From: a virus
DNA: 35,822 bases
Direction: 5' to 3' (one strand)
UHGV virus genome: UHGV-1355336
Part shown: positions 1-35,822 of the stretch, piece after piece
Numbering within the stretch: position 1 is the stretch's first letter
Layout of the letters: the number at the start of each line of letters is the position of its first letter
Made by a program: the position numbers and the translations under genes
The notes under the pieces: generated by a model
Seen by the model: only the letters and a program-made list of their open reading frames with translations
Databases searched by the model: none
Told to the model about the DNA's origin: nothing

Positions 1-2
1 GG

Positions 3-386
3 CGTAAGGTTTACGCCCGTTTTCTGGATGCGGTGAACTTCGTCAACGGAAACAGTGACGCCGATCCGGAGCAGGAGGTGATCAGCCGCTGGCGCATTGA
101 GCAGTGCAGCGAACTGAGCGCGGTGAGTGCCTCTTTTGTACTGTCCACGCCGACGGAAACGGACGGCGCTGTTTTTCCGGGACGTATCATGCTGGCCAAC
201 ACCTGCACCTGGACCTATCGCGGCGATGAGTGCGGTTATCACGGTCCGGCGGTCGCGGATGAATATGACCAGCCAACGTCCGATATCACGAAGGATAAAT
301 GCAGCAAATGCCTGAGTGGCTGTAAGTTTCGCAATAACGTCGGCAACTTTGGCGGCTTCCTTTCCATTAACAAACTTTCGCAGTAA
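3..386 (+). CDS. L: Minor tail protein L, C-terminal part (gene starts upstream of window)
   Basis: Translation ...KVYARFLDAVNFVNGNSDADPEQEVISRWRIEQ...CSKCLSGCKFRNNVGNFGGFLSINKLSQ matches the recalled lambda gpL C-terminus; reading frame is open to the window edge. Confidence 0.85.
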   Translation, partial: RKVYARFLDAVNFVNGNSDADPEQEVISRWRIEQCSELSAVSASFVLSTPTETDGAVFPGRIMLANTCTWTYRGDECGYHGPAVADEYDQPTSDITKDKCSKCLSGCKFRNNVGNFGGFLSINKLSQ

Positions 387-391
387 ATCCC

Positions 392-1135
392 ATGACACAG
401 ACAGAATCAGCGATTCTGGCGCACGCCCGGCGATGTGCGCCAGCGGAGTCGTGCGGCTTCGTGGTAAGCACGCCGGAGGGGGAAAGATATTTCCCCTGCG
501 TGAATATCTCCGGTGAGCCGGAGGCGTATTTCCGTATGTCGCCGGAGGACTGGCTGCAGGCAGAAATGCAGGGTGAGATTGTGGCACTGGTCCACAGCCA
601 CCCCGGTGGTCTGCCCTGGCTGAGTGAGGCCGACCGGCGGCTGCAGGTGCAGAGTGATTTGCCGTGGTGGCTGGTCTGCCGGGGGACGATTCATAAGTTC
701 CGCTGTGTGCCGCATCTCACCGGGCGGCGCTTTGAGCACGGGGTGACGGACTGTTACACGCTGTTCCGGGATGCTTATCATCTGGCGGGGATTGAGATAC
801 CGGATTTTCATCGCGAGGATGACTGGTGGCGTCACGGTCAGAATCTCTATCTGGATAATCTGGAGGCCACAGGGCTGTATCAGGTGCCGTTGTCATCAGC
901 ACAATCGGGCGATGTGCTGCTGTGTTGTTTTGGTTCATCGGTGCCGAATCATGCTGCCATTTACTGTGGTGACGGCGAGCTGCTGCACCATATTCCTGAA
1001 CAACTGAGTAAACGAGAGAGGTATACCGACAAATGGCAGCGACGCACACACTCCCTCTGGCGTCACCGGGCATGGCGCGCATCTGCCTTTACGGGGATTT
1101 GCAACGATTTGGCCGCCGCATCGACCTTCGTGTGA
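392..1135 (+). CDS. K: Tail tip assembly protein K (JAB/MPN plus NlpC/P60-like)
   Basis: ATG at 392; MTQTESAILAHARRCAPAESCGFVVST... with HSHPGG (JAMM-like) motif; matches recalled lambda gpK; overlaps I as in lambda. Confidence 0.85.
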   Translation: MTQTESAILAHARRCAPAESCGFVVSTPEGERYFPCVNISGEPEAYFRMSPEDWLQAEMQGEIVALVHSHPGGLPWLSEADRRLQVQSDLPWWLVCRGTIHKFRCVPHLTGRRFEHGVTDCYTLFRDAYHLAGIEIPDFHREDDWWRHGQNLYLDNLEATGLYQVPLSSAQSGDVLLCCFGSSVPNHAAIYCGDGELLHHIPEQLSKRERYTDKWQRRTHSLWRHRAWRASAFTGICNDLAAASTFV

Positions 1136-1704
1136 AAACGGGGGCTGAAGCTATCCGCGCACTGGCCACACAGCTCCCGGTGTTTCGTCAGAAACTGAGC
1201 GACGGCTGGTATCAGGTACGGATTGCCGGGCGGGACGTCAGCACGTCCGGGTTAACGGCGCAGTTACATGAGACTCTGCCTGATGGCGCTGTGATTCATA
1301 TTGTTCCCAGAGTCGCCGGGGCCAAGTCAGGTGGCGTATTCCAGATTGTTCTGGGGGCTGCCGCCATTGCCGGATCATTCTTTACTGCCGGAGCCACCCT
1401 TGCAGCATGGGGGGCAGCCATTGGGGCCGGTGGTATGACCGGTATCCTGTTTTCTCTCGGTGCCAGTATGGTACTTGGTGGTGTGGCGCAGATGCTGGCA
1501 CCGAAAGCCAGAACTCCCCGTACACAGACAACGGATAACGGTAAGCAGAACACCTATTTCTCCTCACTGGATAACATGGTTGCCCAGGGCAATGTTCTGC
1601 CTGTTCTGTACGGTGAAATGCGCGTGGGGTCACGGGTGGTTTCTCAGGAGATCAGCACGGCAGACGAAGGGGATGGTGGTCAGGTTGTGGTGATTGGTCG
1701 CTGA
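1033..1704 (+). CDS. I: Tail assembly protein I
   Basis: 223 aa, MAATHTLPLASPGMARICLYGDLQRFGRRIDLRVKTG..., Gly/Ala-rich hydrophobic C-terminal half; same length and sequence character as lambda gpI. Confidence 0.85.
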   Translation: MAATHTLPLASPGMARICLYGDLQRFGRRIDLRVKTGAEAIRALATQLPVFRQKLSDGWYQVRIAGRDVSTSGLTAQLHETLPDGAVIHIVPRVAGAKSGGVFQIVLGAAAIAGSFFTAGATLAAWGAAIGAGGMTGILFSLGASMVLGGVAQMLAPKARTPRTQTTDNGKQNTYFSSLDNMVAQGNVLPVLYGEMRVGSRVVSQEISTADEGDGGQVVVIGR

Positions 1705-1722
1705 TGCAAAACATTTTATGTG

Positions 1723-1750
1723 AAACCGCCTGCGGGCGGTTTTGTCGTTT
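1723..1750 (+). terminator. Stem-loop between I and J (AAACCGCC-loop-GGCGGTTT then U-rich); possible attenuator or RNA structure
   Basis: Inverted repeat read directly in the 60-nt I-J spacer; U-tract is interrupted (TTGTCGTTT). Confidence 0.3.
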
Positions 1751-1764
1751 ATGGAGCGTGACGA

Positions 1765-4700
1765 ATGGGTAAAGGCAGCAGTAAGGGGCATACCCCGCGC
1801 GAAGCGAAGGACAACCTGAAATCCACGCAGTTGCTGAGTGTGATTGATGCCATCAGTGAAGGGCCGATTGAAGGTCCGGTGGATGGATTAAAAAGCGTGC
1901 TGCTGAACAGTACGCCGGTGCTGGACAGTGAGGGGAATACCAACATCGCCGGTGTCACGGTGGTGTTCCGGGCTGGTGAGCAGGAGCAGACTCCGCCGGA
2001 GGGATTTGAATCCTCCGGCTCCGAGACGGTGCTGGGTACGGAAGTGAAATACGACACGCCGATCACCCGCACCATCACGTCGGCAAACATCGACCGACTG
2101 CGCTTTACCTTCGGTGTGCAGGCACTGGTGGAAACCACCTCAAAGGGGGACCGGAATCCGTCGGAAGTTCGCCTGCTGGTTCAGATACAGCGTAATGGTG
2201 GCTGGGTGACGGAAAAAGACATCACCATTAAGGGCAAAACCACCTCGCAGTATCTGGCCTCGGTGGTGGTGGATAACCTGCCGCCGCGCCCGTTTAATAT
2301 CCGGATGCGCAGGATGACGCCGGACAGCACCACAGACCAGCTGCAGAACAAAACGCTCTGGTCGTCATACACCGAAATCATCGATGTGAAACAGTGCTAC
2401 CCGAACACGGCACTGGTCGGCGTGCAGGTGGACTCGGAGCAGTTCGGCAGCCAGCAGGTGAGCCGTAATTATCATCTTCGCGGGCGCATTCTGCAGGTGC
2501 CGTCGAACTATAACCCGCAGACGCGGCAATACAGTGGTATCTGGGACGGAACGTTAAAACCGGCATACAGCAACAACATGGCCTGGTGTCTGTGGGATAT
2601 GCTGACCCATCCGCGCTACGGCATGGGGAAACGTCTTGGTGCGGCGGATGTGGACAAATGGGCGCTGTATGTCATCGGCCAGCATTGCGATCAGTCGGTG
2701 CCGGACGGTTTTGGCGGCACGGAGCCGCGCATCACCTGTAATGCGTACCTGACCACACAGCGCAAGGCGTGGGATGTGCTCAGTGATTTCTGCTCGGCGA
2801 TGCGCTGTATGCCGGTATGGAACGGGCAGACGCTGACGTTCGTGCAGGACCGACCGTCGGATAAGGTGTGGACCTATAACCGCAGTAATGTGGTGATGCC
2901 GGATGATGGTGCGCCGTTCCGCTACAGCTTCAGCGCCCTGAAGGACCGCCATAATGCCGTTGAGGTGAACTGGATTGACCCGAATAACGGCTGGGAGACG
3001 GCGACAGAGCTTGTGGAGGACACGCAGGCCATTGCCCGTTACGGTCGTAACGTCACGAAGATGGATGCTTTTGGCTGTACCAGCCGGGGGCAGGCACACC
3101 GCGCCGGGCTGTGGCTGATTAAAACAGAACTGCTGGAAACGCAGACCGTGGACTTCAGCGTGGGTGCCGAAGGGCTTCGCCATGTACCGGGCGATGTCAT
3201 TGAAATCTGCGATGATGACTATGCCGGTATCCGCACCGGCGGGCGCGTGCTGGCGGTAAACAGCCAGACCCGGACGCTGACGCTCGACCGTGAAATCACG
3301 CTGCCATCTTCCGGCACCACGCTGATAAGCCTGGTTGACGGGCAGGGGAGTCCGGTCAGCGTGGAGGTTCAGTCCGTCACCGACGGCGTGAAGGTGAAAG
3401 TGAGCCGTGTTCCTGACGGCGTTGCTGAATACAGCGTATGGGGGCTGAAGCTGCCGACGTTGCGCCAGCGCCTGTTCCGCTGCGTGAGTATCCGTGAGAA
3501 CGACGACGGCACGTATGCCATCACCGCCGTGCAGCATGTACCGGAAAAAGAGGCCATCGTGGATAACGGGGCGCACTTTGACGGCGACCAGAGCGGCACG
3601 GTAAATGGTGTCACGCCGCCAGCGGTGCAGCACCTGACCGCAGAAGTCACCGCAGACAGCGGGGAATACCAGGTGCTGGCCCGCTGGGACACGCCGAAGG
3701 TGGTGAAGGGCGTGAGCTTCCTGCTTCGCCTGACCGTGGCAGCGGATGACGGCCGTGAGCGGCTGGTCAGCACGGCCCGGACGACGGAAACCACTTACCG
3801 CTTCACACAACTGGCGCTGGGGAACTACAGGCTGACAGTCCGGGCAGTAAATGCGTGGGGGCAGCAGGGCGATCCGGCGTCGGTATCGTTCCGGATTGCC
3901 GCACCGGCAGCGCCGTCGCGGATTGAGCTGACGCCGGGCTATTTTCAGATAACCGCCACGCCGCATCTTGCGGTTTATGACCCGACGGTACAGTTTGAGT
4001 TCTGGTTCTCGGAAAAACGGATTGCGGATATCAGGCAGGTTGAAACCACAGCCCGCTATCTTGGCACGGCGCTGTACTGGATAGCCGCCAGTATCAATAT
4101 CAAACCGGGCCATGATTATTATTTTTACGTTCGCAGTGTGAACACCGTTGGCAAATCGGCATTCGTGGAGGCTGTCGGTCAGCCGAGTGATGATGCATCA
4201 GGCTATCTGGATTTTTTCAAAGGCGAGATAGGGAAAACCCATCTGGCTCAGGAGCTGTGGACGCAGATTGATAACGGTCAGCTTGCGCCTGACCTGGCTG
4301 AAATCAGGACGTCCATTACGGATGTCAGCAATGAAATCACGCAGACCGTCAATAAGAAACTGGAAGACCAGAGTGCTGCAATTCAGCAGATACAGAAGGT
4401 TCAGGTTGATACAAATAATAACCTGAACAGCATGTGGGCTGTGAAGCTGCAGCAGATGCAGGACGGACGCCTTTATATCGCGGGTATTGGTGCCGGTATT
4501 GAGAACACCCCTGACGGCATGCAGAGTCAGGTGCTGCTGGCGGCGGACAGGATTGCGATGGTTAATCCTGCGAATGGCAACACAAAACCGATGTTTGTTG
4601 GTCAGGGCGATCAGATATTCATGAACGACGTGTTCCTGAAACGCCTGACGGCTCCCACCATTACCAGCGGTGGAAATCCGCCGGCATTTTCCCTGACACC

Positions 4701-5247
4701 AGACGGAAAGCTGACCGCTAAAAATGCGGATATCAGCGGTAATGTGAATGCAAATTCAGGGACGCTCAACAATGTCACGATTAATGAAAACTGTCAGATT
4801 AAGGGGAAACTGTCAGCCAATCAGATTGAAGGCGATATTGTCAAAACGGTCAGCAAGTCTTTCCCCCGCACGAACAGTTATGCCAGTGGCACCATCACGG
4901 TAAGAATCAGTGATGATCAGAAATTTGACCGGCAGGTCATGATACCGCCAGTGTTATTCCGCGGTGGTAAGCATGAGAATTTCAACAGTAATAACCAACA
5001 GTCATACTGGTATTCAACCTGCCGGTTAAGAGTGACCCGCAATGGTCAGGAGATTTTTAATCAGTCCACGACGGATGCTCAGGGCGTATTTTCCTCAGTT
5101 ATAGATATGCCTGCCGGACAGGGGACGCTGACACTGACATTCACCGTATCTTCATCAGGAGCGAATAACTGGACACCAACAACCAGTATCAGCGATCTGC
5201 TGGTTGTGGTGATGAAAAAATCCACAGCAGGTATCAGTATCAGCTGA
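1765..5247 (+). CDS. J: Tail tip host-specificity protein J (central tail fibre)
   Basis: 1160 aa; N-terminus [54 protein letters not shown] is lambda-J-like; fibronectin-like central repeats; C-terminal ~250 aa diverge from recalled lambda J. Confidence 0.9.
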
Positions 5248-5264
5248 ATTTTATAACCCAGAAC

Positions 5265-5290
5265 GGGCGTCAGAAATGACGCCTTTTTTA
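5265..5290 (+). terminator. Rho-independent terminator after J
   Basis: GGCGTCA-GAAA-TGACGCC hairpin followed by TTTTTT, 18 nt after the J stop. Confidence 0.6.
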
Positions 5291-5313
5291 TTGCAGAAAA
5301 GCGAGAGGTAATT

Positions 5314-5913
5314 ATGCGTAAACTTTATGCCGCCATTTTGTCCGCAGCCATTTGTCTGGCCGTATCCGGTGCGCCTGCATGGGCGTCTGAACATCAGTCC
5401 ACGCTGAGCGCGGGGTATCTTCATGCCCGGACGAACGTTCCCGGCAGTGATGATCTGAACGGGATTAACGTGAAATACCGTTATGAGTTTACGGACACAC
5501 TGGGGATGGTGACGTCGTTCAGCTATGCAGGAGACAAGAATCGCCAGATTACCCGTTACAGCGATACCCGCTGGCATGAAGATTCCGTTCGTAACCGCTG
5601 GTTCAGCGTAATGGCGGGGCCGTCTGTGCGCGTGAATGAATGGTTCAGCGCGTATGCGATGGCGGGTGTGGCTTACAGCCGTGTGTCGACTTTCTCCGGG
5701 GATTATCTCCGCGTAACTGACAACAAGGGGAAAAAGCACGATGTGCTGACCGGAAGTGATGACGGTCGCCACAGCAACACGTCTCTGGCGTGGGGAGCTG
5801 GCGTGCAGTTTAACCCGACCGAATCCGTGGCCATTGATGTCGCTTATGAAGGCTCCGGCAGTGGTGACTGGCGCACTGACGGGTTCATCGTGGGTGTTGG
5901 TTATAAATTCTGA
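5314..5913 (+). CDS. lom: Lom outer-membrane protein (Ail/Lom/OmpX family)
   Basis: 199 aa, signal peptide [24 protein letters not shown], beta-barrel pattern ending ...FIVGVGYKF; canonical position after J. Confidence 0.9.
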
Positions 5914-5939
5914 TTAGCCAGGTAACACAGTGTTATGAC

Positions 5940-5967
5940 AGCCCGCCGGTTCAGGCGGGCTTTTTTG
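5940..5967 (+). terminator. Rho-independent terminator after lom
   Basis: GCCCGCC-GGTTCA-GGCGGGC hairpin followed by TTTTTT. Confidence 0.65.
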
Positions 5968-5977
5968 TGGGGTGAAT

Positions 5978-8900
5978 ATGGCAGTAAAAATTTCAGGTGT
6001 ACTGAAAGACGGCACAGGAAAACCGGTACAGAACTGCACAATCCAGCTGAAAGCAAAACGTAACAGTACCACGGTGGTGGTGAACACGCTGGCATCTGAA
6101 AATCCGGATGAAGCCGGGCGTTACAGTATGGACGTTGAGTACGGTCAGTACAGCGTTATTCTGTTGGTGGAAGGATTCCCGCCGTCACATGCCGGGACCA
6201 TCACCGTGTATGAAGACTCACAACCGGGTACGCTGAATGATTTTCTCGGTGCCATGACGGAGGATGATGCCCGTCCGGAGGCACTGCGCCGTTTTGAGCT
6301 GATGGTGGAAGAGGTGGCGCGTAACGCGTCCGTGGTGGCACAGAACACGGCAGCCGCGAAGAAGTCAGCCAGCGATGCCGGCACATCAGCCCGTGAGGCG
6401 GCAACCCATGCGACTGATGCTGCAGGCTCAGCAAGCGCAGCCAGCACGTCAGCCGGACAGGCCGCGTCGTCGGCTCAGTCAGCATCTTCCAGCGCAGGAA
6501 CGGCATCAACAAAGGCCAGTGAAGCATCGAAAAGTGCTGCTGCTGCAGAGTCCTCAAAAAGCGCGGCAGCTACCAGTGCCGCTGCGGCGAAAACGTCAGA
6601 AACGAATGCGGCAGCGTCACAACAATCAGCAGCCACTTCTGCATCCGCCGCGACCACGAAGGCGTCAGAAGCAGCCACCTCAGCCCGGGATGCGGCGGCC
6701 TCAAAAGAGGCAGCGAAATCATCAGAAACGAACGCATCCTCGAGCGCCAGTAGTGCCGCTTCCTCGGCAACGGCGGCAGGCAATTCCGCGAAGGCGGCAA
6801 AGACGTCTGAGACAAACGCCAGGTCTTCTGAAACGGCAGCGGAACAGAGTGCCTCAGCTGCGGCAGGCTCAAAAACAGCGGCTGCGTCGTCTGCCAGTGC
6901 AGCGTCAACAAGTGCCGGGCAGGCCTCAGCCAGTGCTAGCGCCGCCGGAAAATCGGCAGAAAGCGCCGCATCGTCCGCTTCAACAGCCACAACGAAGGCT
7001 GGCGAAGCCACTGAACAGGCCAGCGCAGCAGCGAGGTCTGCTTCCGCAGCGAAGACATCCGAGACGAACGCGAAAGCGTCGGAAACCAGCGCAGAATCCT
7101 CAAAAACGGCTGCCGCATCGTCCGCCAGTTCGGCGGCGTCATCGGCATCATCTGCGTCTGCTTCAAAAGATGAGGCGACCAGACAGGCATCAGCAGCGAA
7201 AGGCAGCGCCACGACGGCATCCACGAAGGCGACAGAGGCAGCTGGTAGTGCGACGGCGGCAGCTCAGAGCAAAAGTACGGCGGAATCCGCGGCAACGCGC
7301 GCCGAGACAGCAGCAAAACGGGCAGAGGATATTGCATCCGCCGTGGCGCTTGAGGATGCAAGTACGACGAAAAAGGGGATAGTACAGCTCAGCAGTGCGA
7401 CCAACAGTACGTCTGAAACGCTGGCGGCAACGCCAAAGGCAGTAAAATCAGCCTATGACAATGCAGAGAAACGTCTGCAGAAAGACCAGAACGGCGCTGA
7501 TATACCCGATAAGGGACGCTTCCTGAACAACATTAACGCGGTCAGTAAAACAGACTTTGCTGATAAGCGTGGTATGCGTTATGTGCGGGTTAACGCTCCT
7601 GCAGGTGCAACATCTGGAAAATATTACCCTGTTGTTGTTATGCGTTCTGCTGGCTCAGTAAGCGAACTGGCATCAAGGGTCATTATCACCACGGCAACGC
7701 GAACCGCAGGCGATCCGATGAATAACTGCGAGTTTAACGGATTTGTTATGCCTGGTGGCTGGACTGACAGGGGGCGTTATGCTTATGGCATGTTCTGGCA
7801 ATATCAAAACAATGAACGAGCCATCCACTCAATAATGATGAGTAATAAGGGCGATGATTTGCGCTCTGTGTTCTATGTTGATGGCGCTGCTTTCCCTGTT
7901 TTTGCGTTTATCGAAGATGGCCTGTCAATATCCGCACCTGGTGCTGATCTCGTTGTTAATGATACGACCTATAAGTTTGGGGCAACAAATCCGGCGACTG
8001 AATGTATCGCGGCGGACGTTATCCTTGATTTTAAGAGTGGGCGTGGTTTTTATGAGTCTCATTCGTTAATCGTTAACGATAACTTGTCGTGCAAAAAACT
8101 TTTTGCCACAGACGAAATTGTAGCGCGTGGTGGTAATCAGATTCGAATGATAGGTGGGGAGTATGGGGCATTATGGCGTAATGATGGCGCTAAAACTTAC
8201 CTGCTGCTTACCAATCAAGGTGATGTTTATGGTGGATGGAATACATTAAGACCGTTTGCTATTGATAACGCAACCGGCGAACTGGTTATTGGAACCAAGC
8301 TGTCTGCAAGTCTGAACGGTAACGCATTGACAGCAACAAAGCTGCAAACGCCAAGACGGGTTTCTGGTGTTGAGTTTGATGGTTCCAGAGATATTACTTT
8401 AACCGCCGCGCATGTGGCTGCTTTTGCCAGAAGGGCAACGGATACGTATGCCGATGCGGATGGGGGCGTTCCATGGAATGCCGAATCAGGCGCTTACAAT
8501 GTCACCCGCTCTGGCGACAGCTATATTCTGGTTAACTTCTATACCGGAGTCGGAAGTTGCCGGACCTTGCAGATGAAGGCACATTACAGAAATGGAGGTC
8601 TGTTCTACCGTTCCTCAAGAGATGGCTATGGTTTTGAGGAAGACTGGGCAGAAGTTTATACCTCGAAAAATCTTCCACCAGAAAGCTACCCAGTCGGCGC
8701 ACCAATCCCGTGGCCATCAGATACCGTTCCGTCTGGTTATGCCCTGATGCAGGGGCAGACTTTTGACAAATCTGCTTACCCGAAACTTGCAGTTGCTTAT
8801 CCGTCAGGCGTGATCCCTGATATGCGTGGCTGGACGATTAAGGGCAAGCCCGCCAGTGGTCGTGCCGTATTGTCTCAGGAACAGGACGGCATTAAATCGC

Positions 8901-9328
8901 ACACCCACAGCGCCAGCGCATCCAGTACGGATTTGGGGACGAAAACCACATCGTCGTTTGATTACGGCACTAAATCCACGAATAACACTGGTGCGCATAC
9001 CCATAGTGTTAGCGGTACGGCTGCTTCAGCCGGTGCACATACCCATTCGATGACATTTGTTTCAGGTGGTTCCAGTGGTGCTCCGGGAAGTGGATCACCT
9101 GATTATTCTAAATACAGTGTTAACACTTCTTCTGCAGGCGCTCATACGCACTCTGTATCGGGTACTGCTGCAAGCGCAGGTGCACACGCACATACTGTCG
9201 GTATTGGTGCTCATACGCACTCCGTTGCGATTGGTTCACATGGACATACCATCACCGTTAACGCTGCTGGTAACGCGGAAAACACCGTCAAAAACATCGC
9301 ATTTAACTATATTGTGAGGCTTGCATAA
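5978..9328 (+). CDS. stf: Side tail fibre protein (Stf/StfR-like) with Ala/Ser-rich repeat rod and His-rich C-terminal domain
   Basis: ATG at 5978 gives [27 protein letters not shown]... (lambda Stf-like N-terminus); ~330 aa of low-complexity A/S/T repeats with recurring KTSETNA units; C-terminus has repeated GAHTHS / HxH motifs. Confidence 0.85.
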
Positions 9329-9912
9329 TGGCATTCAGAATGAGTGAACAACCACGGACCATAAAAATTTATAATCTGCTGGCCGGAACTAATGAATTTA
9401 TTGGTGAAGGTGACGCATATATTCCGCCTCATACAGGTCTGCCAGCAAACAGTACCGATATTGCACCGCCAGATATTCCGGCAGGCTTCGTGGCTGTTTT
9501 CAACAGTGATGAGGCATCGTGGCATCTCGTTGAAGATCATCGGGGTAAAACGGTTTATGACGTGGCTTCCGGCGACGCGTTATTTATTTCTGAACTCGGT
9601 CCGTTACCGGAAAATGCCACTTGGTTATCCCCGGAAGGGGAGTTTCAGAAGTGGAACGGCACAGCCTGGGTGAAAGATGCAGAAGCAGAAAAACTATTCC
9701 GGATCCGGGAGGCGGAAGAAACAAAAAACAGCCTGATGCAGGCAGCGAATGAGCATATTGCGCCACTTCAGGATGCTGTAGATCTGGAAATCGCAACGGA
9801 GGAAGAAACCTTGTTGCTGGAAGCCTGGAAAAAGTATCGGGTGTTGCTGAACCGTGTTGATACATCAACTGCACCTGATATTGAGTGGCCTACGAACCCT
9901 GTCAGGGAGTAA
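9328..9912 (+). CDS. tfa: Tail fibre assembly chaperone Tfa
   Basis: 194 aa, start overlaps stf stop (TAATG); [54 protein letters not shown]... is typical Tfa. Confidence 0.85.
9751..9867 (+). repeat. Direct repeat copy 1 (3' part of tfa); copy 2 lies in the downstream tfa fragment
   Basis: [30 protein letters not shown] coding stretch recurs near-identically at ~10800-10913. Confidence 0.6.
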
Positions 9913-9966
9913 TCATTGGGATTATGCCGCAGCACGTCTTAAGCAAGAACGTGCTGCGGTTGGATG

Positions 9967-10635
9967 CTATTTTTTCCCTGAAGCGGAAAACATTACTACA
10001 GTACCTTGAACCTTGGTTTTAACATTCTCGAAATGCTCTGAGAGTATATGTGTTAAGCCTTCTTCGGAATCTTTTGTGTTTGAAAAGATACCTTTCTGAT
10101 TGTAAATGCGCATCAGTTTTTGACCGAAGCTATTGTGCACAACTCCATCGCCAAGAATTGTGGCTCCGTATAGAGTTCCATCGTCAGTTAAGGCCTGCGC
10201 CGCATTGCGTATTACACAGCTTTTTGTAGATATATTTCCAGGCAGGCAGTGAAGAAGGTAAAACATGGAAATGGAATCAAATTGACCATGTAACGCCGCG
10301 GGATAAGGTTCAAAAACATCATGGCTAATTTTATGTTTAATTTTTGATTCCCCAGCCCTTGTAGATGCCGCGTTCAGGCTAGCTTCGTTCAAATCCATTA
10401 AAGATATCAGACTACTCTCAGGTACGTGAGTAAGGTAAAAACCAGTTCCAACACCAATATCCAGATGGTTGTTACCTAAATGTTCCAGAAAGTGTGGAAG
10501 AAGGTGTTCCTTTGTAGGACATCCCCATGCAAGCCGATTTGATACTCCCAAAACCCACCAGTCATAAAGCTTTAGGGTAAGTGGTGTGTAAATTTTAGCC
10601 CCATCATCTGTGTTTTTTTTCATTAATTTCACCAT
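9967..10635 (-). CDS. Class I SAM-dependent methyltransferase (small-molecule/protein type); resembles K-12 DLP12 ybcY but apparently intact
   Basis: 222 aa with motif I LDIGVGTGFYL; sits between tfa and a tfa fragment, the recalled ybcY position. Confidence 0.6.
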   Translation of the reverse strand: MVKLMKKNTDDGAKIYTPLTLKLYDWWVLGVSNRLAWGCPTKEHLLPHFLEHLGNNHLDIGVGTGFYLTHVPESSLISLMDLNEASLNAASTRAGESKIKHKISHDVFEPYPAALHGQFDSISMFYLLHCLPGNISTKSCVIRNAAQALTDDGTLYGATILGDGVVHNSFGQKLMRIYNQKGIFSNTKDSEEGLTHILSEHFENVKTKVQGTVVMFSASGKK

Positions 10636-10691
10636 GTTATAGTTTTATTTGTGAATTAAATCAATTATGGCGATGAATTACAAGGGGTTAA

Positions 10692-10997
10692 ATGCTGCCG
10701 CAGCATAGCGATATTGAAATAGCCTGGTATGCTTCGATACAGCAGGAGCCGAATGGCTGGAAGACCGTCACCACACAGTTCTACATCCAGGAATTCAGTG
10801 AGTATATTGCGCCACTGCAGGATGCTGTAGATCTGGAAATCGCAACGGAGGAAGAAAGATCGTTGCTGGAGGCATGGAATAAATATCGGGTGTTGTTGAA
10901 TCGAGTTGATACATCAGTAGCTCTGGGTATGAAGCTGTTTGTAACTCATGTTACAGTAACAGCCATTACTATCTCGAGGGTGCAAAATGTATATTGA
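10692..10997 (+). pseudogene. Tail fibre assembly gene fragment (tfaX-like remnant)
   Basis: Only the C-terminal Tfa-homologous block ([39 protein letters not shown]) is present; N-terminal part unrelated; track start is a non-ATG codon. Confidence 0.6.
10800..10913 (+). repeat. Direct repeat copy 2 (tfa 3' homology)
   Basis: Near-identical to 9751-9867 at nucleotide level (tattgcgccacttcaggatgctgtagatctggaaatcgcaacggaggaagaaa). Confidence 0.6.
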
Positions 10998-11124
10998 TTT
11001 GATATTTTATAAATTTACTTCGAATCTGGCACGTCAACTTTTGATTAAAGTAATATCAGTTTTCGGCGAAAAAAGGACCGTGTACATGAGACGATTTCAT
11101 ACAAGAATAACAAAAATATGAATA

Positions 11125-11160
11125 TGCTCCCAATGCAATATATGTTTTGCATTGGGAGCA
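11125..11160. terminator. 14-bp perfect-stem hairpin 20 nt downstream of the hydrolase gene
   Basis: TGCTCCCAATGCAA-tatatgtt-TTGCATTGGGAGCA; AT-rich flanks on both sides. Confidence 0.45.
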
Positions 11161-11180
11161 AATAGCGGAATATTTTGAAA

Positions 11181-12665
11181 TTATTGTATTTCTGCTTCAG
11201 AATTTCCTGGGCAGTATATATTTTCTGGTTTTTGTGGAGTGATCAGGTGATGTACAACTGCTTTATCTACACATAAATTAACTCCGGTGAGAGCTAATGT
11301 ATGCCCATCACCATTTATTGTTAGTAACGGGCTGGAAAATTTCTCTGCCATCTTACGGGCATTAATCCAGGGCGTTGTTGGGTCGTATTTGTGTGCTACA
11401 AACAGTAAACCAGAGGGCAGAACAGTATTTTTCAGGCGAGTTTTGTTCAGGTCGCTATGTATTGGCCATAATTCACAAAAATCAGGTGAATCGGAACGTC
11501 CATTGTCAAAGTTAATAGCCGGGAAGGCATTCGCAAGAGCGTCTTTTCGGGATTTTCGCTCTTCTGGTGTTAATTGCTCATCCCCCTGATCTACACAGAG
11601 GATTACCCCCGAAGCATCGCTTGACTCTTCTGAGGCTATCGGAGCACTGAGCGCAGTTTCAATTTCATTACTGACAATCCCCTGAGAGAACTGGCGTATG
11701 GCAGTTGCAAGGGTTGGCCATGATGAACGCCATAGCAGAAGGTCTGTTGTTAATGATATGAGTTCATCTGAAGATATATTTTCTCCCTTACTGTCTAATA
11801 AAGGTTTGTGATGTAATTTTGATAATAGCTCATGGAACTGAGTTATTGCCTTATCTCTGTCTGAAGAAAGCGGGCAACTTTTTGTACGCGCACACCAGGA
11901 TGCAAAGCGATCAAACGTTTCCTGATAACTCTGTGCCTGTTTGAGTTGCCATGTGAAGTTGTCCTCCAGGTCATCGATATCGACGACTCCATCAAGAACG
12001 ATAGATCTTACGTTGTAGGGAAAACGTTCTGCATATAAGGCTGCAATTTGAGTTCCATACGAATACGCCACGGCTGTCAGTTGTTTATCCCCCAAGGCTT
12101 GCCTAATACGATCAATATCGTATACAGCCTCGTTAGAGCCGATATGGCGAATGACTTCGGCCCCGGTATTATGGATACAGGCATTAATTTTATTTAATAC
12201 TTGTTGCTTTTCGGTTATGTTTTCCTGAGTCTCTGTATCTGATTGCCGGCAGTTTATTGTCGGAGTGGACTGTCCGACGCCTCGAGGATCAAATCCAATA
12301 ATATCCCATGACTCACGAAGATTTGTGACTGGCCAGTCAAAGTTAATATAAGGATTTATGCCTGGTAACCCGGGACCACCACTTATTATCAGGATACTTC
12401 CTTTATGCTTGCTTTTTGCCGGCAATTTTGTCAACGCTAGTTTGACTTGTGATTTTTTTTCATAAGAAGCATCTCCGCCTGTGTCTGTATATTTTAATGG
12501 AACAGACAAATAACCACATAGTAAGTCAGGAGACGGTTTTTCCTCACCAAACCAGTGGTTGAATTGACTGGCCATACAGGATTGCCACTGTATCTGCTGG
12601 GCAGATACGGTTACTGGTAGAAGTAACGTTAAAACAACTTTGAAATGAGTAATTATTTTTCGCAT
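11181..12665 (-). CDS. Secreted alpha/beta-fold hydrolase (peptidase/esterase-like), function unknown
   Basis: 494 aa; N-terminal signal peptide MRKIITHFKVVLTLLLPVTVSAQ; nucleophile-elbow-like VAYSYGT; AT-rich cargo context. Confidence 0.6.
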   Translation of the reverse strand: MRKIITHFKVVLTLLLPVTVSAQQIQWQSCMASQFNHWFGEEKPSPDLLCGYLSVPLKYTDTGGDASYEKKSQVKLALTKLPAKSKHKGSILIISGGPGLPGINPYINFDWPVTNLRESWDIIGFDPRGVGQSTPTINCRQSDTETQENITEKQQVLNKINACIHNTGAEVIRHIGSNEAVYDIDRIRQALGDKQLTAVAYSYGTQIAALYAERFPYNVRSIVLDGVVDIDDLEDNFTWQLKQAQSYQETFDRFASWCARTKSCPLSSDRDKAITQFHELLSKLHHKPLLDSKGENISSDELISLTTDLLLWRSSWPTLATAIRQFSQGIVSNEIETALSAPIASEESSDASGVILCVDQGDEQLTPEERKSRKDALANAFPAINFDNGRSDSPDFCELWPIHSDLNKTRLKNTVLPSGLLFVAHKYDPTTPWINARKMAEKFSSPLLTINGDGHTLALTGVNLCVDKAVVHHLITPQKPENIYCPGNSEAEIQ

Positions 12666-12851
12666 TGTGTCTCTGAATATCGGAATAAAGATAAGATTTG
12701 AATATATTGAGGTCTTGTGTTGCGGTAAGAGATTACACGTTATGACATAGGTTAAATGCTTACAAAATTAGTGGATATTGCCTACTTGTAACTGTAAACA
12801 AATTCCCCGGGGTTATACAATACCACCGGGGAGAAAATCTGGTTAACTTCG

Positions 12852-13805
12852 TTAAAAGGTGTACTTAAGACCAGCAGTAGTGATGAAGTTATAGTTTTCT
12901 ATGCCTGCACCATTTTTGCTGTAGTCTGAAGTGTTATCATTGTGATCATAAAGTGAAGTATTACCTTTTTTATTCGTAACCCGATTCCATGCGCCTTCAA
13001 CATAAACCTTTGCGTTAGGTGTTACGTAATAACCTGCATTGACTGCAACAGAATAGTAATTTTGGTCTTTGACTTTACTGCGATAAGTGATTCTTTTTCC
13101 TGGGTCATAGTGCTCATCGTTATCAGATGCTTCCACCCAGCCGCTGTATTTAAATGTGCCACCTAGCTCAAAATCTTCATAACGATAACTTCCAGTCAAG
13201 CCAATGTAGGGCATTTTAAAACGTTGTTTGTAGCCGATTGCTCTTTCTCCATTCGGGAAGGAGCCGATATCATCTCTGAATCCCTCCTCAGAACTGTAGA
13301 TATAGGAACCACCTCTGGCTGTAAAGCTATAACGGCTTTCCTGATATCCGGCCATGAGTCCCAGGCGGTAATTGGGTTCGTTGAGGAGCCAGCCTTTGAT
13401 ATTCAGATCAAATTCGTTGGCATAATTGAGTTGTGTATCAGGGTGCCTACTTTCATCTGTCCAGGTTCCGGGGTTACTGGAATCCATCCAGTCCTGATCG
13501 ACCATATTGCCACCTCGGCTGTCGAGAGTAGTCCAGCCCGCAGCCCCAATAGATATCTGGGGCATCAAATCCCAATTAATTGCACCTTTAATAATTGCAG
13601 CGTTATTGAATTTCCAGTCGAGTTGACTGACTTTTCGGCCTCCTTCTTCAGCTAGATAAACGCGCTCTTTTGTTTTTCCGCTCAGAGTTCCAAGACTAAT
13701 GTCCGCATTTATGTTGTCAGGAGTAAACGATATAGTCTCGGTAGAAGCAAAAGAGCTGATCGCAATAGGGGTTGTCAGAACTATTCCCAGAAGTTTCGCC
13801 CGCAT
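12852..13805 (-). CDS. ompT: Outer membrane protease OmpT (omptin)
   Basis: 317 aa; matches recalled E. coli OmpT over its whole length apart from a few substitutions (signal peptide MRKLLGIVLTTPIAISSFA..., ends ...ITTAGLKYTF). Confidence 0.9.
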   Translation of the reverse strand: MRAKLLGIVLTTPIAISSFASTETISFTPDNINADISLGTLSGKTKERVYLAEEGGRKVSQLDWKFNNAAIIKGAINWDLMPQISIGAAGWTTLDSRGGNMVDQDWMDSSNPGTWTDESRHPDTQLNYANEFDLNIKGWLLNEPNYRLGLMAGYQESRYSFTARGGSYIYSSEEGFRDDIGSFPNGERAIGYKQRFKMPYIGLTGSYRYEDFELGGTFKYSGWVEASDNDEHYDPGKRITYRSKVKDQNYYSVAVNAGYYVTPNAKVYVEGAWNRVTNKKGNTSLYDHNDNTSDYSKNGAGIENYNFITTAGLKYTF

Positions 13806-14227
13806 AAAAGTTCTCCATTCAATCGTTTTAATGATTGAATATGTATTTTTTATATCTAACTTAATGAGTCAATCACATATTGCTCCACTGTTTATATTTT
13901 GTTTAGTATTGAATGATTATCACAATGCGCTATCTGTTTTTGGTTTAATTATCTGTTATTATTTTATGTTGCGGTTTTACTGTGTGGTTTTTTATGCTTT
14001 TGTGGTGTTTTTATCTATTTAAGCGCCATGCCTTTAAAGGCATATAAGCGAAAATAGCATGAGGTTTATCCTCAATTGCTATGTTTTTTAGTACAAAAAA
14101 GAGGGACAAAACTGAGACACATAAGGCCTCACAATGGCTTGCAAGGCTTTACATGTTTTGAGGTAGTGGGACGTGTGAGCGCAGAGATGGCGCGGTAATT
14201 TGTTGACTTAAAATGTCGTTCTAGGAA

Positions 14228-14272
14228 CTTCTAAGTCGTGGGCCGCAGGTTCGAATCCTGCAGGGCGCGCCA
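14228..14272 (+). other. Phage attachment core: 3' terminal 45 nt of tRNA-Arg(UCU) (argU type); not a complete tRNA gene
   Basis: CTTCTAAGTCGTGGGCCGCAGGTTCGAATCCTGCAGGGCGCGCCA matches the recalled argU anticodon loop to CCA end; 5' half of the tRNA absent; integrase stop lies 16 nt downstream. Confidence 0.75.
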
Positions 14273-14287
14273 TTACAATTCAATCAG

Positions 14288-15451
14288 TTACGCCTTCTTT
14301 ATATCCTCCATAATTCCACAGTGGGACATATTTGGGACATTATCACCAAAAATGTCGTCTATTTTCCTTGCATGCTCTGTCAAATGATTAGGCGCAAGGT
14401 GAGCATACCTACGAACCATTTCTATGGACTCCCATCCGCCCATTTCCTGAAGCACAGATAATGGGACGCCTGACTGGATCAGCCAGCTTGCCCAGGTGTG
14501 TCTGAGGTCATGGAAACGGAAATCTTCAATTCCTGCACGACGACAAGCTGATAGCCATGATGTCTTGCTGTCGATGCGCATCTTCCTGACCGCAGGCGTT
14601 GATGTTCCATCTGCTCGCTTAGCCGCCTTGGTATGTACAAACACCCATTTGTGATGCTTGCCTATTTGATCACGCAACACTTTACAGGCGGTATCGTTCA
14701 GCGCCACACCAATGGCGCGGTTTGATTTGCTCTCTTCTGGATTCACCCAGGCAACTCGTCGCTGCATGTCGATTTGTTGCCATTCCAGATTTATGATGTT
14801 CGACTTTCTCAGACCAGTTGCCAGCGCAAACTTGACGACAGATTTCAGTGGTTCGGGGCACTCATCAATAAGGCGTTTTGCTTCCTCCTTTTCCAGCCAT
14901 CTGACTCGCTTGTTTCTGACCGCTGGTATCTTGATGACAGGCGCTTTTTCCAGCCACTTCCAGTCGCGTTCTGCAGCACGGAGAATGGCCTTTATCATGG
15001 CAAGATGCTTTGCCTTTGTCTGAGTTGATACTGGCTTTGGTTCATAAACAGGCGGTTCTTTACCTTTCCTGATGGCGGCCTGAACTTTCTGTTTCCATAT
15101 TTCTTTCGTCTTTCTGTTATGCATTCTGCTTACAGCAGAGTAAATCTTTGCCTCCGAGATATCTTTAAGCCTTATACCCTCAAAATGTTCAAGCCAGAAC
15201 TCAATCCGGCTTTTATCTGAATCGAGAGATTTTTTATCAGCTTTTTCCTCAAGCCATCTTAGGCAGGCCTCTTCAAAAGTGACATCAGGTAAATCCCCTA
15301 GCTTTTCTACTCGCCAGAGTTCTGCTTTTCGCTTGTCGTGCAACTCCTGAGCTTGCCGCTTGTCCTTTGTGCCAAGAGATTCCTTAATTCGTTTCCCGCC
15401 CGGGAGCGAATACGAGGCATACCATATTTCATTTCTGCGGAAGAGTGACAT
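14288..15451 (-). CDS. int: Tyrosine integrase (IntD/DLP12-like, P4-integrase family)
   Basis: 387 aa; [35 protein letters not shown]...; C-terminal catalytic R..HDLRHT..Y region; adjacent to tRNA-derived att core. Confidence 0.9.
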
Positions 15452-15678
15452 TTTCTTTCCTCTGTTATGCCATCACCCGCGCTCACCTGGACAGTATGCA
15501 GCGGAGACTGAAGCGCCGCAATGCAGGCTTGCCGTGTTGTGAGGTAAGGAGATTTTGGCTTGGTTGGATCTTTACGTGTTGCCTGTAGGCGGCCTGTTCG
15601 TATCCAGTTGGTGGCGGTTGGTCTGGATATCTTAAGAAACTGACAGGCCTCATCGAGTGTGAGGCTGTATGGCTCCAT
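15307..15678 (-). CDS. xis: Excisionase-like DNA-binding protein (Xis/AlpA-type HTH); 3' end uncertain, overlaps int start
   Basis: ATG-initiated [33 protein letters not shown] (HTH) immediately upstream of int; frame stays open into the int N-terminus. Confidence 0.45.
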
Positions 15679-15983
15679 TATTTCACCTCTTGCTGTGTCA
15701 TTGTTGAAAAATGGATACCAGCTCGTTGCTGCCAGACGATCCAACCGAGAGTCATATCCCATGCCATGTATTCGTTATCGCCGTTTTTTACTCTCCGACG
15801 ATCTATTAAGTCACCGAAACGCTTTTCCATGAATAATTCATAGGCTTCGCGTTCATCTGGCTCTACTTCCAGAGATACGAGTGCGATTTCATAAGCACGG
15901 CGCTCAATATCGTCTCGAACCTCTAGGCTGCTGATTCGTTCTTTGATTTCTTTAATCAGTTCTTTATTGGTAAATGTGGTCAT
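15678..15983 (-). CDS. Hypothetical early protein (YfdT-like by position and size)
   Basis: 101 aa, ATG start, charged helical protein, stop-start overlap with the upstream gene. Confidence 0.45.
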   Translation of the reverse strand: MTTFTNKELIKEIKERISSLEVRDDIERRAYEIALVSLEVEPDEREAYELFMEKRFGDLIDRRRVKNGDNEYMAWDMTLGWIVWQQRAGIHFSTMTQQEVK

Positions 15984-16345
15984 TATGCTCCAGCCTCCGG
16001 TGCTTTTGGCATTACTGCCCAGTGAGTGATATTGACGTTTTCAAGGTCCCCGACCTGAAATGTCCACTGCCATTCTCCGGTTTCTTTTTGTCCCCAGGTG
16101 TACCAGAGAGAACGCCAGCCAATCAGCCAGCCTTCTCCATTAGCATCAAATAACAGAACACTTTCATTTGCTGGTGGCAGTTCAGCTGACACTGGTATTA
16201 TTTTGTTTTCCAGTGCCGCACATTTAGCTTCAAGCGCGTCGAATTTACGTAACAGGTACTCAGCATTTGTTTCGTTCACTTTCAGATCTCGCGGTACACA
16301 TTTCCCGCGAAGAAACCCTTCCATTTCGAAAACATTCATGCGCAT
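15983..16345 (-). CDS. Hypothetical early protein (YfdS-like by position and size)
   Basis: 120 aa, Trp-rich C-terminus; operon-packed with neighbours. Confidence 0.45.
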   Translation of the reverse strand: MRMNVFEMEGFLRGKCVPRDLKVNETNAEYLLRKFDALEAKCAALENKIIPVSAELPPANESVLLFDANGEGWLIGWRSLWYTWGQKETGEWQWTFQVGDLENVNITHWAVMPKAPEAGA

Positions 16346-16872
16346 TTGCGTAACTCCGATAAATCGTTAAAACGTTCCATAAACATCCCGTAGGCATGAC
16401 CCGGTGCCAGTGGAATCACGTTGAACATCTCTGTTGCCGGGATGCCTTCCAGTACAGGCCAGAAAGAGCCATCATCAAGCCCGAGATCGCGGCGTTCGGT
16501 TGCCAGCATGATGAGATCGGCATATTTCACGGGTGTACTCATAACTGGGGGTAACCCGTATTTCTCACGGATTACGGCGTCTATTTTTTCTTCCATCCGT
16601 TTATAGTCAGGAAGAAGGCGTTTCAGTGGTGCGGGAATGTCCTGGCAATACGATTCTGTTGCATCATGCATTAACGCTTCAAAAGCAAATTCCTGCGGCA
16701 CCAGCTGGCTGCAAAGAACCGCATGTTGGGCGACGCTGTAGAAGTGCGAAAGATGACCGGCAAAGCGACAGATATTTGAAAGGGAAACCGCGATATCGTT
16801 AATATCGATGTCGTCTTTATTTATCTTGTCATAATAAAAATGCTTCCCGGAAAAAGTTTTAATAAATGACAT
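16336..16872 (-). CDS. HD-domain phosphohydrolase (YfdR-like)
   Basis: Start at MSFIKTF gives ~178 aa; H...HD motif (VAQHAVL...LMHDATESY). Confidence 0.55.
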   Translation of the reverse strand: MSFIKTFSGKHFYYDKINKDDIDINDIAVSLSNICRFAGHLSHFYSVAQHAVLCSQLVPQEFAFEALMHDATESYCQDIPAPLKRLLPDYKRMEEKIDAVIREKYGLPPVMSTPVKYADLIMLATERRDLGLDDGSFWPVLEGIPATEMFNVIPLAPGHAYGMFMERFNDLSELRKCA

Positions 16873-16999
16873 TTTGTTCTCCACGTATATGCACTGCACC
16901 GCGCTGAATTCTGGTAAAAGGAAGCCCTCACCATCCGGTGATTATTGAGTTAATTACGTTTCCATAAATGCCCCCGCAGGGGCATTTGCAGTAATGAAA

Positions 17000-17824
17000 T
17001 CAGGCGGTGAAAGTACCAATAAAGGTTTCTACTTTGCTGTCTTTGAATTTCTCAACAAGCAGATCACGAAATTCGTTAGCCATTTCTTCCTGCACCGCTT
17101 CCAGCTGAATAATGCGCAGAACCAGTACAGGACGATCGCCAGTGATAATGCTGAGGCGTAATTTAAACGGACGTTCTTTCAGACCTTCAAACGGAACGCA
17201 TTTAAATTCAAATGCCACTGGCATAATGTCTTTGGTCTTCGCTTCGACAGACTCCATCAGGGAGCGTTTGCCGCTGAAGTCATTATCTTCAAAATCAGCG
17301 GTCTGGTTTGCTTCAATCGTGATTTTACGGACTGCCGCAGCCGCTTTTGTTGCTTGAATGGCGTCACCATTAGCATCAAAGCCCACAAGGTAGTCGGCCC
17401 AGTCTTCGATCCATTCTGCCAGTGACTTCTGGGAGTTACGCTCGCCGTTAACAGACAACAGAGCAGAGAACGGTGCTGTCTTTTTCAGTTTGAGAGTGGC
17501 AGTGTTATCTGCGTGACCTGGCTCATCAATAGTACCCAGGTTAAGCACACTGACGGCACGCATATTATCGGCATCGATAAAGCAGCGGGTGCCTTCATCT
17601 GCAAGATCTTTAGAATAACGGGTAAAATCATCGATGCTGGCAGTGGAAAGTGCACCACGGAAACGGAAGCGATTTAAATTAAATTTTTCCAGATCATGAA
17701 TGCGGAAATTCTCAGGCAATGCCACAGCATCGGCACCAATCTTACTGATAATTTCATTAACACCCTGAGCAGAAATAAGGGCATGGATTTGATTAATTGC
17801 GGTTGCGTCTAAGTTCTGAGACAT
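17000..17824 (-). CDS. DUF2303/YfdQ-like phage early protein
   Basis: 274 aa, [30 protein letters not shown]...; same length as recalled K-12 YfdQ. Confidence 0.6.
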
Positions 17825-17889
17825 AATAAGTCCTCACTATATAAAGATATTCAGTGATGAGATAAATAATCAGTTAATTAAGAACGATA

Positions 17890-18252
17890 TTAATGACCTG
17901 CTGCGCGGAGTTTTCCGTCAGGTTCACCGGCAAGAGTCAGTAATTGTCCCTGGTCTTCCTGCAGAATAGTCAGGCGACCACCGCGATTGACATACATCGG
18001 CGTTTCGGTGGTGTCTTCTTCGGAAATTTTCCCGCGGTTAGTCGGGCGAACATATGAGAGTTTGTGTTTGATTTTCACACGGTTCTCATCAAATGGTTCG
18101 ATTTCCAGGTTGAGTGAGACCTTACCTTTGGTTTTCGTGTTCATCACACCGGAAGCGACTTCACTGAGAACTGCGCCGATTTTGGTTTCAAATACGCCGC
18201 CGTCCAGCTCCCCGATAAATGCCTGCACATCAGTACTGCGTTCGCTAGCCAT
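17890..18252 (-). CDS. Hypothetical early protein (YfdP-like); first gene of the leftward operon
   Basis: ATG at 18252 with upstream GAGGAG; MASERSTDVQAFIGELDGGVFETKIGAVLSEVASGV... 120 aa. Confidence 0.5.
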   Translation of the reverse strand: MASERSTDVQAFIGELDGGVFETKIGAVLSEVASGVMNTKTKGKVSLNLEIEPFDENRVKIKHKLSYVRPTNRGKISEEDTTETPMYVNRGGRLTILQEDQGQLLTLAGEPDGKLRAAGH

Positions 18253-18298
18253 TTTGCTGCTCCTCATCATATCGACCCTGTAAGGTCGGTTAGTTTCT

Positions 18299-18400
18299 CC
18301 ACAAAACAGAGAAGAACACCTGCGGTGGCAGCCGCCCGGATGGATTGGGTTATGAGCCCGTCGTCCGGTGATGCTCTTCTCTGTTTTGTAAAAAGAGCGG
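18299..18400 (-). promoter_or_regulatory. Leader RNA element: boxA-like motif (CGCUCUUUUUAC in transcript sense) followed by a long hairpin with 15-bp perfect arms
   Basis: Arms ACAAAACAGAGAAGA (18301-18315) and TCTTCTCTGTTTTGT (18375-18389); boxA-like sequence at ~18389-18400; lies 50-150 nt upstream of the first early-left gene. Confidence 0.35.
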
Positions 18401-18871
18401 TACCAGCCGGAAGCAAGGGTACAAACTGGTACCGCCAAAGCAGTGGCTGTTGTGGTGACCGGTGCTGATCTCCGGCTTGCGGTTATTTCAGACTCTCACG
18501 GGCGTTTAATTGCCCCGCCGAACAGCTCTTTTCCGCAATAGCTGCAATGTCTTTCGCGCATCAGCCTGCGCATTCACCACAACGCTGAGAGCACTTAGCC
18601 AGTTACGGCACCACACTTTGTCGCGGTTCCATAAATGCCCTCATCGTTGCACCCTGGTCTCTTCCCAGGCGTCAAACCGAATCGCCACGCTGGTTAGGCG
18701 TCTTATCAGCATCCTCATTGACTTGCACATTCCGGCTACCTGGTTTGTTTGCCCGAGCAAGGAGTGGATTGTCCCCTTTAACGTCCCCAGACCGCTAACG
18801 ACGCATGTGCCATACGCCGTGTTACAACCAACCTTTCGTTAACAACAGTCTGTTGTTTGTTCAGATAATGA

Positions 18872-18888
18872 TGCTACTAAAAGTAGCA
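18872..18888. promoter_or_regulatory. Candidate left operator (OL-type) 17-bp palindrome TGCTACTAAAAGTAGCA
   Basis: Perfect 7-bp arms; near-identical to a 17-mer in the cI-cro intergenic region; flanked by AT-rich promoter-like DNA. Confidence 0.4.
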
Positions 18889-19121
18889 AAAATCAACAAC
18901 AAAAAGTAGAAGCGTGTATTTAATTTTTAGTTTTCTATATAACGTTATGAATTAAAAGGTTTTTCACAGATGGGGTGATGTGGCGTAGTTACGTATAGAA
19001 AATATCGAGTGTCTTTTGTTTTGGTTTAATTATTAGGTTAATTAGATAGTAATAATTTGGGGGAAAATAGTGGGAACTATGGATACAACGGGTCAGGAAC
19101 AGTGTTATTAAGCAGGCTACG

Positions 19122-19148
19122 AGTATAAAACCCGACCGGTTGGTCGGG
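19122..19148 (-). terminator. Rho-independent terminator ending the cI-ATPase (immunity) transcript
   Basis: On the - strand: GCCCGACC-AACC-GGTCGGG followed by TTTTAT, 37 nt past the ATPase stop. Confidence 0.5.
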
Positions 19149-19781
19149 CGAGAATTATGTTCGTTCTAAATCATGGTTATTGTATTACAGACACTTGACT
19201 ACTGTTGAAACATCAGATTCTAGTGCTTCAATTTGTGCTCTATTAGCTTGGGTCGCCATACCATAGATAGTGTAACTCTTATGCTGCAGCCTACTTAAAG
19301 GGCATCCCTCATGGTTTATTATTGCTGCAAGAGTATTACCATCTTTGACATTTTGAACTCTCTCGAAAGTAGCCACATTTGTGAACAGATGAGGATGTGT
19401 ATTTAACAGGTCATCCGTGATTCTTTTGATCTCTTCTGCATGTGATTTGAATGCTTTTGCTGCATCACTTTCATTAGTTCTTGAGCGGTTTTGTACGAAA
19501 AGGTGTAGTTCAGGTAGTTCGATAAGGTTTTGCTTTGCTTCTTTGTTGAAATCTAAGAACATTTCATCTTGTTCTGACTTGTCAATAGACACTCCATAAA
19601 TAAGTTTAACAAGGTTTTTTATTCCGCGAATTGATGCAGCATCGGCAGTGCAAGGGATAATTATTCTATTTGCCGCGACTACTCCCAATTCTGTGTAGCT
19701 GGCAAAACTTGGATTACAATCAATAAAAAATGTTTTTGCTCTGTCAGAAATGTTTTTATCGGCTTCAAAAGATGCTATTAG

Positions 19782-20976
<1,195 letters not shown>

Positions 20977-21703
20977 TTAGATCTACCAGCAAAGATCGGC
21001 TTTTCTTCCATGCTTCTTTTACTGGGGATGAGCCAATGTGAGATATTAAGCGTGAACAGATATCAAGATCGACATCACCAGGAAGAATATATAAGTTCTC
21101 TGGCATTTTTGTATTAACATCATGGGCTCGTACAAAGTAAGAAGATTCATTTCCTAAACGAGACAAAGGAGATTTGCTAAAACGCTCCTTGATATAACCT
21201 GCGATTGTAACATTTCTGTCTCGCAATTTATTTAGATTTTCTTCCCCGGTACCATTGCCACCAAGAATAATTTCTGAAACGTTTGATTGAGGGCATGAGT
21301 CAATAACCACAACATCTTGATCCGGATGAGATATAGCAAACTCAACGGCAAGATTATATGTAAGAAAAGTTTTTCCTACACCACCTTTGTTGTTCCATAC
21401 TAAATATTTTGTATTGGTGGAAATCATATCTGCTACCCCATCTGTCGCTTCAGTACGTTCATTAATCATTATCGTATCCTGTTGTATAGAATTGTCTATT
21501 ATTTATGTTTTATTTTGGTTTTTTTTGTGTTAGTAACGCACCCAAAGATAACATATGGTCTTTATCTTTTCTTACTTAGGGTAACAGCTCAGTGTTAATC
21601 CATTTTTATGGACCAATGTGCCAAATAAAATTTGTATAAAGATTTTCTATCCTTATCTTTTATCATCTGTGCTCGTTTGCTTTAACGATTGCTAGATGCC
21701 TAA

Positions 21704-22444
21704 TTAAAGTCGATTATATTTAATCGACTCATGAATCAGTGCCTTACCCATAACATAAAGCTGATCTTGCGACTTCTCATCAATGTACCATTTCTCATAG
21801 GCGGGGTTATCCGAAAGAACAGCTAGTTTGTTGCCTTGCATTTGTAGACGTTTAACATGGAAAGTCTTACCGTAAACGAAAGAGTAAACTCCATCAGTCT
21901 GGAAGTGGCGAACGGAAATGTCGACAAACAATCGATCCCCGGAAACAAGAGTTGGGGACATACTATCTCCATTTACCGTCATAACTTTTATATCATTCTG
22001 AGAACGGTTTCCGAAAAGAGAACGGGCATGTTCAGTTGTGAACTCAATGGCGTAGAGCACATCAACATAGTCTGAAAGCATATAGGTCCCAGGTCCTGCG
22101 CTAACGCTAAGATCCAAAACTTCTATCCTGTATACATCGGGCTTTGTTGGATTGGGGATGCTTGCCATTTCCTTACATTCCTCTCTATCTCCAACACCAT
22201 ATTCTAGATATGAAGCTGATACTCCAAGAGCCAACGCAAGTTTACTCATGACAGAGACACGTGGCTTCGCTGCGCCGATTGTGTATCGACGAGCCATTTC
22301 ATATGTAACGCCCACAAGACTTTTGAGTTGAGTGACAGAGATTCCTTTGATTGTCATCAATTCGTTTAGTCTCTTGGCGAAATCTGGATACTTCTGTTCT
22401 TCTACCATAGGTAGAAGATTACTCACATCACACGCGCTAGTCAT
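21704..22444 (-). CDS. CI-like prophage repressor (HTH plus S24 LexA-type autopeptidase domain); start codon uncertain (22444 or 22408)
   Basis: C-terminal VNGDSMSPTL...K motif pattern of S24 peptidases; N-terminal HTH; divergent to a cro-like gene; no SD before candidate ATGs. Confidence 0.75.
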   Translation of the reverse strand: MTSACDVSNLLPMVEEQKYPDFAKRLNELMTIKGISVTQLKSLVGVTYEMARRYTIGAAKPRVSVMSKLALALGVSASYLEYGVGDREECKEMASIPNPTKPDVYRIEVLDLSVSAGPGTYMLSDYVDVLYAIEFTTEHARSLFGNRSQNDIKVMTVNGDSMSPTLVSGDRLFVDISVRHFQTDGVYSFVYGKTFHVKRLQMQGNKLAVLSDNPAYEKWYIDEKSQDQLYVMGKALIHESIKYNRL

Positions 22445-22446
22445 TT

Positions 22447-22484
22447 CTATTTTAAGTAGTTGCAATTTGCTATTTTAAGTAGCA
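22447..22484. promoter_or_regulatory. Right operator region: two copies of CTATTTTAAGTAG spaced 23 bp; second sits in 17-mer TGCTATTTTAAGTAGCA
   Basis: Direct reading of the cI-cro intergenic region; 17-mer matches the OL candidate at 14 of 17 positions. Confidence 0.5.
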
Positions 22485-22514
22485 TCATCCCTCTGAATTT
22501 CAGAGGAGAAAGGT

Positions 22515-22778
22515 ATGTCATCTCAAAACTACACAGAGAAAGCAGTAAAGGCTGCGGGAAAGTCTTTATCTGAAGTAGCCCGTCGCTTTGGTTTTAAGTC
22601 CACTCAATCCGTCGCCAATTGGGTAATTAACAATCAAGTCCCGTCAGAACGGGTTTTACAACTTTGTGAGTTGGGAAACTGGTCCGTGACCCCTCATGAA
22701 CTGCGTCCTGATATTTACCCCAATCCAAATGATGGATTACCTGAGTGCTATTCAAAAGTTAGCGGTTCAACTGCGTAA
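22515..22778 (+). CDS. Cro-like / YdaS-family HTH regulator
   Basis: 87 aa, SD GAGGAG upstream; HTH (LSEVARRFGFKSTQSVANWV) and C-terminal ...HELRPDIYPNPN typical of YdaS-type proteins. Confidence 0.65.
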   Translation: MSSQNYTEKAVKAAGKSLSEVARRFGFKSTQSVANWVINNQVPSERVLQLCELGNWSVTPHELRPDIYPNPNDGLPECYSKVSGSTA

Positions 22779-22806
22779 ACGTAACCACAGAAACGAGGAA
22801 TGAACC

Positions 22807-23391
22807 GTGGGTAAAGAACCTGAATGGAAAGTTGATAAGCAACCAGCATGGCTGGTGGCAGCAATACGAAGAACGATTGCTGATTTACCTCATGGCTATG
22901 AGGAAGCAGCGGAAATTCTTGGTTTGTATAAATCTGATGATATCACCCCAGCGAAAGATCAATTGCATAACAGACTGCGTAGCGGTGGGGATCAAATTTT
23001 TCCACTTGAGTGGGCCATGGTTTTACAGGATGCCAGTGGTACCAGGCATGTAACGGATGCGATAGCGCGTCGTAGTAATGGGGTGTTTGTGCCGCTGGTG
23101 AACATTGATGACATTGACAATGGTGACATTAATCAGCGGCTGATGGAGTCAATAGAATGGATTGGCAAGCATTCCCAGTACTTACGCAAGGCAACTGCTG
23201 ATGGAGTTATTGACCAGGCTGAGCGTGAGCAAATCGAAGAGAACAGCTACCAAGTAATGGCGAAGTGGCAGGAGCATTTAACACTGTTATTTCGTGTTTT
23301 TTGTGCGCCGGAAAAGAGTAACGCCCGCGAGTGTGCAGCTCCGGGCGTCGTGGCGTCGATTGCTTCTGGTTGTGGAGAAACTAACGCATGA
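22807..23391 (+). CDS. Early regulatory protein (YdaT/CII-like), function uncertain
   Basis: 194 aa, GTG start with AGGA upstream; position directly after the cro-like gene. Confidence 0.45.
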
Positions 23392-23726
23392 ACAGTTTAA
23401 CAACACACTACCGTCGCTCGCAACTGATTGCGCTTCCTGTACCGGGTGGAAAAGCGAAGGTGGAGTATTGCTATGCGGTGAATGTACCAGGTGACAGGGA
23501 AATTGTAACCCACAGCTTTGCAGAGTGGGCTGTGGGTGATTTCAACCGGCAGAAGGAGACAGTCCTTTGCAACAAGTTAACCGCTGGTTCAAAGATCACT
23601 ACGGAGTGCCCGTCAGAGTCATTCGTTGGGAACCGGAAACACAACGGGTTATCTACCTCCGCGAAGGCTATGAGCATGAATGCTTCAGCCCGCTCGAACA
23701 GTTTCGTCGTAAATTCAGGGAAATAG
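23388..23726 (+). CDS. Hypothetical protein; 3' half may be out of frame (see findings)
   Basis: N-terminal 60 aa protein-like; C-terminal part low-complexity, while an overlapping frame encodes a better-looking 59-aa sequence ending at ~23749. Confidence 0.3.
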
Positions 23727-23735
23727 AGGTCGGTC

Positions 23736-24683
23736 ATGAGCACTAAATTAACCGGCTATGTATGGGATGGTTGCGCTGCGTCAGGCATGAAGTTATCCAG
23801 CGTGGCAATTATGGCCCGCCTGGCTGATTTCAGTAATGACGAAGGTGTGTGCTGGCCATCAATTGAAACCATTGCCCGCCAGATTGGCGCGGGGATGAGC
23901 ACCGTCAGAACGGCTATCGCACGGCTGGAAGCAGAAGGCTGGTTAACGCGTAAGGCGCGTCGCCAGGGTAACCGCAATGCGTCGAATGTTTATCAGCTTA
24001 ACGTTGCGAAGCTTCAGGCAGCGGCATTTTCTCAACTGTCAGATTCTGACCCGTCAAAATCTGACGCATCAAAATCTGACCAGTCAAAATTTGATGCGTC
24101 GAAATCTGGCAAAAAAGCGGGTTTTCACCCGTCAGAATCTGGCGGGGATCCGTCAGTAAAATCAAAACATGATCCGTCAGATAAAAAAACTTCTCGTCCG
24201 GACGCTTCGCAACCGGACACGCAGACGGCTGAACAGGAGTTTTTAACTCGCCATCCTGATGCGGTTGTATTCAGCCCTAAAAAGCGCCAGTGGGGAACGC
24301 AGGATGATTTGACCTGCGCACAGTGGCTCTGGAAAAAAATCATCGCCCTGTACGAGCAGGCCGCCGAATGTGACGGCGAGGTGGTTCGTCCCAAAGAACC
24401 GAACTGGACAGCATGGGCAAACGAAATTCGCCTGATGTGTGTGCAGGATGGTCGTACTCACAAACAAATCTGCGAGATGTACAGCCGCGTCAGCCGCGAT
24501 CCGTTCTGGTGCCGTAACGTGCTCAGCCCGTCGAAGCTGCGGGAAAAATGGGATGAGCTTTCCCTGCGCTTATCGCCGTCCGTCAGCACGTACACCGAAA
24601 AACGCGAAGACCCGTACTTCAAAGCCAGTTACGACAACGTGGACTACAGCCAGATCCCGGCAGGATTCAGGGGGGGATCATGA
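23736..24683 (+). CDS. Replication initiator (lambda O-like) with internal origin iterons
   Basis: 315 aa; N-terminal winged-helix-like region; central DPSKSDASKSDQSKFDASKSG encoded by tandem 15-bp repeats; position after cro/cII-type genes. Confidence 0.65.
   Translation: MSTKLTGYVWDGCAASGMKLSSVAIMARLADFSNDEGVCWPSIETIARQIGAGMSTVRTAIARLEAEGWLTRKARRQGNRNASNVYQLNVAKLQAAAFSQLSDSDPSKSDASKSDQSKFDASKSGKKAGFHPSESGGDPSVKSKHDPSDKKTSRPDASQPDTQTAEQEFLTRHPDAVVFSPKKRQWGTQDDLTCAQWLWKKIIALYEQAAECDGEVVRPKEPNWTAWANEIRLMCVQDGRTHKQICEMYSRVSRDPFWCRNVLSPSKLREKWDELSLRLSPSVSTYTEKREDPYFKASYDNVDYSQIPAGFRGGS
24039..24188. repeat. Iteron array (candidate ori): ~5 tandem 15-bp units of consensus CCGTCAAAATCTGAC plus 3 spaced copies and an A-rich tract
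   Basis: Repeats read directly: ccgtcaaaatctgac / gcatcaaaatctgac / cagtcaaaatttgat / gcgtcgaaatctggc / ccgtcagaatctggc ... followed by gataaaaaaac. Confidence 0.65.
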
Positions 24684-25168
24684 GTCTTTTGAATGACGTT
24701 CAGAAATTCATTGAAGCCCATCCGGGGTGTACTTCCGGAGACATTGCGGATGCTTTTGCAGGTTACTCACGACAGCGCGTTCTGCAGTCAGCAAGCAAGT
24801 TACGTCAGAGTGGGCGTGTGGCTCACCGTTGTGAAGGGGATACACGCAGACATTTCCCGCGGCTGACTGAGATACCGCAGGAGCCGGAACCGCAACCAGT
24901 TCGTGAATCCAGACCTGTGCGCAATTTCTATGTCGGCACTAACGATCCCCGGGTGATTTTGTGCCTGACCCGCCAAGCGGAAGAACTGGAGTCCAGGGGC
25001 TTATACCGTCGTGCTGCAACGGTGTGGATGGCGGCATTCCGTGAAAGCCACTCCCAGCAAGAGCGAAACAATTTTCTTGCGCGTCGTGAGCGGTGTTTAC
25101 GGAAAAGCAGCAAGCGCGCTGTATCGGGTGAAGAGTGGTATCTGTCAGGGAATTACGTGGGGGCTTAA
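24680..25168 (+). CDS. Hypothetical nin-region protein
   Basis: 162 aa, start overlaps the O-like stop (ATGA). Confidence 0.45.
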   Translation: MSLLNDVQKFIEAHPGCTSGDIADAFAGYSRQRVLQSASKLRQSGRVAHRCEGDTRRHFPRLTEIPQEPEPQPVRESRPVRNFYVGTNDPRVILCLTRQAEELESRGLYRRAATVWMAAFRESHSQQERNNFLARRERCLRKSSKRAVSGEEWYLSGNYVGA

Positions 25169-25494
25169 TGACGACGTTAACTCAATGCCAGCAGCAGGTG
25201 CTGGATATGCTGATTTCTTACCAGAAAGAACGTGGCTTCCCGCCAACCAATCAGGAGGTGGCTACCATGCTGGGATACCGTTCAGTGAATGCAGCGGTGG
25301 AGCATCTTCGCGCACTGGAGAAAAAAGGCGTCATCACGATAAAGCGTGGCGTGGCCCGGGGCATCACGCTTCATACCGCGGTGAAGGACGACGACAGCGA
25401 GGTGGCCGGGATTATCCGCGCACTGCTTGCTGGTGAGGAAAACGCCAGGCTGCGTGCAGCCCACTGGTTACATGAGAGGGGGCTGAAAGTATGA
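25168..25494 (+). CDS. LexA N-terminal DNA-binding-domain homologue lacking the peptidase domain
   Basis: MTTLTQCQQQVLDMLISYQKERGFPPTNQEVATMLGYRSVNAAVEHLRALEKKGVI parallels LexA [56 protein letters not shown]; only ~109 aa. Confidence 0.6.
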   Translation: MTTLTQCQQQVLDMLISYQKERGFPPTNQEVATMLGYRSVNAAVEHLRALEKKGVITIKRGVARGITLHTAVKDDDSEVAGIIRALLAGEENARLRAAHWLHERGLKV

Positions 25495-25880
25495 AGCTGA
25501 TTCTGCCTTTTCCACCCAGCGTGAACACCTACTGGCGACACCCCAACAAAGGGGCATTTGCTGGTAAGAGCCTGATAAGCGCGGCGGGGCGAAAATTCCA
25601 GAGTGCGGCGTGCACAGCAATAGTTGAGCAGTTACGTCGTCTGCCGAAACCAACGTCGGCACCTGCTTCAGTGGAGATCGTGTTGTTTCCTCCGGATAAC
25701 CGGATCCGCGATCTGGACAACTATAACAAGGCGCTGTTTGACGCCCTGACCCACGCGGGTGTGTGGGAAGACGACAGCCAGGTGAAAAGAATGCTGGTGG
25801 AGTGGGGACCGGTTATCCCGGAAGGGAAGGTCGAGATCACTATCAGTAAGTACGAGAAAACGGCGGGTGCAGCCGCCTGA
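25491..25880 (+). CDS. rusA: RusA-family Holliday junction resolvase
   Basis: MKLILPFPPSVNTYWRHPNKG...DLDNYNKALFDALTHAGVWEDDSQV is the RusA signature. Confidence 0.85.
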   Translation: MKLILPFPPSVNTYWRHPNKGAFAGKSLISAAGRKFQSAACTAIVEQLRRLPKPTSAPASVEIVLFPPDNRIRDLDNYNKALFDALTHAGVWEDDSQVKRMLVEWGPVIPEGKVEITISKYEKTAGAAA

Positions 25881-25899
25881 TCAAGAGGAGAAACGAAGT

Positions 25900-26897
25900 A
25901 TGAATAATCTGATGGTCATTGATGGTATTGAAGTTCGTCGTGATGCTTATGGGCGTTACAGCCTGAACGATCTGCATCGNNNNNNNNNNNNNNNNNNNNN
26001 NNNNNNNNNNNNNNNNNNNNNNNNNNNNNNNNNNNNNNNNNNNNNNNNNNNNNNNNNNNNNNNNNNNNNNNNNNNNNNNGTATTGAAGTTCGTCGTGATG
26101 CTTATGGGCGTTACAGCCTGAACGATCTGCATCGGGCTGCTGTTGTATTTGGTGCAAATGCCAGAACTAAGGAGCCGGGAAAGTTTCTTTCCAGCCAACA
26201 GATTACTGAGCTGGTTCAGGAATTGATCGATACCCAAAATTTGGGTGTCGGTTCATTCAATGAAACTACCCAAAATTTGGGTAGTAAACCAGTAAGTAAA
26301 ATAGAAGGGCGGAATGGAGGAACGTATGTCTGCAAGGAACTGGTGTATGCCTATGCAATGTGGATCAGCCCGTCATTCCATCTGAAGGTGATCCGTACTT
26401 TCGATATGGTAACCAGCACACCGGAAAAATTATCCGGGCAGGCTGCTGACAAGATGCAGGCTGGCGTGATCCTGCTGGACTTTATGCGCCGGGAATTAAA
26501 CCTGTCTAAGTCATCAGTGCTTGGAGCCTGTCAGAAGCTTCAGGAGGCTGTTGGCTTACCGAATCTGGCACCGCGCTATGCCATTGATGCTCCTGCTGAC
26601 GCGCCTGATGGCTCAAGTCGCCCCACGCTGTCGCTGAGTGCACTGCTGAAACAGTATGGTATCCGCCTGACGGCTAATCAGGCATATCACCAGATGGTGA
26701 AGCTGGGGATCGTTGAACAACGCGAACGATACAGCCGTACCGCGATTAACAACATCAAAAAATTCTGGTCGCTGACGGCGAAAGGCTGCATGTTCGGCAA
26801 GAACATCACCAGTCCTGCAAATCCGCGCGAGACGCAGCCGCATTTCTTCGAATCCCGATTCCCTGAGCTGTTAAAGCTGCTCGATACCGTTCATTGA
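25900..26897 (+). CDS. KilA-N domain protein (antirepressor/Roi-like), interrupted by an assembly gap
   Basis: MNNLMVIDGIEVRRDAYGRYSLNDLHRAA... (KilA-N-like); frame continues past the N-run to 26897; flanks of the gap duplicate the same ~55 nt. Confidence 0.55.
25980..26079. other. Assembly gap (100 N) flanked by duplicated sequence
   Basis: Run of N; GTATTGAAGTTCGTCGTGATGCTTATGGGCGTTACAGCCTGAACGATCTGCATCG occurs both just before and just after the gap. Confidence 0.95.
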
Positions 26898-26898
26898 G

Positions 26899-27894
26899 GT
26901 GACCGTGAGAGCACTACTGACCCCTGAAATTGCCCCGCGTATGGGGATCGTATTGTTCAGGCCAGGTTCAGAGCTGATGCCCCTGTTTATGCAGGGGCGT
27001 GTCCTGCTGGAGCCTGAGCCGGAACGTTATTCATCTTTCGCCAGTGGTGCCGTTCCGGCGGCATCACAACCGCTGGCGGATGATCCTGCCGTTCGGGCCG
27101 TGTTCCGCAATGAGGCAGTGATCCGTCGTGCTGGTGGCGTGGAATGTCTTGAAAGCTGGTTACTTCGTGAAAAGGGCTGTCAGTGGCCTCATTCCGACTG
27201 GCACAGCGAGAACATGACCACAATGCGACACGCGCCGGGCGCAATTCGTCTGTGTTGGCACTGCGATAACCAGTTGCGTGATCAGTTCACGGAACGGCTG
27301 GAATCAATGGCAACGGATAACTGTGCCCACTGGGTGTTATCTGTCGTGCGTCGGGATCTCGGTTTTGATGACAGTCACGTAGTGACAATGCCGGAACTGT
27401 GCTGGTGGCTGGTTCGTAATGACCTGGCGGATGCCTTACCGGAAAGTGCAGCCCGTAAGGCACTGAGATTACCGAAGCCGGTTGTGCCGTCTGTCACCCG
27501 GGAGAGTGACCTTGTTCCTTCGGTTCCTGCCACCAGCATTATCCAGGATAAAGCGAAAAAGGTGCTGGCGCTGAAAGTGGAGCCAGAGTCGCCGGAGTCT
27601 TTTATGTTACGCCCAAAACGTCGCCGCTGGGTTAATGAAAAGTACACGCGCTGGGTTAAGACACAGCCGTGTGCATGTTGTGGAAAGCCTGCTGATGATC
27701 CCCACCACCTGATAGGCCATGGTCAGGGTGGAATGGGTACAAAAGCGCATGACCTCTTTGTGTTGCCTTTGTGCAGAAAGCATCACGACGAGCTGCATGC
27801 GGATACCGTGGCATTTGAAGAGATGTATGGCTCCCAGCTGGAGCTGATATTTCGTTTTATCGATCATGCGCTGGCAATAGGCGTACTGGCGTAA
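26899..27894 (+). CDS. DUF968-type protein with HNH-like zinc-binding C-terminus (YdfU-like)
   Basis: 331 aa; C-terminal CACCGKPADDPHHLIGHGQGGMGTKAHDLFVLPLCRKHHDELH; directly upstream of Q. Confidence 0.55.
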   Translation: MTVRALLTPEIAPRMGIVLFRPGSELMPLFMQGRVLLEPEPERYSSFASGAVPAASQPLADDPAVRAVFRNEAVIRRAGGVECLESWLLREKGCQWPHSDWHSENMTTMRHAPGAIRLCWHCDNQLRDQFTERLESMATDNCAHWVLSVVRRDLGFDDSHVVTMPELCWWLVRNDLADALPESAARKALRLPKPVVPSVTRESDLVPSVPATSIIQDKAKKVLALKVEPESPESFMLRPKRRRWVNEKYTRWVKTQPCACCGKPADDPHHLIGHGQGGMGTKAHDLFVLPLCRKHHDELHADTVAFEEMYGSQLELIFRFIDHALAIGVLA

Positions 27895-27907
27895 GTGGAG
27901 AACGAGC

Positions 27908-28660
27908 ATGAACCTTGAAGCCTTACCAAAATATTACTCCCCAAAATCTCCAAAATTGAGCGATGACGCACCGGCGACAGGCTCAGGTGGTTTAACGATT
28001 ACGGATGTGATGGCTGCGCAGGGGATGGTGCAGTCGAAAGCACCGCTTGGGTTTGCCTTATTCCTGGCAAAAGTTGGTGTTCAGGATCCTCAGTTTGCGA
28101 TTGAAGGTCTGCTCAATTACGCGATGGCAATGGATAACCCGACATTGAACAAATTGAGTGAAGAAACCCGGTTACAGATCATCCCTTACCTTGTGAGTTT
28201 TGCCTTTGCTGATTATTCCAGGTCTGCGGCAAGTAAGGCTCGCTGTGAGCATTGTGCTGGTACTGGATTTCATAGTGTATTGCGCGAAGTGGTGAAACAC
28301 TCCAGAAGCGGGGAATCTGTTATCAAGGAAGAGTGGGTGAAGGAATTATGTCAGCATTGCCATGGTAAGGGAGAAGTCAGCACGGCTTGCAGAGGGTGTA
28401 AGGGTAAAGGCATTGTCCTGGATGAAAAAAGAACCCGGCTTCATGGCGCGCCTGTTTATAAGATTTGTGGGCGTTGCAATGGAAACCGGTTTAGTCGTTT
28501 ACCGACCACACTGGCACGACGTCATGTCCAGAAGCTGGTACCAGACCTGACTGATTATCAGTGGTACAAAGGATATGCAGACGTCATTGATAAACTGGTA
28601 ACAAAGTGCTGGCAGGAAGAAGCATTCGCTGAAGCACAATTGAGAAAGGTGACGAGATAA
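27908..28660 (+). CDS. Q: Late-gene antiterminator Q (QuuQ-type, 250 aa)
   Basis: Cys-rich zinc-binding region (CEHCAGTG...CQHCHGKG...CRGCKGKG...CGRCNG); followed by promoter-like sequence and an intrinsic terminator. Confidence 0.75.
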   Translation: MNLEALPKYYSPKSPKLSDDAPATGSGGLTITDVMAAQGMVQSKAPLGFALFLAKVGVQDPQFAIEGLLNYAMAMDNPTLNKLSEETRLQIIPYLVSFAFADYSRSAASKARCEHCAGTGFHSVLREVVKHSRSGESVIKEEWVKELCQHCHGKGEVSTACRGCKGKGIVLDEKRTRLHGAPVYKICGRCNGNRFSRLPTTLARRHVQKLVPDLTDYQWYKGYADVIDKLVTKCWQEEAFAEAQLRKVTR

Positions 28661-28691
28661 GTGATTTTCACCGAAGATGGCGACATGATGC

Positions 28692-28720
28692 TTGCATTTC
28701 TCAAAAAATATGGATAAGAT
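28692..28720 (+). promoter_or_regulatory. Candidate late promoter pR' (TTGCAT-17-TAAGAT)
   Basis: Sigma-70-like hexamers with 17-nt spacer ~30 nt after the Q stop and ~45 nt before a terminator. Confidence 0.4.
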
Positions 28721-28765
28721 TTTCCCAACGATGGGCTTTGTATGTCTACCGTTGATGAGTCCAAG

Positions 28766-28797
28766 AACCCGCCGCCGAGCGGGTTAAATTATTTTTT
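28766..28797 (+). terminator. Candidate tR' intrinsic terminator
   Basis: AACCCGC-CGCCGA-GCGGGTT hairpin followed by AAATTATTTTTTCTT. Confidence 0.6.
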
Positions 28798-28814
28798 CTT
28801 ACACGGGGATATGG

Positions 28815-29345
28815 ATGTTATACCGAGATCTTTTGCCTATTTTCTCAGAAAGACCCATATTTAAAGCTCCTGAGGCTGAAAGAATACTTCGTGAGCAATA
28901 TTCTATCGCCGCCCCCACTCCTGTAATTCAGGAGATTTATTATGGATTGGCAGGTTATGACAGATTTCAGGAGCTTTATGGGGATCTTAATATTGACCAA
29001 ATCGAATGGAAATTGATTGAACTTCCCACTAAAAATTTTTTAACTATCGGGGATAATGCTACTTACCCTGATTTTTTGCATGAGGTCGTTGAAGATTTCA
29101 CAACCCGTAAAGGCGATGTATTTATGGATGATGAAATAAAAGCGCATTGGTGTAATTTTGGCACATGGTGTGAACCTCCATTTTTTATAGATCGAGCTTT
29201 GCTGAAAAGTAATACAACAGGGCTTCATTTAATGGAAGGGCATACAAGAGTTGGAACCCTGTTAGGGGCAGTTAAGTATAACTTCGTTAAGCTTGCTAAT
29301 ACTCATAAAATTTATTATGCGCAAGCAAAAGAATGTATTAAATAA
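28815..29345 (+). CDS. Unknown-function protein (176 aa) in the Q-S cargo position
   Basis: ATG preceded by GGGGAT; AT-rich compared with flanking phage genes; followed by its own terminator; contains LMEGHTRVGTLLGA, weakly reminiscent of ParB/Srx DGHHR motifs. Confidence 0.5.
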   Translation: MLYRDLLPIFSERPIFKAPEAERILREQYSIAAPTPVIQEIYYGLAGYDRFQELYGDLNIDQIEWKLIELPTKNFLTIGDNATYPDFLHEVVEDFTTRKGDVFMDDEIKAHWCNFGTWCEPPFFIDRALLKSNTTGLHLMEGHTRVGTLLGAVKYNFVKLANTHKIYYAQAKECIK

Positions 29346-29381
29346 GTTGAGTGAAATTACTGTTTTTTTTTAACAATACTT

Positions 29382-29404
29382 ACCGCGTTCTCGCGGTTTT
29401 TTTA
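29382..29404 (+). terminator. Rho-independent terminator after the 176-aa ORF
   Basis: ACCGCG-TTCT-CGCGGT followed by TTTTTTT. Confidence 0.6.
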
Positions 29405-29526
29405 TAAATTAAACATTGGTGCAGTACGGTAAACACGCTGGTGGTCGTGAATACTGACTTTTTATCTTGCTGGCTTTTTAGACAAGAGTTATTGGTATGT
29501 CATGTTAACCATGAAGGTAAAAAGAC

Positions 29527-29721
29527 ATGCTAAAACAGCAAGATATGACAGAAACGGCGAAAGTTGTTTTTAATGAATTAAACGGCAAACCGGCAACAGT
29601 CGGGGAGATAGCACAAAACACATACCTTTCACGCGAACGCTGTCAGTTAATACTGACCCAGCTGGTTATGGCGGGGCTGGCAGATTACCAGTTCGGCTGT
29701 TACAGACGCCTTCAGCAATGA
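29527..29721 (+). CDS. Small hypothetical protein (64 aa), possible winged-helix DNA binder
   Basis: MLKQQDMTETAKVVFNELNGKPATVGEIAQNTYLSRERCQLILTQLVMAGLADYQF; weak RBS; call is tentative. Confidence 0.35.
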   Translation: MLKQQDMTETAKVVFNELNGKPATVGEIAQNTYLSRERCQLILTQLVMAGLADYQFGCYRRLQQ

Positions 29722-29870
29722 AGGGCTTTTAATTTGTGAAAATGGGCGGCTGGTGGGTGTTGGTAGCACCTGCCAGCCATTCGCTCATGCTTACTGGTCA
29801 CAAGCGAACCATGGCCCACTGCTTTAGCGCAAAAGCAGAGTGAGCCTACCAGAGTTACGCTTACTGATCC

Positions 29871-30932
29871 ATGAAAAACACTGTAAAAATAAACAGTATT
29901 GATTTAATCAACGCTGATTGCCTGCATTTTATTCAGTCCCTGCCTGATGATTCCATTGACCTGATTGTTACCGATCCGCCTTACTTCAAGGTGAAACCCA
30001 ACGGTTGGGACAATCAGTGGAAAGGGGACGAAGATTACCTTAAGTGGCTGGACCACTGTCTGGCCCAGTTCTGGCAGGTGTTGAAACCTGCCGGAAGCCT
30101 TTACCTGTTCTGTGGGCATCGCCTGGCATCTGATATTGAGATCATGATGCGTGAACGTTTCAACGTGCTTAACCATATCATCTGGGCGAAGCCGTCCGGA
30201 CGTTGGAATGGGTGTAATAAAGAAAGTCTGCGCGCATATTTTCCTGCCACAGAGCGCGTTCTGTTTGCTGAACATTACCGGGGGCCATATCGCGGCAAAA
30301 GTGACGGCTATGTGGCAAAAGAAAGGGAACTCAAACAGCACATAATGGCACCGCTGATATCGTATTTCAGGGATGCTCGTGCCGAACTGGGTATAACGGC
30401 AAAACAAATTGCCGAAGCCACAGGTAAGAAAAATATGGTTTCCCACTGGTTTGGTGCCAGTCAGTGGCAGTTGCCGAATGAGGCTGACTACCGGAAGTTA
30501 CAGGCACTGTTTTCCCGTATAGCGGCAGAGAAGTTTCAGGAACAACAACTGGAACAACCACACCACCAGTTGGTGGCATCTTATGATTCACTGAATCGCA
30601 AATATTCTGAATTGCTGGATGAGTTTAAATCTCTCCGGCGCTATTTCTCCGTATCAGTCTCCGTGCCTTATACCGATGTCTGGATGCATAAACCCGTTCA
30701 GTTCTACCCGGGTAAACATCCGTGTGAGAAACCGGCGGATATGCTCAGGCAAATAATCAATGCCAGTAGTCGACCCGGCGATCTGGTTGCTGATTTCTTT
30801 ATGGGATCCGGTTCCACAATAAAAGCAGCAATGGCGCTGGGGCGTCGGGCGTTAGGTGTTGAGCTTGAGACAGAGCGGTTTAATCAGACCATCCAGGAAA
30901 TCAGTATGTTATCAGCAAATACAATTTTGTGA
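29871..30932 (+). CDS. DNA methyltransferase, beta-class (motif IV DPPY before motif I FxGxG); likely N6-adenine, orphan
   Basis: VTDPPYF near the N-terminus and DFFMGSGST near the C-terminus; no adjacent restriction endonuclease candidate. Confidence 0.8.
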   Translation: MKNTVKINSIDLINADCLHFIQSLPDDSIDLIVTDPPYFKVKPNGWDNQWKGDEDYLKWLDHCLAQFWQVLKPAGSLYLFCGHRLASDIEIMMRERFNVLNHIIWAKPSGRWNGCNKESLRAYFPATERVLFAEHYRGPYRGKSDGYVAKERELKQHIMAPLISYFRDARAELGITAKQIAEATGKKNMVSHWFGASQWQLPNEADYRKLQALFSRIAAEKFQEQQLEQPHHQLVASYDSLNRKYSELLDEFKSLRRYFSVSVSVPYTDVWMHKPVQFYPGKHPCEKPADMLRQIINASSRPGDLVADFFMGSGSTIKAAMALGRRALGVELETERFNQTIQEISMLSANTIL

Positions 30933-30942
30933 ATTAATTCAA

Positions 30943-30971
30943 TTATTGGTGGGATGTCTGTGCCGTATAAT
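30943..30971 (+). promoter_or_regulatory. Candidate sigma-70 promoter (TTATTG-17-TATAAT) just after the methyltransferase gene
   Basis: Perfect -10 hexamer TATAAT at ~30966-30971; no ORF of 60 aa or more for ~1 kb downstream. Confidence 0.35.
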
Positions 30972-31173
30972 GATTACAGATACAGTGTATCCTGCAATGC
31001 AGCAGGGCTGATGTGGTGGGTTGTACATAGCCTGCAAAGGATTGGCTTCATTAATTCATCGTTGATACAAGCGAGTCACGGTTGACCACGCCAACGGCTC
31101 ATCGGTAAAAATCCGACACCGTGTCTTCTTAACTCACTTATTGTTTCCACCCATGTTTTTGGATACCTGCTGT

Positions 31174-31214
31174 AGCTGTCAGATTAGCGCGATAATCTGA
31201 CAGCTTTTTTTTTA
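31174..31214 (+). terminator. Strong intrinsic terminator (13-bp stem AGCTGTCAGATTA..TAATCTGACAGCT then T9)
   Basis: Read directly; about 235 nt downstream of the candidate promoter. Confidence 0.6.
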
Positions 31215-31503
31215 CAACGAATCCTTCTGATCTGCTTTTGCGGGGCTTTTTTGTATCCGCTCCATGCCCGGCGTATAAGCGGAGGTTGGTCAGTTTTCTA
31301 AAAATTGAAATACCTCACAATTCAGCCAGTTAATGGTTGTTTGTCTGGCGAAGAGTTTGTAAATAAAAAAACGCATGGTGAATCCCCCTAAGCGGCGGGG
31401 CGAATCAGCAGTCAGTTCTGGGATAATCGCGGGTTCGTATGCTGATGCCGGACTCACCGGGAGGCACCCGGCACCATGCATCATGGTCATCCCCTTGTAT
31501 GAT

Positions 31504-31529
31504 ACCCCTCTCCGGAGGGGTATTTTTTG
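31504..31529 (+). terminator. Intrinsic terminator (ACCCCTC-TCCG-GAGGGGT then ATTTTTT)
   Basis: Read directly in ORF-poor DNA upstream of the holin. Confidence 0.6.
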
Positions 31530-31960
31530 GATAAAAAAGCCCGCGCTGGGAGGCACGGGCGGCAAGGAATAAAACGTGAAGAAATTTTCACAGGCGCATA
31601 ATAATCCGATGTTGCCAGATTTTGCAACTGCATCATCTGGTTATTATGTGAGCTGGAAAATCAGATTCTGTATGGACTGAAGCCATGCTGTTATTTAGGG
31701 CCAAAGAGCTGGCTTTTTCCCGCCTTCTCTCCAGTAACGATTAATGAGAAAAGAATGAAATGCTTTTCCTGGGGAGGAGGGCAGTAGAAAAAAGAACCCG
31801 CCAGCAAAAATATGGGGGATGAACAGCTTTTGCTACTCAGGTTGCTGGCGGGTATGGTTCTTCATGAAATAAGAATGTTACGCGGTATTTTTAATGAAAA
31901 TGATAATTATTGTCAATTGGTTGTGCGTATTTTTTCATACATGACTGGTAAAGGTGATTC

Positions 31961-31996
31961 AGGCCATCAGAGTTTTGCTGATGGCCTTTTTTCTTT
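31961..31996 (+). terminator. Intrinsic terminator (AGGCCATCAG-agttttg-CTGATGGCCT then TTTTTCTTT) 30 nt before the holin start
   Basis: 10-bp perfect stem; U-rich tail. Confidence 0.6.
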
Positions 31997-32025
31997 CCGG
32001 TAGCACAGGTCTGTTGGGGCGGGAT

Positions 32026-32241
32026 ATGTATCAGATGGAAAAAATATCAACAGGCATTGCCTACGGCACCTCCGCAGGCAGTGCTGGCTACTGGTTTTTA
32101 CAATGGCTTGATCAGGTTAGTCCGTCTCAGTGGGCTGCGATTGGTGTACTGGGAAGTCTGGTTCTGGGCTTTCTGACTTATCTGACGAATCTGTACTTCA
32201 AAATCAGAGAAGACAGAAGAAAGGCTGCGAGAGGAGAGTAA
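32026..32241 (+). CDS. S: Class II pinholin (phage 21 S-type) with dual-start motif
   Basis: [71 protein letters not shown] (71 aa), two TMDs, Met1/Met4 starts; matches recalled S21. Confidence 0.9.
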
Positions 32242-32245
32242 TATA

Positions 32246-32590
32246 ATGGTCCAAAACTATGAAATGATTGTGAAAGGGATCCGCAATTTTGAGAATAAAG
32301 TTACGGTAACTTTAGCATTACAGGACAAAGAACGCTTTGACGGTGAAATTTTTGACCTGGACATCTCGCTGGACCGTGTTGAAGGTGCCGCGCTGGAGTT
32401 TTATGAGGCAGCAGCCAGAAGGAGCATCAGACAGGTCTTCCTGGATGTTGCTACCGGGTTATGTGGAGGGGATGAGCAGTCGCCGGAAAAGCGCCCCATA
32501 ATTTTAGAGGCGCAGAGTGTGTGGATAACCTACAAAGGAAAACTGCCGGGAAGAATTACTGGTTCACTGAAGACTCCGCCGAAATGGTAA
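32246..32590 (+). CDS. Unknown protein inserted between holin and endolysin (possibly YdfR-like)
   Basis: 114 aa; SD AGGAGA 7 nt before ATG; co-directional with the lysis genes. Confidence 0.5.
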   Translation: MVQNYEMIVKGIRNFENKVTVTLALQDKERFDGEIFDLDISLDRVEGAALEFYEAAARRSIRQVFLDVATGLCGGDEQSPEKRPIILEAQSVWITYKGKLPGRITGSLKTPPKW

Positions 32591-32828
32591 TTTCACCAGC
32601 ATATTTTTCCTCCAGTAATACCGCCAGCCACTTGAAAGAATTTTGTTGTTGCTGGGACCATTTGGGATTGATTGATTCAAGCTGGAGCGATGCCAGTGTT
32701 GGTTGCATTTGTTCCTTGGGAATTGAGAATGCCAGATATGAAAATGCGACAGTAAGGGCATTTACATCATCCCGAAGCCTGGAAATGCAGTCGAGCAACT
32801 CCTGTAGAGAAATGGTGCTATTGTCCAT
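32556..32828 (-). CDS. Unknown small protein, convergent with the previous ORF
   Basis: ATG at 32828 with SD-like AGAGAGGA 6 nt upstream; 90 aa; 3' ends of the two ORFs overlap by ~35 nt. Confidence 0.35.
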   Translation of the reverse strand: MDNSTISLQELLDCISRLRDDVNALTVAFSYLAFSIPKEQMQPTLASLQLESINPKWSQQQQNSFKWLAVLLEEKYAGEITISAESSVNQ

Positions 32829-32933
32829 AAACAATCCTCTCTATTGTATTTAACTATTCCTTGCCTGATTCAACAGGCCGGGACAGATAAACATATCCAG
32901 GGTTCAGAAACCGATAAATCCTGATAAATATCC

Positions 32934-33467
32934 ATGAACGCAAAAATCAGATACGGCCTGTCGGCTGCCGTTCTGGCACTGATTGCCGTCGGTGCGCCTG
33001 CGCCTGATATTCTCGACCAGTTTCTGGATGAAAAAGAAGGTAACCACACAACGGCATACCGCGATGGTTCCGGCATCTGGACCATCTGTCGGGGTGCCAC
33101 GGTGGTGGATGGAAAACCCGTTGTTCCCGGTATGAAACTGTCGAAGGAAAAATGCGACCAGGTTAACGCCATTGAACGGGATAAGGCGCTGGCATGGGTG
33201 GAGCGCAATATTAAAGTGCCACTGACCGAACCACAGAAAGCGGGTATCGCGTCATTTTGTCCCTATAACATTGGCCCCGGTAAGTGTTTCCCGTCGACGT
33301 TTTATAAGCGGCTGAATGCCGGTGATCGTAAAGGTGCATGCGAGGCGATTCGCTGGTGGATAAAAGATGGTGGGCGCGATTGCCGCATACGTTCAAATAA
33401 CTGCTATGGACAGGTTATTCGTCGTGACCAGGAAAGCGCATTAGCCTGTTGGGGGATAGATCAGTGA
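32934..33467 (+). CDS. R: SAR endolysin (phage 21 R-type lysozyme)
   Basis: N-terminal SAR segment [16 protein letters not shown]; catalytic region [20 protein letters not shown] of T4-lysozyme-like enzymes. Confidence 0.9.
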
Positions 33468-33925
33468 GCAGAGTCGCCGCGATTATTTATGCTCTGGTTA
33501 TCTGCATCATCGTCTGCCTGTCATGGGCTGTTAATCATTACCGTGATAACGCAATCGCCTACAAAGCCCTGCGCGACAAAAATGCCAGAGAACTGAAGCT
33601 GGCGAACGCGGCAATTACTGACATGCAGATGCGTCAGCGTGATGTTGCTGCGCTCGATGCAAAATACACGAAGGAGTTAGCTGATGCGAAAGCTGAAAAT
33701 GATGCTCTGCGTGATGATGTTGCCGCTGGTCGTCGTCGGTTGCACATCAAAGCAGTCTGTCAGTCAGTGCGTGAAGCCACCACCGCCTCCGGCGTGGATA
33801 ATGCAGCCTCCCCCCGACTGGCAGACACCGCTGAACGGGATTATTTCACCCTCAGAGAGAGGCTGATCACTATGCAAAAACAACTGGAAGGAACCCAGAA
33901 GTATATTAATGAGCAGTGCAGATAG
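33464..33925 (+). CDS. Rz: Spanin inner-membrane subunit Rz
   Basis: GTG start overlapping the endolysin stop (GTGA); N-terminal [22 protein letters not shown]; coiled-coil periplasmic part; contains an embedded Rz1. Confidence 0.85.
33684..33866 (+). CDS. Rz1: Spanin outer-membrane lipoprotein Rz1 (embedded in Rz, +1 frame)
   Basis: Lipobox LVVVGC, proline-rich mature part ([18 protein letters not shown]); fully inside Rz. Confidence 0.8.
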
Positions 33926-33956
33926 AGTTGCTCATATCGATGGGCAACTCATGCAA

Positions 33957-34250
33957 TTATTTTGAGCAATACACCCGCGCTTCCAGCGGAGTATAAATGC
34001 CAAAAGTGATGAAACCGAGCAATCCATTTACGAATGTTTGCTGGGTTTCTGTTTTAACCACATTTTCTGCACCACCACAAATTTTTGCTGCATCGACAGT
34101 TTTCTTCTGCCCAATTCCCGAAACGAAGAAATGATGGGTGATGGTTTCCTTTGGTGTTACTGCTGTCGGTTTGTTTCCAACAGTAAACGTCTGTTGAGCA
34201 CATCCTGTAATAAGCATTGCCAGAGCGGCAGAAAACAACATTTTTTTCAT
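33957..34250 (-). CDS. bor: Bor lipoprotein (serum-resistance-associated)
   Basis: MKKMLFSAALAMLITGCAQQTFTVGNKPTAVTPKETITHHFFVSGIGQKKTVDAAKICGGAENVVKTETQQTFVNGLLGFITFGIYTPLEARVYCSK matches recalled lambda Bor (97 aa). Confidence 0.85.
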   Translation of the reverse strand: MKKMLFSAALAMLITGCAQQTFTVGNKPTAVTPKETITHHFFVSGIGQKKTVDAAKICGGAENVVKTETQQTFVNGLLGFITFGIYTPLEARVYCSK

Positions 34251-34730
34251 CTTATTATCCTGCATTGTTAAAAACGGCAGAATCCTATGTGACAACAATT
34301 AAACGATAGTTAAATGGATTGATGAAAATTAAAACTACACAGGTGAGCTCAGACGATTGGAGGGAGTTGGGGACACTCAGAATCCTGTAGAATGAAATAA
34401 ACCGGTCTATCCGTCCATTACCCTTTTAGCTGCGCTGTATCGTCGCCGTATTCCCGCATTAACCATGACCGTAGCCCGACGGGGAATTCCTTCTGCGTGA
34501 GTGTGCGGGAATAATTAAAAACGATGCACACCGGGTTTTTACCGCGTTAATGATTCGCGGATTTATCCCGGTGCGATGGTGGAAGAAACCGGAAGCTGTA
34601 TTACAGAAAGTGCTACTACTGTATCCCGATGCGATGTATGTAATGTGAGTCAGATAATGGCACAGGATGTGGTGATGTGGCAGTCTGGAACACAGGATAT
34701 ATTGTCAGAATAAGACCCGTAGGAATAAAA

Positions 34731-35057
34731 ATGAAAAGACGCCTTTTACTACTTTTTCTGTTATCTGTCCTAGCAGTGGGATGCTCGCAGCAAAAAGCTG
34801 ATGAGCCCCGGCAATTAGTGACGGTGTATCCACGATATCCGGAATATGCTGCAGCAAATTATATCAAGGGGCTGGTTGAGGTTAAGTTCGATATTGGTGC
34901 TGATGGGACTGTGACACGGATCGTTTTTCTCCGCTCAGAGCCTCATAATTTGTTTCGTGATGAAGTGGTGAAGGCCATGGCGAAATGGCGATTTGAAAAG
35001 AATCGTCCCTGTCAGGGAGTGAAGAGACAATTTATCTTTACGCCGTCACGTCCCTGA
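34731..35057 (+). CDS. Lipoprotein with TonB C-terminal-like domain
   Basis: Signal peptide plus lipobox MKRRLLLLFLLSVLAVGC; YPRYPEYAAANYIKGLVEVKFDIGADGTVTRIVFLRSEPHNLFRDEVVKAMAKWRF fits the TonB_C pattern; SD AGGAA upstream. Confidence 0.55.
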   Translation: MKRRLLLLFLLSVLAVGCSQQKADEPRQLVTVYPRYPEYAAANYIKGLVEVKFDIGADGTVTRIVFLRSEPHNLFRDEVVKAMAKWRFEKNRPCQGVKRQFIFTPSRP

Positions 35058-35179
35058 TGCTTCCAGGTAGAGAGGGGCTGGAAGCAGGAGAAAAATGAAA
35101 GAGCCAGCGGTTATATTTTTGTCATGGCTGACGAGGAATGATGGAAGAAGGCGTTGTATGCCACACAACGCCTCACTGT

Positions 35180-35533
35180 TCATTTCTTCTTTTTCTCTAG
35201 TGGAACCCGATGAATAAGAGTTGCACTGGTTTCCGATGAGATGGCGATATACTCGGGCAAAGTATGCTGGCAGTTTTCCAACTGGTCAAAAATACCTGCT
35301 CTCGTCTGTTGCAATGCCTGCAGCATGCGGCGGCAATGCGCCTTGCTTTTGCTAACCATCTTTCCTTCCTCTATCAGTCGCTGCGTGAACTCATCATGGA
35401 ATACCAGGTAAATGCGGATGTTATCGGTTTTGGCTACGCAGCATAGTACAAAACGGACAGGTGCATCCCGGGACGGGGGAGGCGTCACATGTCCCTGTGA
35501 TGGTTGTTCCGGGTAATGCACTGTGTGGGGCAT
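35180..35533 (-). CDS. Hypothetical protein (start uncertain)
   Basis: Open frame only; overlaps the neighbouring - strand ORF; no recognisable motif. Confidence 0.25.
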   Translation of the reverse strand: MPHTVHYPEQPSQGHVTPPPSRDAPVRFVLCCVAKTDNIRIYLVFHDEFTQRLIEEGKMVSKSKAHCRRMLQALQQTRAGIFDQLENCQHTLPEYIAISSETSATLIHRVPLEKKKK

Positions 35534-35672
35534 AAAAATGTCCGATAATTTTACTTTCTACCGCAGTTAGTTGATTCGTTGGTCCTGGTAGCACATTGGG
35601 CGAGGATTTAAATGCCAGGCAACTGAAGGATGATGTTGCAAGGGAGATAGCGAGAATATTTCTGATTTTCAT
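35421..35672 (-). CDS. Small secreted hypothetical protein
   Basis: Start at MKIRNILAISLATSSFSCLA (signal-peptide-like); ~83 aa. Confidence 0.3.
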   Translation of the reverse strand: MKIRNILAISLATSSFSCLAFKSSPNVLPGPTNQLTAVESKIIGHFYAPHSALPGTTITGTCDASPVPGCTCPFCTMLRSQNR

Positions 35673-35822
35673 TTGATGATGCCTCTGTGTGAAATGACGG
35701 TAAACGACGCACTTGTGCCGGCACATAATAGCAAGCACCATAATAGATCAGATTCGATTCTTGCTGTAAGTGATAATTATTCTCGTTTTTCGGGTCCTTT
35801 CCGGCGATCCAACAGGCTACGG

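Follow-up and report, generated by a model that had tools for sequence, protein, structure and literature searches.

The question raised by this locus is whether a fragment of a tRNA gene, lying between phage tail and cargo genes on one side and an integrase on the other, marks the attachment site of a phage genome or a place where prophages adjoin in a chromosome. The window, that is, the whole stretch of DNA analysed, comprises 35,822 nucleotides of UHGV virus genome UHGV-1355336. We consider it very probable that the region represents the attP, the int-xis module and the cargo of a temperate, lambda-like E. coli phage with DLP12/argU-type integration, presented in virion (cos-to-cos) order. 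The DLP12/argU integration system is classical and already known, and the significance of the locus is small beyond correct annotation.

A core derived from argU

The segment at 14228–14272 (CTTCTAAGTCGTGGGCCGCAGGTTCGAATCCTGCAGGGCGCGCCA) aligns with 45 of 45 identical positions to the 3' 45 nt of an annotated tRNA-Arg of E. coli EC19, a gene to which ARAGORN assigns the anticodon tct. The 5' 32 nt of this tRNA are missing from the window and the core is the 3' portion alone; judged from the sequence, an exact 45-nt match to argU cannot be due to chance. In a five-way alignment of attP, attL, attR, phage 2G7b and the E28 junction, 47 bp (14228–14274) are common to attP, attL and attR, namely the 45 tRNA bases plus TT, and strand exchange would have to be confined to this shared identity. 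The first-pass annotation had described an argU-derived core of 45 nt without the 5' half, which is exact, and the shared identity is here refined to 47 bp. In our reading, the site and the adjoining module are laid out as follows:

13806–14227, no strand: P arm of attP, AT-rich non-coding sequence; its single TGGGAC, at 14167, is a candidate Int arm site
14228–14274, + strand: attP core, the 3' 45 nt of argU tRNA-Arg(UCU) (14228–14272) plus TT
14275–14470, no strand: P' arm of attP; the 3' end of int lies within it, and TGGGAC occurs at 14322, 14333 and 14462
14288–15451, − strand: tyrosine integrase of the IntD/P22-Int type, 387 aa (Pfam Phage_integrase, PF00589, E = 5.5e-47; phrog_10426, phrog_1)
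15307–15681, − strand: excisionase, 124 aa (phrog_2907, positions 2–117 of 117, E = 6.8e-46; Pfam HTH_17 on the longer ORF)

A functional phage-borne tRNA was considered and rejected, as ARAGORN reports zero tRNA genes in the whole window and the Rfam tRNA model gives only a partial match of 19.7 bits, below its gathering score of 29. Annotation of the 45-nt fragment as a tRNA gene is unwarranted. One phage record names it "tRNA-Pro".

The flanks of the core in lysogens

Many complete E. coli genomes carry one ~48-kb prophage in the order fimZ-argU-int ... cos ... J-stf-ompT-core-envY. By BLAST, window positions 1–14274 match a single argU prophage at its right end with 99–100% identity, and positions 14225/14228–35822 match it at its left end with 100% identity. 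Both arms find their match in EC19, W137, 789, EC21Z-014 and others, where they overlap only in the core, and exact attL and attR sites occur in many lysogens, which lends indirect support to Int-dependent recombination with argU. In the lysogen genomes attL is formed by the host 5' 32 nt of argU and the 3' 45 nt, the tRNA being intact beside int, and attR is formed by ompT, the P arm and the 3' tRNA fragment adjoining envY. The left flank of the core in the window equals that of attR in single argU prophages, and its right flank equals that of attL; in the alignment, the P arm is identical to the phage-side flank of EC19 attR and the P' arm to the phage-side flank of EC19 attL. Since the sequences on either side of the core form the opposite ends of one ~48-kb prophage in lysogens, this comparison identifies the site as a true P-O-P' attP, and the attP-type junction proposed at first reading is borne out by the same matches. 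The window is accordingly best described as a phage genome, or as sequence in phage order, rather than as a simple chromosomal prophage.

The P arm has a GC content of 33.6%, as against 48.6% in the whole window, and the sole ORF in its region (13699–14022) found no family match in a Pfam search. Four copies of TGGGAC are clustered on the + strand in 301 bp around the core, against an expectation of 0.1 (P ~4e-6 per 301-bp stretch and ~5e-4 allowing for all window stretches, for a motif chosen post hoc); they are candidate Int arm sites. The integrase stretch is 100.0% identical to that of EC19, in which PGAP names the gene intD (WP_001298992.1), and int lies 16 nt downstream of the tRNA end. 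At the int start, xis and int overlap by 145 nt, and both Int and Xis are full length in the window. The block shared with phage 2G7b stops at 15678, beside the proposed xis start, and this boundary reads as typical lambdoid mosaicism. PGAP calls xis a pseudogene in EC19, E28 and VE-T2; this call is rejected here, the PHROG excisionase match running end to end, and the pseudogene label is unwarranted for xis in this phage.

By analogy with lambda and P22 Int, the integrase, a tyrosine recombinase, would bind the attP core as well as arm sites on either side of it, in the AT-rich P and the P' arm, for which the TGGGAC motifs are candidates, and would then swap strands with the identical stretch of argU in the chromosome. 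Intact Xis would drive the reverse reaction. What is said here of the chemistry of recombination, of arm sites and of any IHF involvement is inferred.

Tail and cargo genes left of the core

The following genes precede the core:

1765–5247: J, tail gene
5314–5913: Lom-like gene, in the tail gene set
5972–9328: side tail fibre
9328–9912: tail fibre assembly
9967–10635, − strand: class I SAM-dependent methyltransferase, cargo (moron) (Pfam Methyltransf_12/23/25/11; phrog_2132 end to end)
10692–10997, + strand: tail fibre assembly remnant, C-terminal part only (Pfam Caudo_TAP, positions 75–121 of 131)
11181–12665, − strand: alpha/beta hydrolase, cargo (Pfam Abhydrolase_1, Abhydrolase_4; phrog_20134)
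12852–13805, − strand: OmpT outer membrane protease (omptin), cargo (Pfam Omptin, E = 2.8e-130, full length; phrog_19858, full length)

The methyltransferase bears the same annotation in EC19 and phage 2G7b, ompT is also annotated in EC19, E28 and 2G7b, and the EC19 homologue of the tail fibre assembly remnant is flagged partial by PGAP. The leftward-transcribed morons ompT, hydrolase and methyltransferase occupy the position of the lambda b region and reach the host via lysogeny. The OmpT protease is of relevance to virulence and to protein-production strains. Along with an iss/bor-like gene, ompT travels on intact, apparently excision-competent argU phages that are kin of the decayed DLP12 of K-12.

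In the window, a ParA-like gene is split by an IS5 element with a target-site duplication. Because of this insertion, the sequence shows that the element was a resident prophage for some time. Such an insertion is somewhat more typical of chromosomal copies, and it counts against reading the window as a phage genome.

Virion order and the cos end

The window runs in the order tail, cargo, att, int/xis, early, Q, lysis and cos, which is lambda vegetative order. Both this order and the layout with tail and cargo genes left of the core and the integrase to its right had been noticed before, and the gene map agrees with them. At its right end lies the following feature:

35776–35822, + strand: right cos end, consisting of the left half of cosN with adjacent sequence, the window stopping 1 nt into a lambda-type cohesive end

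The window ends in ...GGGTCCTTTCCGGCGATCCAACAGGCTACGG and the record of phage 2G7b in ...GGGTCCTTTCCGGCGATCCGACAGGTTACG; relative to the right cos terminus of that record, the window extends 1 nt beyond the homologous position. Beyond the homologous cos point EC19 reads GGCGGCGACCTCGCGGG..., and its small terminase gene follows after 189 bp; GGCGGCGACCT comes next in EC19, ahead of that gene. An arbitrary cut would hit the cos terminus with a chance of roughly 1 in 25,000–50,000. The end at a cos terminus therefore indicates that the source was laid out in virion order, which favours a phage genome over tandem prophages. Against the phage genome counts the offset of 1 nt from the canonical nick position. 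Termination at cos is visible at the right end alone, the first ~13.7 kb of the genome being outside the window. The implied genome is ~49.6 kb, the sum of 35,822 bases and the 13.7 kb that separate cos from the position of the window start in EC19; judged from lambda, this size is packageable. No host genes were found within the window by gene calls and the EC19 gene map.

The same junction is present in isolated phages, as 2G7b, ev243, Turner and Kati carry contiguous ompT-core-int with 98.8–99.3% identity. Other phage records, in prophage order, start or end inside the core or at its end, at window positions 14248–14274, with the exception of one that stops at ~14227. The whole window is matched by no single record of the phage collection, in which Kati comes closest (query 1–18438; 64% of window 1–25000), and none of the complete E. 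coli genomes has it whole. An apparent long match in strain OXA-181 proved to be an ordinary single, partly deleted prophage. An exact 85-nt pattern spanning attP found no match among IMG/VR viral contigs and one 1.8-kb contig among JGI metagenomes, which has the same junction and is too short for context.

Alternative origins of the junction

A core with phage DNA on both sides could also arise at a chromosomal junction of two argU prophages, by tandem dilysogeny or serial integration, with the upstream attR core doubling as the downstream attL core. Such junctions are real: ompT-core-int is contiguous in the chromosome of 79 of 5426 complete E. coli genomes. In E28, phage genes extend for at least 20 kb to either side of the core, with head, tail and ompT before it and int through terminase after it. 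In AST216, a truncated int comes after a full prophage and is succeeded by a second ompT and then ybcH. The IS5 insertion fits a long-resident chromosomal copy, and the window itself, with one int and one core, holds no sequence contradicting a tandem array. However, an end within 1 nt of a cos terminus is unexpected for a chromosomal cut, many genomes have both arms together in an ordinary single prophage, and no complete genome in the collection has the junction together with both arms at window identity. The closest, E28, reaches 99.5% identity over the 1.7-kb junction, whereas it covers 69% of window 1–25000 with an identity of only 96.7%; it shares the junction in a different mosaic and is rejected as a whole-window match. 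We consider a junction of two prophages to be unlikely here. The first-pass annotation had left the choice between a phage or excised circular genome and tandem prophages; the former is favoured by the cos end and by the isolated phages with the junction, and the latter, real elsewhere, is the less likely for this window. If a tandem dilysogen were nevertheless true, the internal attP-like site would allow unit-length phage to be released by Int alone or by homologous recombination. Just upstream of the core, 14178–14227 gives a weak tRNA-like signal of a D-arm and an anticodon-arm. That either the source is a chromosomal argU tandem dilysogen or, separately, this segment is the decayed relic of a phage-borne whole tRNA seems quite improbable to us. 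The relic, if true, would hint at the origin of tRNA-derived attP sites; neither the dilysogen nor the relic would be a new kind of system.

An assembler might also have joined the attR-side and attL-side contigs of a single lysogen across the core, as the exact 47-bp repeat is in both arms. A chimera could likewise give the observed pattern in which the left arm is 100.0% identical to strain 10035210-2 and the right arm 100.0% identical to others, but mosaic arms are normal in lambdoid phages. The repeat is shorter than typical reads and the k-mers of modern assemblers, the junction recurs in four independently deposited phage records, one metagenome contig and closed genomes, and an artefact leaves the cos-terminal end unexplained; we regard it as very improbable. 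There is even less chance that ompT and its neighbours are host chromosome beside a decayed prophage, with the core being a pauD-like attR as in K-12 DLP12. In the genomes examined, ompT does adjoin an argU-like 3' fragment where the argU prophage ends on the envY side, and E. coli K-12 DLP12 has the same arrangement. An attR of 47 bp has also been described (PMC6379469). In the window, however, int rather than envY lies right of the core, and the ompT side is contiguous with a complete-looking module of J, tail fibre and assembly genes and is carried by isolated phages. Phage 2G7b, the EC19 gene map and the five-way alignment refute the left side as host DNA or a DLP12-like remnant. The finding that had been named as decisive against an attP, an ompT side made of host chromosome, is not what is seen: in lysogens the ompT side joins directly onto an intact tail module, and free phages carry it.

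Comparison with known systems

The attP of a phage genome in virion order remains the preferred reading, and its relatives are well known. DLP12 lies at argU with a 47-bp attR repeat and is a ~20.5-kb defective remnant, chromosomally fixed as attL/attR (PMC6379469). Its layout, argU-intD ... ompT-attR, is given by Lindsey et al. 1989 as cited in PMC6379469 and PMC2629481. The present phage resembles DLP12 in its argU target, in the 47-bp repeat length at attR, in the position of int 16 nt downstream of the tRNA end, in ompT adjoining attR, in its lambdoid character and in the PGAP name intD for the int of the matching EC19 prophage. It differs in its size of ~49.6 kb, in looking complete (tail, int, xis, replication, Q, lysis and cos) and in having an unintegrated attP.

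Phages 2G7b (Nesevirus nv2G7b), ev243, Turner and Kati share the contiguous ompT, P arm, 47-bp core and int, whereas their early, immunity and replication regions differ. In 2G7b the methyltransferase, hydrolase and ompT likewise lie left of attP in a record oriented on a lambda-type cos; it carries exo/bet/gam and lambda-like O/P, whereas the window has a YfdP-T module, ParA::IS5 and other regulators.

The attP of phage epsilon34 lies just downstream of int and falls within 43 bp that are shared exactly with argU (PMC2629481). As in the window, it is directly downstream of int and holds the 3' part of the target tRNA. Int/attP DNA of SfI, SfII, SfV and Salmonella phages is about 74–80% identical to the window; these have P22-like or SfV-like virions with other cargo, whereas the present phage is a lambda-like siphovirus that carries ompT. 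The cargo of the Sf phages consists of O-antigen modification genes.

Lambda attP (POP') follows the same logic: its core lies between P and P' arms, int-xis comes directly after it in virion order, dispensable cargo (the b region) precedes it, and the cos termini are homologous. The lambda core is 15 bp and its attB is intergenic between gal and bio, with no tRNA gene. In contrast, the 47-bp core described here rebuilds a tRNA, and the integrase belongs to the P22/DLP12 lineage.

The argU-derived core and its surroundings

Window positions 14228-14272 (CTTCTAAGTCGTGGGCCGCAGGTTCGAATCCTGCAGGGCGCGCCA) align with complete identity to the last 45 nt of tRNA-Arg as annotated in E. coli EC19, a segment that begins in the anticodon loop and finishes with the CCA end. 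The anticodon of the EC19 gene is tct by ARAGORN, i.e. argU. The window lacks the 32 nt that form the 5' part of the tRNA; ARAGORN found no tRNA over the entire 35.8 kb, and the match to the Rfam tRNA model is only partial (19.7 bits vs. a gathering score of 29). These results confirm the first-pass annotation, in which the 3' 45 nt of argU had been noticed without the 5' half. The core common to both prophage ends is 47 bp long (14228-14274), with TT adding two bases to the 45 of the tRNA.

The sub-gathering Rfam alignment covers 14178-14272 and includes a D-arm-like and an anticodon-arm-like stretch upstream of the core. In the GenBank record of the Escherichia phage Turner, an 84-nt "tRNA-Pro" (locus L009, 2392-2475) is annotated across the attP core. 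Two readings of this "tRNA-Pro" and the upstream tRNA-like stretch are possible: an artefact of annotation, or the decayed remains of a tRNA within the P arm.

Genes and intervals around the core
Left of the core: L fragment, K-like peptidase and I-like protein, tail genes
1765-5247: J, tail gene
5314-5913: Lom-like gene, listed with the tail genes
5972-9328: side tail fibre
9328-9912: tail fibre assembly
9967-10635, leftward: SAM-dependent methyltransferase, cargo
10692-10997: tail-fibre-assembly remnant
11181-12665, leftward: alpha/beta hydrolase, cargo
12852-13805, leftward: ompT, cargo
13806-14227: non-coding stretch of 422 bp, 34% GC
14288-15451, minus strand: tyrosine integrase (387 aa), 16 nt beyond the tRNA end
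15307-15681, minus strand: excisionase ORF (124 aa), matching phrog_2907 (PHROG) end to end (E = 6.8e-46)

The xis ORF overlaps the start of int by 145 nt. At the xis position in strains EC19, E28, VE-T2 and OXA-181, PGAP gives only a 63-66-bp "helix-turn-helix, incomplete" pseudogene, and the 124-aa ORF is probably an xis gene that is systematically missed in DLP12-type prophages. Beyond int and xis, the window continues with early genes, the repressor region, replication genes, Q and lysis genes.

Comparison of attP, attL and attR in lysogens

A comparison with 5426 complete E. coli genomes placed the two arms at opposite ends of one prophage: window 1-14274 at the right end (98-100% identity) and window 14225/14228-35822 at the left end (99.9-100%). 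EC19, EC20, EC24, A37, W137, 789 and EC21Z-014 all show this pattern. In EC19, the gene map shows a single lambdoid prophage of ~48 kb, with the order fimZ - tRNA-Arg - intD - ... - Q - lysis - iss - cos/terminase, followed by head - tail - J - lom - stf - tfa - methyltransferase - hydrolase - ompT - [core] - envY. The VE-T2 and OXA-181 prophages have the same ends and are internally deleted. In a five-way alignment the left flank in the window is that of attR, the right flank is that of attL, and the 47-bp core alone is common to all three; the window junction is therefore, by definition, attP (P-O-P'). The alignment and the lysogen gene maps thus support the earlier suggestion of an attP-type junction. 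Because attL consists of 32 nt of host 5' sequence followed by the 3' part of 45 nt, argU stays intact on integration, and a 3' tRNA fragment remains beside envY at attR.

Phage genome or tandem prophages

The same junction could be produced by two prophages in tandem at argU, and this has real support. The ompT-core-int arrangement is contiguous within the chromosome in 79 of the 5426 genomes (~1.5%). In strain E28 (locus L002, 19553-22152) two lambdoid prophages, both apparently full-length, are arranged head to tail, and phage genes extend for 20 kb to each side of the junction. Strain AST216 (locus L006, 19553-23881) has a full prophage and, after it, a truncated int, a methyltransferase, a second ompT and then host ybcH. 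The end of the window, however, points to a phage genome instead. The window terminates in ...GGGTCCTTTCCGGCGATCCAACAGGCTACGG, the phage 2G7b record, which is oriented on cos, terminates in ...GGGTCCTTTCCGGCGATCCGACAGGTTACG, and EC19 continues past the window end with GGCGGCGACCTCGCGGGTTTTCGC..., the small terminase gene lying 189 bp further on; the window therefore runs just 1 nt beyond the lambda-type cos nick, a position that an arbitrary chromosomal cut would hit with a chance of ~1 in 25,000-50,000. Moreover, the distance from cos to the first base of the window is 13.7 kb in EC19, which implies a genome of ~49.6 kb; the window would cover all of it but the first 13.7 kb. By the standard of lambda, ~49.6 kb is a packageable size.

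A further pointer to a phage genome is that four phage isolates, 2G7b, ev243, Turner and Kati, have ompT, core and int contiguous, at 98.8-99.3% identity. Records of the PhiR series, in prophage order, begin or stop inside the core or at its end (window 14248-14274); one prophage-order phage record differs, stopping at ~14227. A metagenome contig of 1776 bp (OLEA01004031.1; locus L008, 1-340) also bears this attP junction, differing at 2 of ~300 aligned bases, and is independent evidence of the unintegrated configuration sampled in nature. An assembly chimera across the 47-bp repeat is very improbable, as the junction recurs in many independent records. Between the two alternatives first proposed, we thus favor a phage genome in virion order and regard a tandem-prophage junction as unlikely. 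Serial integration at argU gives genomes with two ompT copies.

Candidate arm sites and recombination

The attP, attL and attR sequence relationships, intact int and xis genes and many lysogens with exact junctions are established here. Following the lambda/P22 Int paradigm, Int would bind core-type sites within the 47-bp identity as well as arm-type sites on both arms, P and P', and the AT-rich P arm would be the target of a host bending protein. The phage would integrate by strand exchange with argU, and Xis would drive the reverse reaction. Four TGGGAC motifs, all on the plus strand (14167, 14322, 14333 and 14462) and in the context (A/T)(G/T/A)TGGGAC(A/G), lie within 301 bp around the core, where ~0.1 is expected; the whole window has 12 on both strands. 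For this motif, picked post hoc, the clustering has P ~4e-6 per 301-bp stretch and ~5e-4 across all window stretches. Judged from sequence, the four are candidate integrase arm-type sites.

Relation to known elements and additional genes

The element is a DLP12/argU system, whose architecture is already known and offers nothing new. PMC6379469 (citing Lindsey et al. 1989) places DLP12 at the argU 3' end with a 47-bp attR repeat. In epsilon34, attP is directly downstream of int, inside 43 bp that match part of argU exactly, and the epsilon34 and DLP12 integrases share ~80% identity (PMC2629481). SfI, SfII, SfV and some Salmonella phages have DNA ~74-80% identical to the int/attP region of the window. 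In contrast to the K-12 DLP12, the element in the window appears complete and is seen unintegrated, and it is a different mosaic from 2G7b and ev243 to the right of xis.

The right arm is ~1.35 kb longer than that of EC19, most of which is explained by a complete IS5 copy (19782-20976, 1195 bp) with terminal inverted repeats GGAAGGTGCGAACAAG / GGAAGGTGCGAATAAG, a DDE transposase (19850-20842) and a 4-bp TTAG target duplication at its borders. The IS5 splits a minus-strand ParA-family gene adjoining the immunity region (19185-19796 and 20930-21469), and this gene is unbroken in the EC19, VE-T2 and OXA-181 prophages.

The interval from the lysis genes to cos contains an iss/bor-like lipoprotein gene (~33957-34298, minus strand) and a TonB-like ORF (~34677-35057, plus strand); their counterparts in EC19 carry the annotations "increased serum survival lipoprotein Iss" and "TonB family protein". 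Both are further lysogenic-conversion cargo of the phage that carries ompT.

Follow-up and report, generated by a model that had tools for sequence, protein, structure and literature searches.

The window, a stretch of 35,822 nucleotides from the virus genome UHGV-1355336, was described in an earlier note as carrying AT-rich cargo next to its att site: a methyltransferase, a secreted hydrolase, and ompT. All three genes do lie between the tail fibre genes (stf/tfa) and the att core, and this cargo (9913-14227) has a GC content of 40.9%, compared with 55.2% in the tail genes and 48.6% in the whole window; GC3 is 0.35 in the methyltransferase and hydrolase genes alike. The features from 9328 to 15451 are as follows.

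9328..9912, plus strand: tfa, tail fibre assembly gene (Pfam Caudo_TAP, 1e-44, full length)
9736..9867, plus strand: left copy of a 132-nt direct repeat of the tfa 3' end, 86% identical to 10785-10916 (repeat search; the same pair by blastn)
9967..10635, minus strand: class I SAM-dependent methyltransferase, ybcY orthologue, 222 aa, intact (Pfam, phrog_2132)
10692..10997, plus strand: tail-fibre-assembly gene remnant, tfaX-like (Caudo_TAP, C-terminal part only)
10922..12801, unstranded: segment in place of the appY segment of K-12 DLP12 (blastn against MG1655)
11097..13923, minus strand: mobile ompT-hydrolase block with promoter, ompT, hydrolase, and terminator (identity with a plasmid block)
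11125..11160, minus strand: terminator-like hairpin with a 14-bp stem, 21 nt 3' of the hydrolase stop codon (terminator scan and RNA folding)
11181..12665, minus strand: Hip1/TAP-like serine alpha/beta hydrolase, 494 aa, predicted to be exported (Pfam, phmmer, AF2, Foldseek)
12804..12832, minus strand: GC-rich hairpin, 20 nt 3' of the ompT stop codon, followed by AUUUGUUU (RNA folding)
12852..13805, minus strand: ompT, outer-membrane aspartyl protease (omptin), 317 aa (Pfam Omptin, NCBIfam NF008222)
13845..13872, minus strand: sigma-70-like promoter match upstream of ompT, TTGACT-16-AAAAAT (consensus scan)
14228..14274, plus strand: att core, 47 bp, equal to the 3' end of tRNA-Arg (argU), 47/47 identical
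14288..15451, minus strand: tyrosine integrase, intD-like (Pfam Phage_integrase, 5.5e-47)

The tfa gene at 9328..9912 is the final phage structural gene ahead of the cargo. The two copies of the direct repeat flank the methyltransferase gene on both sides, the right one lying inside the tfa remnant, which matches just positions 75-121 of the 131-position Caudo_TAP profile and is labelled as partial or pseudo tfa in RefSeq genomes. The order of tail, cargo, attP, and int is the excised or vegetative configuration of a DLP12-type lambdoid phage. The cargo indeed adjoins att, as a 47-bp stretch at 14228-14274 matches the tRNA-Arg 3' end at every position (100% identity), and the homology to chromosomal prophages ends precisely at 14274, the edge of the att core. 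The chromosomes show tRNA-Arg and then int, and related prophages lie between argU and envY/ybcH/nfrA. The att core, the adjacent tyrosine integrase, and the prophage site all fit a DLP12-type phage that integrates at argU.

The protein encoded at 9967-10635 is a class I SAM-dependent methyltransferase with a Rossmann-type domain and a glycine-rich SAM motif. Its 222-aa reading frame is intact, as it had appeared to be, and matches the Pfam models Methyltransf_12, 23, 25, and 11 (PF08242, PF13489, PF13649, and PF08241; PF08242 scores 37.6 bits against a cut-off of 30). The SAM motif D-I-G-V-G-T-G is invariant among 18 homologues. The folds closest to the AF2 model (pLDDT 89.5) are all SAM methyltransferases, the nearest of them (TM ~0.6) being of small-molecule or lipid types: PE N-methyltransferase, JHAMT, and natural-product O/C-methyltransferases. 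A DNA N6/N4 methyltransferase, the common kind of phage methylase, was considered and rejected, the protein having neither a PP[YFW] motif nor a Pfam match to N6_N4_Mtase or MethyltransfD12. Translation probably starts at M5 (10623), because most homologues are 218 aa long and the PHROG profile (phrog_2132) begins at residue 5. In K-12, ybcY is a pseudogene, as the earlier note said: the MG1655 annotation agrees, and what disrupts the gene is a 2-bp deletion from the codon-5 A-run that also removes the M5 ATG. The protein cluster has 6589 members, and Salmonella and Enterobacter have homologues that are ordinary genes of the chromosome.

The gene at 12852-13805 is classified as a full-length omptin, above curated cut-offs (Pfam Omptin PF01278, 2.8e-130; NF008222, 707.8 bits against a cut-off of 537), and its product is 98.7% identical to K-12 OmpT at the amino acid level. 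The catalytic residues of the OmpT structure (D83, D85, D210, and H212 in mature numbering) are all present, at precursor positions 103, 105, 230, and 232.

Pfam places the 494-aa protein among the alpha/beta hydrolases, in agreement with its initial description (Abhydrolase_1, PF00561, 3.1e-33, residues 91-460; TAP-like Abhydrolase_4, PF08386, 9.4e-16, residues 386-485). Judged by sequence and predicted fold, it is related over its full length to M. tuberculosis Hip1 (Rv2224c, CaeA), with an alpha/beta fold and a TAP-like C-terminal domain: phmmer aligns residues 21-480 with Hip1 (7sfm, 8e5w, and 5ugq; E = 1.6e-51), and the best Foldseek matches of its AF2 model (pLDDT 86.9) are the Hip1 structures 8e5w, 7sfm, and 5ugq (TM 0.75-0.80), followed by TnmK1/K2. 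Full-length homology and the same fold also link it to Streptomyces lividans TPP A/B/C (SlpD/SlpE); serine hydrolases of the Hip1/tripeptidyl-peptidase type belong to MEROPS S33. In the phmmer alignment, S202, D428, T431, and H455 correspond to S228, D463, T466, and H490 of Hip1, which are named in PDB titles and in PMC4022732. Across 21 homologues there is no variation in any of these four residues, in the motif GGPG, or in six cysteines, and four further cysteines are near-invariant, giving ten in total; Hip1 has 11 cysteines and 5 predicted disulfides (PMC4022732). The Ser-Asp-His triad, the Thr466 equivalent, GGPG, and about ten cysteines are thus common to the phage protein and the Hip1/TPP proteins, and the conserved Ser202-Asp428-His455 predicts that it is catalytically competent as a serine hydrolase. 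However, it is only 27-28% identical to those proteins, its nucleophile elbow reads AYSYG, departing from GxSxG, where they have GYSYG, and it differs from them in its Gram-negative host, mobile-element location, and omptin neighbour. Hip1 has a known substrate, GroEL2, which it cleaves, in contrast to the phage hydrolase. Because Hip1 itself was long contested between protease and esterase (PMC4022732), the substrate class of the phage enzyme is not readable from homology.

The earlier note also gave this protein a signal peptide. By eye, its N-terminus, MRKIITHFKVVLTLLLPVTVSA followed by QQ, reads as a Sec-type signal peptide at residues 1-22 (MRK, a hydrophobic stretch, and VSA before QQ), and AF2 confidence is low at residues 1-18, in keeping with one. 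The Hip1/TPP proteins are exported and located in the envelope; for the phage hydrolase, export is predicted only.

The right end of DLP12 in K-12 (tfaD-ybcY-tfaX-appY-ompT-attR) has the same argU att, gene order, orientation, and ompT as the phage described here. In blastn against MG1655, 9474-10921 and 12802-14274 align with DLP12 at 97% and 96%, and between the breaks at 10921/10922 and 12802 the window has 1880 bp in place of a 1529-bp appY segment, an exact segment swap that bears out the position given for appY in the earlier note. Thus, the two elements share 96-97% nucleotide identity on either side of the swap but differ in that here ybcY is intact, 1.9 kb with the hydrolase replaces the 1.5-kb appY segment, and the element is a complete-looking phage in the attP configuration, whereas DLP12 is a remnant. 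Of 5426 complete E. coli genomes, 1226 (23%) carry the hydrolase segment and 827 carry appY; three alleles occupy one place: hydrolase, appY, or neither. At least 99% identity was seen in 1211 of 1262 matching records, and the 90% cluster of the hydrolase holds 4002 member sequences. The hydrolase is therefore accessory rather than a common core-genome protein, and it always sits in a prophage or on a plasmid; UPEC lineages are without it (database matches; PMC6854850).

Several properties fit the suggestion that the cargo consists of morons. It lies between tfa and att, has 41% GC against 55%, varies in presence and absence, and has its ompT-hydrolase block on plasmids as well; even a DLP12 remnant from which nearly all phage genes are gone keeps the methyltransferase, the hydrolase, and ompT. 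The proposal that the hydrolase is an alternative moron, possibly for virulence or fitness, holds with respect to its placement and its exchange with appY; however, it is not a free-standing gene but the downstream partner of an omptin gene. Because this partnership is conserved, the appY state of K-12 looks derived.

We found three diverged versions of an omptin gene followed by the hydrolase gene: phage ompT, ompP of F plasmids, and the omptin of ColV-like plasmids. In the classical F plasmid, ompP is followed by an alpha/beta hydrolase, as it is in the IncF plasmid pBCE049, and ompT lies directly upstream of the hydrolase in all 18 IMG/VR contigs with enough upstream sequence. At the F ompP and ColV-like IncF loci, the hydrolase (~495 aa) has the same orientation and the same hairpin follows the omptin stop codon, although these loci are plasmid-borne and their proteins are 76-96% (hydrolase) and 70-92% (omptin) identical to the phage pair. 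The order of relatedness is the same for both genes: phage and ColV-like versions are 95.5% (hydrolase) and 92.1% (omptin) identical, and phage and F versions 76.4% and 70.8%. With dS reaching 1.1-2.5, dN/dS is 0.11-0.13 in the hydrolase and 0.07-0.15 in the omptin; the hydrolase (~0.12) is under purifying selection. The block 11097-13923 is 92% identical over 2830 bp to the IncF ColV-like plasmid pFHI_NMBU_03_1, and homology to prophage Sp8 of O157 stops at 13918. The promoter match at 13845-13872 falls inside the part shared with both. Since the edges of homology fall there, the unit begins shortly before the promoter match and ends shortly after the terminator, and its outer edges are alike in different elements. 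The arlC/ompTp locus of PI-6 provides a different omptin context, with the Mig-14-like ArlA and the epimerase ArlB as neighbours.

The hairpin downstream of the hydrolase gene (11125-11160) has a folding energy of -25.8 kcal/mol (z = -5.8; not equalled by any of 200 shuffled sequences). The hairpin 3' of ompT is kept in the phage, ColV-like, and two F-type versions, and K-12 homology stops right after it, at 12802. It is probably a leaky terminator or attenuator, in which case the two genes may be co-transcribed, but it could be a full terminator, making the hydrolase an independent gene. A consensus scan returned no promoter-like match between ompT and the hydrolase gene, and in F, where the intergenic spacer is ~85 nt shorter than in the phage, the hydrolase ATG comes only ~45 nt after the hairpin. 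In O157 Sakai, ECs1662 (hydrolase) and ECs1663 (ompT) share one expression cluster, and each falls by ~2.5-2.7 log2 on entry into stationary phase, these microarray values coming from different growth transitions (PMC2241611).

Taken together, the b-region cargo of this DLP12-type argU phage very probably comprises a methyltransferase module and an ompT-hydrolase module for lysogenic conversion. The two AT-rich modules would have been acquired separately. The first, placed between duplicated tfa 3' ends, would encode a class I SAM methyltransferase that works in the cytoplasm and is of a small-molecule or lipid type. The second, of 2.8 kb, would comprise the ompT promoter, ompT, the leaky hairpin, the hydrolase gene, and a strong terminator, and would be expressed by the lysogen. 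Its OmpT would cut cationic peptides and proteins on the cell surface, and the hydrolase, of the Hip1 and Streptomyces tripeptidyl-peptidase family, would leave the cytoplasm by its Sec signal peptide and hydrolyse peptides or esters in the periplasm or envelope. From sequence, the pair is likely a two-gene envelope-protease moron, and in K-12 appY would have taken the place of its hydrolase half.

It is doubtful, though worth weighing, that the hydrolase is instead a small-molecule esterase, lipase, or lactonase that is functionally unrelated to OmpT and adjoins it by hitch-hiking from a single ancestral capture. Phage records annotated with RAST call it a "putative lactone hydrolase, alpha/beta fold family", Hip1 hydrolyses p-nitrophenyl butyrate (PMC4022732), and TnmK1/K2, which come after Hip1 among the structural neighbours, have a natural product rather than a peptide as substrate. 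Relatives with ~52% identity in Salmonella, Serratia, and Budvicia have no adjoining omptin; therefore, the pairing is a single event in the E. coli lineage that could persist by physical linkage alone. On the other hand, the closest characterised relatives, Hip1 and Streptomyces TPP A/B/C, are peptidases (PMC4022732), and weak NCBIfam matches of the hydrolase are to prolyl aminopeptidases. Moreover, both genes of the pair remain intact and under purifying selection even at dS > 1, on phage and plasmid backgrounds and with the same outer edges.

A more ambitious version of the preferred reading, in which omptin and Hip1-like hydrolase work together as the two enzymes of one envelope-proteolysis module, and the mobile elements of E. 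coli (lambdoid phages, F, and ColV-like plasmids) swap this module as a unit, appears improbable to us as a whole. OmpT would make the first endoproteolytic cut in cationic peptides and proteins of the host, and a periplasmic tripeptidyl-peptidase-like enzyme would degrade or process the fragments; alternatively, like Hip1 acting on GroEL2, the hydrolase might mature a substrate in the envelope. Knowledge of OmpT biology was built on K-12, and if such a module exists, this strain lost the hydrolase partner to appY, which would explain why the partner was overlooked.

That the methyltransferase and hydrolase are decaying, functionless passengers and ompT alone matters is very unlikely and already disfavoured. 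The ybcY pseudogene in K-12, the UPEC lineages lacking the hydrolase (PMC6854850), and the IS66 element that in O157 separates the hydrolase from the tfa remnant would agree with it, but the hydrolase dN/dS of ~0.12, the 1211 of 1262 records with at least 99% identity, the cluster sizes (4002 and 6589), the retention of the cargo in an almost wholly deleted prophage, and hydrolase transcription in O157 (PMC2241611) all oppose it.

A role of the cargo, or of the hydrolase alone, in anti-phage defence or superinfection exclusion is scarcely credible, even though the PADLOC model PDLC01094 ("C3a206, TAP-like protein") matches the hydrolase over its full length (E = 4.5e-57). The region from tail fibre to att is a known hotspot of morons and defence genes. 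However, C3a206 is itself a candidate, recorded with a low score in three cases next to type III-D CRISPR loci of Actinobacteria (PMC6546367), so that this match, the only one of the hydrolase, reflects family membership only; among the PADLOC models, no validated defence protein was matched by the cargo (ompT had no match, the methyltransferase a marginal one at E = 0.003), and an enzyme predicted to be Sec-exported, with five likely disulfides, is unlikely to be an intracellular sensor or effector.

The placement of ompT as phage-borne cargo is well founded, since the same block occurs in the isolated phages 2G7b, ev243, PhiR26_1, PhiR30_1, and Turner and in IMG/VR viral contigs, and phage-borne ompT is textbook knowledge from DLP12. 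The cargo block is common and already annotated in DLP12-type lambda-like E. coli phages and thus not new; the little-studied point is that a Hip1-related, putatively secreted hydrolase is always accompanied by an OmpT-type protease gene, in phages as well as in F plasmids. Sp8 of O157:H7 Sakai (ECs_1656 methyltransferase, ECs_1662 "hydrolase", and ECs_1663 ompT, already annotated) and phages 2G7b, ev243, and PhiR26_1 carry the methyltransferase/tfa remnant/hydrolase/ompT cassette with 98.7-99.3% identity. Sp8 differs in its chromosomal site, near minCDE, and in having ISEc8 between the tfa remnant and the hydrolase. In O157 Xuzhou21, tfa and the methyltransferase at the same prophage position are further separated by Mn-catalase and ferritin-like genes.

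The cargo lies between the tail fibre genes and the att core, and an ORF list with family scans recovered each gene that the earlier note had read there:

5972-9328 (+), side tail fibre gene, 1118 aa
9328-9912 (+), tfa, between the side tail fibre gene and the methyltransferase gene
9967-10635 (-), class I SAM methyltransferase, 222 aa, assigned by family scans
10692-10997 (+), tfa remnant ORF, matching the tail-fibre-assembly profile in its C-terminal third only
11181-12665 (-), alpha/beta hydrolase, 494 aa, with Abhydrolase_1 and a TAP-like Abhydrolase_4 domain
12852-13805 (-), ompT, 98.7% identical to K-12 OmpT, with four of four catalytic residues present

The description of this cargo as AT-rich also holds, with 40.9% GC in the cargo at 9913-14227 vs. 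55.2% in the tail genes; GC3 is 0.35 in the methyltransferase and hydrolase genes alike. An Rfam search gave no match inside 9967-13805, NCBIfam assigns neither the hydrolase nor the methyltransferase to a specific family, and PHROGs places all three cargo proteins in families of unknown function. In the neighbouring side tail fibre protein, low-complexity repeats rich in Ala, Ser, and Thr take up several hundred residues, especially at about 6300-7400; they account for a strong AT skew (0.38-0.44) and for numerous spurious ORFs that overlap.

The right end of DLP12, the cryptic prophage at argU in E. coli K-12, is annotated in MG1655 as tfaD, ybcY (pseudogene), tfaX, appY, and ompT. Alignment to MG1655 DLP12 matched window positions 9474-10921 at 97.0% and 12802-14274 at 96.4%; between them, 1880 bp of the window stand in place of 1529 bp with appY in K-12. 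The lesion in K-12 ybcY is a 2-bp deletion in an A-run at codon 5, which also takes out the ATG used as start by most homologues. Thus, the earlier note is right that the methyltransferase gene is a pseudogene in K-12 and that the hydrolase occupies the position of appY, and its idea of an alternative cassette is correct; the observation is real and its interpretation right. The paper on AppY does not discuss an alternative (hydrolase) allele.

The att core (14228-14274) is identical in 47 of 47 positions to the 3' end of tRNA-Arg genes, and ARAGORN found no complete tRNA gene anywhere in the window, so the core is a fragment of 47 bp rather than a gene. In chromosomes, prophage homology ends at 14274 and is followed by envY-ybcH-nfrA; in the window, a tyrosine integrase gene (14288-15451) comes after the att core instead. 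Beyond int follow early genes, a cI-like repressor gene, cII, replication genes, RusA, Q, a DNA methylase gene, and lysis genes, an order that matches vegetative lambda and places attP at the junction. An ompT-att-int junction of the same appearance would also arise from tandem prophages; however, the vegetative gene order argues against them, as does an IMG/VR contig (L115) in which int (protein 100% identical), ompT, hydrolase, methyltransferase, and tfa are arranged relative to each other as in the window. We therefore favour the phage form. An interrupted 17-bp hairpin with a U-rich stretch (14117-14156, minus strand) lies 3' of int, beyond the att core, at what we take to be the position of the lambda sib/tI retroregulator. 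Its fold z-score is just -2.3, and it would be parted from int in the prophage state.

The presence of ompT on DLP12-type prophages is textbook knowledge. Counted as present at 80% coverage or more, the segment with the hydrolase allele (window 10922-12801) was found in 1226 of 5426 complete E. coli genomes, about a quarter, with at least 99% identity in 1211 of the 1262 matching records. The appY segment was found in 827 of these 5426 genomes, and at least 80% of window 9300-14400 in 1064. UPEC lineages carry neither the hydrolase segment nor the appY segment (genome comparison; PMC6854850). The cassette is also present in the isolated phages 2G7b, ev243, PhiR26_1, PhiR30_1, PhiR29, PhiR49, and Turner. 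O157:H7 has the cassette at the end of a lambdoid prophage inserted elsewhere, close to minCDE; the Sakai version is Sp8, with the hydrolase annotated as ECs_1662 and ompT as ECs_1663. Because the cassette is found in genomes, phages, PHROGs, and O157, the feature was already known, and it is an ordinary, already-annotated lysogenic-conversion cassette.

The O157:H7 strain Xuzhou21 carries further cargo in its prophage (L091 2885-5098): genes for an Mn catalase, two ferritin-like proteins, and a general stress protein lie between tfa and the methyltransferase gene, and ISEc8, also annotated in Sakai Sp8, lies between the tfa remnant and the hydrolase gene. Cargo has thus landed repeatedly in the tfa-to-att interval. 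In E. coli EPSSH018 (L093), a DLP12-type prophage at argU is cut down to a truncated integrase, IS3, and a tail-fibre fragment, and this remnant keeps tfa, an intact methyltransferase gene, the hydrolase gene, and ompT, which suggests that the cargo is kept while the phage decays.

The SAM motif of the methyltransferase, DIGVGTG, is invariant in 18 homologues, and its AlphaFold2 model is confident (pLDDT 89.5). A fold search gave generic matches only, to small-molecule and lipid methyltransferases (TM about 0.6); the top one, a bacterial phosphatidylethanolamine N-methyltransferase with 15% identity, gives a lead but does not assign the enzyme. The protein lacks DNA-methylase motifs and domains. 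The genuine DNA methylase of the phage is another protein, an N6/N4 DNA methylase encoded at 29871-30932 (plus strand; 353 aa, PF01555 at 1e-41), 3' of the Q antiterminator gene; it differs from the cargo enzyme, which is of small-molecule type. In Salmonella and Enterobacter, homologues of the cargo methyltransferase with 56-65% identity are encoded by ordinary genes of the chromosome. A 132-nt direct repeat, made up of two tfa 3' ends, flanks the methyltransferase gene, which argues that it was inserted separately from the ompT block. The left copy of this repeat is overlapped by an Rfam IS009 match above the gathering score (214 bits) at 9671-9869 (plus strand), inside the 3' part of tfa.

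For the hydrolase, a phmmer search against PDB sequences found M. tuberculosis Hip1 (Rv2224c, 'carboxylesterase A') with E = 1.6e-51 over residues 21-480. An AlphaFold2 model built from 21 homologues (pLDDT 86.9, pTM 0.87) matched the Hip1 crystal structures best in Foldseek (TM 0.75-0.80), ahead of TnmK1/K2 and then more distant prolyl aminopeptidases. In the phmmer alignment, with a chain numbering offset of 41, hydrolase residues S202, D428, T431, and H455 pair with S228, D463, T466, and H490 of Hip1, residues that appear in PDB titles as the serine bound by an inhibitor and as a mutant that was studied; S228, D463, and H490 form the catalytic triad of Hip1 (PMC4022732). A homologue alignment that extends to Nocardia and Mycobacterium keeps these four hydrolase residues, a GGPG motif at 96-99, and six cysteines without exception, and four further cysteines are nearly invariant; Hip1 itself has 11 cysteines and five predicted disulfides (PMC4022732). 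By inspection, the N-terminus looks like a Sec signal peptide, with cleavage at VSA/QQ and without a lipobox. Hip1 is a serine protease of the cell envelope that has esterase activity too, and Streptomyces tripeptidyl peptidases are related to it (PMC4022732). On homology, fold, conserved residues, and signal peptide, we file the hydrolase as a predicted exported member of the Hip1/tripeptidyl-peptidase family.

In several elements, a homologous hydrolase gene lies 3' of an omptin gene and points the same way, a pairing that goes beyond the earlier note. The classical F plasmid carries ompP followed by an alpha/beta hydrolase gene, many IncF plasmids carry an omptin gene followed by a hydrolase gene, and a hydrolase form with 60-80% identity is present on about 166 plasmids; on a ColV-like IncF plasmid, the pair adjoins iro genes. 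The phage proteins are 95.5% (hydrolase) and 92.1% (omptin) identical in amino acids to those of the ColV-like plasmid, and 76.4% and 70.8% identical to those of the F plasmid, so that omptin and hydrolase give the same order of relatedness. With dN/dS at 0.11-0.13 and dS of up to about 1.1, selection has preserved the function of the hydrolase gene throughout the divergence of the omptins. The idea that the methyltransferase and hydrolase are decaying passengers is contradicted by these selection data and by the prevalence of the cassette.

The block common to the window and the ColV-like plasmid (11097-13923) starts just upstream of a promoter match and ends just past the hydrolase hairpin; homology to the O157 prophage stops at 13918. 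Its signals are as follows:

13872-13845 (-), sigma-70-like promoter match, within the common block
12832-12804 (-), GC-rich intergenic hairpin followed by AUUUGUUU, kept in four of four versions
11160-11125 (-), strong hairpin 3' of the hydrolase stop codon, z = -5.8

A scan of the ompT-hydrolase intergenic region found no promoter-like site, and in the F plasmid the hydrolase start codon lies only about 45 nt from the hairpin. Among IMG/VR contigs with room upstream, ompT lies 5' of the hydrolase gene in 18 of 18. In O157 Sakai microarrays, ECs1662, which the Sakai annotation identifies as the hydrolase, and ompT belong to one expression cluster, and each falls by about 2.5-2.7 log2 at a transition to stationary phase (PMC2241611). 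Taken together, these findings fit a candidate two-gene unit with a putative leaky internal terminator.

Relatives with about 52% identity in Salmonella, on a Serratia plasmid, and in Budvicia, three single loci, have no adjoining omptin gene, and tblastn found no omptin among the matches listed for a genome scan with the hydrolase alignment (80 loci, saturated with Actinobacteria). These omptin-free relatives point to the pairing as a single event among the mobile elements of E. coli, and physical linkage alone could account for its upkeep. That the hydrolase is an esterase or lactonase unrelated to OmpT is a plausible, though less likely, reading. A phage-defence function for the cargo or the hydrolase is highly improbable; PADLOC gave a match, at family level only, to a weak CRISPR-associated candidate.

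The neighbourhoods of two of these relatives are of envelope or accessory type. In Budvicia diplopodorum (L090 2832-5455), the homologue lies beside a Fic-domain gene and an EptA-type phosphoethanolamine transferase gene, and in Salmonella Eastbourne (L086) it lies near MrpH-like fimbrial adhesin genes and a PIN/MazE toxin-antitoxin pair. The arlC/ompTp locus of PI-6 differs from the phage pair in its neighbours, an epimerase gene and a gene for a Mig-14-like protein; the possibility that ArlB, from the arlABC island, is this hydrolase was rejected, as ArlB is an NAD-dependent epimerase.

Literature searches, including ompP with the F plasmid, Rv2224c with omptin, and Z1930, found no paper on the hydrolase, and none relevant was found for phages 2G7b and ev243. 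In cystitis isolate 6, 'ymcE, a putative cold shock gene' was reported 186 bp downstream of ompT (Desloges et al. 2019, PMC6854850). The ompT-hydrolase spacing in the window (12665 to 12852) equals this distance, so going by position this 'ymcE' is probably an annotation slip for the hydrolase.

Routine as a genome feature, the cassette is of modest interest for an unstudied Hip1-like partner of E. coli omptins: an intact, strongly constrained, predicted-exported relative of a tuberculosis virulence protease, encoded directly behind phage ompT, F-plasmid ompP, and the omptin gene of one ColV-like plasmid locus, and absent from K-12 and the UPEC lineages behind most OmpT work. If it alters OmpT-dependent traits, for example resistance to antimicrobial peptides or cleavage of recombinant proteins, it would matter for EHEC/STEC biology, and the reading of ompT as a virulence marker would be affected.

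Elsewhere in the window, an IS5-type transposase gene (19850-20842, plus strand; DDE_Tnp_1 and DUF772) appears to split a minus-strand gene for a ParA/AAA_31-like ATPase (19185-21469) into an N-terminal part (20930-21469) and a C-terminal part (19185-19796). The split gene directly adjoins the cI-like repressor gene (21704-22465), a site that houses exclusion or defence genes in lambdoid phages; PADLOC gave only a marginal Drt5 match there. An Rfam STnc100 match above the gathering score (114 bits) lies at 31344-31532 (plus strand), between the DNA methylase and lysis genes. In the early-right region, a 162-aa ORF (24680-25168, plus strand) matches the PerC transcriptional-activator domain (9e-10). 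The LEE island is under the control of PerC/Pch-type regulators that EHEC and EPEC prophages carry, and this ORF may be a second lysogenic-conversion candidate of the window.

What the first reader, a model, noticed from the sequence alone, without database searches (positions are those of the whole stretch)
18253..18870. About 600-nt ORF-free GC-rich structured leader with boxA-like motif and 15-bp-arm hairpin, but no N-like gene
Between the candidate OL/pL region and the first early-left gene there is no ORF of N-like size. The transcript would contain CGCUCUUUUUAC (boxA-like) immediately followed by a long hairpin, plus other stems such as GCGGTACCAG...CTGGTACCGC. This suggests cis-acting RNA-based antitermination (nut or put-like) or an unannotated regulatory RNA or small protein.
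Basis: partly seen in the sequence, partly recalled or inferred. Interest (0 to 1): 0.65.

Follow-up and report, generated by a model that had tools for sequence, protein, structure and literature searches.

The report
Phage early-left leader of tRNA-like RNAs
The 600-base gene-free stretch after this prophage's early-left promoter is not a lambda-style antitermination site but a string of conserved folded RNA modules. Its core is an unannotated, tRNA-shaped RNA found in phages across the Proteobacteria and in about one in six complete E. coli genomes.

Summary

The nut/put reading fails. The "boxA" is the 3' arm and U-tract of a conserved intrinsic terminator (18436-18390), and its boxA core is not conserved in SfV, Klebsiella or Salmonella relatives. 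There is no N-size ORF, no second copy after pR, and no similarity to HK022 put.

The leader is a mosaic of mobile RNA modules:
- Module A (18825-18650), also found in P1 between trnI and ban.
- Hairpin D1 (18649-18580).
- Element "D2" (18581-18451).
- The terminator.

D2 has a covarying 7-bp closing helix, two near-invariant hairpins whose loops pair (U-A to C-G in five lineages) and a hypervariable arm. It is absent from Rfam 15, ARAGORN and RefSeq annotation.

D2 sits where SfV carries an STnc100-like sRNA and where other phages carry a real tRNA-Arg.

Most likely, pL makes a terminated, structured small RNA, and read-through feeds yfdP and the genes downstream of it. The function is untested.

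The parts
18868..18896 (-). Predicted pL promoter with operator: -35 TTGATT (18896-18891), palindrome TGCTACTTTTAGTAGCA (18888-18872), -10 CATCAT (18873-18868). Inferred transcription start is near 18860.
   Evidence: Read from the sequence. The consensus scan did not call it. The analogous layout in L174 is cI-like ORF, terminator, operators plus TTGACA-17-TACATT, then D2. Homology with mEp460 stops at about 18841, so this part is immunity-specific.
18650..18825 (-). Module A: a conserved RNA-like module of about 176 nt with unknown fold.
   Evidence: About 78-88% identical copies lie in P1/P7 between tRNA-Ile and ban. Copies also lie in Uetakevirus phages upstream of D1 plus tRNA-Arg(UCU), always on the tRNA strand. 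Two hairpins show compensatory changes: CCUGG/CCAGG, CCUCG/CGAGG and GCCGG/CCGGC; and ACGC/GCGU versus GGAU/AUCC. The rest is invariant. No Rfam hit.
18580..18649 (-). D1: a long hairpin whose 3' strand abuts D2. Its conserved base is CAAC.../...GUUG and its top is variable.
   Evidence: z = -4.98. The same kind of hairpin, with unrelated sequences, precedes D2 in 35 of 150 contexts at 14 or more of 16 ungapped pairs, against 1 of 150 for shuffled controls. In other phages the top carries a tRNA T-arm (GGTTCGAnTCC).
18451..18581 (-). D2: a tRNA-shaped four-way junction. It has a 7-bp closing helix, AAU, hairpin GCGCA-GGCUGA-UGCGC (18576-18555), a 76-nt variable arm, and hairpin G-CCGG-AGAUCAGCA-CCGG-U (18476-18456) stacked directly on the closing helix.
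   Evidence: Covariation was counted on 58 distinct sequences: 94.4% of cells paired versus 28-51% when slid, with 8-18 double changes per pair in the closing helix. Both hairpin stems show compensatory variants. Loop-loop pairing changes from U-A to C-G in 5 lineages. RNAfold alone returns the same cloverleaf. Not called by Rfam or ARAGORN.
18390..18436 (-). Intrinsic terminator (called tL0 here): GGCGGUACCAGCC.../...GGCUGGUACCGC followed by UCUUUUU.
   Evidence: z = -4.08. The stem is different but still complementary in SfV, Kp4866-6 and S.Typ Adana, each followed by C(C/U)UUUUUAC. In SfV it aligns to the terminator of the Rfam STnc100 model.
18388..18399 (-).
   Evidence: The string is not conserved as boxA in relatives.
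18301..18389 (-). It has a 20-bp stem and an apical CGACGGGCUCAUAACCC (18363-18347), which resembles an initiator-tRNA anticodon stem-loop.
   Evidence: z = -7.27. Conserved in SfV, Klebsiella and Salmonella phages, with compensatory changes at three stem positions and a 2-nt indel that rules out coding. Local alignment to E. coli tRNA-fMet scores 32, against 17.2 +/- 3.5 for shuffles (max 34, so roughly p < 0.01); the tRNA sequence was taken from memory. Real initiator-type tRNA-Met genes follow D2 in other phages.
18253..18300 (-). Spacer with a small hairpin CGACC-UUACAG-GGUCG (18288-18273) and Shine-Dalgarno GAGGAG (18265-18260) ahead of the yfdP ATG (18252).
   Evidence: Sequence reading. 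yfdP annotation comes.
31344..31532 (+). A bona fide STnc100 sRNA copy in the late region, downstream of Q. It is the known relative of the pL element.
   Evidence: Rfam RF02076, 114.5 bits, E = 1.5e-24. Q lies at 27908-28660.

Best explanation
The interval is the untranslated 5' part of the repressor-controlled early-left (pL) transcript. It is built from mobile, conserved RNA modules rather than a nut or put site.

Reading 5' to 3' on the minus strand, the modules are A, hairpin D1, the tRNA-shaped element D2, an intrinsic terminator, the pseudo-initiator-tRNA hairpin D1', and then the yfdP ribosome-binding site.

D2 plus the terminator is a variant of the STnc100/PasD kind of lambdoid-phage small RNA, placed after pL instead of in the late operon.

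Proposed mechanism:
1. After induction, RNA polymerase starting near 18860 transcribes A-D1-D2.
2. Part of it stops at the terminator. This yields a stable RNA of about 470 nt, probably trimmed at the D1/D2 boundary by the tRNA-processing machinery to a D2-plus-terminator species of about 190 nt.
3. D2's invariant scaffold is locked by a loop-loop interaction and displays a variable arm as the likely effector part.
4. The fraction that reads through carries D1' and expresses yfdP, yfdQ, yfdR and the genes downstream of them as far as int, so the terminator acts as an attenuator.

Shown here: the anatomy, conservation, covariation, terminator, genomic placement and relatedness. Inferred: the promoter, termination in vivo, processing, and any trans-acting or Hfq-dependent function.
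For: Anatomy and non-coding nature:
- No gene and no annotation in the interval.
- The leader is a mosaic: its segments match different phages independently.

D2 structure:
- Closing-helix covariation: 58 sequences, 96 cells with changes on both sides versus 26 in shuffles, 94% of cells paired versus 28-51% when slid.
- Both hairpin stems have compensatory variants.
- The loop-loop pair changes from U-A to C-G in five independent lineages.

D2 distribution:
- The exact 21-mer occurs in 69 species genomes across Gamma-, Beta- and Alphaproteobacteria.
- D2 occurs in 846 of 5426 complete E. coli genomes and is never annotated.

D2 placement:
- 60 of 182 contexts have a CI-like repressor ORF upstream on the same strand, 44 of them within 137-711 nt.
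- In L174 the promoter's -10 lies about 10 nt before D2.
- About 12 contexts lie between Q and the lysis genes.

Terminator: conserved with covarying stems.

Link to STnc100: the SfV and S.Typ Adana elements in the identical frame match RF02076 at E = 5e-6 and 7e-5. That frame is ...GCGUUGUGG-UGAAUGCG...CACCACAAC-terminator-D1'. The SfV match includes the terminator.

tRNA equivalence:
- The same A-D1 pair is followed by a real tRNA-Arg whose acceptor starts within 1 nt of D2's.
- tRNAs near D2 are co-oriented 31 to 2.

Published background: STnc100 is listed in the literature as a prophage sRNA, and PasD as an abundant Hfq-associated prophage sRNA. The function of neither has been elucidated (bioRxiv 10.64898/2026.05.13.724894; PMC12370729).
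Against: - There is no expression, end-mapping or Hfq data for this RNA.
- The promoter is only a 4/6 + 4/6 match and was not called by the consensus scan.
- D2 itself gets no STnc100 score even at E <= 10, so the link rests on shared frame and flanks and could reflect cassette replacement rather than common descent.
- Only 63 of 150 D2 copies have a terminator-like site within 160 nt, against 42 of 146 in an imperfect upstream control. The sRNA-with-terminator format is therefore specific to the yfdP-type leaders, not a property of the family.
- D2's folding energy alone is unremarkable (z = -1.16).
- Most alignment members were fished with an exact 22-mer. Invariance of that motif is therefore partly built in, and IMG/VR contigs are not independent samples.
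- How polymerase passes the terminator without N is unexplained.
Confidence: 0.55

Rival explanations
1. D2, alone or with module A, is a cis-acting processive antiterminator RNA. It would be a functional analogue of HK022 put: it folds on the nascent transcript, binds RNA polymerase, and lets it read through the terminator at 18436-18390 and later terminators, replacing N.
For: - The element is the first thing transcribed from pL in many temperate phages.
- Some copies lie after Q, the other site where lambdoid phages set up antitermination.
- A conserved terminator follows immediately, and no N gene exists.
- Near-invariant loops across proteobacterial classes suit binding to a conserved host machine such as RNA polymerase.
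Against: - There is no counterpart downstream of pR, whereas put comes as putL plus putR (PMC9378689).
- No similarity to HK022.
- D2 is a 131-nt four-way junction, not two stem-loops of about 70 nt.
- D2 also sits in tRNA islands of lytic T1-like and Vi1-like phages and in the P1-like ban operon, next to tRNAs.
- The homologous SfV element aligns end to end with STnc100, terminator included. This fits an RNA that ends at that terminator rather than one that overrides it.
Confidence: 0.12
2. The modules are tRNA mimics whose main role is to engage host tRNA-handling or tRNA-targeting proteins such as RNase P, CCA-adding or modification enzymes, or anticodon nucleases like VapC. They would act as processing punctuation for the transcript and/or as decoys. 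D1' would present an initiator-tRNA anticodon arm, and D2 a tRNA elbow.
For: - D2 has a 7-bp helix stacked on a 5-bp hairpin with no spacer, a 2-3-nt linker to the first hairpin, and a loop-loop tertiary pair, which matches tRNA topology.
- D2 and a genuine tRNA-Arg are interchangeable behind the same D1.
- tRNAs near D2 are co-oriented 31 to 2.
- D1 tops often carry T-arms.
- D1' has GGGCUCAUAACCC.
- Initiator-type tRNA-Met genes follow D2 elsewhere.
- This rival is compatible with, and partly contained in, the best explanation.
Against: - None of the universal tRNA nucleotides or a T-loop motif is present.
- The tRNA covariance model and ARAGORN score nothing.
- The arm that replaces the anticodon arm is hypervariable, from 28 to 175 nt.
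- There is no conserved CCA or discriminator.
- A decoy role is pure inference.
Confidence: 0.2
3. The leader is mostly evolutionary debris: a decayed phage tRNA/sRNA array kept only because it sits between a promoter and the first gene. The terminator would be the only working part.
For: - D1' and the D1 tops look like truncated tRNAs.
- Module composition differs between phages.
Against: - Compensatory substitutions maintain helices in D2, D1' and A.
- A 21-mer is identical across proteobacterial classes.
- The loop-loop compensation indicates purifying selection.
Confidence: 0.06
4. D2 is a ligand-sensing aptamer (riboswitch) or a self-cleaving ribozyme that controls the downstream terminator or trims neighbouring RNAs.
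For: - The closing helix is variable, the junction and loop nucleotides are invariant, and the loops kiss, which recalls purine-type aptamers.
- Small ribozymes are common beside phage tRNAs (general knowledge).
- Short sequences upstream and downstream of the closing helix repeat in an X-X'-X pattern that could allow alternative pairing.
Against: - No segment of D2 is complementary to the terminator arm (and sequence reading).
- Fewer than half of the D2 copies have a terminator-like site within 160 nt.
- No match to any Rfam riboswitch or ribozyme model, even at E <= 10.
Confidence: 0.06

Closest known systems
STnc100 (Rfam RF02076) and its relative PasD, Hfq-associated small RNAs of lambdoid prophages
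   Same: - A multi-hairpin core is closed by a helix with inner UGGUG/CACCA.
- AAU follows the 5' strand.
- The last hairpin, CCGG(G)AG..CACC(C)GG, abuts the 3' strand, and an intrinsic terminator follows.
- Both are prophage-borne and lie downstream of a major phage promoter region.
- SfV and a Salmonella phage carry an STnc100-like core in exactly the frame that D2 occupies here.
   Different: - D2 gets no score from the STnc100 model.
- D2 has different first and last hairpin loops, which pair with each other.
- D2 has a hypervariable arm.
- D2 ranges far beyond Enterobacteria.
- Here it follows pL rather than lying in the late operon.
tRNA and tRNA-like RNAs (for example bacterial Y RNA YrlA, tmRNA tRNA-like domain)
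   Same: - Cloverleaf topology, a 7+5-bp coaxial arm, and a tertiary contact between the first and last hairpin loops.
- Sits in tRNA arrays on the tRNA strand.
- Is positionally interchangeable with tRNA-Arg.
   Different: - No conserved tRNA nucleotides, T-loop or anticodon loop, and not detected by tRNA models.
- YrlA has the T and D arms in permuted order and lies beside Ro60/rsr (PMC4201824). Neither applies here.
HK022 put RNA
   Same: A structured RNA transcribed first from pL in a lambdoid phage that lacks N.
   Different: - put is about 70 nt with two stem-loops and comes as a putL/putR pair (PMC9378689).
- Here there is one 131-nt four-way junction, no copy after pR and no sequence similarity.
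Lambda nutL (boxA-boxB) with N
   Same: Position downstream of pL, and a chance 11/13 resemblance of CGCUCUUUUUACAA to the rrn boxA (comparison from memory).
   Different: - No N gene.
- The boxA core is not conserved in relatives.
- The string is a terminator arm plus U-tract.
- No boxB.

Membership tests
lambda-type nut site | boxA sequence conserved among related phages | tested here: not met
   The GCUCUUU core becomes GUCCUUU, GCCCUUU or GACCUUU in SfV, Kp4866-6 and S.Typ Adana, and it covaries with the 5' arm of a hairpin.
lambda-type nut site | A short boxB hairpin just downstream, and an N gene after it | tested here: not met
   What follows is an 89-nt hairpin with a 20-bp stem. There is no ATG ORF of N size.
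lambda-type nut site | A second site in the pR operon | tested here: not met
   No repeat of any module elsewhere in the window.
HK022 put RNA | About 70 nt with two stem-loops, and similar putL and putR copies after pL and pR (PMC9378689) | tested here: not met
   The element is a single 131-nt four-way junction. There is no second copy and no similarity to the HK022 pL region.
HK022 put RNA | Acts through the RNA polymerase beta' zinc-binding domain to suppress termination | not testable with these tools
   Needs transcription assays.
STnc100 (RF02076) | Covariance-model score at or above the gathering threshold (47 bits) | tested here: not met
   The window leader gives no hit at E <= 10. 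Homologous-position elements score 39.5 bits (SfV) and 35.1 bits (S.Typ Adana), significant but below gathering. The window's late-region copy scores 114.5 bits.
STnc100 (RF02076) | Architecture: closing helix UGGUG/CACCA, AAU, terminal hairpin abutting the helix, then an intrinsic terminator | tested here: met
   Alignments and model alignment. Terminator covariation.
STnc100 (RF02076) | Accumulates as a discrete Hfq-associated small RNA | not testable with these tools
   No expression data are available here.
tRNA | Recognised by tRNA detectors, with conserved D/T-loop nucleotides and a 7-nt anticodon loop | tested here: not met
   ARAGORN finds no tRNA in the window. No Rfam tRNA hit at E <= 10. 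The arm at the anticodon position is 28-175 nt and unconserved.
tRNA-like fold (mimic) | A 7-bp acceptor-like helix stacked on a 5-bp hairpin, plus a tertiary contact between the first and last loops | tested here: met
   Pair counts. Loop-loop U-A to C-G compensation in 5 lineages. One uncompensated variant, L293.
tRNA-like fold (mimic) | Substrate of RNase P or other tRNA enzymes | not testable with these tools
   The only support is positional equivalence with tRNA-Arg behind the same D1 hairpin.
intrinsic (Rho-independent) terminator | A GC-rich stem directly followed by a U-tract, conserved with compensatory changes | tested here: met
   The simple scan missed it because its loop exceeds 8 nt.
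bacterial Y RNA (YrlA) | T-AS-D arm order, a GNCGAAN0-1G motif, and a neighbouring Ro60 gene (PMC4201824) | tested here: not met
   The arm order is tRNA-like, there is no Rfam YrlA hit, and no rsr gene was found among the ORFs of this window that were scanned.

The most novel reading that the evidence does not exclude
D2 is a previously undescribed, pan-proteobacterial class of phage RNA. It is a tRNA-shaped scaffold, locked by a 5-bp loop-loop helix, that presents a freely evolving arm. It is matured by the host tRNA-processing machinery and is deployed as the very first product of early (pL) or late transcription. STnc100/PasD would then be one enterobacterial branch of the same superfamily. 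The neighbouring D1/D1' hairpins would be co-opted pseudo-tRNAs, one of which displays an initiator-tRNA anticodon arm.
Probability: 0.3. Interest if true: 0.8.

Novelty: new variant of a known kind. Interest (0 to 1): 0.6.

Why it matters
- **N-less lambdoid phages.** A large group (SfV, mEp460, cdtI, Stx2c and Stx2k phages, and CPS-53-like prophages) begin their early-left operon with structured RNA and a terminator rather than with N/nut. That poses a concrete, testable question of how they time early gene expression.
- **An unannotated RNA.** D2 is well supported by covariation, occurs in about 16% of complete E. coli genomes and in phages of three proteobacterial classes, and is missing from Rfam and RefSeq annotation.
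- **A lead on STnc100/PasD.** D2's frame-sharing with STnc100, and its interchangeability with a real tRNA, suggest where these abundant prophage sRNAs of unknown function came from and how they may be matured.
- **A practical outcome.** A covariance model for D2, and for modules A and D1', would improve phage and prophage annotation.

Tried and rejected
- **Rfam.** I scanned the window at gathering thresholds and the region at E <= 10. Nothing matched in the leader. Relatives gave only ordinary tRNAs and a group II intron.
- **ARAGORN.** No tRNA or tmRNA in the window.
- **Y RNA (YrlA).** Rejected after reading PMC4201824: the arm order is different and there is no Ro60 gene.
- **Pas sRNAs.** PasB lies among structural genes and PasA, PasC and PasD lie in the late region, so none is this element.
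- **Literature search for the motif sequences.** No paper found. The supplements of the 10,006-csRNA catalogue are not held.
- **HK022.** My first fetch covered the wrong region. The second showed no similarity.
- **A conserved protein partner of D2.** None was found. The co-occurring ORFs are CI, Q, lysis genes and yfdP/Q/R.
- **Terminator after every D2.** Not general.
- **Consensus fold of module A.** RNAalifold gave mostly invariant pairs; only two hairpins covary.
- **A correction.** I first mistook the T-arm-bearing D1 of the P1-like phage RCS47 for its tRNA-Thr. The annotated tRNA-Thr ends just upstream of D1.
- **Not attempted.** I did not build my own covariance model, because the excised variable arm would have distorted scores.
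Full report
**Setting**

The window is a lambdoid prophage integrated beside tRNA-Arg and intD in E. coli. Bases 17800-19300 are 100% identical to E. coli 789 and many other strains.

On the minus strand the order of features is:
- a CI-like repressor (21704-22465, HTH plus S24 peptidase);
- a ParA-family gene, here split by an IS5-family element;
- a terminator (19149-19130);
- an AT-rich stretch;
- the interval in question;
- yfdP (18252-17890), yfdQ (DUF2303), yfdR and further genes, ending with int.

The phage has a Q antiterminator (27908-28660) and a bona fide STnc100 sRNA at 31344-31532.

**Observation**

- There is no credible ORF. On the minus strand there are only TTG/GTG ORFs of 36-49 aa, and PGAP annotates nothing.
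- GC is 0.53-0.56, against 0.31-0.46 in the flanks.
- The boxA-like string lies at 18399-18388, the GGUACC stem within 18436-18398, and a long hairpin at 18389-18301.
- The 641-nt minus-strand RNA folds better than all shuffles (z = -4.73).
- The individual hairpins give z = -4.1 to -7.3.

**The leader is a mosaic of modules found elsewhere**

A sensitive search of phage genomes split the 618 nt into segments with different distributions.
- Bases 1-185 are shared with SfV and SfIV.
- Bases 196-344 are shared with the P1-like phage RCS47.
- A 42-nt core is more than 90% identical in T1-like, Vi1-like, Erwinia, Edwardsiella and Cronobacter phages.
- Bases 325-568 are shared with Uetakevirus phages, next to a tRNA-Arg.
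- Bases 404-579 are shared with P1 and P7, between tRNA-Ile and ban.

Annotated loci showed that these pieces lie beside tRNA genes on the tRNA strand.

**Element D2 (18581-18451, minus strand)**

I scanned viral contigs with the 22-mer TGAATGCGCAGGCTGATGCGCG and inspected about 90 distinct contexts. They revealed a fixed architecture, in this order:
- a 5' strand;
- UGAAU;
- hairpin GCGCA-GGCUGA-UGCGC;
- a variable arm of 28-175 nt;
- hairpin G-CCGG-AGAUCAGCA-CCGG-C;
- CA;
- a 3' strand complementary to the 5' strand.

On 58 distinct sequences, with the variable arm excised, the named structure has 94.4% of cells paired, against 28-51% when the partners are slid. It has 96 cells with changes on both sides, against 26 +/- 4 in shuffles. 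The five variable pairs of the closing helix each show 8-18 double changes and 3-5 pair types.

Only 7 bp of the closing helix are well supported. The last hairpin (5 bp) abuts it without a spacer. Both hairpin stems have compensatory variants: CCGG to CUGG/CCAG and CAGG/CCUG, and GCGCA to GCACA/UGUGC and GCGUA/UACGC.

The first loop (GCUGA) is the complement of the last loop (UCAGC). Single-base variants of the first loop are rare. Three scans, each excluding the canonical base at one position, found 1, 2 and 1 hits.

Five independent lineages carry GCCGA in the first loop, and each has UCGG or UCGC in the last loop. This is a U-A to C-G compensation in backgrounds with different stems. One G-to-U variant is uncompensated.

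RNAfold alone returns the same cloverleaf for the window copy, although its energy is not exceptional (z = -1.16).

The topology is that of tRNA: a 7-bp helix, a 2-3-nt linker, a first arm, a central arm, and a 5-bp last arm stacked on the helix, with the first and last loops touching. No tRNA detector or Rfam model recognises it.

**Distribution and placement of D2**

The exact 21-mer occurs in 69 species-representative genomes. Most are Gamma-, Beta- and Alphaproteobacteria, for example Pseudomonas, Burkholderia, Janthinobacterium, Pantoea, Aeromonas and Rhizobium.

The E. coli variant occurs in 846 of 5426 complete genomes, at 716 chromosomal and 237 plasmid places, and is never annotated.

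Placement across 182 distinct contexts:
- 60 have a CI-like repressor ORF upstream on the same strand.
- 44 of those lie within 137-711 nt of D2.
- About a dozen lie between a phage-82-type Q and the lysis genes.

In L174 the order is cI-like ORF, terminator, two palindromic operators with TTGACA-17-TACATT, then D2 starting about 10 nt after the -10. The same terminator, D1' and yfdP as in the window follow.

Within 400 nt of D2, ARAGORN tRNAs are co-oriented 31 to 2. No protein family accompanies D2 universally.

**The "boxA plus stem" is a terminator**

Aligning the window with SfV, Klebsiella phage Kp4866-6 and Salmonella phage S.Typ Adana shows a GC-rich stem whose sequence differs but stays complementary:
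- window and SfV: GGCGGUACCAG/CUGGUACCGY;
- Kp4866-6: GGCGGUUAUCCA/UGGAUAACCGCC;
- S.Typ Adana: UCGGCGUC-GGC/GCC-GACGCCGA.

Each stem is followed by an invariant C(C/U)UUUUUAC. The boxA core is therefore not conserved; the hairpin and U-tract are. The simple terminator scan missed the site because its loop exceeds 8 nt.

**The long hairpin D1' (18389-18301)**

Its 20-bp stem keeps pairing through changes on both sides at three positions in the Klebsiella and Salmonella homologues. A 2-nt indel excludes coding.

Its apical part is nearly invariant and contains CGACGGGCUCAUAACCC. That is three G-C pairs closing a CUCAUAA loop, the hallmark of the initiator-tRNA anticodon arm.
- A local alignment with E. 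coli tRNA-fMet scores 32, against 17.2 +/- 3.5 for shuffles (max 34). I recalled the tRNA sequence from memory, and the alignment also covers part of the D arm.
- Some D2 copies elsewhere are followed by intact initiator-type tRNA-Met genes.

D1' therefore looks like a tRNA-Met derivative that lost its T arm and gained a long stem.

**Hairpin D1 (18649-18580) and module A (18825-18650)**

A long hairpin whose 3' strand abuts D2 recurs with unrelated sequences. It reaches 14 or more of 16 ungapped pairs in 35 of 150 contexts, against 1 of 150 shuffled controls. Its top often carries a T-arm.

In Uetakevirus phages the same A-D1 pair is followed not by D2 but by a genuine tRNA-Arg(UCU), whose acceptor starts within one nucleotide of D2's closing helix.

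Module A is highly conserved between lambdoid phages, P1/P7 and Uetakevirus. Two of its hairpins covary and the rest is invariant, so its fold is unresolved.

**Link to a known family**

In SfV and S.Typ Adana the D2 position is occupied by a different core. The flanks are identical...AGCGUUGUGG-UGAAUGCG on the 5' side, and ...CACCGGGAGGCACCCGG-CACCACAAC on the 3' side, followed by the same terminator and D1'.

That core matches Rfam STnc100:
- SfV: E = 5e-6, 39.5 bits, full length including the terminator.
- S.Typ Adana: E = 7e-5, 35.1 bits.
- Both are below the 47-bit gathering score.

STnc100 and D2 share four features:
- the inner closing pairs UGGUG/CACCA;
- the AAU linker;
- a terminal hairpin CCGG(G)AG..CACC(C)GG abutting the helix;
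- a following terminator.

D2 itself does not score against the STnc100 model.

STnc100 and its relative PasD are prophage sRNAs, PasD among the most abundant Hfq-associated ones in EPEC. Their function is still described as not elucidated (bioRxiv 10.64898/2026.05.13.724894; PMC12370729). The Pas sRNAs themselves lie elsewhere in the prophage.

**Against nut and put**

- There is no N-size ORF.
- The boxA is not conserved and there is no boxB.
- No module repeats after pR.
- The HK022 nun-pL-cI region has neither D2 motif nor any similarity.
- put is a pair of elements of about 70 nt, each with two stems, acting on the beta' zinc-binding domain (PMC9378689).

**Mechanism**

I favour the following sequence.
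1. A repressor-controlled pL starts transcription near 18860. The promoter is predicted at -35 18896-18891 and -10 18873-18868, with an operator palindrome in the spacer.
2. The polymerase first makes A-D1-D2.
3. Part of the transcription ends at 18436-18390, giving a stable structured RNA. This RNA is probably trimmed at the D1/D2 junction in the way a tRNA would be.
4. The remainder reads through into D1' and yfdP, so the terminator attenuates the early-left operon.

The anatomy, conservation, covariation and relatedness are shown. The promoter, termination in vivo, processing, and any Hfq-dependent or tRNA-mimic activity are inferred.

The rivals are a put-like cis antiterminator, a pure tRNA decoy or processing role, a riboswitch or ribozyme, and decayed junk. 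They are weighed in the rival explanations, each with its evidence and the result that would refute it.

**Novelty**

D2 appears to be undescribed. It is absent from Rfam 15, no paper contains the motif, and RefSeq carries no annotation for it. It is best filed as a new variant related to STnc100, with a tRNA-like fold.

Caveats:
- Most family members were collected with exact-motif scans.
- IMG/VR contigs are partly redundant.
- There is no expression evidence.

Noticed in passing
window 19782-20976: A 1195-bp insertion relative to E. coli 789 splits the ParA-family gene that lies between cI and pL. The fragments are 19185-19796 and 20930-21469. The insertion carries an IS5-family DDE transposase ORF (19850-20842, + strand) and has a 4-bp overlap at the junctions, consistent with a target duplication.
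   Followed up: partly
window 31344-31532 (+): A full STnc100 sRNA copy (114.5 bits) lies in the late region downstream of Q (27908-28660) and upstream of the ORFs I took, without testing, to be the lysis genes. The same prophage therefore carries both a canonical STnc100 and the D2 variant after pL.
   Followed up: partly
window 9671-9869 (+): Rfam IS009 match (213.9 bits) in the tail-fibre end of the prophage, overlapping the ORF at 9328-9912.
   Followed up: no
L004 (phage P1 AF234172) 2501-2683, minus strand: The unannotated gap of about 280 nt between tRNA-Ile and ban in the P1 ban operon contains a copy of module A, about 78% identical to the window. It begins 4 nt after the tRNA.
   Followed up: partly
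L003 (E. coli O157 typing phage 9) 2428-2745, minus strand: Module A plus hairpin D1 directly precede a tRNA-Arg(UCU). The same arrangement, with the module A marker motif 145 nt upstream of tRNA-Arg, occurs in 27 viral contigs.
   Followed up: partly
L303 (Klebsiella phage Kp4866-6), about 520 nt upstream of the terminator, minus strand: A diverged version of the whole leader. It has an A-like module, a D1 with two T-arm-like motifs, an STnc100-like core with GGUGG-AGGCA-CCACC, the terminator and D1'. It would be useful for covariation analysis of module A.
   Followed up: no
L006 (phage vB_EcoS_swi2) 1230-1882, minus strand: In a T1-like lytic phage, D1-D2 and a tRNA-Met form a small non-coding island on the strand opposite the surrounding structural genes. 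An HNH endonuclease gene lies further downstream on the same strand.
   Followed up: no
window 18459-18476 (-), and L206 2552-2569: The last hairpin of D2 (CCGGAGAUCAGCACCGG) gives the same weak partial match (13.7 bits) to the Rfam rydB model in two unrelated contexts. This may be chance or a distant relationship.
   Followed up: no
window 18289-18304 versus 23385-23370: An exact 16-nt match on opposite strands between the spacer just 3' of D1' and a site in the early-right region (E = 0.013 in the self-comparison).
   Followed up: no

What the first reader, a model, noticed from the sequence alone, without database searches (positions are those of the whole stretch)
24039..24188. Iteron-type origin embedded in the O-like gene
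At least five contiguous 15-bp repeats (consensus about CCGTCAAAATCTGAC) plus spaced copies and an adjacent A-rich tract lie inside the initiator ORF, giving the SKSDA-type peptide repeats. This is the classic lambdoid ori-in-O arrangement and marks this element's replication specificity.
Basis: partly seen in the sequence, partly recalled or inferred. Interest (0 to 1): 0.45.

Follow-up and report, generated by a model that had tools for sequence, protein, structure and literature searches.

The report
Replication origin inside phage initiator gene
A cluster of short palindromic DNA repeats inside this prophage's replication-initiator gene is almost certainly the phage's origin of replication, laid out as in phage lambda but with a different DNA-binding domain, different repeats and no lambda-P-type partner gene. 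It is an ordinary kind of element that is very common in enterobacteria and goes unannotated.

Summary
Five abutting 15-bp units, each a 13-bp imperfect palindrome GTCAAAaTCTGAC, lie at 24038-24110. A sixth isolated copy is at 24131-24143. Two A-rich 24-bp GATC repeats follow at 24147-24194. All lie inside a 315-aa ORF (23736-24683).

The ORF is 99% identical in nucleotides to the Shigella phage SfIV gp41 gene. Its C-domain is homologous to the lambda O C-domain (E 2e-25). Its N-domain is an HTH_36 winged helix, not the lambda O N-domain. The repeats encode a predicted disordered linker between the two domains, at the same relative position as the annotated iterons of phage 21.

Selection acts on the DNA rather than the peptide:
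- Third-codon identity is 0.82 in the origin core against 0.55 in the N-domain, across 75 relatives.
- Ser codons are 86% TCA/TCT in the linker against 26% elsewhere in the same genes.
- One lineage keeps the isolated repeat in another reading frame.

The repeats travel with the N-domain through swaps of the C-domain. Some relatives have lambda P or DnaC-like loaders directly downstream; this window has none.

Verdict: an iteron-type origin, a new member of a known kind, never tested experimentally. Unwinding at the A-rich repeats and the route of helicase loading are inferred. Interest is low to moderate.

The parts
23736..24683 (+). O-like replication initiator gene (315 aa): winged-helix N-domain (aa 1-99), disordered linker (aa 103-160), lambda-O-type C-domain (aa 162-280)
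   Evidence: ORF. Pfam HTH_36 4e-11 over aa 23-70. PHROG 391 'replication initiation O-like' 1e-134. 99.2% nt identity to SfIV gp41. BLASTP 2e-25 to the O protein of phage 21 over aa 70-277. AlphaFold model: pLDDT below 50 at 103-131 and 133-160, about 90 at 190-280.
24038..24110 (.). Array of five abutting iterons. These are 13-bp imperfect palindromes at 24038, 24053, 24068, 24083 and 24098, separated by 2-bp spacers, with a 15-bp period.
   Evidence: Copy number varies from 3 to 11 in relatives, in steps of 15 bp.
24111..24128 (.). Spacer AAAAAAGCGGGTTTTCAC. TTTTCAC (24122-24128) is an inverted half-site abutting iteron 6. On the minus strand the spacer reads as a weak terminator-like hairpin.
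   Evidence: (inverted repeats I1/I2). TTTT(C/G)ACCC is nearly invariant in 75 relatives.
24131..24143 (.). Isolated iteron GTCAGAATCTGGC, the most conserved copy in the family
   Evidence: Column identities are mostly 0.9 or higher across 75 relatives. In L005 and L078 it is kept at 11/11 in a different reading frame.
24147..24194 (.). Two direct 24-bp A-rich repeats, each starting GATCCGTCAG (24147-24170 and 24171-24194). This is the candidate DNA-unwinding element. Each repeat carries one Dam site and one iteron half-site.
   Evidence: Repeat D5. 67% A+T, 44% A. Least stable 40-mer within 22500-25500. Second GATC at exactly +24 in 67 of 76 relatives. Two or three copies in relatives.
24181..24215 (.). 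Mosaic junction. From ORF nt 446 onward the sequence is 97% identical to phage mEp460_4F5, which has an unrelated N-domain and its own repeats.
   Evidence: hit H15, query 446-948.
24680..25168 (+). 162-aa protein with a PerC domain. Its start overlaps the initiator stop (ATGA). It occupies the position that P holds in lambda. Not shown to belong to the origin.
   Evidence: PerC-type proteins follow the initiator in 18 of 76 relatives.

Best explanation
The region 24036-24194 is the vegetative replication origin of an SfIV/SfII-type lambdoid prophage. It is embedded in the disordered-linker coding part of the phage's own initiator gene.

Proposed mechanism:
1. Dimers of the initiator's N-terminal winged-helix domain bind the 13-bp palindromes. 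There are five abutting sites and one isolated site flanked by an inverted half-site. This step is inferred from architecture and co-inheritance.
2. The resulting nucleoprotein complex destabilises the adjacent A-rich pair of 24-bp GATC repeats. Each repeat carries one more half-site. This step is inferred from position, conservation and duplex stability.
3. The lambda-O-type C-domain then brings in the host replicative helicase. Because no P, DnaC or helicase gene is present, this must be done directly or through a host factor, or perhaps through the neighbouring PerC-like protein. This step is speculative.

The peptide SKSD(A/P) repeats are a by-product. The linker tolerates whatever the DNA sites encode.
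For: Shown by computation:
1. The repeats are real, clustered and dyad-symmetric.
2. The ORF is an initiator homologue in the O position. Its repeats lie at the same relative position as the curated gpO iterons of phage 21.
3. The same layout (array, spacer, isolated site, then GATC/A-rich repeats) is present in 76 of the 87 homologue ORFs examined (80 genome loci, 6 phage loci and the window) from many genera of Enterobacterales. The motif TCARAATCTGA occurs 517 times in 79 kb of these ORFs, against about 60 times in the remaining ~810 kb scanned (both strands).
4. The constraint is on the DNA:
   - Third-codon identity is 0.82 in the origin core against 0.55 in the N-domain (Mann-Whitney p 3e-8), and the codon-position periodicity disappears.
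   - Ser codons are TCA/TCT in 86% of linker codons against 26% elsewhere. Lys is AAA in 98% against 64%.
   - In L005 and L078 the isolated site is intact but read in another frame (TRQNLT in place of HPSESG).
5. The repeats travel with the N-domain while at least three C-domain types are exchanged. A phage sharing the C-domain at 97% nt identity but with an unrelated N-domain has none of these sites and has its own 23-bp repeats.
6. Relatives with this N-domain/repeat cassette are followed by lambda P (2) or DnaC/IstB-like loaders (6), which is the context of a genuine replication module.
7. The repeat-coding segment is predicted disordered, between a MarR/ArsR-like winged helix and a confident helical C-domain.
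Against: - There is no experimental evidence for binding, unwinding or origin activity, for this element or for any close relative, in the papers I could search.
- The A/T-rich element is weak: 67% A+T, and only about the 92nd percentile of 40-bp duplex instability over the whole window.
- No helicase loader is encoded, although lambda O's C-domain is known to act through P.
- Sites spaced 15 bp centre to centre leave little room for neighbouring dimers, so not all sites need be occupied at once.
- The relatives are phylogenetically related, so the conservation statistics are not independent samples.
Confidence: 0.8

Rival explanations
1. The repeats are only a slippage-generated, low-complexity Ser/Lys/Asp linker of the protein, with no cis-acting DNA role.
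For: The segment is predicted disordered. Copy number changes in in-frame 15-bp (5-codon) steps among near-identical genes. All copies in the window are in one frame.
Against: Codon choice is fixed: Ser is TCA/TCT in 86% of linker codons against 26% elsewhere, and Lys is AAA in 98%. Third positions are conserved far above the neighbouring folded domain. Each unit is a palindrome, which a peptide repeat does not require. The isolated site is preserved out of frame in L005 and L078.
Confidence: 0.04
2. The sites are bound by the ORF's own product, but for autoregulation, a transcriptional roadblock or copy-number handcuffing. Initiation itself occurs elsewhere in the genome.
For: Iteron-binding initiators of plasmids also autoregulate and handcuff (general knowledge; reviews listed). 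The A/T-rich element here is weak.
Against: The layout matches lambda ori position for position, with sites followed by an A-rich stretch between the two domains. The A-rich GATC repeats are conserved at the DNA level together with the sites. No other repeat cluster of this motif exists in the window.
Confidence: 0.1
3. The array is a partition (centromere-like) site for the ParA-like ATPase system encoded in the early-left region.
For: A ParA/AAA_31-like gene is present, although split by an IS. Centromeres are also arrays of short repeats.
Against: The array lies 2.6 kb from the par-like gene and inside the initiator gene. It is co-inherited with the initiator's N-domain across the relatives examined, whose adjacent downstream genes are methyltransferases, PerC-like proteins or helicase loaders. 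No ParB-like partner was identified among the ORFs scanned.
Confidence: 0.02

Closest known systems
Phage lambda / phage 21 ori-lambda inside gene O (O-P module)
   Same: - Origin inside the initiator gene of the early-right operon.
- Several dyad-symmetric initiator sites followed by an A-rich stretch.
- Sites encoded in the linker between a DNA-binding N-domain and a C-domain.
- The C-domain is homologous (E 2e-25).
- Same relative position: ORF nt 303-408 here, 349-435 in phage 21.
- Extra iterons lengthen the protein, as in Stx phages (PMC7466680).
   Different: - The N-domain is Pfam HTH_36, not the lambda O N-domain.
- Sites are 13-bp GTCARAATCTGAC at a strict 15-bp period and abutting. 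In phage 21 the sites are 18-19 bp at 20-24-bp spacing.
- There is one extra isolated site.
- The A-rich part is two 24-bp GATC repeats at only 67% A+T, against 73% in phage 21.
- No P gene.
Other mosaic lambdoid initiators with their own repeats (mEp460_4F5 'primosomal protein I', SfV orf39)
   Same: Same gene position. The C-terminal part is the same or exchangeable (97% nt identity with mEp460_4F5 from ORF nt 446). Each carries its own repeat set immediately 3' of the N-domain coding part.
   Different: The N-domain is unrelated (mEp460_4F5) or distantly related (SfV), and the repeat sequences are different (23-bp CATCGGGTCAAAGTGACCTGATG units; GGTAGTGCAGGAGATTCAC units). None of them has the TCARAATCTGA motif in the linker.
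Iteron-type plasmid origins (winged-helix Rep proteins; host DnaB/DnaC recruited without a plasmid loader)
   Same: Winged-helix initiator, directly repeated binding sites next to an A/T-rich unwinding element, and no element-encoded helicase loader (reviews listed).
   Different: The sites here are palindromes that suggest dimer binding. They lie inside the initiator's coding sequence. No DnaA box at 1 mismatch or fewer lies inside the element. No significant sequence match to plasmid Rep families (Pfam RP-C only E 0.005, below its cut-off).

Membership tests
Lambdoid 'ori inside the initiator gene' arrangement | Initiator gene in the early-right operon downstream of cro/cII-type genes | tested here: met
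   cI-like (S24 peptidase + HTH) 21704-22465 on the minus strand. Then on the plus strand: YdaS/Cro-like, CII/YmfL-like, DUF4222 and the initiator. Same order in SfIV.
Lambdoid 'ori inside the initiator gene' arrangement | Four or more repeated, internally dyad-symmetric sites in the middle of the gene | tested here: met
   Six good sites and one degenerate site at ORF nt 303-438, with dyad matches of 3-6 out of 6.
Lambdoid 'ori inside the initiator gene' arrangement | A/T-rich unwinding region directly 3' of the sites | tested here: inconclusive
   24147-24194 is 67% A+T and A-rich on the top strand. It contains the least stable 40-mer within 3 kb but is not extreme for the window (92nd percentile).
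Lambdoid 'ori inside the initiator gene' arrangement | The sites are under selection as DNA and co-inherited with the DNA-binding domain | tested here: met
   (DNA-level constraint). (co-inheritance through C-domain swaps).
Lambdoid 'ori inside the initiator gene' arrangement | Initiator binds the sites; the fragment supports replication | not testable with these tools
   Needs EMSA or footprinting and a plasmid replication assay. No report found.
Lambda O protein family | Lambda-O-type N-terminal iteron-binding domain (Pfam Phage_rep_O) | tested here: not met
   Pfam gives HTH_36 (4e-11) and generic winged-helix families, with no Phage_rep_O hit. BLASTP against the phage 21 O protein aligns the N-domain only from aa 70, with no real similarity.
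Lambda O protein family | Lambda-O-type C-terminal domain | tested here: met
   tblastn 35% identity over aa 131-277 to lambda and many lambdoid O genes. BLASTP E 2e-25.
Lambda O-P replication module | P-type (or DnaC-type) helicase loader gene immediately downstream | tested here: not met
   The downstream genes are PerC-like, LexA-DNA-binding-domain-like, RusA, KilA-N, DUF968/HNH and Q. Only 8 of 76 relatives have lambda P or an IstB/DnaC-like gene there.
Iteron plasmid Rep initiators | Sequence or fold membership in the RepA/RepE/pi winged-helix Rep families | tested here: not met
   Pfam RP-C E 0.0047, below its cut-off. PDB sequence search gives only MarR-type hits at E 0.003. The Foldseek top hits are generic MarR/ArsR winged helices, none at E 0.001 or below.

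The most novel reading that the evidence does not exclude
This widespread initiator/origin cassette may work in an 'initiator-only' mode whose firing is gated by adenine methylation.

- The origin core keeps two GATC sites exactly 24 bp apart in 67 of 76 relatives.
- In 29 of 76 relatives the gene immediately downstream of the initiator is an adenine methyltransferase, from three unrelated families (Dam PF05869, MT-A70, D12).
- Most members, including this window, carry no helicase loader even when the C-domain is of the lambda-O type that normally works through P.

If so, the lambda-O-type C-domain would have a P-independent route to the host helicase. That route could be direct, or could go through the translationally coupled PerC-like protein.
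Probability: 0.15. Interest if true: 0.55.

Novelty: new member of a known kind. Interest (0 to 1): 0.3.

Why it matters
- The cassette (N-domain plus origin) is present at 95% nt identity or more in 1,577 of 5,426 complete E. coli genomes, and in prophages of many enterobacterial genera.
- Genome pipelines label the gene only 'helix-turn-helix domain-containing protein', and sometimes 'GntR/ArsR regulator'. The origin itself is never annotated.
- Recognising the origin gives a concrete, testable ori for SfIV/SfII-type serotype-converting Shigella phages and related Stx-phage replication regions.
- It explains the odd SKSD peptide repeats.
- It provides a clean example of a cis-acting site dictating codon choice inside a gene.
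- It also raises a defined question: how does a lambda-O-type C-domain function without P?

Tried and rejected
- Rfam scan of 21500-26000: nothing. The repeats are not a known RNA element.
- Promoter scan: no promoter-like site in or next to the repeats. One weak minus-strand terminator-like hairpin lies in the spacer. I judge it incidental, because only the TTTT(C/G)ACCC part is conserved, and that part reads as an inverted half-site.
- DnaA boxes: none at 1 mismatch or fewer inside 24036-24194. The Proteus-type relatives have TGATCCACA in their A-rich repeats, but the window does not, so DnaA dependence is not supported here.
- Fold search of the model against the PDB returned only generic MarR/ArsR-type winged helices, and no match to the C-domain. 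Sequence search of the PDB was likewise uninformative.
- Literature searches for yfdO, SfIV/SfII origin, lambdoid iterons, 'initiator-solo' and prophage iterons found no description of this origin. The Eru typing papers on Stx phages do not mention iterons.
- A strongly A/T-rich unwinding element like lambda's was looked for and not found.
- A partition-site reading was considered because of the ParA-like gene, and rejected on context.

Full report
**1. What is in the sequence**

The finding lies inside a 315-aa ORF, 23736-24683 on the + strand. Tandem Repeats Finder reports a period-15 array at 24045-24108 (4.3 copies; score 79, or 93 as period 30). The repeat finder places 4-5 copies in register at 15-bp spacing and a further copy 33 bp on.

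Read directly, each unit is a 13-bp imperfect palindrome separated from the next by 2 bp:

| Start | Sequence | Note |
|---|---|---|
| 24038 | GTCAGATTCTGAC | perfect dyad |
| 24053 | GTCAAAATCTGAC | |
| 24068 | ATCAAAATCTGAC | |
| 24083 | GTCAAAATTTGAT | |
| 24098 | GTCGAAATCTGGC | |
| 24131 | GTCAGAATCTGGC | isolated copy |

The isolated copy follows the spacer AAAAAAGCGGGTTTTCAC, whose last seven bases are an inverted half-site. After it come two direct 24-bp repeats, GATCCGTCAGTAAAATCAAAACAT (24147-24170) and GATCCGTCAGATAAAAAAACTTCT (24171-24194). Each has a Dam site and a GTCAG half-site.

The consensus with up to 3 mismatches matches 26 times in the window, against 11.0 +/- 3.6 in shuffles (0 of 100 shuffles reach 26). 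All six array sites have 2 mismatches or fewer, against two such sites in the remaining 35.7 kb.

The 'A-rich tract' is real but modest. It is 67% A+T with 44% A on the top strand, and GC falls only to 43-47%. The stretch 24155-24194 is the least stable 40-bp duplex within 22500-25500, but only about the 92nd percentile for the whole window.

**2. The gene and its setting**

The window is an SfIV/SfII-type lambdoid phage genome. The ORF is 99.2% identical in nucleotides to Shigella phage SfIV gp41, which is annotated 'replication protein' or 'primosomal protein'.

- Upstream lie a cI-type repressor (minus strand), a YdaS/Cro-like gene, a CII/YmfL-like gene and a DUF4222 gene.
- Downstream lie a PerC-domain protein whose ATG overlaps the stop codon, a LexA-DNA-binding-domain protein, RusA, KilA-N, DUF968/HNH and Q.
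- No P, DnaC or helicase gene was found among the early-region ORFs scanned.

The protein matches PHROG 391 'replication initiation O-like' (1e-134). Its N-terminal part is Pfam HTH_36 (4e-11) with no lambda O N-domain hit. Its C-terminal part is homologous to the C-domain of lambda-type O proteins: 35% identity in tblastn, and BLASTP E 2e-25 against the O protein of phage 21, with the shared motifs WGT..DLT.A.W, NW..WAN.IRLM and NVLSP.KLR.KW.

An AlphaFold model built on 46 homologues gives three parts:
- a winged helix at aa 1-99;
- a segment with pLDDT below 50 at aa 103-160;
- a confident helical domain at about aa 162-280.

The low-confidence segment is exactly what the iterons and A-rich repeats encode (codons 101-153). 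Foldseek finds only generic MarR/ArsR-type winged helices for the N-domain. Members of those families typically bind palindromic sites as dimers (general knowledge).

**3. Comparison with lambda**

In the curated record of phage 21, whose O gene the record itself equates with lambda O, the four gpO-binding iterons lie at ORF nt 349-435. They are followed by a stretch that is 73% A+T. Here the sites lie at ORF nt 303-408 and the A-rich repeats at 412-459. [quoted passage not shown]

The differences are:
- the DNA-binding domain;
- the site sequence;
- strict 15-bp abutting spacing, against 20-24 bp in phage 21;
- the extra isolated site;
- the weaker A/T-rich part;
- the missing P gene.

**4. 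Is the DNA, rather than the peptide, under selection?**

Using an alignment of the N-domain (A1) I fetched 80 loci from one-genome-per-species contigs, with 58-100% N-domain identity. The hosts include Escherichia, Citrobacter, Enterobacter, Klebsiella, Kosakonia, Buttiauxella, Yersinia, Pantoea, Erwinia, Rahnella, Providencia, Proteus and Tatumella. I also fetched 80 viral contigs with an identical N-domain and six phage loci.

In all, 87 homologue ORFs were examined (80 genome loci, 6 phage loci and the window). Of these, 76 show the full order of array, ~20-bp spacer ending TTTT(C/G)AC, isolated site, GGGGATCC, then two or three 24-bp A-rich GATC repeats. Several others, such as L013, keep it in variant form.

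- **Motif enrichment.** TCARAATCTGA at 9/11 or better occurs 517 times in 79 kb of these ORFs, against about 60 times in the other ~810 kb scanned (both strands). There are 3-11 copies per gene, and the dominant spacing is 15 bp.
- **Third-codon conservation.** Across 75 non-redundant sequences, third-codon identity is 0.82 in the origin core (48% of sites at 0.9 or higher). It is 0.55 in the wHTH domain of the same genes (4% of sites at 0.9 or higher). Mann-Whitney p is 3e-8. The usual excess of first and second positions over third disappears.
- **Codon choice.** Ser codons in the linker are TCA or TCT in 86% of cases, against 26% elsewhere in the same ORFs. Lys is AAA in 98% against 64%.
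- **Frame change.** In the L005/L078 lineage the isolated site is intact (11/11) but read in another frame, giving TRQNLT or TLQNLT in place of (H/D)PSESG.

These results exclude a purely peptide-level explanation. The sequences are related by descent, so the statistics are not independent samples. However, both compartments come from the same genes, so the comparison is fair.

**5. Do the sites belong to the N-domain?**

The C-terminal half is exchanged freely. There are lambda-O-type, DnaD/'Phg_2220_C'-like and YPKR-type C-domains behind the same N-domain and repeats.

The converse also holds. Phage mEp460_4F5 shares the window's C-domain at 97% nt identity from ORF nt 446, directly after the second A-rich repeat. 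It has an unrelated N-domain, none of these sites, and its own 23-bp repeats plus 12-bp A-rich repeats at the same place. SfV orf39 again has its own repeats.

The N-domain and the origin thus form one cassette. That is what is expected of an initiator domain and its binding sites.

**6. Replication context in relatives**

The gene immediately downstream of the initiator in 76 relatives is as follows:

| Downstream gene | Number of 76 |
|---|---|
| Adenine methyltransferase (Dam PF05869 22, MT-A70 5, D12 2) | 29 |
| PerC-type protein | 18 |
| IstB/DnaC-like ATPase | 6 |
| Lambda P | 2 |

The presence of canonical helicase loaders behind some members confirms that this protein family occupies the initiator slot. 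Their absence from most members, including the window, means helicase recruitment must use host factors. SfIV carries the same module and was isolated and characterised as a phage (PMC3851460). That paper assigns orf41-45 to the 'replication module' but does not describe an origin.

**7. Mechanism, with status of each step**

- **Shown.** The element is a clustered, dyad-symmetric, DNA-constrained repeat set. It is co-inherited with a winged-helix initiator domain, in the lambda ori position.
- **Inferred.** Initiator dimers bind the 13-bp palindromes, and the complex melts the adjacent A-rich GATC repeats. The 15-bp spacing is about 1.4 helical turns, which puts neighbouring sites on nearly opposite faces. 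The complex therefore need not resemble the wrapped lambda O-some, and not all sites need be filled at once.
- **Speculative.** How DnaB is loaded without P, and whether the two conserved GATC sites make firing sensitive to Dam methylation. The second GATC lies at exactly +24 in 67 of 76 relatives.

**8. Rivals**

- A mere low-complexity linker is excluded by section 4.
- A regulatory or handcuffing-only role for the sites cannot be excluded without experiments. It is less likely given the conserved A-rich partner element and the correspondence with lambda.
- A partition site for the IS-disrupted ParA-like gene is unlikely on context.

**9. Novelty**

The kind of element is classical. This particular N-domain/iteron type appears undescribed in the literature I could search. 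It is not annotated as an origin in any record examined. Yet it is present in 1,577 of 5,426 complete E. coli genomes, where the gene is named only 'helix-turn-helix domain-containing protein'.

I rate it a new member of a known kind, of low to moderate interest. The most interesting open point is P-independent action of a lambda-O-type C-domain and a possible link to methylation.

Noticed in passing
window 19185-21469: A DDE transposase gene (DDE_Tnp_1 + DUF772; ORF 19850-20842, + strand) lies between the two halves of a ParA/AAA_31-like ATPase gene on the minus strand. 20930-21469 is the N-terminal part and 19185-19796 the C-terminal part. An IS appears to have split the gene.
   Followed up: partly
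window about 25950-26110: A run of N or masked bases (X in all ORF translations) lies between RusA (25491-25880) and the KilA-N ORF (26223-26897).
   Followed up: no
window 23388-23746: The SfIV record annotates a 112-aa hypothetical gene at the position corresponding to 23388-23726 (gp40). A 59-aa ORF in another frame (23567-23746) is a full-length DUF4222 / PHROG 1343 match (6e-19; 9e-35). RefSeq E. coli genomes annotate the DUF4222 gene there. The 112-aa call is probably wrong in its 3' half.
   Followed up: partly
window 24680-25168: A 162-aa protein with a PerC domain (aa 98-150) and a weak N-terminal match to a MarR-type family (PHROG 1687, E 1e-4). Its ATG overlaps the initiator stop (ATGA), in the position lambda gives to P. 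PerC-type proteins follow the initiator in 18 of 76 relatives. Some phage records name it YfdN-like.
   Followed up: partly
related loci L002-L004, L010, L013, L055, L169, L170 and others: An adenine methyltransferase of one of three unrelated families (Dam PF05869, MT-A70, D12 class) lies immediately downstream of the initiator in 29 of 76 relatives. In mEp460_4F5 and SfV the methylase follows the PerC-like gene instead. The origin core carries two conserved GATC sites 24 bp apart. The window, like SfIV, lacks the methylase.
   Followed up: partly
L077, L079, L080, L083 (Proteus, Pectobacterium): In these relatives the 24-bp A-rich repeat is GATCCACAAGTAAATTCAAAACAT, present three times. It contains TGATCCACA, one mismatch from the DnaA-box consensus TTATCCACA. 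The window's version (GATCCGTCAG) does not.
   Followed up: no
E. coli genomes NZ_CP026361.1 and NZ_CP152465.1 (4.64-4.65 Mb), and L061: Only the first 234 nt of the initiator gene are present, and a terminase large-subunit gene is annotated under the same match. This looks like a truncated remnant of the cassette in a defective prophage.
   Followed up: no
E. coli O157:H7 TR01, NZ_CP033605.1 2151458-2151527: Only the isolated iteron plus GATC repeats (query nt 396-465) match, at 98.6%, inside another 'helix-turn-helix domain-containing protein' gene. The origin core seems to be shared between otherwise diverged initiator genes.
   Followed up: no
window 4773-4816 and 32172-32198: Two other short tandem repeats: period 19, TGTCAGATTAAGGGAAAAC, inside the 1160-aa ORF 1765-5247; and period 9, TCTGACTTA. 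Both contain GTCAGA/TCTGAC-like words resembling iteron half-sites. This is probably coincidence.
   Followed up: no
window 24118-24131, minus strand: A terminator-like hairpin, CGGGTGAAAACCCG followed by CTTTTTTGCC, lies in the spacer between the iteron array and the isolated iteron. Only the TTTTCACCC part is conserved in relatives.
   Followed up: partly

Follow-up and report, generated by a model that had tools for sequence, protein, structure and literature searches.

What can a phage do with a LexA DNA-binding domain from which the autocleavage domain is missing? The question is raised by a small gene in the window (i.e., the whole stretch of DNA that was analysed, 35,822 nucleotides of the UHGV virus genome UHGV-1355336). 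The element is a lambdoid E. coli prophage starting at intD. A sequence-only reading had proposed that this gene is phage-encoded, that its product of about 109 amino acids parallels the N-terminal domain of LexA almost position by position, and that a non-cleavable binder of this kind could occupy SOS boxes or phage operators. The gene is indeed a prophage gene and the positions given for it, 25168 to 25494, agree exactly with the ORF list and the sequence; the product has 108 residues, the earlier figure having counted the stop codon. The gene and the parts of its product are as follows:

25168..25494, plus strand: LexA-like CDS of 108 aa, stop codon included (ORF list and sequence, PF01726, phrog_362)
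25168..25371, plus strand: LexA-type winged helix-turn-helix domain, residues 1-68 (LexA alignment, AlphaFold, Foldseek)
25285..25323, plus strand: recognition helix VNAAVEHLRALEK, residues 40-52 (residue table; contact list of PMC3091678)
25372..25389, plus strand: flexible linker, residues 69-74 (lowest pLDDT of the model, below 50 for residues 71-75)
25390..25476, plus strand: two-helix hairpin, residues 75-103, with helices 75-87 and 93-103 (AlphaFold model, conserved motif)

The ATG at 25168 overlaps by one base the TAA of the upstream perC-like gene (TAATG), and the TGA at 25492-25494 overlaps the ATG of rusA (ATGA). An in-frame GTG at 25135 is an alternative start candidate; judging from the alignment, it is unlikely to be the true start, because the full-length homologues start at the M-T-x-L-T position.

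DNA-binding domain and C-terminal hairpin

The parallel with LexA is borne out by each comparison that we made. The LexA_DNA_bind model (PF01726) is matched over its entire length (1-65/65, E=2.9e-19), and BLASTP aligns residues 1-68 with residues 1-68 of E. coli LexA without any gap (35/68 identical, i.e., 51%, E=2e-21). LexA chains 1lea and 3jso are the top matches of a phmmer search against the PDB (E around 1e-15). The AlphaFold model (mean pLDDT 80.7) places helices at 6-22, 28-35 and 40-52 and strands at 56-58 and 66-68 in this domain, and superimposes on DNA-bound LexA (3jso) with an rmsd of 1.0 Å over 66-67 residues; Foldseek gives 1.0-1.2 Å against 1lea and 3jso.

The residues by which LexA contacts bases are Ser39, Asn41, Ala42, Glu44 and Glu45 (PMC3091678). 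Four of the five are the same in the window protein: N41, A42 and E45 are kept in the recognition helix and S39 just N-terminal to it, and position 44 is a valine. Wing residues of LexA are also mostly identical (K53, G54, G61, R64, G65). The change at position 44 is not a peculiarity of the window copy. Indeed, in 12/12 tabulated tailed members of the family this position is Val, Ala, Thr, Phe, Leu or Tyr, never acidic; Arg28 of LexA, an asparagine in the window protein, is never basic in 12 tabulated representatives; and the largest dinI-linked clade has lost Glu45 as well (SPNAVALHLR). Because of these three changes, the DNA-binding specificity may have drifted from that of LexA.

The second half of the claim, i.e., the absence of the autocleavage domain, is confirmed too. 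The protein has no Peptidase_S24 match (PF00717) and stops at residue 108, the next ORF being RusA; the Ser119-Lys156 dyad of canonical LexA is not present; and the NCBIfam lexA equivalog TIGR00498 is matched over model positions 1-91/203 only, with 67.4 bits against a cut-off of 110.95. RecA*-responsive self-cleavage is thus impossible, and RecA* cannot inactivate the protein in this manner since a helical hairpin replaces everything beyond the LexA hinge. Sequence identity and architecture together leave us nearly certain that this is a stand-alone LexA-type winged-helix protein without a protease domain.

The hairpin, of about 30 residues, occupies the place of the S24 protease/dimerisation domain. 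Both of its helices carry hydrophobic stripes, the motif L86, L87, A97, L101 is kept in homologues down to 39% identity, and the tail alone matches only phrog_362. A monomer model, for which the alignment was shallow (16 sequences), suggests that it is probably a dimerisation element, which could stand in for the lost dimerisation domain. Its first helix aligns with the cleavage-site region of LexA (LLAGEE against VAAGEP), so that A88-G89 of the window copy correspond to A84-G85 of LexA. We rejected a vestigial self-cleavage site, because Ala-Gly is not kept across the family: homologues show AN, VG, TR, ER or DD at this place. The segment is also predicted to be helical, and not an extended strand-loop.

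With E. coli LexA (1LEA, 3JSO), the window protein therefore shares the winged-helix fold over its first 68 residues, four of five base contacts and most of the wing, and it differs in the missing S24 domain, dyad and RecA* inactivation, in Glu44 and Arg28 (Val and Asn, respectively) and in the family-specific hairpin after the hinge. Moreover, the window gene is not preceded by an SOS box. DNA-bound N-terminal domains of LexA touch each other and help to set the operator spacing (PMC3159453); a protein reduced to this domain and flexibly tethered could therefore still read a 16-bp box.

Operon, family and selection

The LexA-like gene belongs to a delayed-early, nin-type operon with the order replication gene, perC-like gene, LexA-like gene, rusA, kilA-N, DUF968 and Q. 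The features of the prophage on which the argument depends are these:

21704..22465, minus strand: CI-type repressor of the prophage, HTH_3 and Peptidase_S24 (PF00717, E=2e-16; PF01381)
23736..24683, plus strand: O-like replication initiator, first of the gene string (phrog_391, E=1e-134; HTH_36)
24680..25168, plus strand: perC/yfdN-like regulator, upstream neighbour (PF06069 PerC, E=9e-10; phrog_1324)
25491..25880, plus strand: rusA, Holliday-junction resolvase, downstream neighbour (PF05866, E=7e-15)
26899..27894, plus strand: DUF968/HNH-like gene, last of the conserved block (PF06147, E=6e-80)
27908..28660, plus strand: late antiterminator Q, end of the delayed-early operon (PF03589, E=2e-53)

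Given its CI gene, which combines HTH_3 with Peptidase_S24, the prophage already owns a repressor of the kind that cleaves itself with RecA*. Between the replication gene and Q lies a conserved block (perC-like, LexA-like, rusA, kilA-N, DUF968), which, among 80 related viral loci, is found next to a wide variety of immunity regions and Q alleles. The DUF968/HNH-like gene is found in 74-75 of these 80 loci; the Q allele of the window is common to only 20-26 of them and hence Q is not tied to the LexA-like gene. This independence favours a host or generic target over a phage operator that is specific to the immunity region. The nin-type position, from the replication genes to Q and beside rusA and/or DUF968, is kept in homologues down to 39% identity, and down to about 41% identity, homologues have rusA directly 3' of the LexA-like gene or separated from it by a single small ORF. 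Klebsiella-type loci have DUF968 only and no rusA, and still carry the LexA-like gene. The block is nearly all coding from 24600 to 27900, with gaps of 0-20 bp. A search for a plus-strand promoter-like site found none between 21400 and 30200, and the PADLOC defence library returned no meaningful match.

The gene is already known, both in RefSeq and as PHROG 362, as a PF01726-only protein, and it is among the commonest prophage genes of E. coli. The PHROG 362 profile is matched along its full length, tail included (residues 1-108 against 1-106/106, E=7e-58), and an identical region in E. coli W137 carries RefSeq WP_000210176.1, a "LexA family transcriptional regulator". Among 5426 complete E. 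coli genomes, 2233 (41%) have the LexA-like gene, and it is intact in 2223 complete genomes. SfV (orf42), SfII, mEp460, cdtI and Stx2 phages carry members that are 94-100% identical to the window protein. The SfII and mEp460 records name it "LexA DNA binding domain protein"; phage records often mislabel the family as "SOS-response repressor and protease LexA". The family corresponds to pham 237 (PMC8136144). Within it, the window copy is an ordinary member that shows no difference, including in its position upstream of rusA. Stand-alone LexA-domain proteins are present in many unrelated phages, and a profile search of genome contigs with the family alignment returned almost only host lexA, together with one true relative, from Kosakonia. 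Our literature search found no functional study and no binding or expression data on any family member.

Selection was measured on 80 copies: the window copy and those of 79 among 80 related viral contigs. These 80 copies comprise 50 DNA alleles and only 12 protein variants, and pN/pS is 0.05 for the whole protein (0.011 in residues 1-68, 0.10 in residues 69-108). The LexA-like gene is real and under strong purifying selection.

The earlier sequence-only reading had overlooked the second conserved module at the C-terminus, the placement of the gene in an early lytic operon rather than among lysogeny genes, and the existing annotation and great abundance of the family.

SOS boxes and the sister clade

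If the protein reads LexA boxes, where are they? One strong SOS box is present in the window:

29879..29898, no strand assigned: SOS (LexA) box CACTGTAAAAATAAACAGTA, within the opening codons of a gene for an N6/N4 DNA methyltransferase in the late region (position-weight matrix, 22.2 bits)

It is the sole strong box of the window, and none of 100 shuffles reached 20 bits. The methyltransferase gene that holds it matches PF01555. We tried this box as the cognate target of the LexA-like gene and rejected it. It is conserved in Citrobacter phage phiNP, where the annotation shows neither a LexA-like gene nor rusA from the replication genes to Q; since phiNP keeps the box in this way, we assign it to the methyltransferase module. 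The box may nevertheless be a shared target of the LexA-like protein.

Upstream of the LexA-like gene, no SOS box of at least 9 bits was found anywhere in the window, i.e., this feature of autoregulation is lacking. An inverted-repeat search from 21400 to 30000, and scans of the window and 12 related loci with the SOS position-weight matrix, revealed no conserved operator travelling with the LexA-like gene; CTNT-N8-ANAG variants and CTGT/ACAG pairs at spacings of 4-13 bp gave no candidate site in the prophage. The conserved block has no obvious promoter or operator because it is nearly all coding. A palindrome pair at 26232-26283, ACCCAAAATTTGGGT, was considered as an operator and discarded, only 2/80 related loci having the pair.

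The tie to the SOS circuit comes from a sister clade of the same PHROG, found in Klebsiella-type loci, the proteins of which are 39-43% identical to the window protein. In 25/28 of these loci, the LexA-like gene is preceded, at a distance of 437-689 bp, by a canonical LexA box that overlaps a promoter. Between box and gene, most loci have dinI followed by a small ORF at the antirepressor position; some have the ORF only, and three (L175, L204, L205) have a RecA_C-like gene instead of dinI. Overall, a scan of 271 kb of sister-clade loci gave 41 boxes scoring 17 bits or more, where shuffled sequence gave 0.2. The presence of the gene in an operon controlled by a LexA box, usually with dinI, thus ties the family to the SOS circuit. 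This is evidence of regulation by LexA, and not of action at LexA boxes.

A comparable layout exists in the Gifsy prophages of Salmonella, which have a LexA-controlled dinI-antirepressor-irsA operon (PMC3121763). The sister clade resembles it in having a LexA box and promoter, dinI, a small ORF in the place of the antirepressor, a third gene, a 66-67-aa ORF, a nuclease gene and Q, and the 66-67-aa ORF is homologous to its Gifsy counterpart (37% identical). The small ORF has no detectable similarity to GftA. The third gene differs: the irsA homologue of Gifsy-2 is a DUF1367 protein, for which reason we rejected it as a PHROG 362 member, whereas the sister clade has a LexA domain there. The window departs further from this layout, having neither a LexA box nor dinI upstream, and a CI-type repressor with an S24 domain instead.

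Proposed function and rival explanations

The mechanism that we propose would begin with transcription. The early rightward promoter would drive the LexA-like gene and the replication genes as one transcript, with translational coupling between the LexA-like gene and its neighbours. Expression would hence follow induction or infection, and the quiescent lysogen would not make the protein. The hairpin would provide dimerisation, and the dimer would read a LexA-box-like palindrome; its half-sites would be of the CTGT type and may be less strict at the base that Glu44 reads in LexA. The protein could then repress LexA-controlled promoters without being inducible, at the very time at which host LexA has been destroyed. 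Host SOS genes would be damped or reset, and so would the LexA-controlled antirepressor operons of co-resident prophages. We regard repression at SOS boxes as plausible and as the most likely effect of the protein, with a probability of roughly 40%.

A wider version would apply to the whole of PHROG 362, whose proteins would be uncleavable LexA surrogates that shut LexA-controlled promoters again after the loss of host LexA. The window type, as an early lytic operon product, would silence host SOS genes and rival antirepressor operons and serve in competition between prophages in polylysogens; the Klebsiella type would exert negative feedback in its own LexA-box/dinI/antirepressor operon, and turn SOS induction into a pulse. 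This generalisation we hold to be doubtful. The observation of the gene brings nothing new, and its value is that of a hypothesis. The SOS response governs prophage induction, Shiga-toxin release, mutagenesis and persistence, and the gene is found on Stx2, cdt and serotype-converting phages. If LexA boxes are re-repressed, prophages would actively edit the DNA-damage response of their host and the induction of each other; if the surrogate reading is true for the family, SOS control would have an additional layer that has gone unrecognised and is widespread, given a gene present in 41% of complete E. coli genomes.

The closest functional analogy on the host side is given by Ind- LexA mutants and the LexA 1-84 fragment, which illustrate the expected effect of an uncleavable LexA-type binder, namely SOS promoters that stay repressed despite RecA*. 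A cleaved LexA fragment retains residual repressor activity. These mutants and this fragment are host-gene variants with the wild-type recognition helix; the prophage protein, on the other hand, is a paralogue that has diverged, being changed at position 44 and ending in a tail of its own. Cleaved LexA fragments are actively degraded by the host ClpXP and Lon proteases (PMC3159453).

Several other explanations have to be weighed against repression at SOS boxes. The look of a truncated LexA, and the frequent labelling as the SOS-response repressor and protease, could suggest a functionless decaying remnant of a captured lexA. A pN/pS of 0.05 over 50 alleles, the intact gene in 2223 complete E. 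coli genomes and a full-length family kept down to 39% identity with its non-LexA tail effectively refute it. The tail could instead work by protein-protein contacts and not through DNA, acting as a decoy or pseudo-substrate towards RecA* or an S24 protease (that of LexA, CI or UmuD). The NCBIfam lexA model does align as far as position 91, with LLAGEE over VAAGEP including Ala84-Gly85; since Ala-Gly varies in the family, the segment is predicted helical and the DNA-binding surface is the most conserved portion of the protein, we see very little chance for this option. Lambdoid phages commonly have RusA genes without a LexA-like gene, which counts against a non-transcriptional DNA-binding accessory of the adjacent replication and recombination functions (O-like, RusA, DUF968-HNH), for instance in junction resolution or replication restart. 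Such a role would fit the constant position of the gene just upstream of rusA and/or DUF968, in homologues from 97% to about 40% identity and often with overlapping start and stop codons. The linkage, however, does without rusA in Klebsiella-type loci and is explained equally well by shared membership of one mosaic module, and the very strong constraint on the recognition helix (pN/pS 0.011) is what one expects of sequence-specific binding; we thus find an accessory role improbable.

More serious is the explanation that the LexA domain has been retargeted, i.e., that the protein is a regulator dedicated to the phage, which binds a non-SOS operator of its own, activates or represses a phage or host promoter and times the early-to-late programme with no direct effect on SOS boxes. 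The family-wide changes at positions 44 and 28 and the loss of Glu45 in one clade speak for it, as do the PHROG and RefSeq labels, which name a generic regulator only, and the occurrence of stand-alone LexA-domain proteins in many unrelated phages. It also has a precedent in gp6 of the Bacillus tectivirus GIL01, a truncated LexA homologue that binds a distinct non-LexA site and activates the late promoter P3 (PMC6182141). Against it, four of the five contact residues remain LexA-like, the block at 24600-27900 leaves no obvious room for a promoter or operator, the immunity and Q modules vary freely, and the variant-site scans of the prophage yielded no candidate, the palindrome pair being confined to two loci. 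We consider an operator of its own to be possible, at a tentative level, alongside repression at SOS boxes.

GIL01 gp6 is the only experimentally characterised phage analogue that consists of a LexA domain only. Like the window protein, it is a phage-encoded LexA DNA-binding domain without the cleavage domain, and both match PF01726. It differs in its origin (a tectivirus, with a domain of the Gram-positive LexA lineage), in its mode of action, as an activator that binds a non-LexA site and no LexA boxes, and in its size, being 66 aa long without a C-terminal hairpin where the window protein has an extra 40-aa tail. BLASTP gave no alignment between the two at E<=100; gp6 is an analogous capture and not an orthologue. 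The late genes of the window prophage should, for their part, require Q, the antiterminator encoded at 27908-28660.

LexA DNA-binding domain and C-terminal tail

The ORF is located exactly where the sequence-only reading had placed it (25168-25494, plus strand) and encodes a 108-aa product, MTTLTQCQQQVLDMLISYQKERGFPPTNQEVATMLGYRSVNAAVEHLRALEKKGVITIKRGVARGITLHTAVKDDDSEVAGIIRALLAGEENARLRAAHWLHERGLKV. Its ATG is preceded by a G run and shares one base with the TAA stop of the gene before it (TAATG); at the other end, the TGA overlaps the next gene's ATG (ATGA). The proposed LexA DNA-binding domain was recovered by HMM search (Pfam LexA_DNA_bind, E=2.9e-19, whole model covered), and the almost position-by-position likeness holds, with 35/68 identities and no gap against E. 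coli LexA (BLASTP, 1-68 on both sides). LexA chains are the top solved-structure relatives, and the AlphaFold model, built from 16 aligned sequences (mean pLDDT 80.7), fits the DNA-bound LexA structure 3JSO with an rmsd of 1.0 Å over 66-67 residues. This similarity is far above chance. The autocleavage domain is indeed missing: no Peptidase_S24 match was found, and the following ORF encodes a RusA resolvase. Unlike the LexA repressor proper, the protein lacks an S24 domain, a conserved cleavage site and its own SOS box, and it scores below the cut-off of the NCBIfam lexA equivalog (67.4 versus 110.95; model positions 1-91 of 203 only). The initial observation is thus confirmed, for a gene that was already annotated.

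LexA is reported to contact bases through five residues, i.e., Ser39, Asn41, Ala42, Glu44, and Glu45 (PMC3091678). The likeness to LexA extends to 39, 41, 42, and 45 (S, N, A, and E) but fails at 44, which is Val; the wing residues K53, G54, G61, R64, and G65 are retained. Among 12 tail-bearing family members, Ser39 is found in 12, Asn41 in 11, and Ala42 and Glu45 in 9 each, while position 44 always carries a non-acidic residue (V, A, T, F, L, or Y) and that of LexA Arg28 a non-basic one. One large clade reads SPNAVALHLR and has therefore lost Glu45 as well. Overall, a LexA-box-like palindrome would be the most economical prediction for the target, and the specificity could realistically be relaxed or shifted.

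The sequence-only reading recognized the domain but missed a second module. In the AlphaFold model, a low-confidence linker (residues 69-74) leads to two helices (75-87 and 93-103), whose sequence is not that of LexA and which, searched alone, match only PHROG 362, the protein family concerned. This tail is kept in homologues of ~105-135 aa (one called at 165 aa) that are just 39-48% identical overall, with a common motif of roughly E..hhR.LL......AR..A..hL...G in which L86, L87, A97, and L101 are near-invariant. Each helix displays a single hydrophobic stripe in the model, a pattern typical of hairpins pairing as four-helix bundles. We infer from this monomer model that the tail may take over the dimerisation role of the missing S24 domain. 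In DNA-bound LexA, the N-terminal domains contact each other and this contact helps to define the operator geometry (PMC3159453), so that a tethered domain pair could still measure the 16-bp box. The first tail helix aligns to the LexA cleavage-site region (LLAGEE versus VAAGEP), which is probably the evolutionary scar of a truncated lexA; a working cleavage site was rejected since the Ala-Gly is not conserved across PHROG 362. Some database proteins (P0129, P0130, P0146, and P0150-P0153) carry two tandem LexA DNA-binding domains in one chain, again lacking S24, i.e., a covalent "dimer" of this domain.

By sequence, the protein is an ordinary member of PHROG 362, a family already catalogued and for which our literature search found no experimental work. 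Proteins of this kind have a precedent, and predicted viral structures include many stand-alone LexA-domain proteins.

A mosaic early block in E. coli prophages

From ~14229 onward, the window is 100% identical to a lambdoid prophage of several complete E. coli genomes, which adjoins tRNA-Arg and intD, the DLP12 site of E. coli K-12. The gene is annotated there as "LexA family transcriptional regulator" (WP_000210176.1).

Early region of the prophage (coordinates, strand, feature)
21704-22465, minus, CI-type repressor with S24 domain
between CI-type repressor and O-like gene, plus, Cro-like gene (reference annotation: YdaS-family HTH protein)
after Cro-like gene and before O-like initiator, plus, CII-like gene
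23736-24683, plus, O-like replication initiator
24680-25168, plus, perC/yfdN-like regulator
25168-25494, plus, LexA-like gene, between perC/yfdN-like gene and rusA
25491-25880, plus, rusA
between rusA and DUF968/HNH gene, plus, KilA-N gene
26899-27894, plus, DUF968/HNH gene
27908-28660, plus, antiterminator Q

Since start and stop codons overlap and no plus-strand promoter-like site was found between 21400 and 30200, we infer that the LexA-like gene is co-transcribed from the early rightward promoter; it would then be on after induction or infection and off in the lysogen. The perC/yfdN-like protein encoded just upstream has a PerC domain at its C terminus (98-150) and a MarR-like winged helix at its N terminus (PHROG match, 6-58), so that two putative transcription factors lie side by side in the conserved block.

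Of 5426 complete E. coli genomes, 2233 carry the gene, in as many as 4 copies each, and it is also found in 51-61 phage records, including SfV (orf42), SfII, SfIV, mEp460, cdtI, and Stx2a/Stx2c/Stx2k phages, under the labels "unknown", "LexA DNA binding domain protein" or, wrongly, "SOS-response repressor and protease LexA". The family also appears as a pfam01726-only pham in a survey of Stx phages (PMC8136144). We compared 80 IMG/VR contigs encoding a 96-100% identical protein: a DNA homology block of ~24600-27900 (perC-like through DUF968) is present in 73-80 of them, except for one 100-bp bin within the KilA-N gene (29/80). The immunity region and Q allele are common to just 0-26, and the gene is therefore tied neither to a particular CI/Cro operator set nor to a Q specificity. 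Among 80 copies (79 of the contigs plus the window), 50 DNA alleles correspond to 12 protein variants, and pN/pS is 0.05 for the whole gene, with values of 0.011 for the winged-helix domain and 0.10 for the tail. Hence, this is a working gene and not a remnant.

LexA boxes and possible functions

We searched for targets using an approximate SOS matrix of 25 E. coli boxes (training-site median 20.2 bits). The sole strong site in the window is CACTGTAAAAATAAACAGTA (29879-29898, 22.2 bits; 0/100 shuffles at 20 bits), in the opening codons of an N6/N4 DNA methyltransferase gene (29871-30932) that lies in the late region, 3' of Q. It probably represents a true site for host LexA, and occurs together with the methyltransferase in ~22/80 related contigs. 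We rejected it as evidence for the target of the protein: being conserved in Citrobacter phage phiNP, where neither a LexA-like gene nor rusA is annotated between the replication genes and Q, it belongs to the methyltransferase module. A 15-bp near-perfect palindrome, ACCCAAAATTTGGGT, was also discarded (2/80 contigs); its two copies, ~36 bp apart (26232-26283), lie within the KilA-N CDS, encode a repeated TQNLG and sit in the one poorly shared 100-bp stretch. No further candidate emerged in the phage. Since nearly all of the block is coding, a cis target that moves along with the gene is disfavored, and a host or generic target is favored. In related prophages, very strong SOS-like boxes (TACTGTTTTTATATACAGTA, 25-26 bits) are found within CI-type (HTH + S24) repressor genes, in the linker between both domains (L101 4094-4113, L002 836-855, and 17 more contigs).

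The sister clade, in Klebsiella-type lambdoid prophages, encodes homologues (P0138, P0191, P0212) that share 39-43% identity, the tail and the PHROG with the window protein. We examined 28 IMG/VR loci: in 25, the distance from a canonical LexA box (17-29 bits) to the LexA-like gene downstream is 437-689 bp, and in the remaining 3 the boxes are further upstream. Boxes of this clade are at L174 513-532, L175 4242-4277 and L009 4560-4579, and, in L180-L206 and L213, ~440-690 bp upstream of the match. Boxes of at least 17 bits number 41 in 271 kb, versus 0.2 in shuffles, and in the examples read they adjoin or overlap -10/-35-like hexamers. The interval contains dinI in most loci, a RecA_C-like gene in some and neither in others, then a conserved 75-82-aa ORF (phrog_1813) in the antirepressor position; 3' of the LexA-like gene come a 66-67-aa ORF (phrog_1212), sometimes rusA, then DUF968 and Q. 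Gifsy prophages are induced by a LexA-controlled dinI-antirepressor-irsA operon (PMC3121763), whose layout is the same; the 66-67-aa ORF shares 37% identity with its positional counterpart in Gifsy-2, whereas the Gifsy-2 irsA homologue is DUF1367 and not a LexA domain. Thus, in the sister clade, the irsA slot of an SOS-inducible operon is filled by a LexA-domain protein. This shows that the family is LexA-regulated there, binding by the protein itself being putative, and the context makes an SOS-related function of the family more likely. If made from a LexA-box promoter, a LexA surrogate that cannot be cleaved would exert negative feedback.

The function first proposed, a non-cleavable binder of SOS boxes or phage operators, is a reasonable hypothesis. 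We favor, tentatively (probability about 0.4), an uninducible repressor of the LexA-box type that is produced early in the lytic cycle, consistent with the retained contacts and the sister-clade operon. A retargeted regulator is only slightly less probable: GIL01 gp6, a truncated phage LexA homologue, has its own binding site and activates the late promoter P3 (PMC6182141), and position 44 departs from LexA throughout the family; compared with gp6, the window protein has an extra tail and no detectable pairwise relatedness. An accessory role with RusA/DUF968 fits the shared block but seems unlikely, and the little probability left goes to a decoy, or to a remnant, which the low pN/pS contradicts. 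The abundance of the family in phages of pathogenic E. coli and the LexA-box/dinI context of the sister clade make this gene a cheap and worthwhile experimental target.

Other features of the prophage

Within the O-like gene, iteron-like inverted repeats are clustered at 24038-24100 (GTCAGATTCTGAC, GTCAAAATCTGAC, GACGCATCAAAATCTGAC / GTCAAAATTTGATGCGTC), probably the phage origin by analogy with lambda ori within gene O. A run of 100 N (25980-26079) in the KilA-N gene is bordered on both sides by an identical 55-bp sequence (gtattgaagttcgtcgtgatgcttatgggcgttacagcctgaacgatctgcatcg); as the reference strain has a single copy and no gap, it reflects a scaffolding gap between contigs with overlapping ends rather than biology.

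Genes ahead of intD
1765-5247, phage tail tip J
5972-9328, side tail fibre
12852-13805, omptin
within 1-14228, methyltransferase and alpha/beta hydrolase

No tRNA gene was detected in this region (1-14228), and the match to the reference starts within the reference tRNA-Arg, pointing to tandem prophages at the tRNA-Arg (argU) site or, alternatively, to a scaffold join. A ParA-family gene, which the reference strain W137 carries intact, seems to be disrupted here by an IS-type DDE transposase gene (DDE_Tnp_1 + DUF772, 19850-20842), with a ParA/CbiA-like fragment left at 20930-21469; no related viral contig covers 19800-20900.

Follow-up and report, generated by a model that had tools for sequence, protein, structure and literature searches.

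Osa, the fertility-inhibition protein of plasmid pSa (PDB 4ovb), and the CTP-binding N-terminal domains of ParB-type proteins (PadC, 6ryk; pNOB8 ParB-N, 5k5d; KorB, 8qa8; Spo0J, 1vz0) are among the closest known systems to the protein described here. The comparison extends to sulfiredoxin (Srx; 6ky4 and 1yzs) and to the DUF262/GmrS NTPase modules (BrxU, 7p9k; SspE, 6jiv), which are large, multidomain and coupled to an HNH/DUF1524 nuclease; an h-[D/G]-G-x-x-R pattern has been described as the NTP-binding signature of GmrS and Srx (PMC4619093). Solo ParB/Srx domains of the DdrB-like type occur in prophage late-gene contexts and have been predicted to work in conflicts, as DNases under NTP control or as sensors of NTPs (Iyer, Burroughs, Anand, de Souza & Aravind 2017, PMC5512222). 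With regard to genomic position, the relevant comparison is with late-operon cargo, namely the Shiga toxin genes stx2AB and the lipoprotein cassette of Ayreon, mEp460 and Stx2 phages.

We analyzed a 176-aa open reading frame (ORF) in the virus genome UHGV-1355336, of which the whole stretch of 35,822 nucleotides is referred to below as the window. The ORF shares with stx2AB and the lipoprotein cassette a common Q/pR'/tR' backbone and late-operon orientation, and like them it is dispensable and exchangeable; its product, however, is predicted to be cytoplasmic and enzyme-like, whereas theirs is a secreted toxin or a lipoprotein. It resembles the DdrB-like domains in being a solo ParB/Srx domain, by predicted fold, in a prophage late-gene context, but it opens the late operon and does not lie beside virion genes.

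The Q region and its cassette

The features of the locus, from the Q gene to the methyltransferase gene, are as follows.

27908–28660, + strand: Q antiterminator gene, 250 aa (PF03589, 1.7e-53; phrog_127)
28692–28720, + strand: pR'-like late promoter, with −35 TTGCAT at 28692–28697, a 17-nt spacer and −10 TAAGAT at 28715–28720
28727–28735, + strand: AACGATGGG, a −10-like block at the predicted transcript start (~28727)
28766–28797, + strand: tR' terminator, a 7-bp hairpin (28766–28785) and then the interrupted U-tract AAATTATTTTTT (terminator scan, folds)
28786 to ~29415, + strand: inserted accessory (moron) cassette, ~630 bp, 37% GC (alignments with Ayreon and the empty SfV)
28805–28809, + strand: Shine-Dalgarno-like GGGGA, 5 nt 5' of the ORF ATG, read from the sequence
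28815–29345, + strand: 176-aa ORF (WP_000966854.1, phrog_8867), ATG at 28815, stop codon ending at 29345
29382–29404, + strand: the cassette's own intrinsic terminator, a 6-bp GC-rich hairpin (29382–29397) and then T7 (terminator scan)
29527–29721, + strand: 64-aa winged-helix-like gene (phrog_331), a backbone gene outside the cassette
29871–30932, + strand: N6/N4 DNA methyltransferase (PF01555, 1.2e-41; PADLOC MTase_II, 5.5e-150)

The upstream Q protein is lambda-Q-like, with phmmer matches to the lambda Q structures 7ubm and 4mo1 and an inserted DnaJ-type CXXCXGXG zinc-finger segment (PF00684, 2.8e-07). The promoter behind it fell under the threshold of the consensus scan (7/12 matches), but it is collinear with lambda pR' (TTGACT, 17 nt, TAAATT) and identical to the pR'-like promoter of phage Ayreon. 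The block CAACGATGGG is invariant in the window, lambda and Ayreon and lies 6 nt past the −10 in each, and AACGATGGG is the counterpart of the sigma70-dependent pause/Q-loading element of lambda pR'. The pR'/tR' pair that a first-pass annotation had proposed is therefore present, and the region it delimited opens on the first base of the −35 hexamer, at 28692.

The tR' hairpin has a folding energy of −11.7 kcal/mol. In SfV and Ayreon the same hairpin is followed by an uninterrupted T7, in comparison with which the tR' of the window lacks the proximal part of the U-tract. The Salmonella tR' hairpin has decayed (−6.9 kcal/mol, z 0.08), and in four other lineages the tR' directly before the gene is canonical, with T6 after a stem of 8 bp or 5 bp. 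The weakening of tR' in two lineages hints that expression in the lysogen may matter. The ATG follows the tR' stem after only 29 nt, so that a further promoter would not fit between them, and the scan returned no plus-strand promoter for the cassette; transcription must come from pR'. Neither a match in Rfam (searched with the pR'–tR' leader and the cassette) nor a tRNA in the locus between Q and the holin was found. pR' has been described as always active and as terminated during lysogeny (PMC7547250), and in the late operon of phi80 co-oriented genes are made only with Q present (PMC11364771). The anatomy of the locus fits Q-dependent expression of the ORF, which we infer from the sequence.

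The cassette begins at the end of the tR' stem and ends at ~29415 (±5), its insertion point being the U-tract of tR'. GC content is 0.36–0.38 in 300-nt windows and 0.37 over the ORF, as against ~0.50 in the Q and methylase genes, and the T7 of the cassette terminator ends at 29404, which agrees with the earlier description of an AT-rich ORF with its own terminator. Equivalent terminators follow the homologues in Klebsiella-type and Salmonella loci.

On the same Q/pR'/tR' backbone the slot was found in three states: empty (phage SfV and some E. coli genomes, with 285–288 bp between the flanks), occupied by an unrelated 141-aa lipoprotein cassette (Ayreon, mEp460 and Stx2c/Stx2k phages), or occupied by the ORF cassette. 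The spans of the slot in E. coli genomes are 901, 964 and 285–288 bp; some part of the 901-bp query was matched in 1543 of 5426 complete E. coli genomes, and 90 of the 5426 carry the ORF cargo. The 64-aa winged-helix-like gene is 95–100% identical beside all three slot states, and the methyltransferase also belongs to the backbone and not to the cassette, being present in Ayreon and SfV without the ORF cargo. In an Stx2k phage with this backbone, stx2AB lies ~2.3 kb further downstream, past wHTH/HTH genes and tRNAs; the toxin genes thus share the Q-to-holin interval with the ORF but not the exact insertion point of the cassette, which is the U-tract of tR'. The idea of a cargo slot put forward in the first-pass annotation consequently stands, given the three slot states, whereas its identification with the slot of the Stx toxin genes holds for the interval and fails for the insertion point. 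Among the usual features of morons, the cassette displays absence or replacement in homologous phages, a distinct GC content and its own terminator, but not its own promoter. By these sequence comparisons, the cassette appears to be a dispensable, exchangeable lambdoid moron that was acquired horizontally.

A family with a predicted ParB/Srx fold

The ORF is a real gene under purifying selection. A profile search (E ≤ 1e-3) yielded 286 clusters of homologues, and dN/dS in the family is 0.12–0.33 in unsaturated pairs, on which grounds a chance reading frame was rejected. P34, W65, W112, W118 and R145 are invariant in the family, and Y55 is near-invariant. The protein can be divided as follows.

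28815–28988, + strand: N-terminal helical region, residues 1–58 (AF2 secondary structure; conservation)
28992–29342, + strand: ParB/Srx-like alpha/beta domain, residues ~60–176, containing W65, W112, W118 and R145
29235–29249, + strand: codons of E141-G142-H143-T144-R145, the predicted nucleotide-phosphate-binding or catalytic loop

The N-terminal helical region, which contains P34 and Y55, is acidic (pI 4.65). The family as a whole has a median pI of 5.9, and such an acidic to neutral character is unusual for nucleases that bind DNA non-specifically. Neither a signal peptide nor a hydrophobic segment was detected (maximum KD19 0.55), and the product is, as predicted from its sequence, cytoplasmic.

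Similarity searches with the protein or its family gave little. No Pfam family was matched at E ≤ 1 and no NCBIfam model at all, a toxin family being found in neither; PADLOC-DB 2.0.0 returned 0 defence families at E ≤ 1, and phmmer and two profile searches of the family against PDB sequences returned nothing relevant. The sole match in PHROGs was phrog_8867, which has no function assigned there. When 85 diverse members were scanned against Pfam, weak CUE (7/85) and weak DUF1281 (4/85) matches appeared in the N-terminal region, and no ParB-type family was matched at E ≤ 10. In the longer family members, the N-terminal extensions resemble miscalled starts, and the C-terminal extensions matched nothing in Pfam and offered no informative fusion. 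Literature searches found no paper for the accession WP_000966854.1 and none joining ParB/Srx with phage and defence. The first-pass annotation had not recognized the protein, and every source we consulted likewise labels it hypothetical.

The structural model was more informative. The AF2 model of the 176-aa protein has a pLDDT of 93.6, and a Foldseek search of the model against BFVD, a check that the first-pass annotation had recommended, placed ParB/Sulfiredoxin proteins at the top; the alpha/beta core can also be superposed on solved ParB/Srx members. In the model, the EGHTR loop forms a strand-to-helix junction (strand 137–141, helix 143–155). Among the 85 diverse members its residues are conserved at 99% (E), 99% (G), 88% (H), 86% (T) and 100% (R), and virtually the whole family carries the motif h-h-E-G-[HR]-[TS]-R. 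Compared by sequence pattern, it fits DGQQR and FGGCHR as described in PMC4619093. Comparison of the family profile with hhalign gave no significant result against human sulfiredoxin, B. subtilis Spo0J (approximate sequences in both cases) or a YbdM/IbrB alignment (E 0.29–0.39). The best register set EGHTR opposite the DGFHR of YbdM (E 0.29, not significant), with PPifI...LVEGHTR aligned to QPIVV...IVDGFHR in the expected register; the YbdM/IbrB alignment is low in diversity (Neff ~1.4–1.6), because the homologue search lists close relatives only. The likeness of EGHTR to the ParB/Srx motif DGHHR, suspected at the outset, is thus upheld at the level of the fold and by a near-invariant motif, and is not upheld by the sequence-profile tests. 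On the model, the proteins are predicted to form a previously unannotated stand-alone ParB/Srx-fold family.

Within this fold, the protein differs from each of the described systems. A canonical ParB/Spo0J partition protein was rejected, since the protein has 176 aa, no HTH (in the model or in Pfam), no dimerization domain and no ParA-type linked neighbour; the loci of the family contained neither a ParA nor a bactofilin partner, and Pfam ParBc (PF02195) was not matched. Sulfiredoxin was likewise rejected: the catalytic Cys of the Srx signature is absent, with H143/T144 of the EGHTR loop in its place, and the family alignment contains no conserved Cys. In contrast to DUF262/GmrS proteins, the 176-aa protein is a single ParB/Srx domain with no nuclease partner, and the combination of DGQQR, QR and FxxxN motifs with nuclease coupling was not found, nor was there a match to PF03235 or PADLOC. 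As for the DdrB-like domains, hhalign of the family against residues 1–300 of P1 DdrB detected no similarity (E 0.46), and the additional helix with a Tyr by which they are defined is missing from the model, where helix 143–155 leads straight to strand 163–171.

Occurrence within and outside phages

A survey across prophages had also been recommended, and it gave a uniform picture: in 34/34 enterobacterial phage and prophage loci examined, the ORF homologue is the first gene after Q. The Q gene is of the PF03589 type in E. coli loci and of the PF06323 type in the other enterobacterial loci, where lineages down to 28–30% identity were found behind it. The 34 loci therefore comprise two unrelated Q families upstream and at least five holin families downstream, and homologues that are ~50% identical hold the same position behind unrelated Q proteins. 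The other enterobacterial loci have pR'-like and tR'-like elements directly upstream of the homologue. In Salmonella and Klebsiella-type loci, which account for most Q-linked homologues, holins come directly next, with no methylase. This fixed first place behind Q, whatever the family of the Q or of the holin, suggests that the phage benefits from making the protein at the onset of late transcription.

The exact protein was found on at least 1000 contigs. Its E. coli carriers include bloodstream and avian pathogenic isolates, among human and avian clinical strains, and Salmonella, Klebsiella, Enterobacter and Vibrio have related forms. Related loci, found by a search with a 19-sequence family alignment, are spread further, in environmental Planctomycetota, marine Vibrio, Accumulibacter, Acidimicrobiia and others. 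The Vibrio homologue is a superintegron cassette, and transposases, integrases and toxin-antitoxin pairs lie near non-phage homologues. Among the genes directly beside distant homologues are a type II-A retron, a patatin effector of CBASS type, a KAP NTPase (PDC-S49) and a HIRAN protein (PDC-M03B), and it was only in such neighbours that defence models were matched; the neighbours tested with PADLOC were picked because they looked suggestive, and the association with defence islands is accordingly not a measured enrichment. No partner gene was conserved across 15 non-phage loci, and the toxin of a toxin-antitoxin pair was rejected as an identity for the ORF protein for want of a partner gene. 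A function needed solely late in the lytic cycle would not easily account for the chromosomal and integron copies.

What the protein may do

We consider the chances about even that the ORF encodes an NTP-binding and -hydrolyzing ParB/Srx enzyme, made by Q antitermination from a horizontally acquired moron cassette and used in conflict. With the cassette sitting in the U-tract of tR', the late terminator of a lambdoid prophage, RNA polymerase that Q has modified at the pause site of pR' would pass both tR' and the cassette terminator and transcribe the cassette between them. The protein would then be made mainly after the prophage commits to lysis; some leak past the weakened tR' would be possible in lysogens, which the cassette terminator would keep away from the lysis genes. 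The near-invariant E-G-H-T-R loop is placed, in the model, where relatives bind nucleotide phosphates, and the protein most likely binds and hydrolyzes a nucleoside triphosphate. NTP binding and hydrolysis may gate a nuclease or nucleotide-directed activity, to judge from the analogy with Osa, GmrS/BrxU and ParB-like nucleases, and we infer that this activity would serve in conflict among phage, host and rival mobile elements.

A different timing is assumed if the protein defends the lysogen or excludes superinfecting phages, with a constitutive leak from pR' through a weak tR' supplying a protein that attacks or senses incoming phage DNA, and with the cassette terminator halting the leak before the lysis genes. 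The terminators on both sides of the ORF are consistent with this, as are the lost proximal U-tract in the window, the decayed hairpin in Salmonella, the continual activity of pR' in lysogens (PMC7547250), the Vibrio integron cassette, and the homologues that adjoin a II-A retron, the CBASS-type patatin effector, PDC-S49 and PDC-M03B elsewhere. Yet the canonical tR' has been kept before the gene in four other lineages, PADLOC has no model that matches the protein, and the ORF, in contrast to classical morons expressed in lysogens, has no promoter of its own. In phi80 the defence gene active in the lysogen is divergent, whereas the late genes that are co-oriented depend on Q (PMC11364771). We regard lysogen defence as unlikely. 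Late synthesis is retained if the protein instead serves counter-defence or self-protection, neutralizing host or rival immunity by binding or destroying a nucleotide signal or NTP, or else being packaged in virions to serve in a later infection, as proposed for DdrB-like ParB domains. No lambdoid virion is known to carry such cargo, which counts against packaging. An acidic, soluble protein would suit such a role, the phi80 counter-defence gene atiEcA shows Q-linked late expression (PMC11364771), and for solo ParB/Srx domains in late prophage contexts the sensing or degradation of NTPs, or injection, has been predicted (PMC5512222). Nevertheless, similarity to P1 DdrB was not detected, the model is without the Tyr-bearing helix, and copies in chromosomal integrons and beside retrons suit a host-side gene better, which makes counter-defence, in our judgement, quite improbable.

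The neighbouring methylase gene raises the question of whether the protein is an accessory subunit of a DNA methyltransferase, that is, one half of a ParB-domain/N6_N4-methylase fusion, a common type, split in two, which would aid late modification of progeny DNA. A PF01555 methylase indeed lies 0.5 kb downstream in the window and is also present in one further lineage (L049), a distant member in another (L068) has a large PF01555 protein in its vicinity, and a ParB-methylase fusion with nicking activity has been described (PMC5512222). However, SfV and Ayreon keep the methylase and the 64-aa gene without the ORF cargo, most Q-linked homologues are followed by holins and no methylase (Salmonella, Klebsiella-type), and no neighbour is conserved across the 15 non-phage loci, so we give this explanation very little credence. 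We give still less to virulence cargo analogous to Shiga toxin, released at lysis onto a eukaryotic host. Although the ORF occupies the same Q-to-holin interval as stx on the same Q backbone and its carriers include human and avian clinical isolates, the protein has neither a signal peptide or hydrophobic segment nor a toxin domain, its homologues are widespread in environmental and marine bacteria, and the insertion point of stx differs; a Shiga-like secreted toxin was rejected on the missing signal peptide and toxin domain and on the location of stx elsewhere.

Beyond the preferred reading of a Q-controlled ParB/Srx enzyme, a bolder version can be put forward as a speculation with rather low odds of being right. 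The ORF could represent a new effector of immunity or counter-immunity encoded by one gene, in the form of a ParB/Srx NTPase-gated enzyme that is tied to Q in at least eight mosaic lineages and fires only in cells committed to lysis. In such cells its targets, to be destroyed or starved, could be rival prophages, satellites, plasmids or the host genome, or it could disarm a nucleotide-based defence, and the same module would be traded elsewhere as an integron cassette or defence-island gene.

The gene is common and yet hypothetical in every database, and a part in conflict between phage and host is a good possibility for it. If the protein proves inert or merely structural, the cassette is an ordinary moron. 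If the protein is an NTP-gated nuclease or nucleotide-directed enzyme, it would be a compact single-gene addition to the ParB/Srx conflict toolkit of Osa, GmrS/BrxU/SspE and DdrB-like proteins, and the locus would offer a clean model of antitermination-gated cargo besides Shiga toxin.

The gene behind Q and its leader

The first-pass annotation had described an AT-rich gene for a 176-aa protein lying between Q and the lysis genes, behind a promoter and terminator resembling pR'/tR' and with a terminator of its own. We found this gene to be real and its interpretation largely right. The open reading frame (ORF) was recovered exactly as described, with a GC content of 0.37 (0.36-0.38 in 300-nt windows), compared with about 0.50 for Q and the methylase gene on either side. 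The proposed span, 28692-29404, begins on the first base of the -35 hexamer and ends on the last T of the terminator 3' of the ORF.

Features of the Q-linked region of the window
27908-28660: lambda-type Q antiterminator (PF03589 at 1.7e-53; phmmer retrieves the lambda Q structures 7ubm and 4mo1)
28692-28697 and 28715-28720: pR'-like promoter between the Q stop and the ORF, -35 TTGCAT, 17 nt, -10 TAAGAT
28766-28785: hairpin equivalent to tR', -11.7 kcal/mol
28815-29345 (+): 176-aa ORF, from ATG to end of stop, with GGGGA five bases 5' of the ATG
29382-29397 plus seven T: second terminator, the cassette's own, 3' of the ORF

The pR'-like promoter is absent from a simple consensus scan because only 7 of its 12 positions match. 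In an alignment with lambda, it is collinear with pR' (TTGACT, 17 nt, TAAATT), and the block CAACGATGGG, six bases 3' of the -10 in both, is identical. In lambda, AACGAT is the -10-like element causing the sigma70-dependent pause where Q loads onto RNA polymerase. The pR'/tR'-like pair is present, as a lambda-collinear promoter followed by a hairpin, and the mere 29 nt from the tR' stem to the ATG leave the cassette no room for a promoter of its own.

The predicted pR'-tR' leader RNA (28727-28797, +; about 65-70 nt) has a two-hairpin fold (-22.4 kcal/mol, z -2.8), and an Rfam scan of it returned no family. It may be a short stable RNA comparable to lambda 6S or to StxS, the sRNA described for Stx phages (PMC7547250). 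The Q protein itself is lambda-Q-like over residues 1-120 and 160-250; its middle part carries CXXCXGXG repeats reminiscent of the central zinc finger of DnaJ (PF00684 at 2.8e-07).

Cargo exchange at the terminator

On one backbone, the slot occurs in three states: empty, with a lipoprotein cassette, or with the 176-aa ORF cassette. In phage SfV, the 64-aa gene and the methylase come straight after the same Q, pR', and tR', and the slot is likewise empty in some Escherichia coli genomes, where the flanks lie 285-288 bp apart. In Ayreon, mEp460, and Stx2c/Stx2k phages, an unrelated cassette sits at the same insertion point; its cargo is a 141-aa protein starting MKKVLIAAIGFCLVGCAG, with a lipoprotein signal and no Pfam match (5841-6266 of L065, phage phiSTEC1575-Stx2k; also in mEp460 and Stx2c phages). 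Near-identical copies of the tR' terminator (AACCCGCCACTGAGCGGGTTTTTT) flank this cassette on both sides (3156-3199 and 3835-3873 of L002, phage Ayreon), a duplication which suggests that cargo is swapped by recombination at the terminator repeats. In the window, backbone homology extends to 28785, where the tR' stem ends, and returns at about 29416, giving an insert of about 630 bp that includes its own terminator. Upon insertion, the T7 tract of tR', uninterrupted in SfV and Ayreon, became TT-AAATTATTTTTT, and tR' is predicted to have been weakened. Some part of a 901-bp query (28600-29500) is matched by 1543 of 5426 complete E. coli genomes, and 90 of the 5426 have the 176-aa cargo at at least 99% identity.

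The slot had also been likened to the place where Stx phages carry toxin genes. In an Stx2k phage, stx2AB shares the Q-to-holin interval but is found about 2.3 kb further downstream, past tRNA genes, so the likeness holds for the interval and not for the insertion point. We have hardly any doubt that the ORF region is an exchangeable cassette; the definition of a moron fits it except for the missing promoter of its own.

The suggested survey of prophages gave a uniform picture, the gene directly following Q, as first gene, in 34/34 enterobacterial phage or prophage loci retrieved (28 IMG/VR contigs and six contigs from an exact look-up). The E. coli group has a lambda-type Q (PF03589); the remaining 20 loci have the unrelated PF06323 type, with lineages down to 28-30% mutual identity. 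The cargo is followed by holins of five Pfam families or by the wHTH/methylase pair, and the family proteins of these loci form four subclades at <70% identity. Loci with a PF06323 Q have a promoter of the type TTGCAA-16/17-(T/C)ATATT overlapping the 3' end of Q, a AAACCCGC...GCGGGTTTTTTG-type hairpin about 25-30 nt 5' of the ATG, and usually a second terminator 3' of the ORF. The upstream hairpin of the Salmonella lineage has decayed (-6.9 kcal/mol, no more stable than shuffled sequences).

Elsewhere in the window, 31344-31532 (+) matches the sRNA family STnc100 (RF02076; 114.5 bits vs a gathering score of 47; E 5.5e-26), within a gene-poor stretch of ~1 kb from the methylase gene to the holin and inside the Q-dependent late transcript. 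A run of undetermined bases at ~25950-26050 (X in all translations) breaks the start of the KilA-N gene region and leaves that gene unreadable in full. The window opens with plus-strand ORFs of 1160 and 1118 aa, putative tail genes (1-9912); after about 4 kb of mostly minus-strand ORFs, a 387-aa ORF, a putative integrase (14288-15451, -), precedes the early, Q, and lysis genes. If these tail and integrase guesses hold, the window either consists of two neighboring phage-derived segments or is a permuted phage genome.

The protein family and its predicted fold

The ORF is a conserved gene under selection, with dN/dS of 0.12-0.33 in unsaturated pairs. Its exact protein sequence occurs on at least 1000 contigs in a 15-billion-protein collection, where it is hypothetical in every source, in keeping with the earlier failure to recognize it; Pfam, NCBIfam, and PADLOC models gave no match, and PHROGs assigns it to phrog_8867, function unknown. 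Homologues at 47-59% identity occur in Salmonella, Klebsiella, Enterobacter, Citrobacter, Hafnia, and Kluyvera. When 1.84 billion cluster representatives were searched with a profile, 286 clusters passed E<=1e-3 and 138 passed E<=1e-10; most are 165-185 aa long. Across 85 diverse members, P34, W65, W112, W118, and R145 are invariant, Y55, T117, P122, E141, G142, L149, and H164 are at least 90% conserved, and virtually every member has the segment h-h-E-G-[H/R]-[T/S]-R-x-G-x-L-x-G. The protein is acidic (pI 5.4; family median 5.9) and has no hydrophobic segment.

Outside Enterobacteriaceae, the family gene stands alone, with no conserved neighbor among 15 loci (Planctomycetota, Gamma- and Betaproteobacteria, Campylobacterota, Actinomycetota, and others). 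In Vibrio/Photobacterium, it is a gene cassette between VCR-like attC repeats of about 130 nt; a Vibrio parahaemolyticus superintegron array (L057 1-3431; also L058 and L059) encodes a member 38% identical to the window protein and has 5-6 attC copies, with the family gene twice within 3.4 kb. In other loci, the immediate neighbors include a complete type II-A retron (NDT 3.6e-78, RT 3.7e-111), a patatin CBASS-type effector (3.6e-59), a KAP NTPase that hits the candidate defense system PDC-S49 (3e-21), a HIRAN protein that hits PDC-M03B, and an NTPase resembling mad8. The retron, the effector, the KAP NTPase, and the HIRAN protein stand directly upstream of distant family members (L015 4084-5917, L060 71-1066, L005 4284-5990, and L061 112-600); these neighbors were picked as suggestive-looking and represent an association, not a measured enrichment. 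Transposases, integrases, and ParDE and PemK modules also occur near non-enterobacterial copies. In contig L068 (1390-5567), a 973-aa protein containing an N6_N4 methylase domain is encoded two genes downstream of a distant member; PF01555 methylases nearby in L068, the window, and locus L049 are a weak, unexplained recurrence.

Structural matches of the predicted model, with scores
6ryk, PadC: 6.3
5k5d, pNOB8 ParB-N: 5.4
6ky4, plant sulfiredoxin: 5.4
1yzs, human sulfiredoxin: 5.1
5ujd, SbnI: 4.8
7p9k, BrxU: 4.2
5x0b, serine kinase SerK: 4.2
8qa8, KorB: 4.0
4ovb, Osa: 3.5
Ranks 11-13: SspE, Spo0J, Atu1540

These matches span about 56-92 residues of the C-terminal part (residues ~60-176), and the recommended Foldseek search, run against predicted viral structures, also placed ParB/Sulfiredoxin domain proteins on top (probability 0.97 and 0.96, E 5.5e-3). 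The model runs from a strand (63-71) through helices to strands 123-126 (PPFFID) and 137-141 (LHLME), then helix 143-155 (HTRVGTLLGAVKY) and strand 163-171, which puts EGHTR at a strand-to-helix turn; the NTP-phosphate-binding signatures DGQQR (GmrS) and FGGCHR (Srx) occupy such a turn (PMC4619093). Residues 1-58 make up a small helical region, for which no convincing structural relative emerged, and 7/85 family members gave weak CUE-domain matches.

The resemblance of EGHTR to the ParB/Srx motif, proposed earlier, was supported by predicted fold and loop position and not by sequence profiles: the family profile, compared by hhalign with sulfiredoxin, Spo0J, P1 DdrB, and a YbdM/IbrB alignment, yielded nonsignificant E-values of 0.29-0.46, and no sequence-level method reached significance for the link. 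The sole local alignment with YbdM has the expected register (PPifI...LhLVEGHTRv vs QPIVV...eIVDGFHRH); it came from a shallow YbdM alignment and is consistent with the fold, not proof of it. Judging from the model, the protein very likely adopts a ParB/Srx fold with a near-invariant acidic-G-x-x-R loop.

It most resembles Osa, among the small stand-alone ParB/Srx proteins of mobile elements, and the solo ParB domains of prophage late regions noted by Iyer et al. Canonical ParB was ruled out by the lack of an HTH and of ParA, sulfiredoxin by the lack of the catalytic Cys, DdrB-like ParB by the lack of the extra helix and of similarity, and DUF262 by the lack of its motif set and of a nuclease partner. 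Membership in any named family is not demonstrable; this is a new, sequence-unrecognised family of a known superfamily in a known type of cargo position.

Expression and possible action

The ORF is probably expressed in a Q-dependent manner. Transcription would start at pR' and become efficient only once Q-modified polymerase ignores tR', as described for pR' in Stx phages (PMC7547250); co-oriented late genes of phi80 behave likewise (PMC11364771). In the main rival reading, the expression that matters would be a leak in lysogens from the constitutive pR' past a weakened tR', making the ORF a defense or exclusion gene; the interrupted T tract and decayed Salmonella hairpin fit this reading, and the unvarying place behind Q fits Q-dependent expression. 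Roles in counter-defense or in support of the neighboring methylase are less likely, as is a Shiga-like toxin.

The protein would bind, and probably hydrolyze, an NTP at the EGHTR loop. Osa, GmrS/BrxU, and further ParB-like domains offer precedents (PMC4619093, PMC5512222) by which NTPase and non-specific nuclease activities may share this site. If so, nucleic acid or nucleotides would be what the protein acts on when genetic elements are in conflict; this conflict function we put forward tentatively. It is mildly surprising that the gene keeps so strict a position behind two unrelated Q families, that the insertion point is the terminator itself, and that the same module is found in integrons and defense-island-like neighborhoods; were the protein a late-phase conflict effector, its interest would rise.

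What the first reader, a model, noticed from the sequence alone, without database searches (positions are those of the whole stretch)
29527..30932. Orphan beta-class DNA methyltransferase with a small upstream ORF and no restriction partner
The motif order (DPPY before FxGxG) indicates a beta-class, probably N6-adenine enzyme. No endonuclease candidate is adjacent. It could be an anti-restriction or epigenetic cargo gene. The 64-aa ORF upstream could be a regulator or could be spurious.
Basis: partly seen in the sequence, partly recalled or inferred. Interest (0 to 1): 0.45.

Follow-up and report, generated by a model that had tools for sequence, protein, structure and literature searches.

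The report
Phage non-specific adenine methylase with RNA leader
This is an ordinary, already annotated prophage gene for an M.EcoGII-type DNA adenine methylase that the phage makes late to shield its DNA from restriction, but the gene is preceded by a conserved folded RNA leader that is absent from Rfam and probably controls its translation.

Summary
Both ORFs are real. ORF 29871-30932 is an intact beta-class N6_N4 methyltransferase (DPPY before FxGxG). It is 80% identical to M.EcoGII, the characterised non-specific adenine methylase of E. coli prophages, and 88% identical to a tested ancestral variant. It has no restriction partner. It lies behind the Q antiterminator gene, a candidate late promoter and two terminators, and ahead of the lysis genes. 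I therefore infer that it is silent in the lysogen and made only after induction.

The 64-aa ORF (29527-29721) is a conserved winged-helix protein, not a spurious ORF. However, at least 20 related loci carry the methylase without it.

The new item is the roughly 130-nt spacer between the two ORFs (29741-29873). It is better conserved than the small ORF. It folds into three hairpins supported by covariation: 28 of 35 pairs show changes on both sides, and an independent test set gives 26 of 35. It ends at the start codon of the methylase operon in 115 of 122 instances, across enterobacterial, Vibrio and Aeromonas phages. It matches no Rfam family. In 12 loci a Mu Com-like zinc-finger ORF lies between the leader and the methylase. 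I read the spacer as a cis-acting translational control leader for a toxic enzyme; that function is inferred, not shown.

The parts
27908..28660 (+). Q late-gene antiterminator gene (250 aa)
   Evidence: Matches Pfam PF03589 Antiterm at 1.7e-53. RefSeq annotates it as 'antitermination protein' in an identical copy.
28692..28735 (+). Candidate late promoter pR': -35 TTGCAT (28692-97), 17-nt spacer, -10 TAAGAT (28715-20), then AACGATGGG (28727-35), which resembles a sigma-dependent pause element
   Evidence: This 105-nt block between the Q stop codon and the first terminator is nearly invariant in the window, SfV and mEp460. The promoter assignment and the resemblance to lambda pR' are inference from memory, and the simple promoter scan did not flag the site.
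28766..28785 (+). tR'-like terminator hairpin. In this window its T-run is replaced by AAATTATTTTTT, because the 176-aa gene is inserted immediately after the stem.
   Evidence: Found by the terminator scan and seen in the alignment with SfV and mEp460. SfV annotates the homologous hairpin as a rho-independent terminator.
28815..29345 (+). AT-rich 176-aa inserted gene (moron) of unknown function, followed by its own terminator at 29382-29397. It is not a conserved partner of the methylase.
   Evidence: GC content is 35-40%. It matches phrog_8867, of unknown function, and has no PADLOC, Pfam or PDB sequence hit. The AF2 model has pLDDT 78 and gives only weak sulfiredoxin / ParB-N matches at E 0.17 and 1.9. 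The gene is absent from SfV, and a different gene occupies the slot in mEp460 and phiP27.
29467..29495 (+). Conserved element upstream of the small ORF: TTGCTG, 17 nt, then TAYNNG, including ..AGAGTTA. It is a candidate promoter or operator of the winged-helix gene.
   Evidence: The positions are invariant across E. coli, Citrobacter, Hafnia and Morganella phages although the flanks diverge. The related pattern TTGCTG-N(6-14)-CAGAGTTA is present in 62 loci, all of which carry the small ORF (one search compared).
29527..29721 (+). 64-aa winged-helix protein gene
   Evidence: It has 320 homologues, which sources name 'TrmB family regulator' or 'DprA-like winged helix', and matches phrog_331. The AF2 model has pLDDT 89 with an H-H-H-beta-hairpin topology. 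Foldseek gives a generic winged helix: IclR DNA-binding domain TM 0.83, SelB RNA-binding winged-helix domain TM 0.77.
29741..29873 (+). Structured mRNA leader with hairpins H1 (29748-29778), H2 (29780-29808) and H3 (29813-29846). The conserved 5' AAUGGGCG and the 3' GAUCCAUG can pair: 29742-46 with 29868-72, which includes A and U of the start codon.
   Evidence: The spacer is more conserved than the flanking ORF. Covariance model R1 finds it in 75 of 94 and 47 of 71 loci, always next to the methylase operon. Covariation is 28/35 and 26/35 pairs, far above the shuffled and slid controls. There is no Rfam match.
29871..30932 (+). M.EcoGII-family beta-class N6-adenine DNA methyltransferase (353 aa)
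   Evidence: Supported by Pfam, 80% identity to M.EcoGII, 81% to the phage 1720a-02 enzyme, 88% to Anc291, and PADLOC MTase_II at 5.5e-150. RefSeq names the protein WP_042033440.1 'DNA-methyltransferase'.
31174..31205 (+). Strong terminator-like hairpin (13-bp stem followed by a T-run) downstream of the methylase
   Evidence: Found by the terminator scan.

Best explanation
The window is a lambdoid E. coli prophage. ORF 29871-30932 encodes a member of the M.EcoGII family: a beta-class, SAM-dependent N6-adenine methyltransferase that (by inference from its relatives) methylates adenines with little or no sequence preference.

The gene lies downstream of Q, a candidate late promoter, a tR'-like terminator and a second terminator, and upstream of the lysis cassette. 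In the lysogen, transcription should stop at those terminators. After induction, Q-modified RNA polymerase should read through, the enzyme would be made late, and it would methylate replicating and packaged phage DNA. Progeny would then be protected from the restriction systems of the next host. No cognate endonuclease exists or is needed.

The enzyme is toxic when over-made, and expression appears to be gated a second time at the RNA level. The 130 nt before the start codon form a conserved three-hairpin leader, and conserved single-stranded segments of this leader can pair with the region around the AUG. I infer that the leader limits or times translation of the methylase. It may do so as a switch between alternative pairings, and it may respond to a protein such as the methylase itself or a phage factor, or to a small ligand.

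The upstream 64-aa winged-helix protein is an accessory regulator with its own conserved upstream element. It is found in many relatives but not all. In other lineages a Mu Com-like zinc-finger gene sits between the leader and the methylase instead.

Shown here: gene identity, intact motifs, family membership by sequence, synteny, and the existence and covariation of the RNA structure. Inferred: non-specificity of this particular enzyme, Q-dependent expression, the anti-restriction role, and the translational function of the leader.
For: Family and motifs.

M.EcoGII biochemistry, toxicity and silence in lysogens: PMC5778455 and PMC12707154. Homologues are predicted non-specific, and no corresponding methylation was detected in STEC lysogens: PMC6602927. 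The ancestral variants Anc291 and SUPREM are active on DNA and RNA (DNA and RNA initial velocities in Supplementary Table S3), and nanopore direct RNA sequencing found them largely non-sequence-specific on RNA: PMC11551740.

Late-operon position: the order Q, then terminator, then (small ORF), then methylase, then holin is seen in SfV, mEp460, phiP27, phiNP, phages of Hafnia, Morganella, Providencia and Serratia, N15, VHML and Aeromonas phiARM81ld. The segment from the Q stop to the terminator is conserved.

Leader RNA. Of 122 instances, 103 end at the methylase ATG and 12 at the ATG of a Com-like CxxC..CxxC ORF that precedes the methylase. No Shine-Dalgarno sequence is visible within 13 nt of the ATG.

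No restriction partner.
Against: Nothing here measures activity or expression.

The target-recognition region (about residues 160-237) differs from that of M.EcoGII at roughly a quarter of positions, so some sequence preference cannot be excluded. The M.EcoGII and Anc291 sequences I compared were read by machine from a supplementary PDF and contain a few errors, so identities are approximate.

The candidate pR' is a weak match to consensus, and the promoter scan did not report it. The T-run of tR' is disrupted in this window, so some read-through into the 176-aa gene is possible.

For the leader, only the three hairpins show covariation. The helix that would sequester the AUG never shows a compensatory change in the MAFFT set or the independent set, and only 4 such cells in the model-fitted set. 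Alternative pairings are equally compatible with the data. The covariance-model alignments are fitted to the model and therefore lean towards it.

The leader could act on RNA stability, processing or transcription elongation rather than on translation.

At least 20 loci have the leader and methylase without the winged-helix gene, so that protein is not an obligatory partner.
Confidence: 0.72

Rival explanations
1. The enzyme is a sequence-specific orphan methylase, like Dam or CcrM, that is expressed in the lysogen and reprogrammes host gene expression as epigenetic cargo.
For: It is an orphan beta-class enzyme, and CcrM and M.BceJIV-type regulators share the fold. The target-recognition region is only about 77% identical to that of M.EcoGII. 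A conserved promoter-like element precedes the small ORF and could in principle drive expression without Q.
Against: The protein is 80% identical to M.EcoGII and 88% to Anc291, both reported as largely non-sequence-specific. M.EcoGI/GII homologues gave no detectable methylation in lysogens (PMC5778455, PMC6602927). The gene is placed between two terminators and the lysis genes in every relative examined. Constitutive expression of M.EcoGII is toxic.
Confidence: 0.1
2. The methylase is the modification half of a restriction-modification system. Its endonuclease would be the neighbouring 176-aa protein or the DUF968/HNH-like protein at 26899-27894.
For: The 331-aa protein has a weak HNHc_6 match (E 9.6e-06, just below the cut-off) and matches phrog_96 'HNH endonuclease'. 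The 176-aa protein has an invariant EGHTRxGxLLG motif and faint ParB-N / sulfiredoxin-like fold matches.
Against: The slot holding the 176-aa gene is variable. It is empty in SfV, holds an unrelated gene in mEp460 and holds a GIY-YIG protein in phiP27. DUF968 precedes Q in nine of the related phage loci and is separated from the methylase by Q and two terminators. I recall it also occurs before Q in lambdoid prophages that lack the methylase, but I did not test that. None of these proteins matches a PADLOC restriction model. The fold matches for the 176-aa protein are not significant. A non-specific methylase has no site for a cognate enzyme to share.
Confidence: 0.03
3. The 64-aa winged-helix protein is a C-protein-like transcriptional controller, or an RNA-binding controller, that is required to switch the methylase on or off. 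The conserved spacer would be its binding target.
For: The protein has a winged-helix fold. It sits immediately upstream in 120 of 131 pattern-matched loci and in 63 of the surveyed loci. It has its own conserved upstream element. Winged-helix domains can bind RNA hairpins, as shown by the SelB match at TM 0.77.
Against: At least 20 loci carry the leader and methylase with no such gene; in Hafnia psychrotolerans, Q is followed directly by the leader. Xenorhabdus and Photorhabdus loci carry the small gene but only a truncated leader. No palindromic C-box was found upstream; there are only weak inverted repeats. There is no restriction gene whose timing would need control.
Confidence: 0.25
4. 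The conserved spacer is conserved because it encodes a small peptide or a DNA-level site, not because of RNA structure.
For: In this window an ATG at 29742 opens a 33-codon ORF ending at 29843. The sequence blocks AAATGGGCGG and GAGCCTA are invariant without any need for pairing.
Against: Many copies have an in-frame TAG at codon 8, or frame-shifting indels, so the peptide is not conserved. Changes in H1, H2 and H3 are compensatory, with up to four different Watson-Crick pair types per position. The many G-U pairs fit only the + strand RNA.
Confidence: 0.05

Closest known systems
M.EcoGII (and M.EcoGI) of E. coli O104:H4 C227-11: the non-specific adenine DNA/RNA methyltransferase (Murray et al. 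2018, PMC5778455)
   Same: Same Pfam family, the same beta-class motif order, about the same length (353 vs 349 aa), and 80% identity over the whole length with only two single-residue gaps, both probably machine-reading artefacts. Both are encoded on lambdoid E. coli prophages. The homologue in phage 1720a-02, which that paper names, is 81% identical and has the same small ORF and leader upstream.
   Different: This allele has not been characterised. About 20% of residues differ, including about a quarter of the target-recognition region. Its last residues differ because a mosaic junction falls near nt 30889. The published work does not describe the leader RNA or the upstream small gene.
Phage Mu com-mom: a late, toxic DNA-modification function under translational control
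   Same: Both are late phage functions that modify adenines, are silent in lysogens and are toxic if made constitutively (PMC12707154). Both have a start region embedded in RNA structure. In 12 relatives of this locus a genuine Com-like CxxC..CxxC zinc-finger ORF sits between the leader and the methylase, overlapping the methylase start where that was examined (L132).
   Different: Mom is not a methyltransferase of this family. The window has no Com gene; it has a winged-helix gene placed upstream of the leader instead. The three-hairpin leader has no counterpart that I know of in Mu (from memory, not tested).
C-protein-controlled Type II restriction-modification systems
   Same: A small helix-turn-helix-type protein gene lies directly upstream of a methylase gene on the same strand.
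   Different: There is no endonuclease, and no C-box palindrome was detected. The small gene is dispensable in many relatives. Its fold is a winged helix rather than the five-helix Xre-type fold of C proteins; that comparison rests on my knowledge of C proteins and was not tested directly.
Other phage orphan methylases (T4 Dam, P1 Dmt, the Dam-like gene in the early regions of SfV and 1720a-02)
   Same: All are orphan, phage-borne adenine methylases with presumed anti-restriction or packaging roles.
   Different: Those enzymes are GATC-specific and belong to different sequence families. The Dam-like genes of SfV and 1720a-02 lie in the early-right operon. This prophage lacks one.

Membership tests
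Beta-class amino-methyltransferases (Pfam PF01555 N6_N4_Mtase) | Profile match above the curated cut-off | tested here: met
   143.5 bits against a cut-off of 26.7, E = 1.2e-41.
Beta-class amino-methyltransferases (Pfam PF01555 N6_N4_Mtase) | Motif order: catalytic (D/S)PPY first, then the target-recognition region, then the SAM-binding FxGxG | tested here: met
   DPPY is at residues 35-38 and FMGSG at 310-314. Both are invariant in the ten-sequence family alignment.
M.EcoGII family (non-specific adenine methylases of temperate phages) | Full-length close sequence relationship to M.EcoGII | tested here: met
   80% identity over 348 aa to M.EcoGII, 81% to the phage 1720a-02 enzyme and 88% to Anc291. 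The reference sequences were read by machine from a supplement.
M.EcoGII family (non-specific adenine methylases of temperate phages) | Methylation of adenine in any sequence context, on ssDNA and RNA as well as dsDNA | not testable with these tools
   This needs expression plus SMRT or nanopore sequencing or LC-MS. It is inferred only from bracketing by tested relatives (PMC5778455, PMC11551740).
M.EcoGII family (non-specific adenine methylases of temperate phages) | Prophage-borne and silent in the lysogen | tested here: inconclusive
   The prophage location and the position behind Q, a candidate pR' and two terminators are shown. Expression itself was not measured.
Type II restriction-modification system | A cognate endonuclease gene adjacent to the methylase | tested here: not met
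   The neighbours are Q, a variable gene of unknown function, the winged-helix gene, an sRNA and lysis genes. None of the neighbours tested has a PADLOC restriction match.
C-protein-controlled restriction-modification systems | A controller protein with a palindromic C-box operator upstream of its own gene, linked to the timing of an endonuclease | tested here: not met
   There is no endonuclease. Only weak inverted repeats lie upstream of the small ORF. The conserved upstream element is not an evident palindrome.
Mu com-mom type translational control | A Com zinc-finger activator gene overlapping the start of the modification gene | tested here: not met
   The window has no CxxC..CxxC ORF at that position. 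Twelve related loci do. The window may work in a similar way but is not a member of this type.
Any described RNA family (Rfam 15) | A covariance-model match to nt 29690-29900 | tested here: not met
   Nothing reaches gathering score in the whole window except STnc100 and IS009. At E <= 10 on the 211-nt region there are only chance-level hits of 16 bits or less.

The most novel reading that the evidence does not exclude
The 130-nt leader (29741-29873) is a previously undescribed class of cis-regulatory RNA dedicated to M.EcoGII-family methylase operons of temperate phages across Enterobacterales, Vibrio and Aeromonas. It would be a bistable or ligand- or protein-responsive element that gates translation of a toxic, non-specific nucleic-acid methylase. 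That could explain why M.EcoGII-type genes are silent in lysogens, and it would offer a compact natural control part for a widely used enzyme. The winged-helix and Com-like proteins would be lineage-specific add-on regulators.
Probability: 0.45. Interest if true: 0.65.

Novelty: new member of a known kind. Interest (0 to 1): 0.45.

Why it matters
The methylase itself adds little. It is another allele of a family present in about 44% of complete E. coli genomes at the DNA level (2373 of 5426), and its chemistry is known from M.EcoGII.

The part worth following up is regulatory. M.EcoGII is a commercial tool used for chromatin and RNA footprinting and is toxic to cells. Reviews note that it is silent in lysogens without saying how. 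A conserved leader with covariation support, which always abuts the start of the operon, gives a concrete and testable candidate for that control. So does the recurrent pairing of that leader with either a winged-helix gene or a Com-like gene. The leader is also a new candidate structured RNA family for Rfam-type curation.

Tried and rejected
- **Restriction partner.** I scanned the 176-aa and DUF968 proteins against Pfam, NCBIfam, PHROGs, PADLOC and PDB sequences, and modelled the 176-aa protein with a fold search. There is no credible nuclease assignment, and the 176-aa slot is variable.
- **tRNA genes.** Stx phages carry tRNA genes downstream of the methylase. This window has none.
- **Rfam assignment of the spacer.** None was found.
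- **Micro-ORF in the spacer (29742-29843).** Rejected, because many homologues have in-frame stops or frameshifts.
- **C-box or operator palindromes upstream of the small ORF.** Only weak repeats were found.
- **Winged-helix protein as obligatory partner of the leader.** Rejected by loci that lack one or the other.
- **A single secondary-structure model for the 5' and 3' single-stranded segments.** RNAalifold gave different long-range pairings on different alignments. Counting shows that both the local H2 and a long-range helix (29795-805 with 29859-70) have some support. I could not decide between a pseudoknot, a switch and a simple closing helix.
- **Literature.** Searches for a described leader or regulator of M.EcoGII-type genes found nothing. 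The library is incomplete, so an earlier description cannot be excluded.
- **Exact M.EcoGII sequence.** It could not be fetched, so I used the machine-read supplement of PMC11551740.
Full report
**What is at the coordinates.** The window carries a 64-aa ORF at 29527-29721 and a 353-aa ORF at 29871-30932, both on the + strand. The large ORF matches Pfam N6_N4_Mtase at E = 1.2e-41. Its nearest solved relatives are beta-class adenine methylases: 8urk, M.RsrI, M.MboIIA and CcrM. DPPY (residues 35-38) precedes FMGSG (residues 310-314). Both motifs, and many other core positions, are invariant in an alignment of ten relatives that are 47-81% identical to it.

**Where the window comes from.** The 2-kb region is 100% identical to many E. 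coli chromosomes. Some part of it is found in 2373 of 5426 complete E. coli genomes. In an identical annotated copy the genes are named hypothetical protein and DNA-methyltransferase. They sit in a lambdoid prophage in this order: KilA-N, DUF968, antiterminator, hypothetical protein, hypothetical protein, methylase, holin, lysozyme, Rz, iss, terminase. The same module of small ORF plus methylase is in phages SfV (orf47/48), mEp460, cdtI, phiP27, 1720a-02 and many Stx2 phages.

**Which methylase.** Murray et al. describe M.EcoGII (349 aa) as a prophage-borne, non-specific adenine methylase. It is silent in the lysogen and harmful when expressed, and they name the phage 1720a-02 enzyme as a close relative (PMC5778455).
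- The window protein is 81% identical to the 1720a-02 enzyme.
- It is 80% identical to the M.EcoGII sequence printed in the supplement of PMC11551740.
- It is 88% identical to Anc291, a reconstructed ancestor that the same paper found active on DNA and RNA and largely free of sequence preference.

The supplement sequences were read by machine, so the identities are approximate. STEC methylome work lists M.EcoGI/GII homologues as 'nonspecific' and finds no corresponding methylation in lysogens (PMC6602927). I file the gene as a new, uncharacterised member of the M.EcoGII family. Non-specificity of this allele is inferred from bracketing by tested relatives.

**No restriction partner.**
- The 331-aa protein upstream of Q is a DUF968 protein with a weak HNH-like match. 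It precedes Q in nine of the related phage loci and is separated from the methylase by Q and two terminators.
- The 176-aa gene between Q and the small ORF is AT-rich and belongs to a PHROG of unknown function. It has no Pfam, PADLOC or PDB sequence hit. Its model gives only non-significant sulfiredoxin / ParB-N similarities.
- That slot is empty in SfV and holds unrelated genes in mEp460 and phiP27.
- Downstream there is only an sRNA and the lysis genes.

**How it is probably expressed.** The 105 nt after the Q stop codon are nearly invariant between the window, SfV and mEp460. They end in a GC-rich hairpin that SfV annotates as a terminator. Within this segment I read TTGCAT, 17 nt, TAAGAT (28692-28720), followed by AACGATGGG (28727-35). 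From memory this resembles the lambda pR' start and its sigma-dependent pause element. That reading is inference, and the simple promoter scan did not flag the site.

In this window the 176-aa gene is inserted exactly where the T-run of the terminator should be, and it brings its own terminator (29382-29397). In every relative examined, the methylase lies between a Q-type gene plus terminator and the holin. This holds for N15, Serratia OS31, Vibrio VHML and Aeromonas phiARM81ld as well. The simplest reading is that the methylase is the first conserved gene of the Q-dependent late operon. That fits its reported silence in lysogens.

**The small ORF.**
- It has 320 homologues across Enterobacterales, which sources name TrmB-family or DprA-like winged helix. 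It stays open at 44-56% identity.
- AlphaFold gives a confident winged helix with pLDDT 89. Fold search returns only generic winged-helix domains, both DNA-binding (IclR) and RNA-binding (SelB).
- About 35-60 nt upstream lies a conserved element, TTGCTG-N17-TAYNNG with ..AGAGTTA. It is invariant across genera, and the loci that match it are all loci that carry the small ORF.
- The ORF is not obligatory. At least 20 loci have the methylase and its leader with unrelated genes, or Q itself, directly upstream.

**The spacer is a structured RNA.**
- *Conservation.* Aligning the region between the two ORFs from nine phages showed that it is better conserved than the small ORF. Long blocks are invariant even in Hafnia, Morganella and Providencia phages.
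- *Linkage.* A pattern from it (AATGGGCGGCTGGNNNGTGTT) occurs at 131 places: in the window, in the phage and prophage loci fetched earlier, and in the 120 IMG/VR stretches it retrieved. Of these, 119 have a DPPY ORF just downstream and 120 have the small ORF just upstream.
- *Unfitted alignment.* On a MAFFT alignment of 25 non-redundant copies, a three-hairpin model gave 9 pairs with changes on both sides against 4.6 in shuffles. It gave 30 such cells against 8.8, and at most 9 when the partners were slid. One H2 pair occurs as C-G, A-U, U-A and U-G.
- *Wider search.* A covariance model built from this alignment found the element in 75 of 94 loci, always directly abutting the methylase. These included weak but significant hits in Serratia OS31, VHML, N15 and phiARM81ld. 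On that alignment 28 of 35 pairs show changes on both sides, with 166 cells against 38 in shuffles and at most 30 when slid.
- *Independent set.* I fetched loci with the VHML enzyme, which is 47% identical to the window protein. The model hit 47 of 71 of them, and 26 of 35 pairs covary, with 206 cells against 67 in shuffles and at most 40 when slid. Model-fitted alignments lean towards the model, but the MAFFT result, the slid controls and the range of pair types argue that the helices are real.
- *Strand.* Frequent G-U pairs place the structure on the + strand RNA.
- *Position.* Of 122 instances, 103 end at the methylase ATG and 12 end at the ATG of a small CxxC..CxxC ORF that resembles Mu Com and precedes the methylase.
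- *Prior description.* Rfam 15 has no match. My literature searches found no description.
- *Not a peptide.* A 33-codon ORF inside the element in this window (29742-29843) is not conserved, because many copies have an in-frame TAG at codon 8.

**What the leader may do.**
- No Shine-Dalgarno sequence is visible within 13 nt of the methylase ATG.
- The invariant 5' AUGGG (29742-46) can pair with UCCAU (29868-72), which includes the first two bases of the start codon.
- Alternatively AUGGGC can pair with GCUCAU (29783-88). The H2 loop and 3' arm (29795-805) can pair with GCUU..GAUCC (29859-70) just before the AUG. These alternatives exclude H2 or the closing helix, yet they also show compatible and some compensatory changes.
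- I therefore favour a leader that occludes or exposes the initiation region, possibly by switching. I cannot say what flips it.
- A dedicated translational activator gene of the Com type in one lineage, and the toxicity of the enzyme, make translational gating the most economical reading. Roles in RNA stability, processing or elongation are not excluded.

**Comparison and novelty.** The gene is a member of the M.EcoGII family by sequence, although the defining biochemical property is untested. It is not part of a restriction-modification system and not a C-protein system. In logic it resembles Mu com-mom, but it does not carry that system's parts. The methylase and the small ORF are already annotated and common. 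The leader RNA is the only element that appears to be undescribed.

**Verdict.** The locus gains moderate interest from the conserved leader, whose structure is well supported but whose function is inferred.

Noticed in passing
window 31344-31532 (+): There is a full-length match to the Rfam sRNA STnc100 (RF02076): 114.5 bits against a gathering score of 47. It ends in a terminator hairpin (31501-31524) and is preceded by TTGAAA-18-GTTAAT. It lies between the methylase and the holin, in a roughly 1-kb segment that SfV and mEp460 lack. Its size and its position just before the lysis genes recall a pR'-tR' short transcript from another phage lineage.
   Followed up: partly
window 28786-29404: An AT-rich 176-aa gene (28815-29345, 35-40% GC) is inserted exactly at the T-run of the tR'-like terminator and carries its own strong terminator (29382-29397). 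Constitutive short transcripts from the late promoter might therefore express this gene in the lysogen while later genes stay silent. The protein has an invariant EGHTRxGxLLG motif and faint ParB-N / sulfiredoxin-like fold hits.
   Followed up: partly
window 29467-29495, and e.g. L005 2941-2965: A conserved element, TTGCTG-N17-TAYNNG including AGAGTTA, lies 35-60 nt upstream of the winged-helix ORF. It is invariant from E. coli to Morganella and Xenorhabdus, and it is present only where that ORF is present. It is not a good sigma-70 -10 element, because G replaces the final T.
   Followed up: partly
L132 1862-2077; L218-L226, L228, L232, L234 (e.g. L220 1035-1160): In Aeromonas phage phiARM81ld and eleven IMG/VR contigs that encode VHML-like methylases, a 36-71-aa ORF with a Mu Com-like CxxC..CxxC zinc finger starts at the 3' end of the leader and precedes the methylase, overlapping its start in phiARM81ld. 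The order there is leader, then com-like gene, then methylase.
   Followed up: partly
L187-L214 (Xenorhabdus and Photorhabdus loci), e.g. L192 2411-2509: These loci keep the winged-helix gene and the methylase but have a spacer of only about 100 nt. It retains H1 and the 3' tail and lacks H3, so the leader is reduced there.
   Followed up: no
window about 30889-30932: DNA similarity to SfV, mEp460 and cdtI stops about 14 codons before the methylase stop codon. The C-terminal residues (…EISMLSANTIL) are therefore specific to this mosaic variant. The family alignment is variable in this tail.
   Followed up: no
window 9671-9869 (+): There is an Rfam match to IS009 (RF02111): 213.9 bits against a gathering score of 117. 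It lies far from the finding, in the left part of the window.
   Followed up: no
L027, L068 (IMG/VR): In these contigs the small ORF and hairpin H1 are present, but the sequence diverges right after H1 into unrelated AT-rich DNA with no methylase. A recombination breakpoint appears to fall inside the leader.
   Followed up: no
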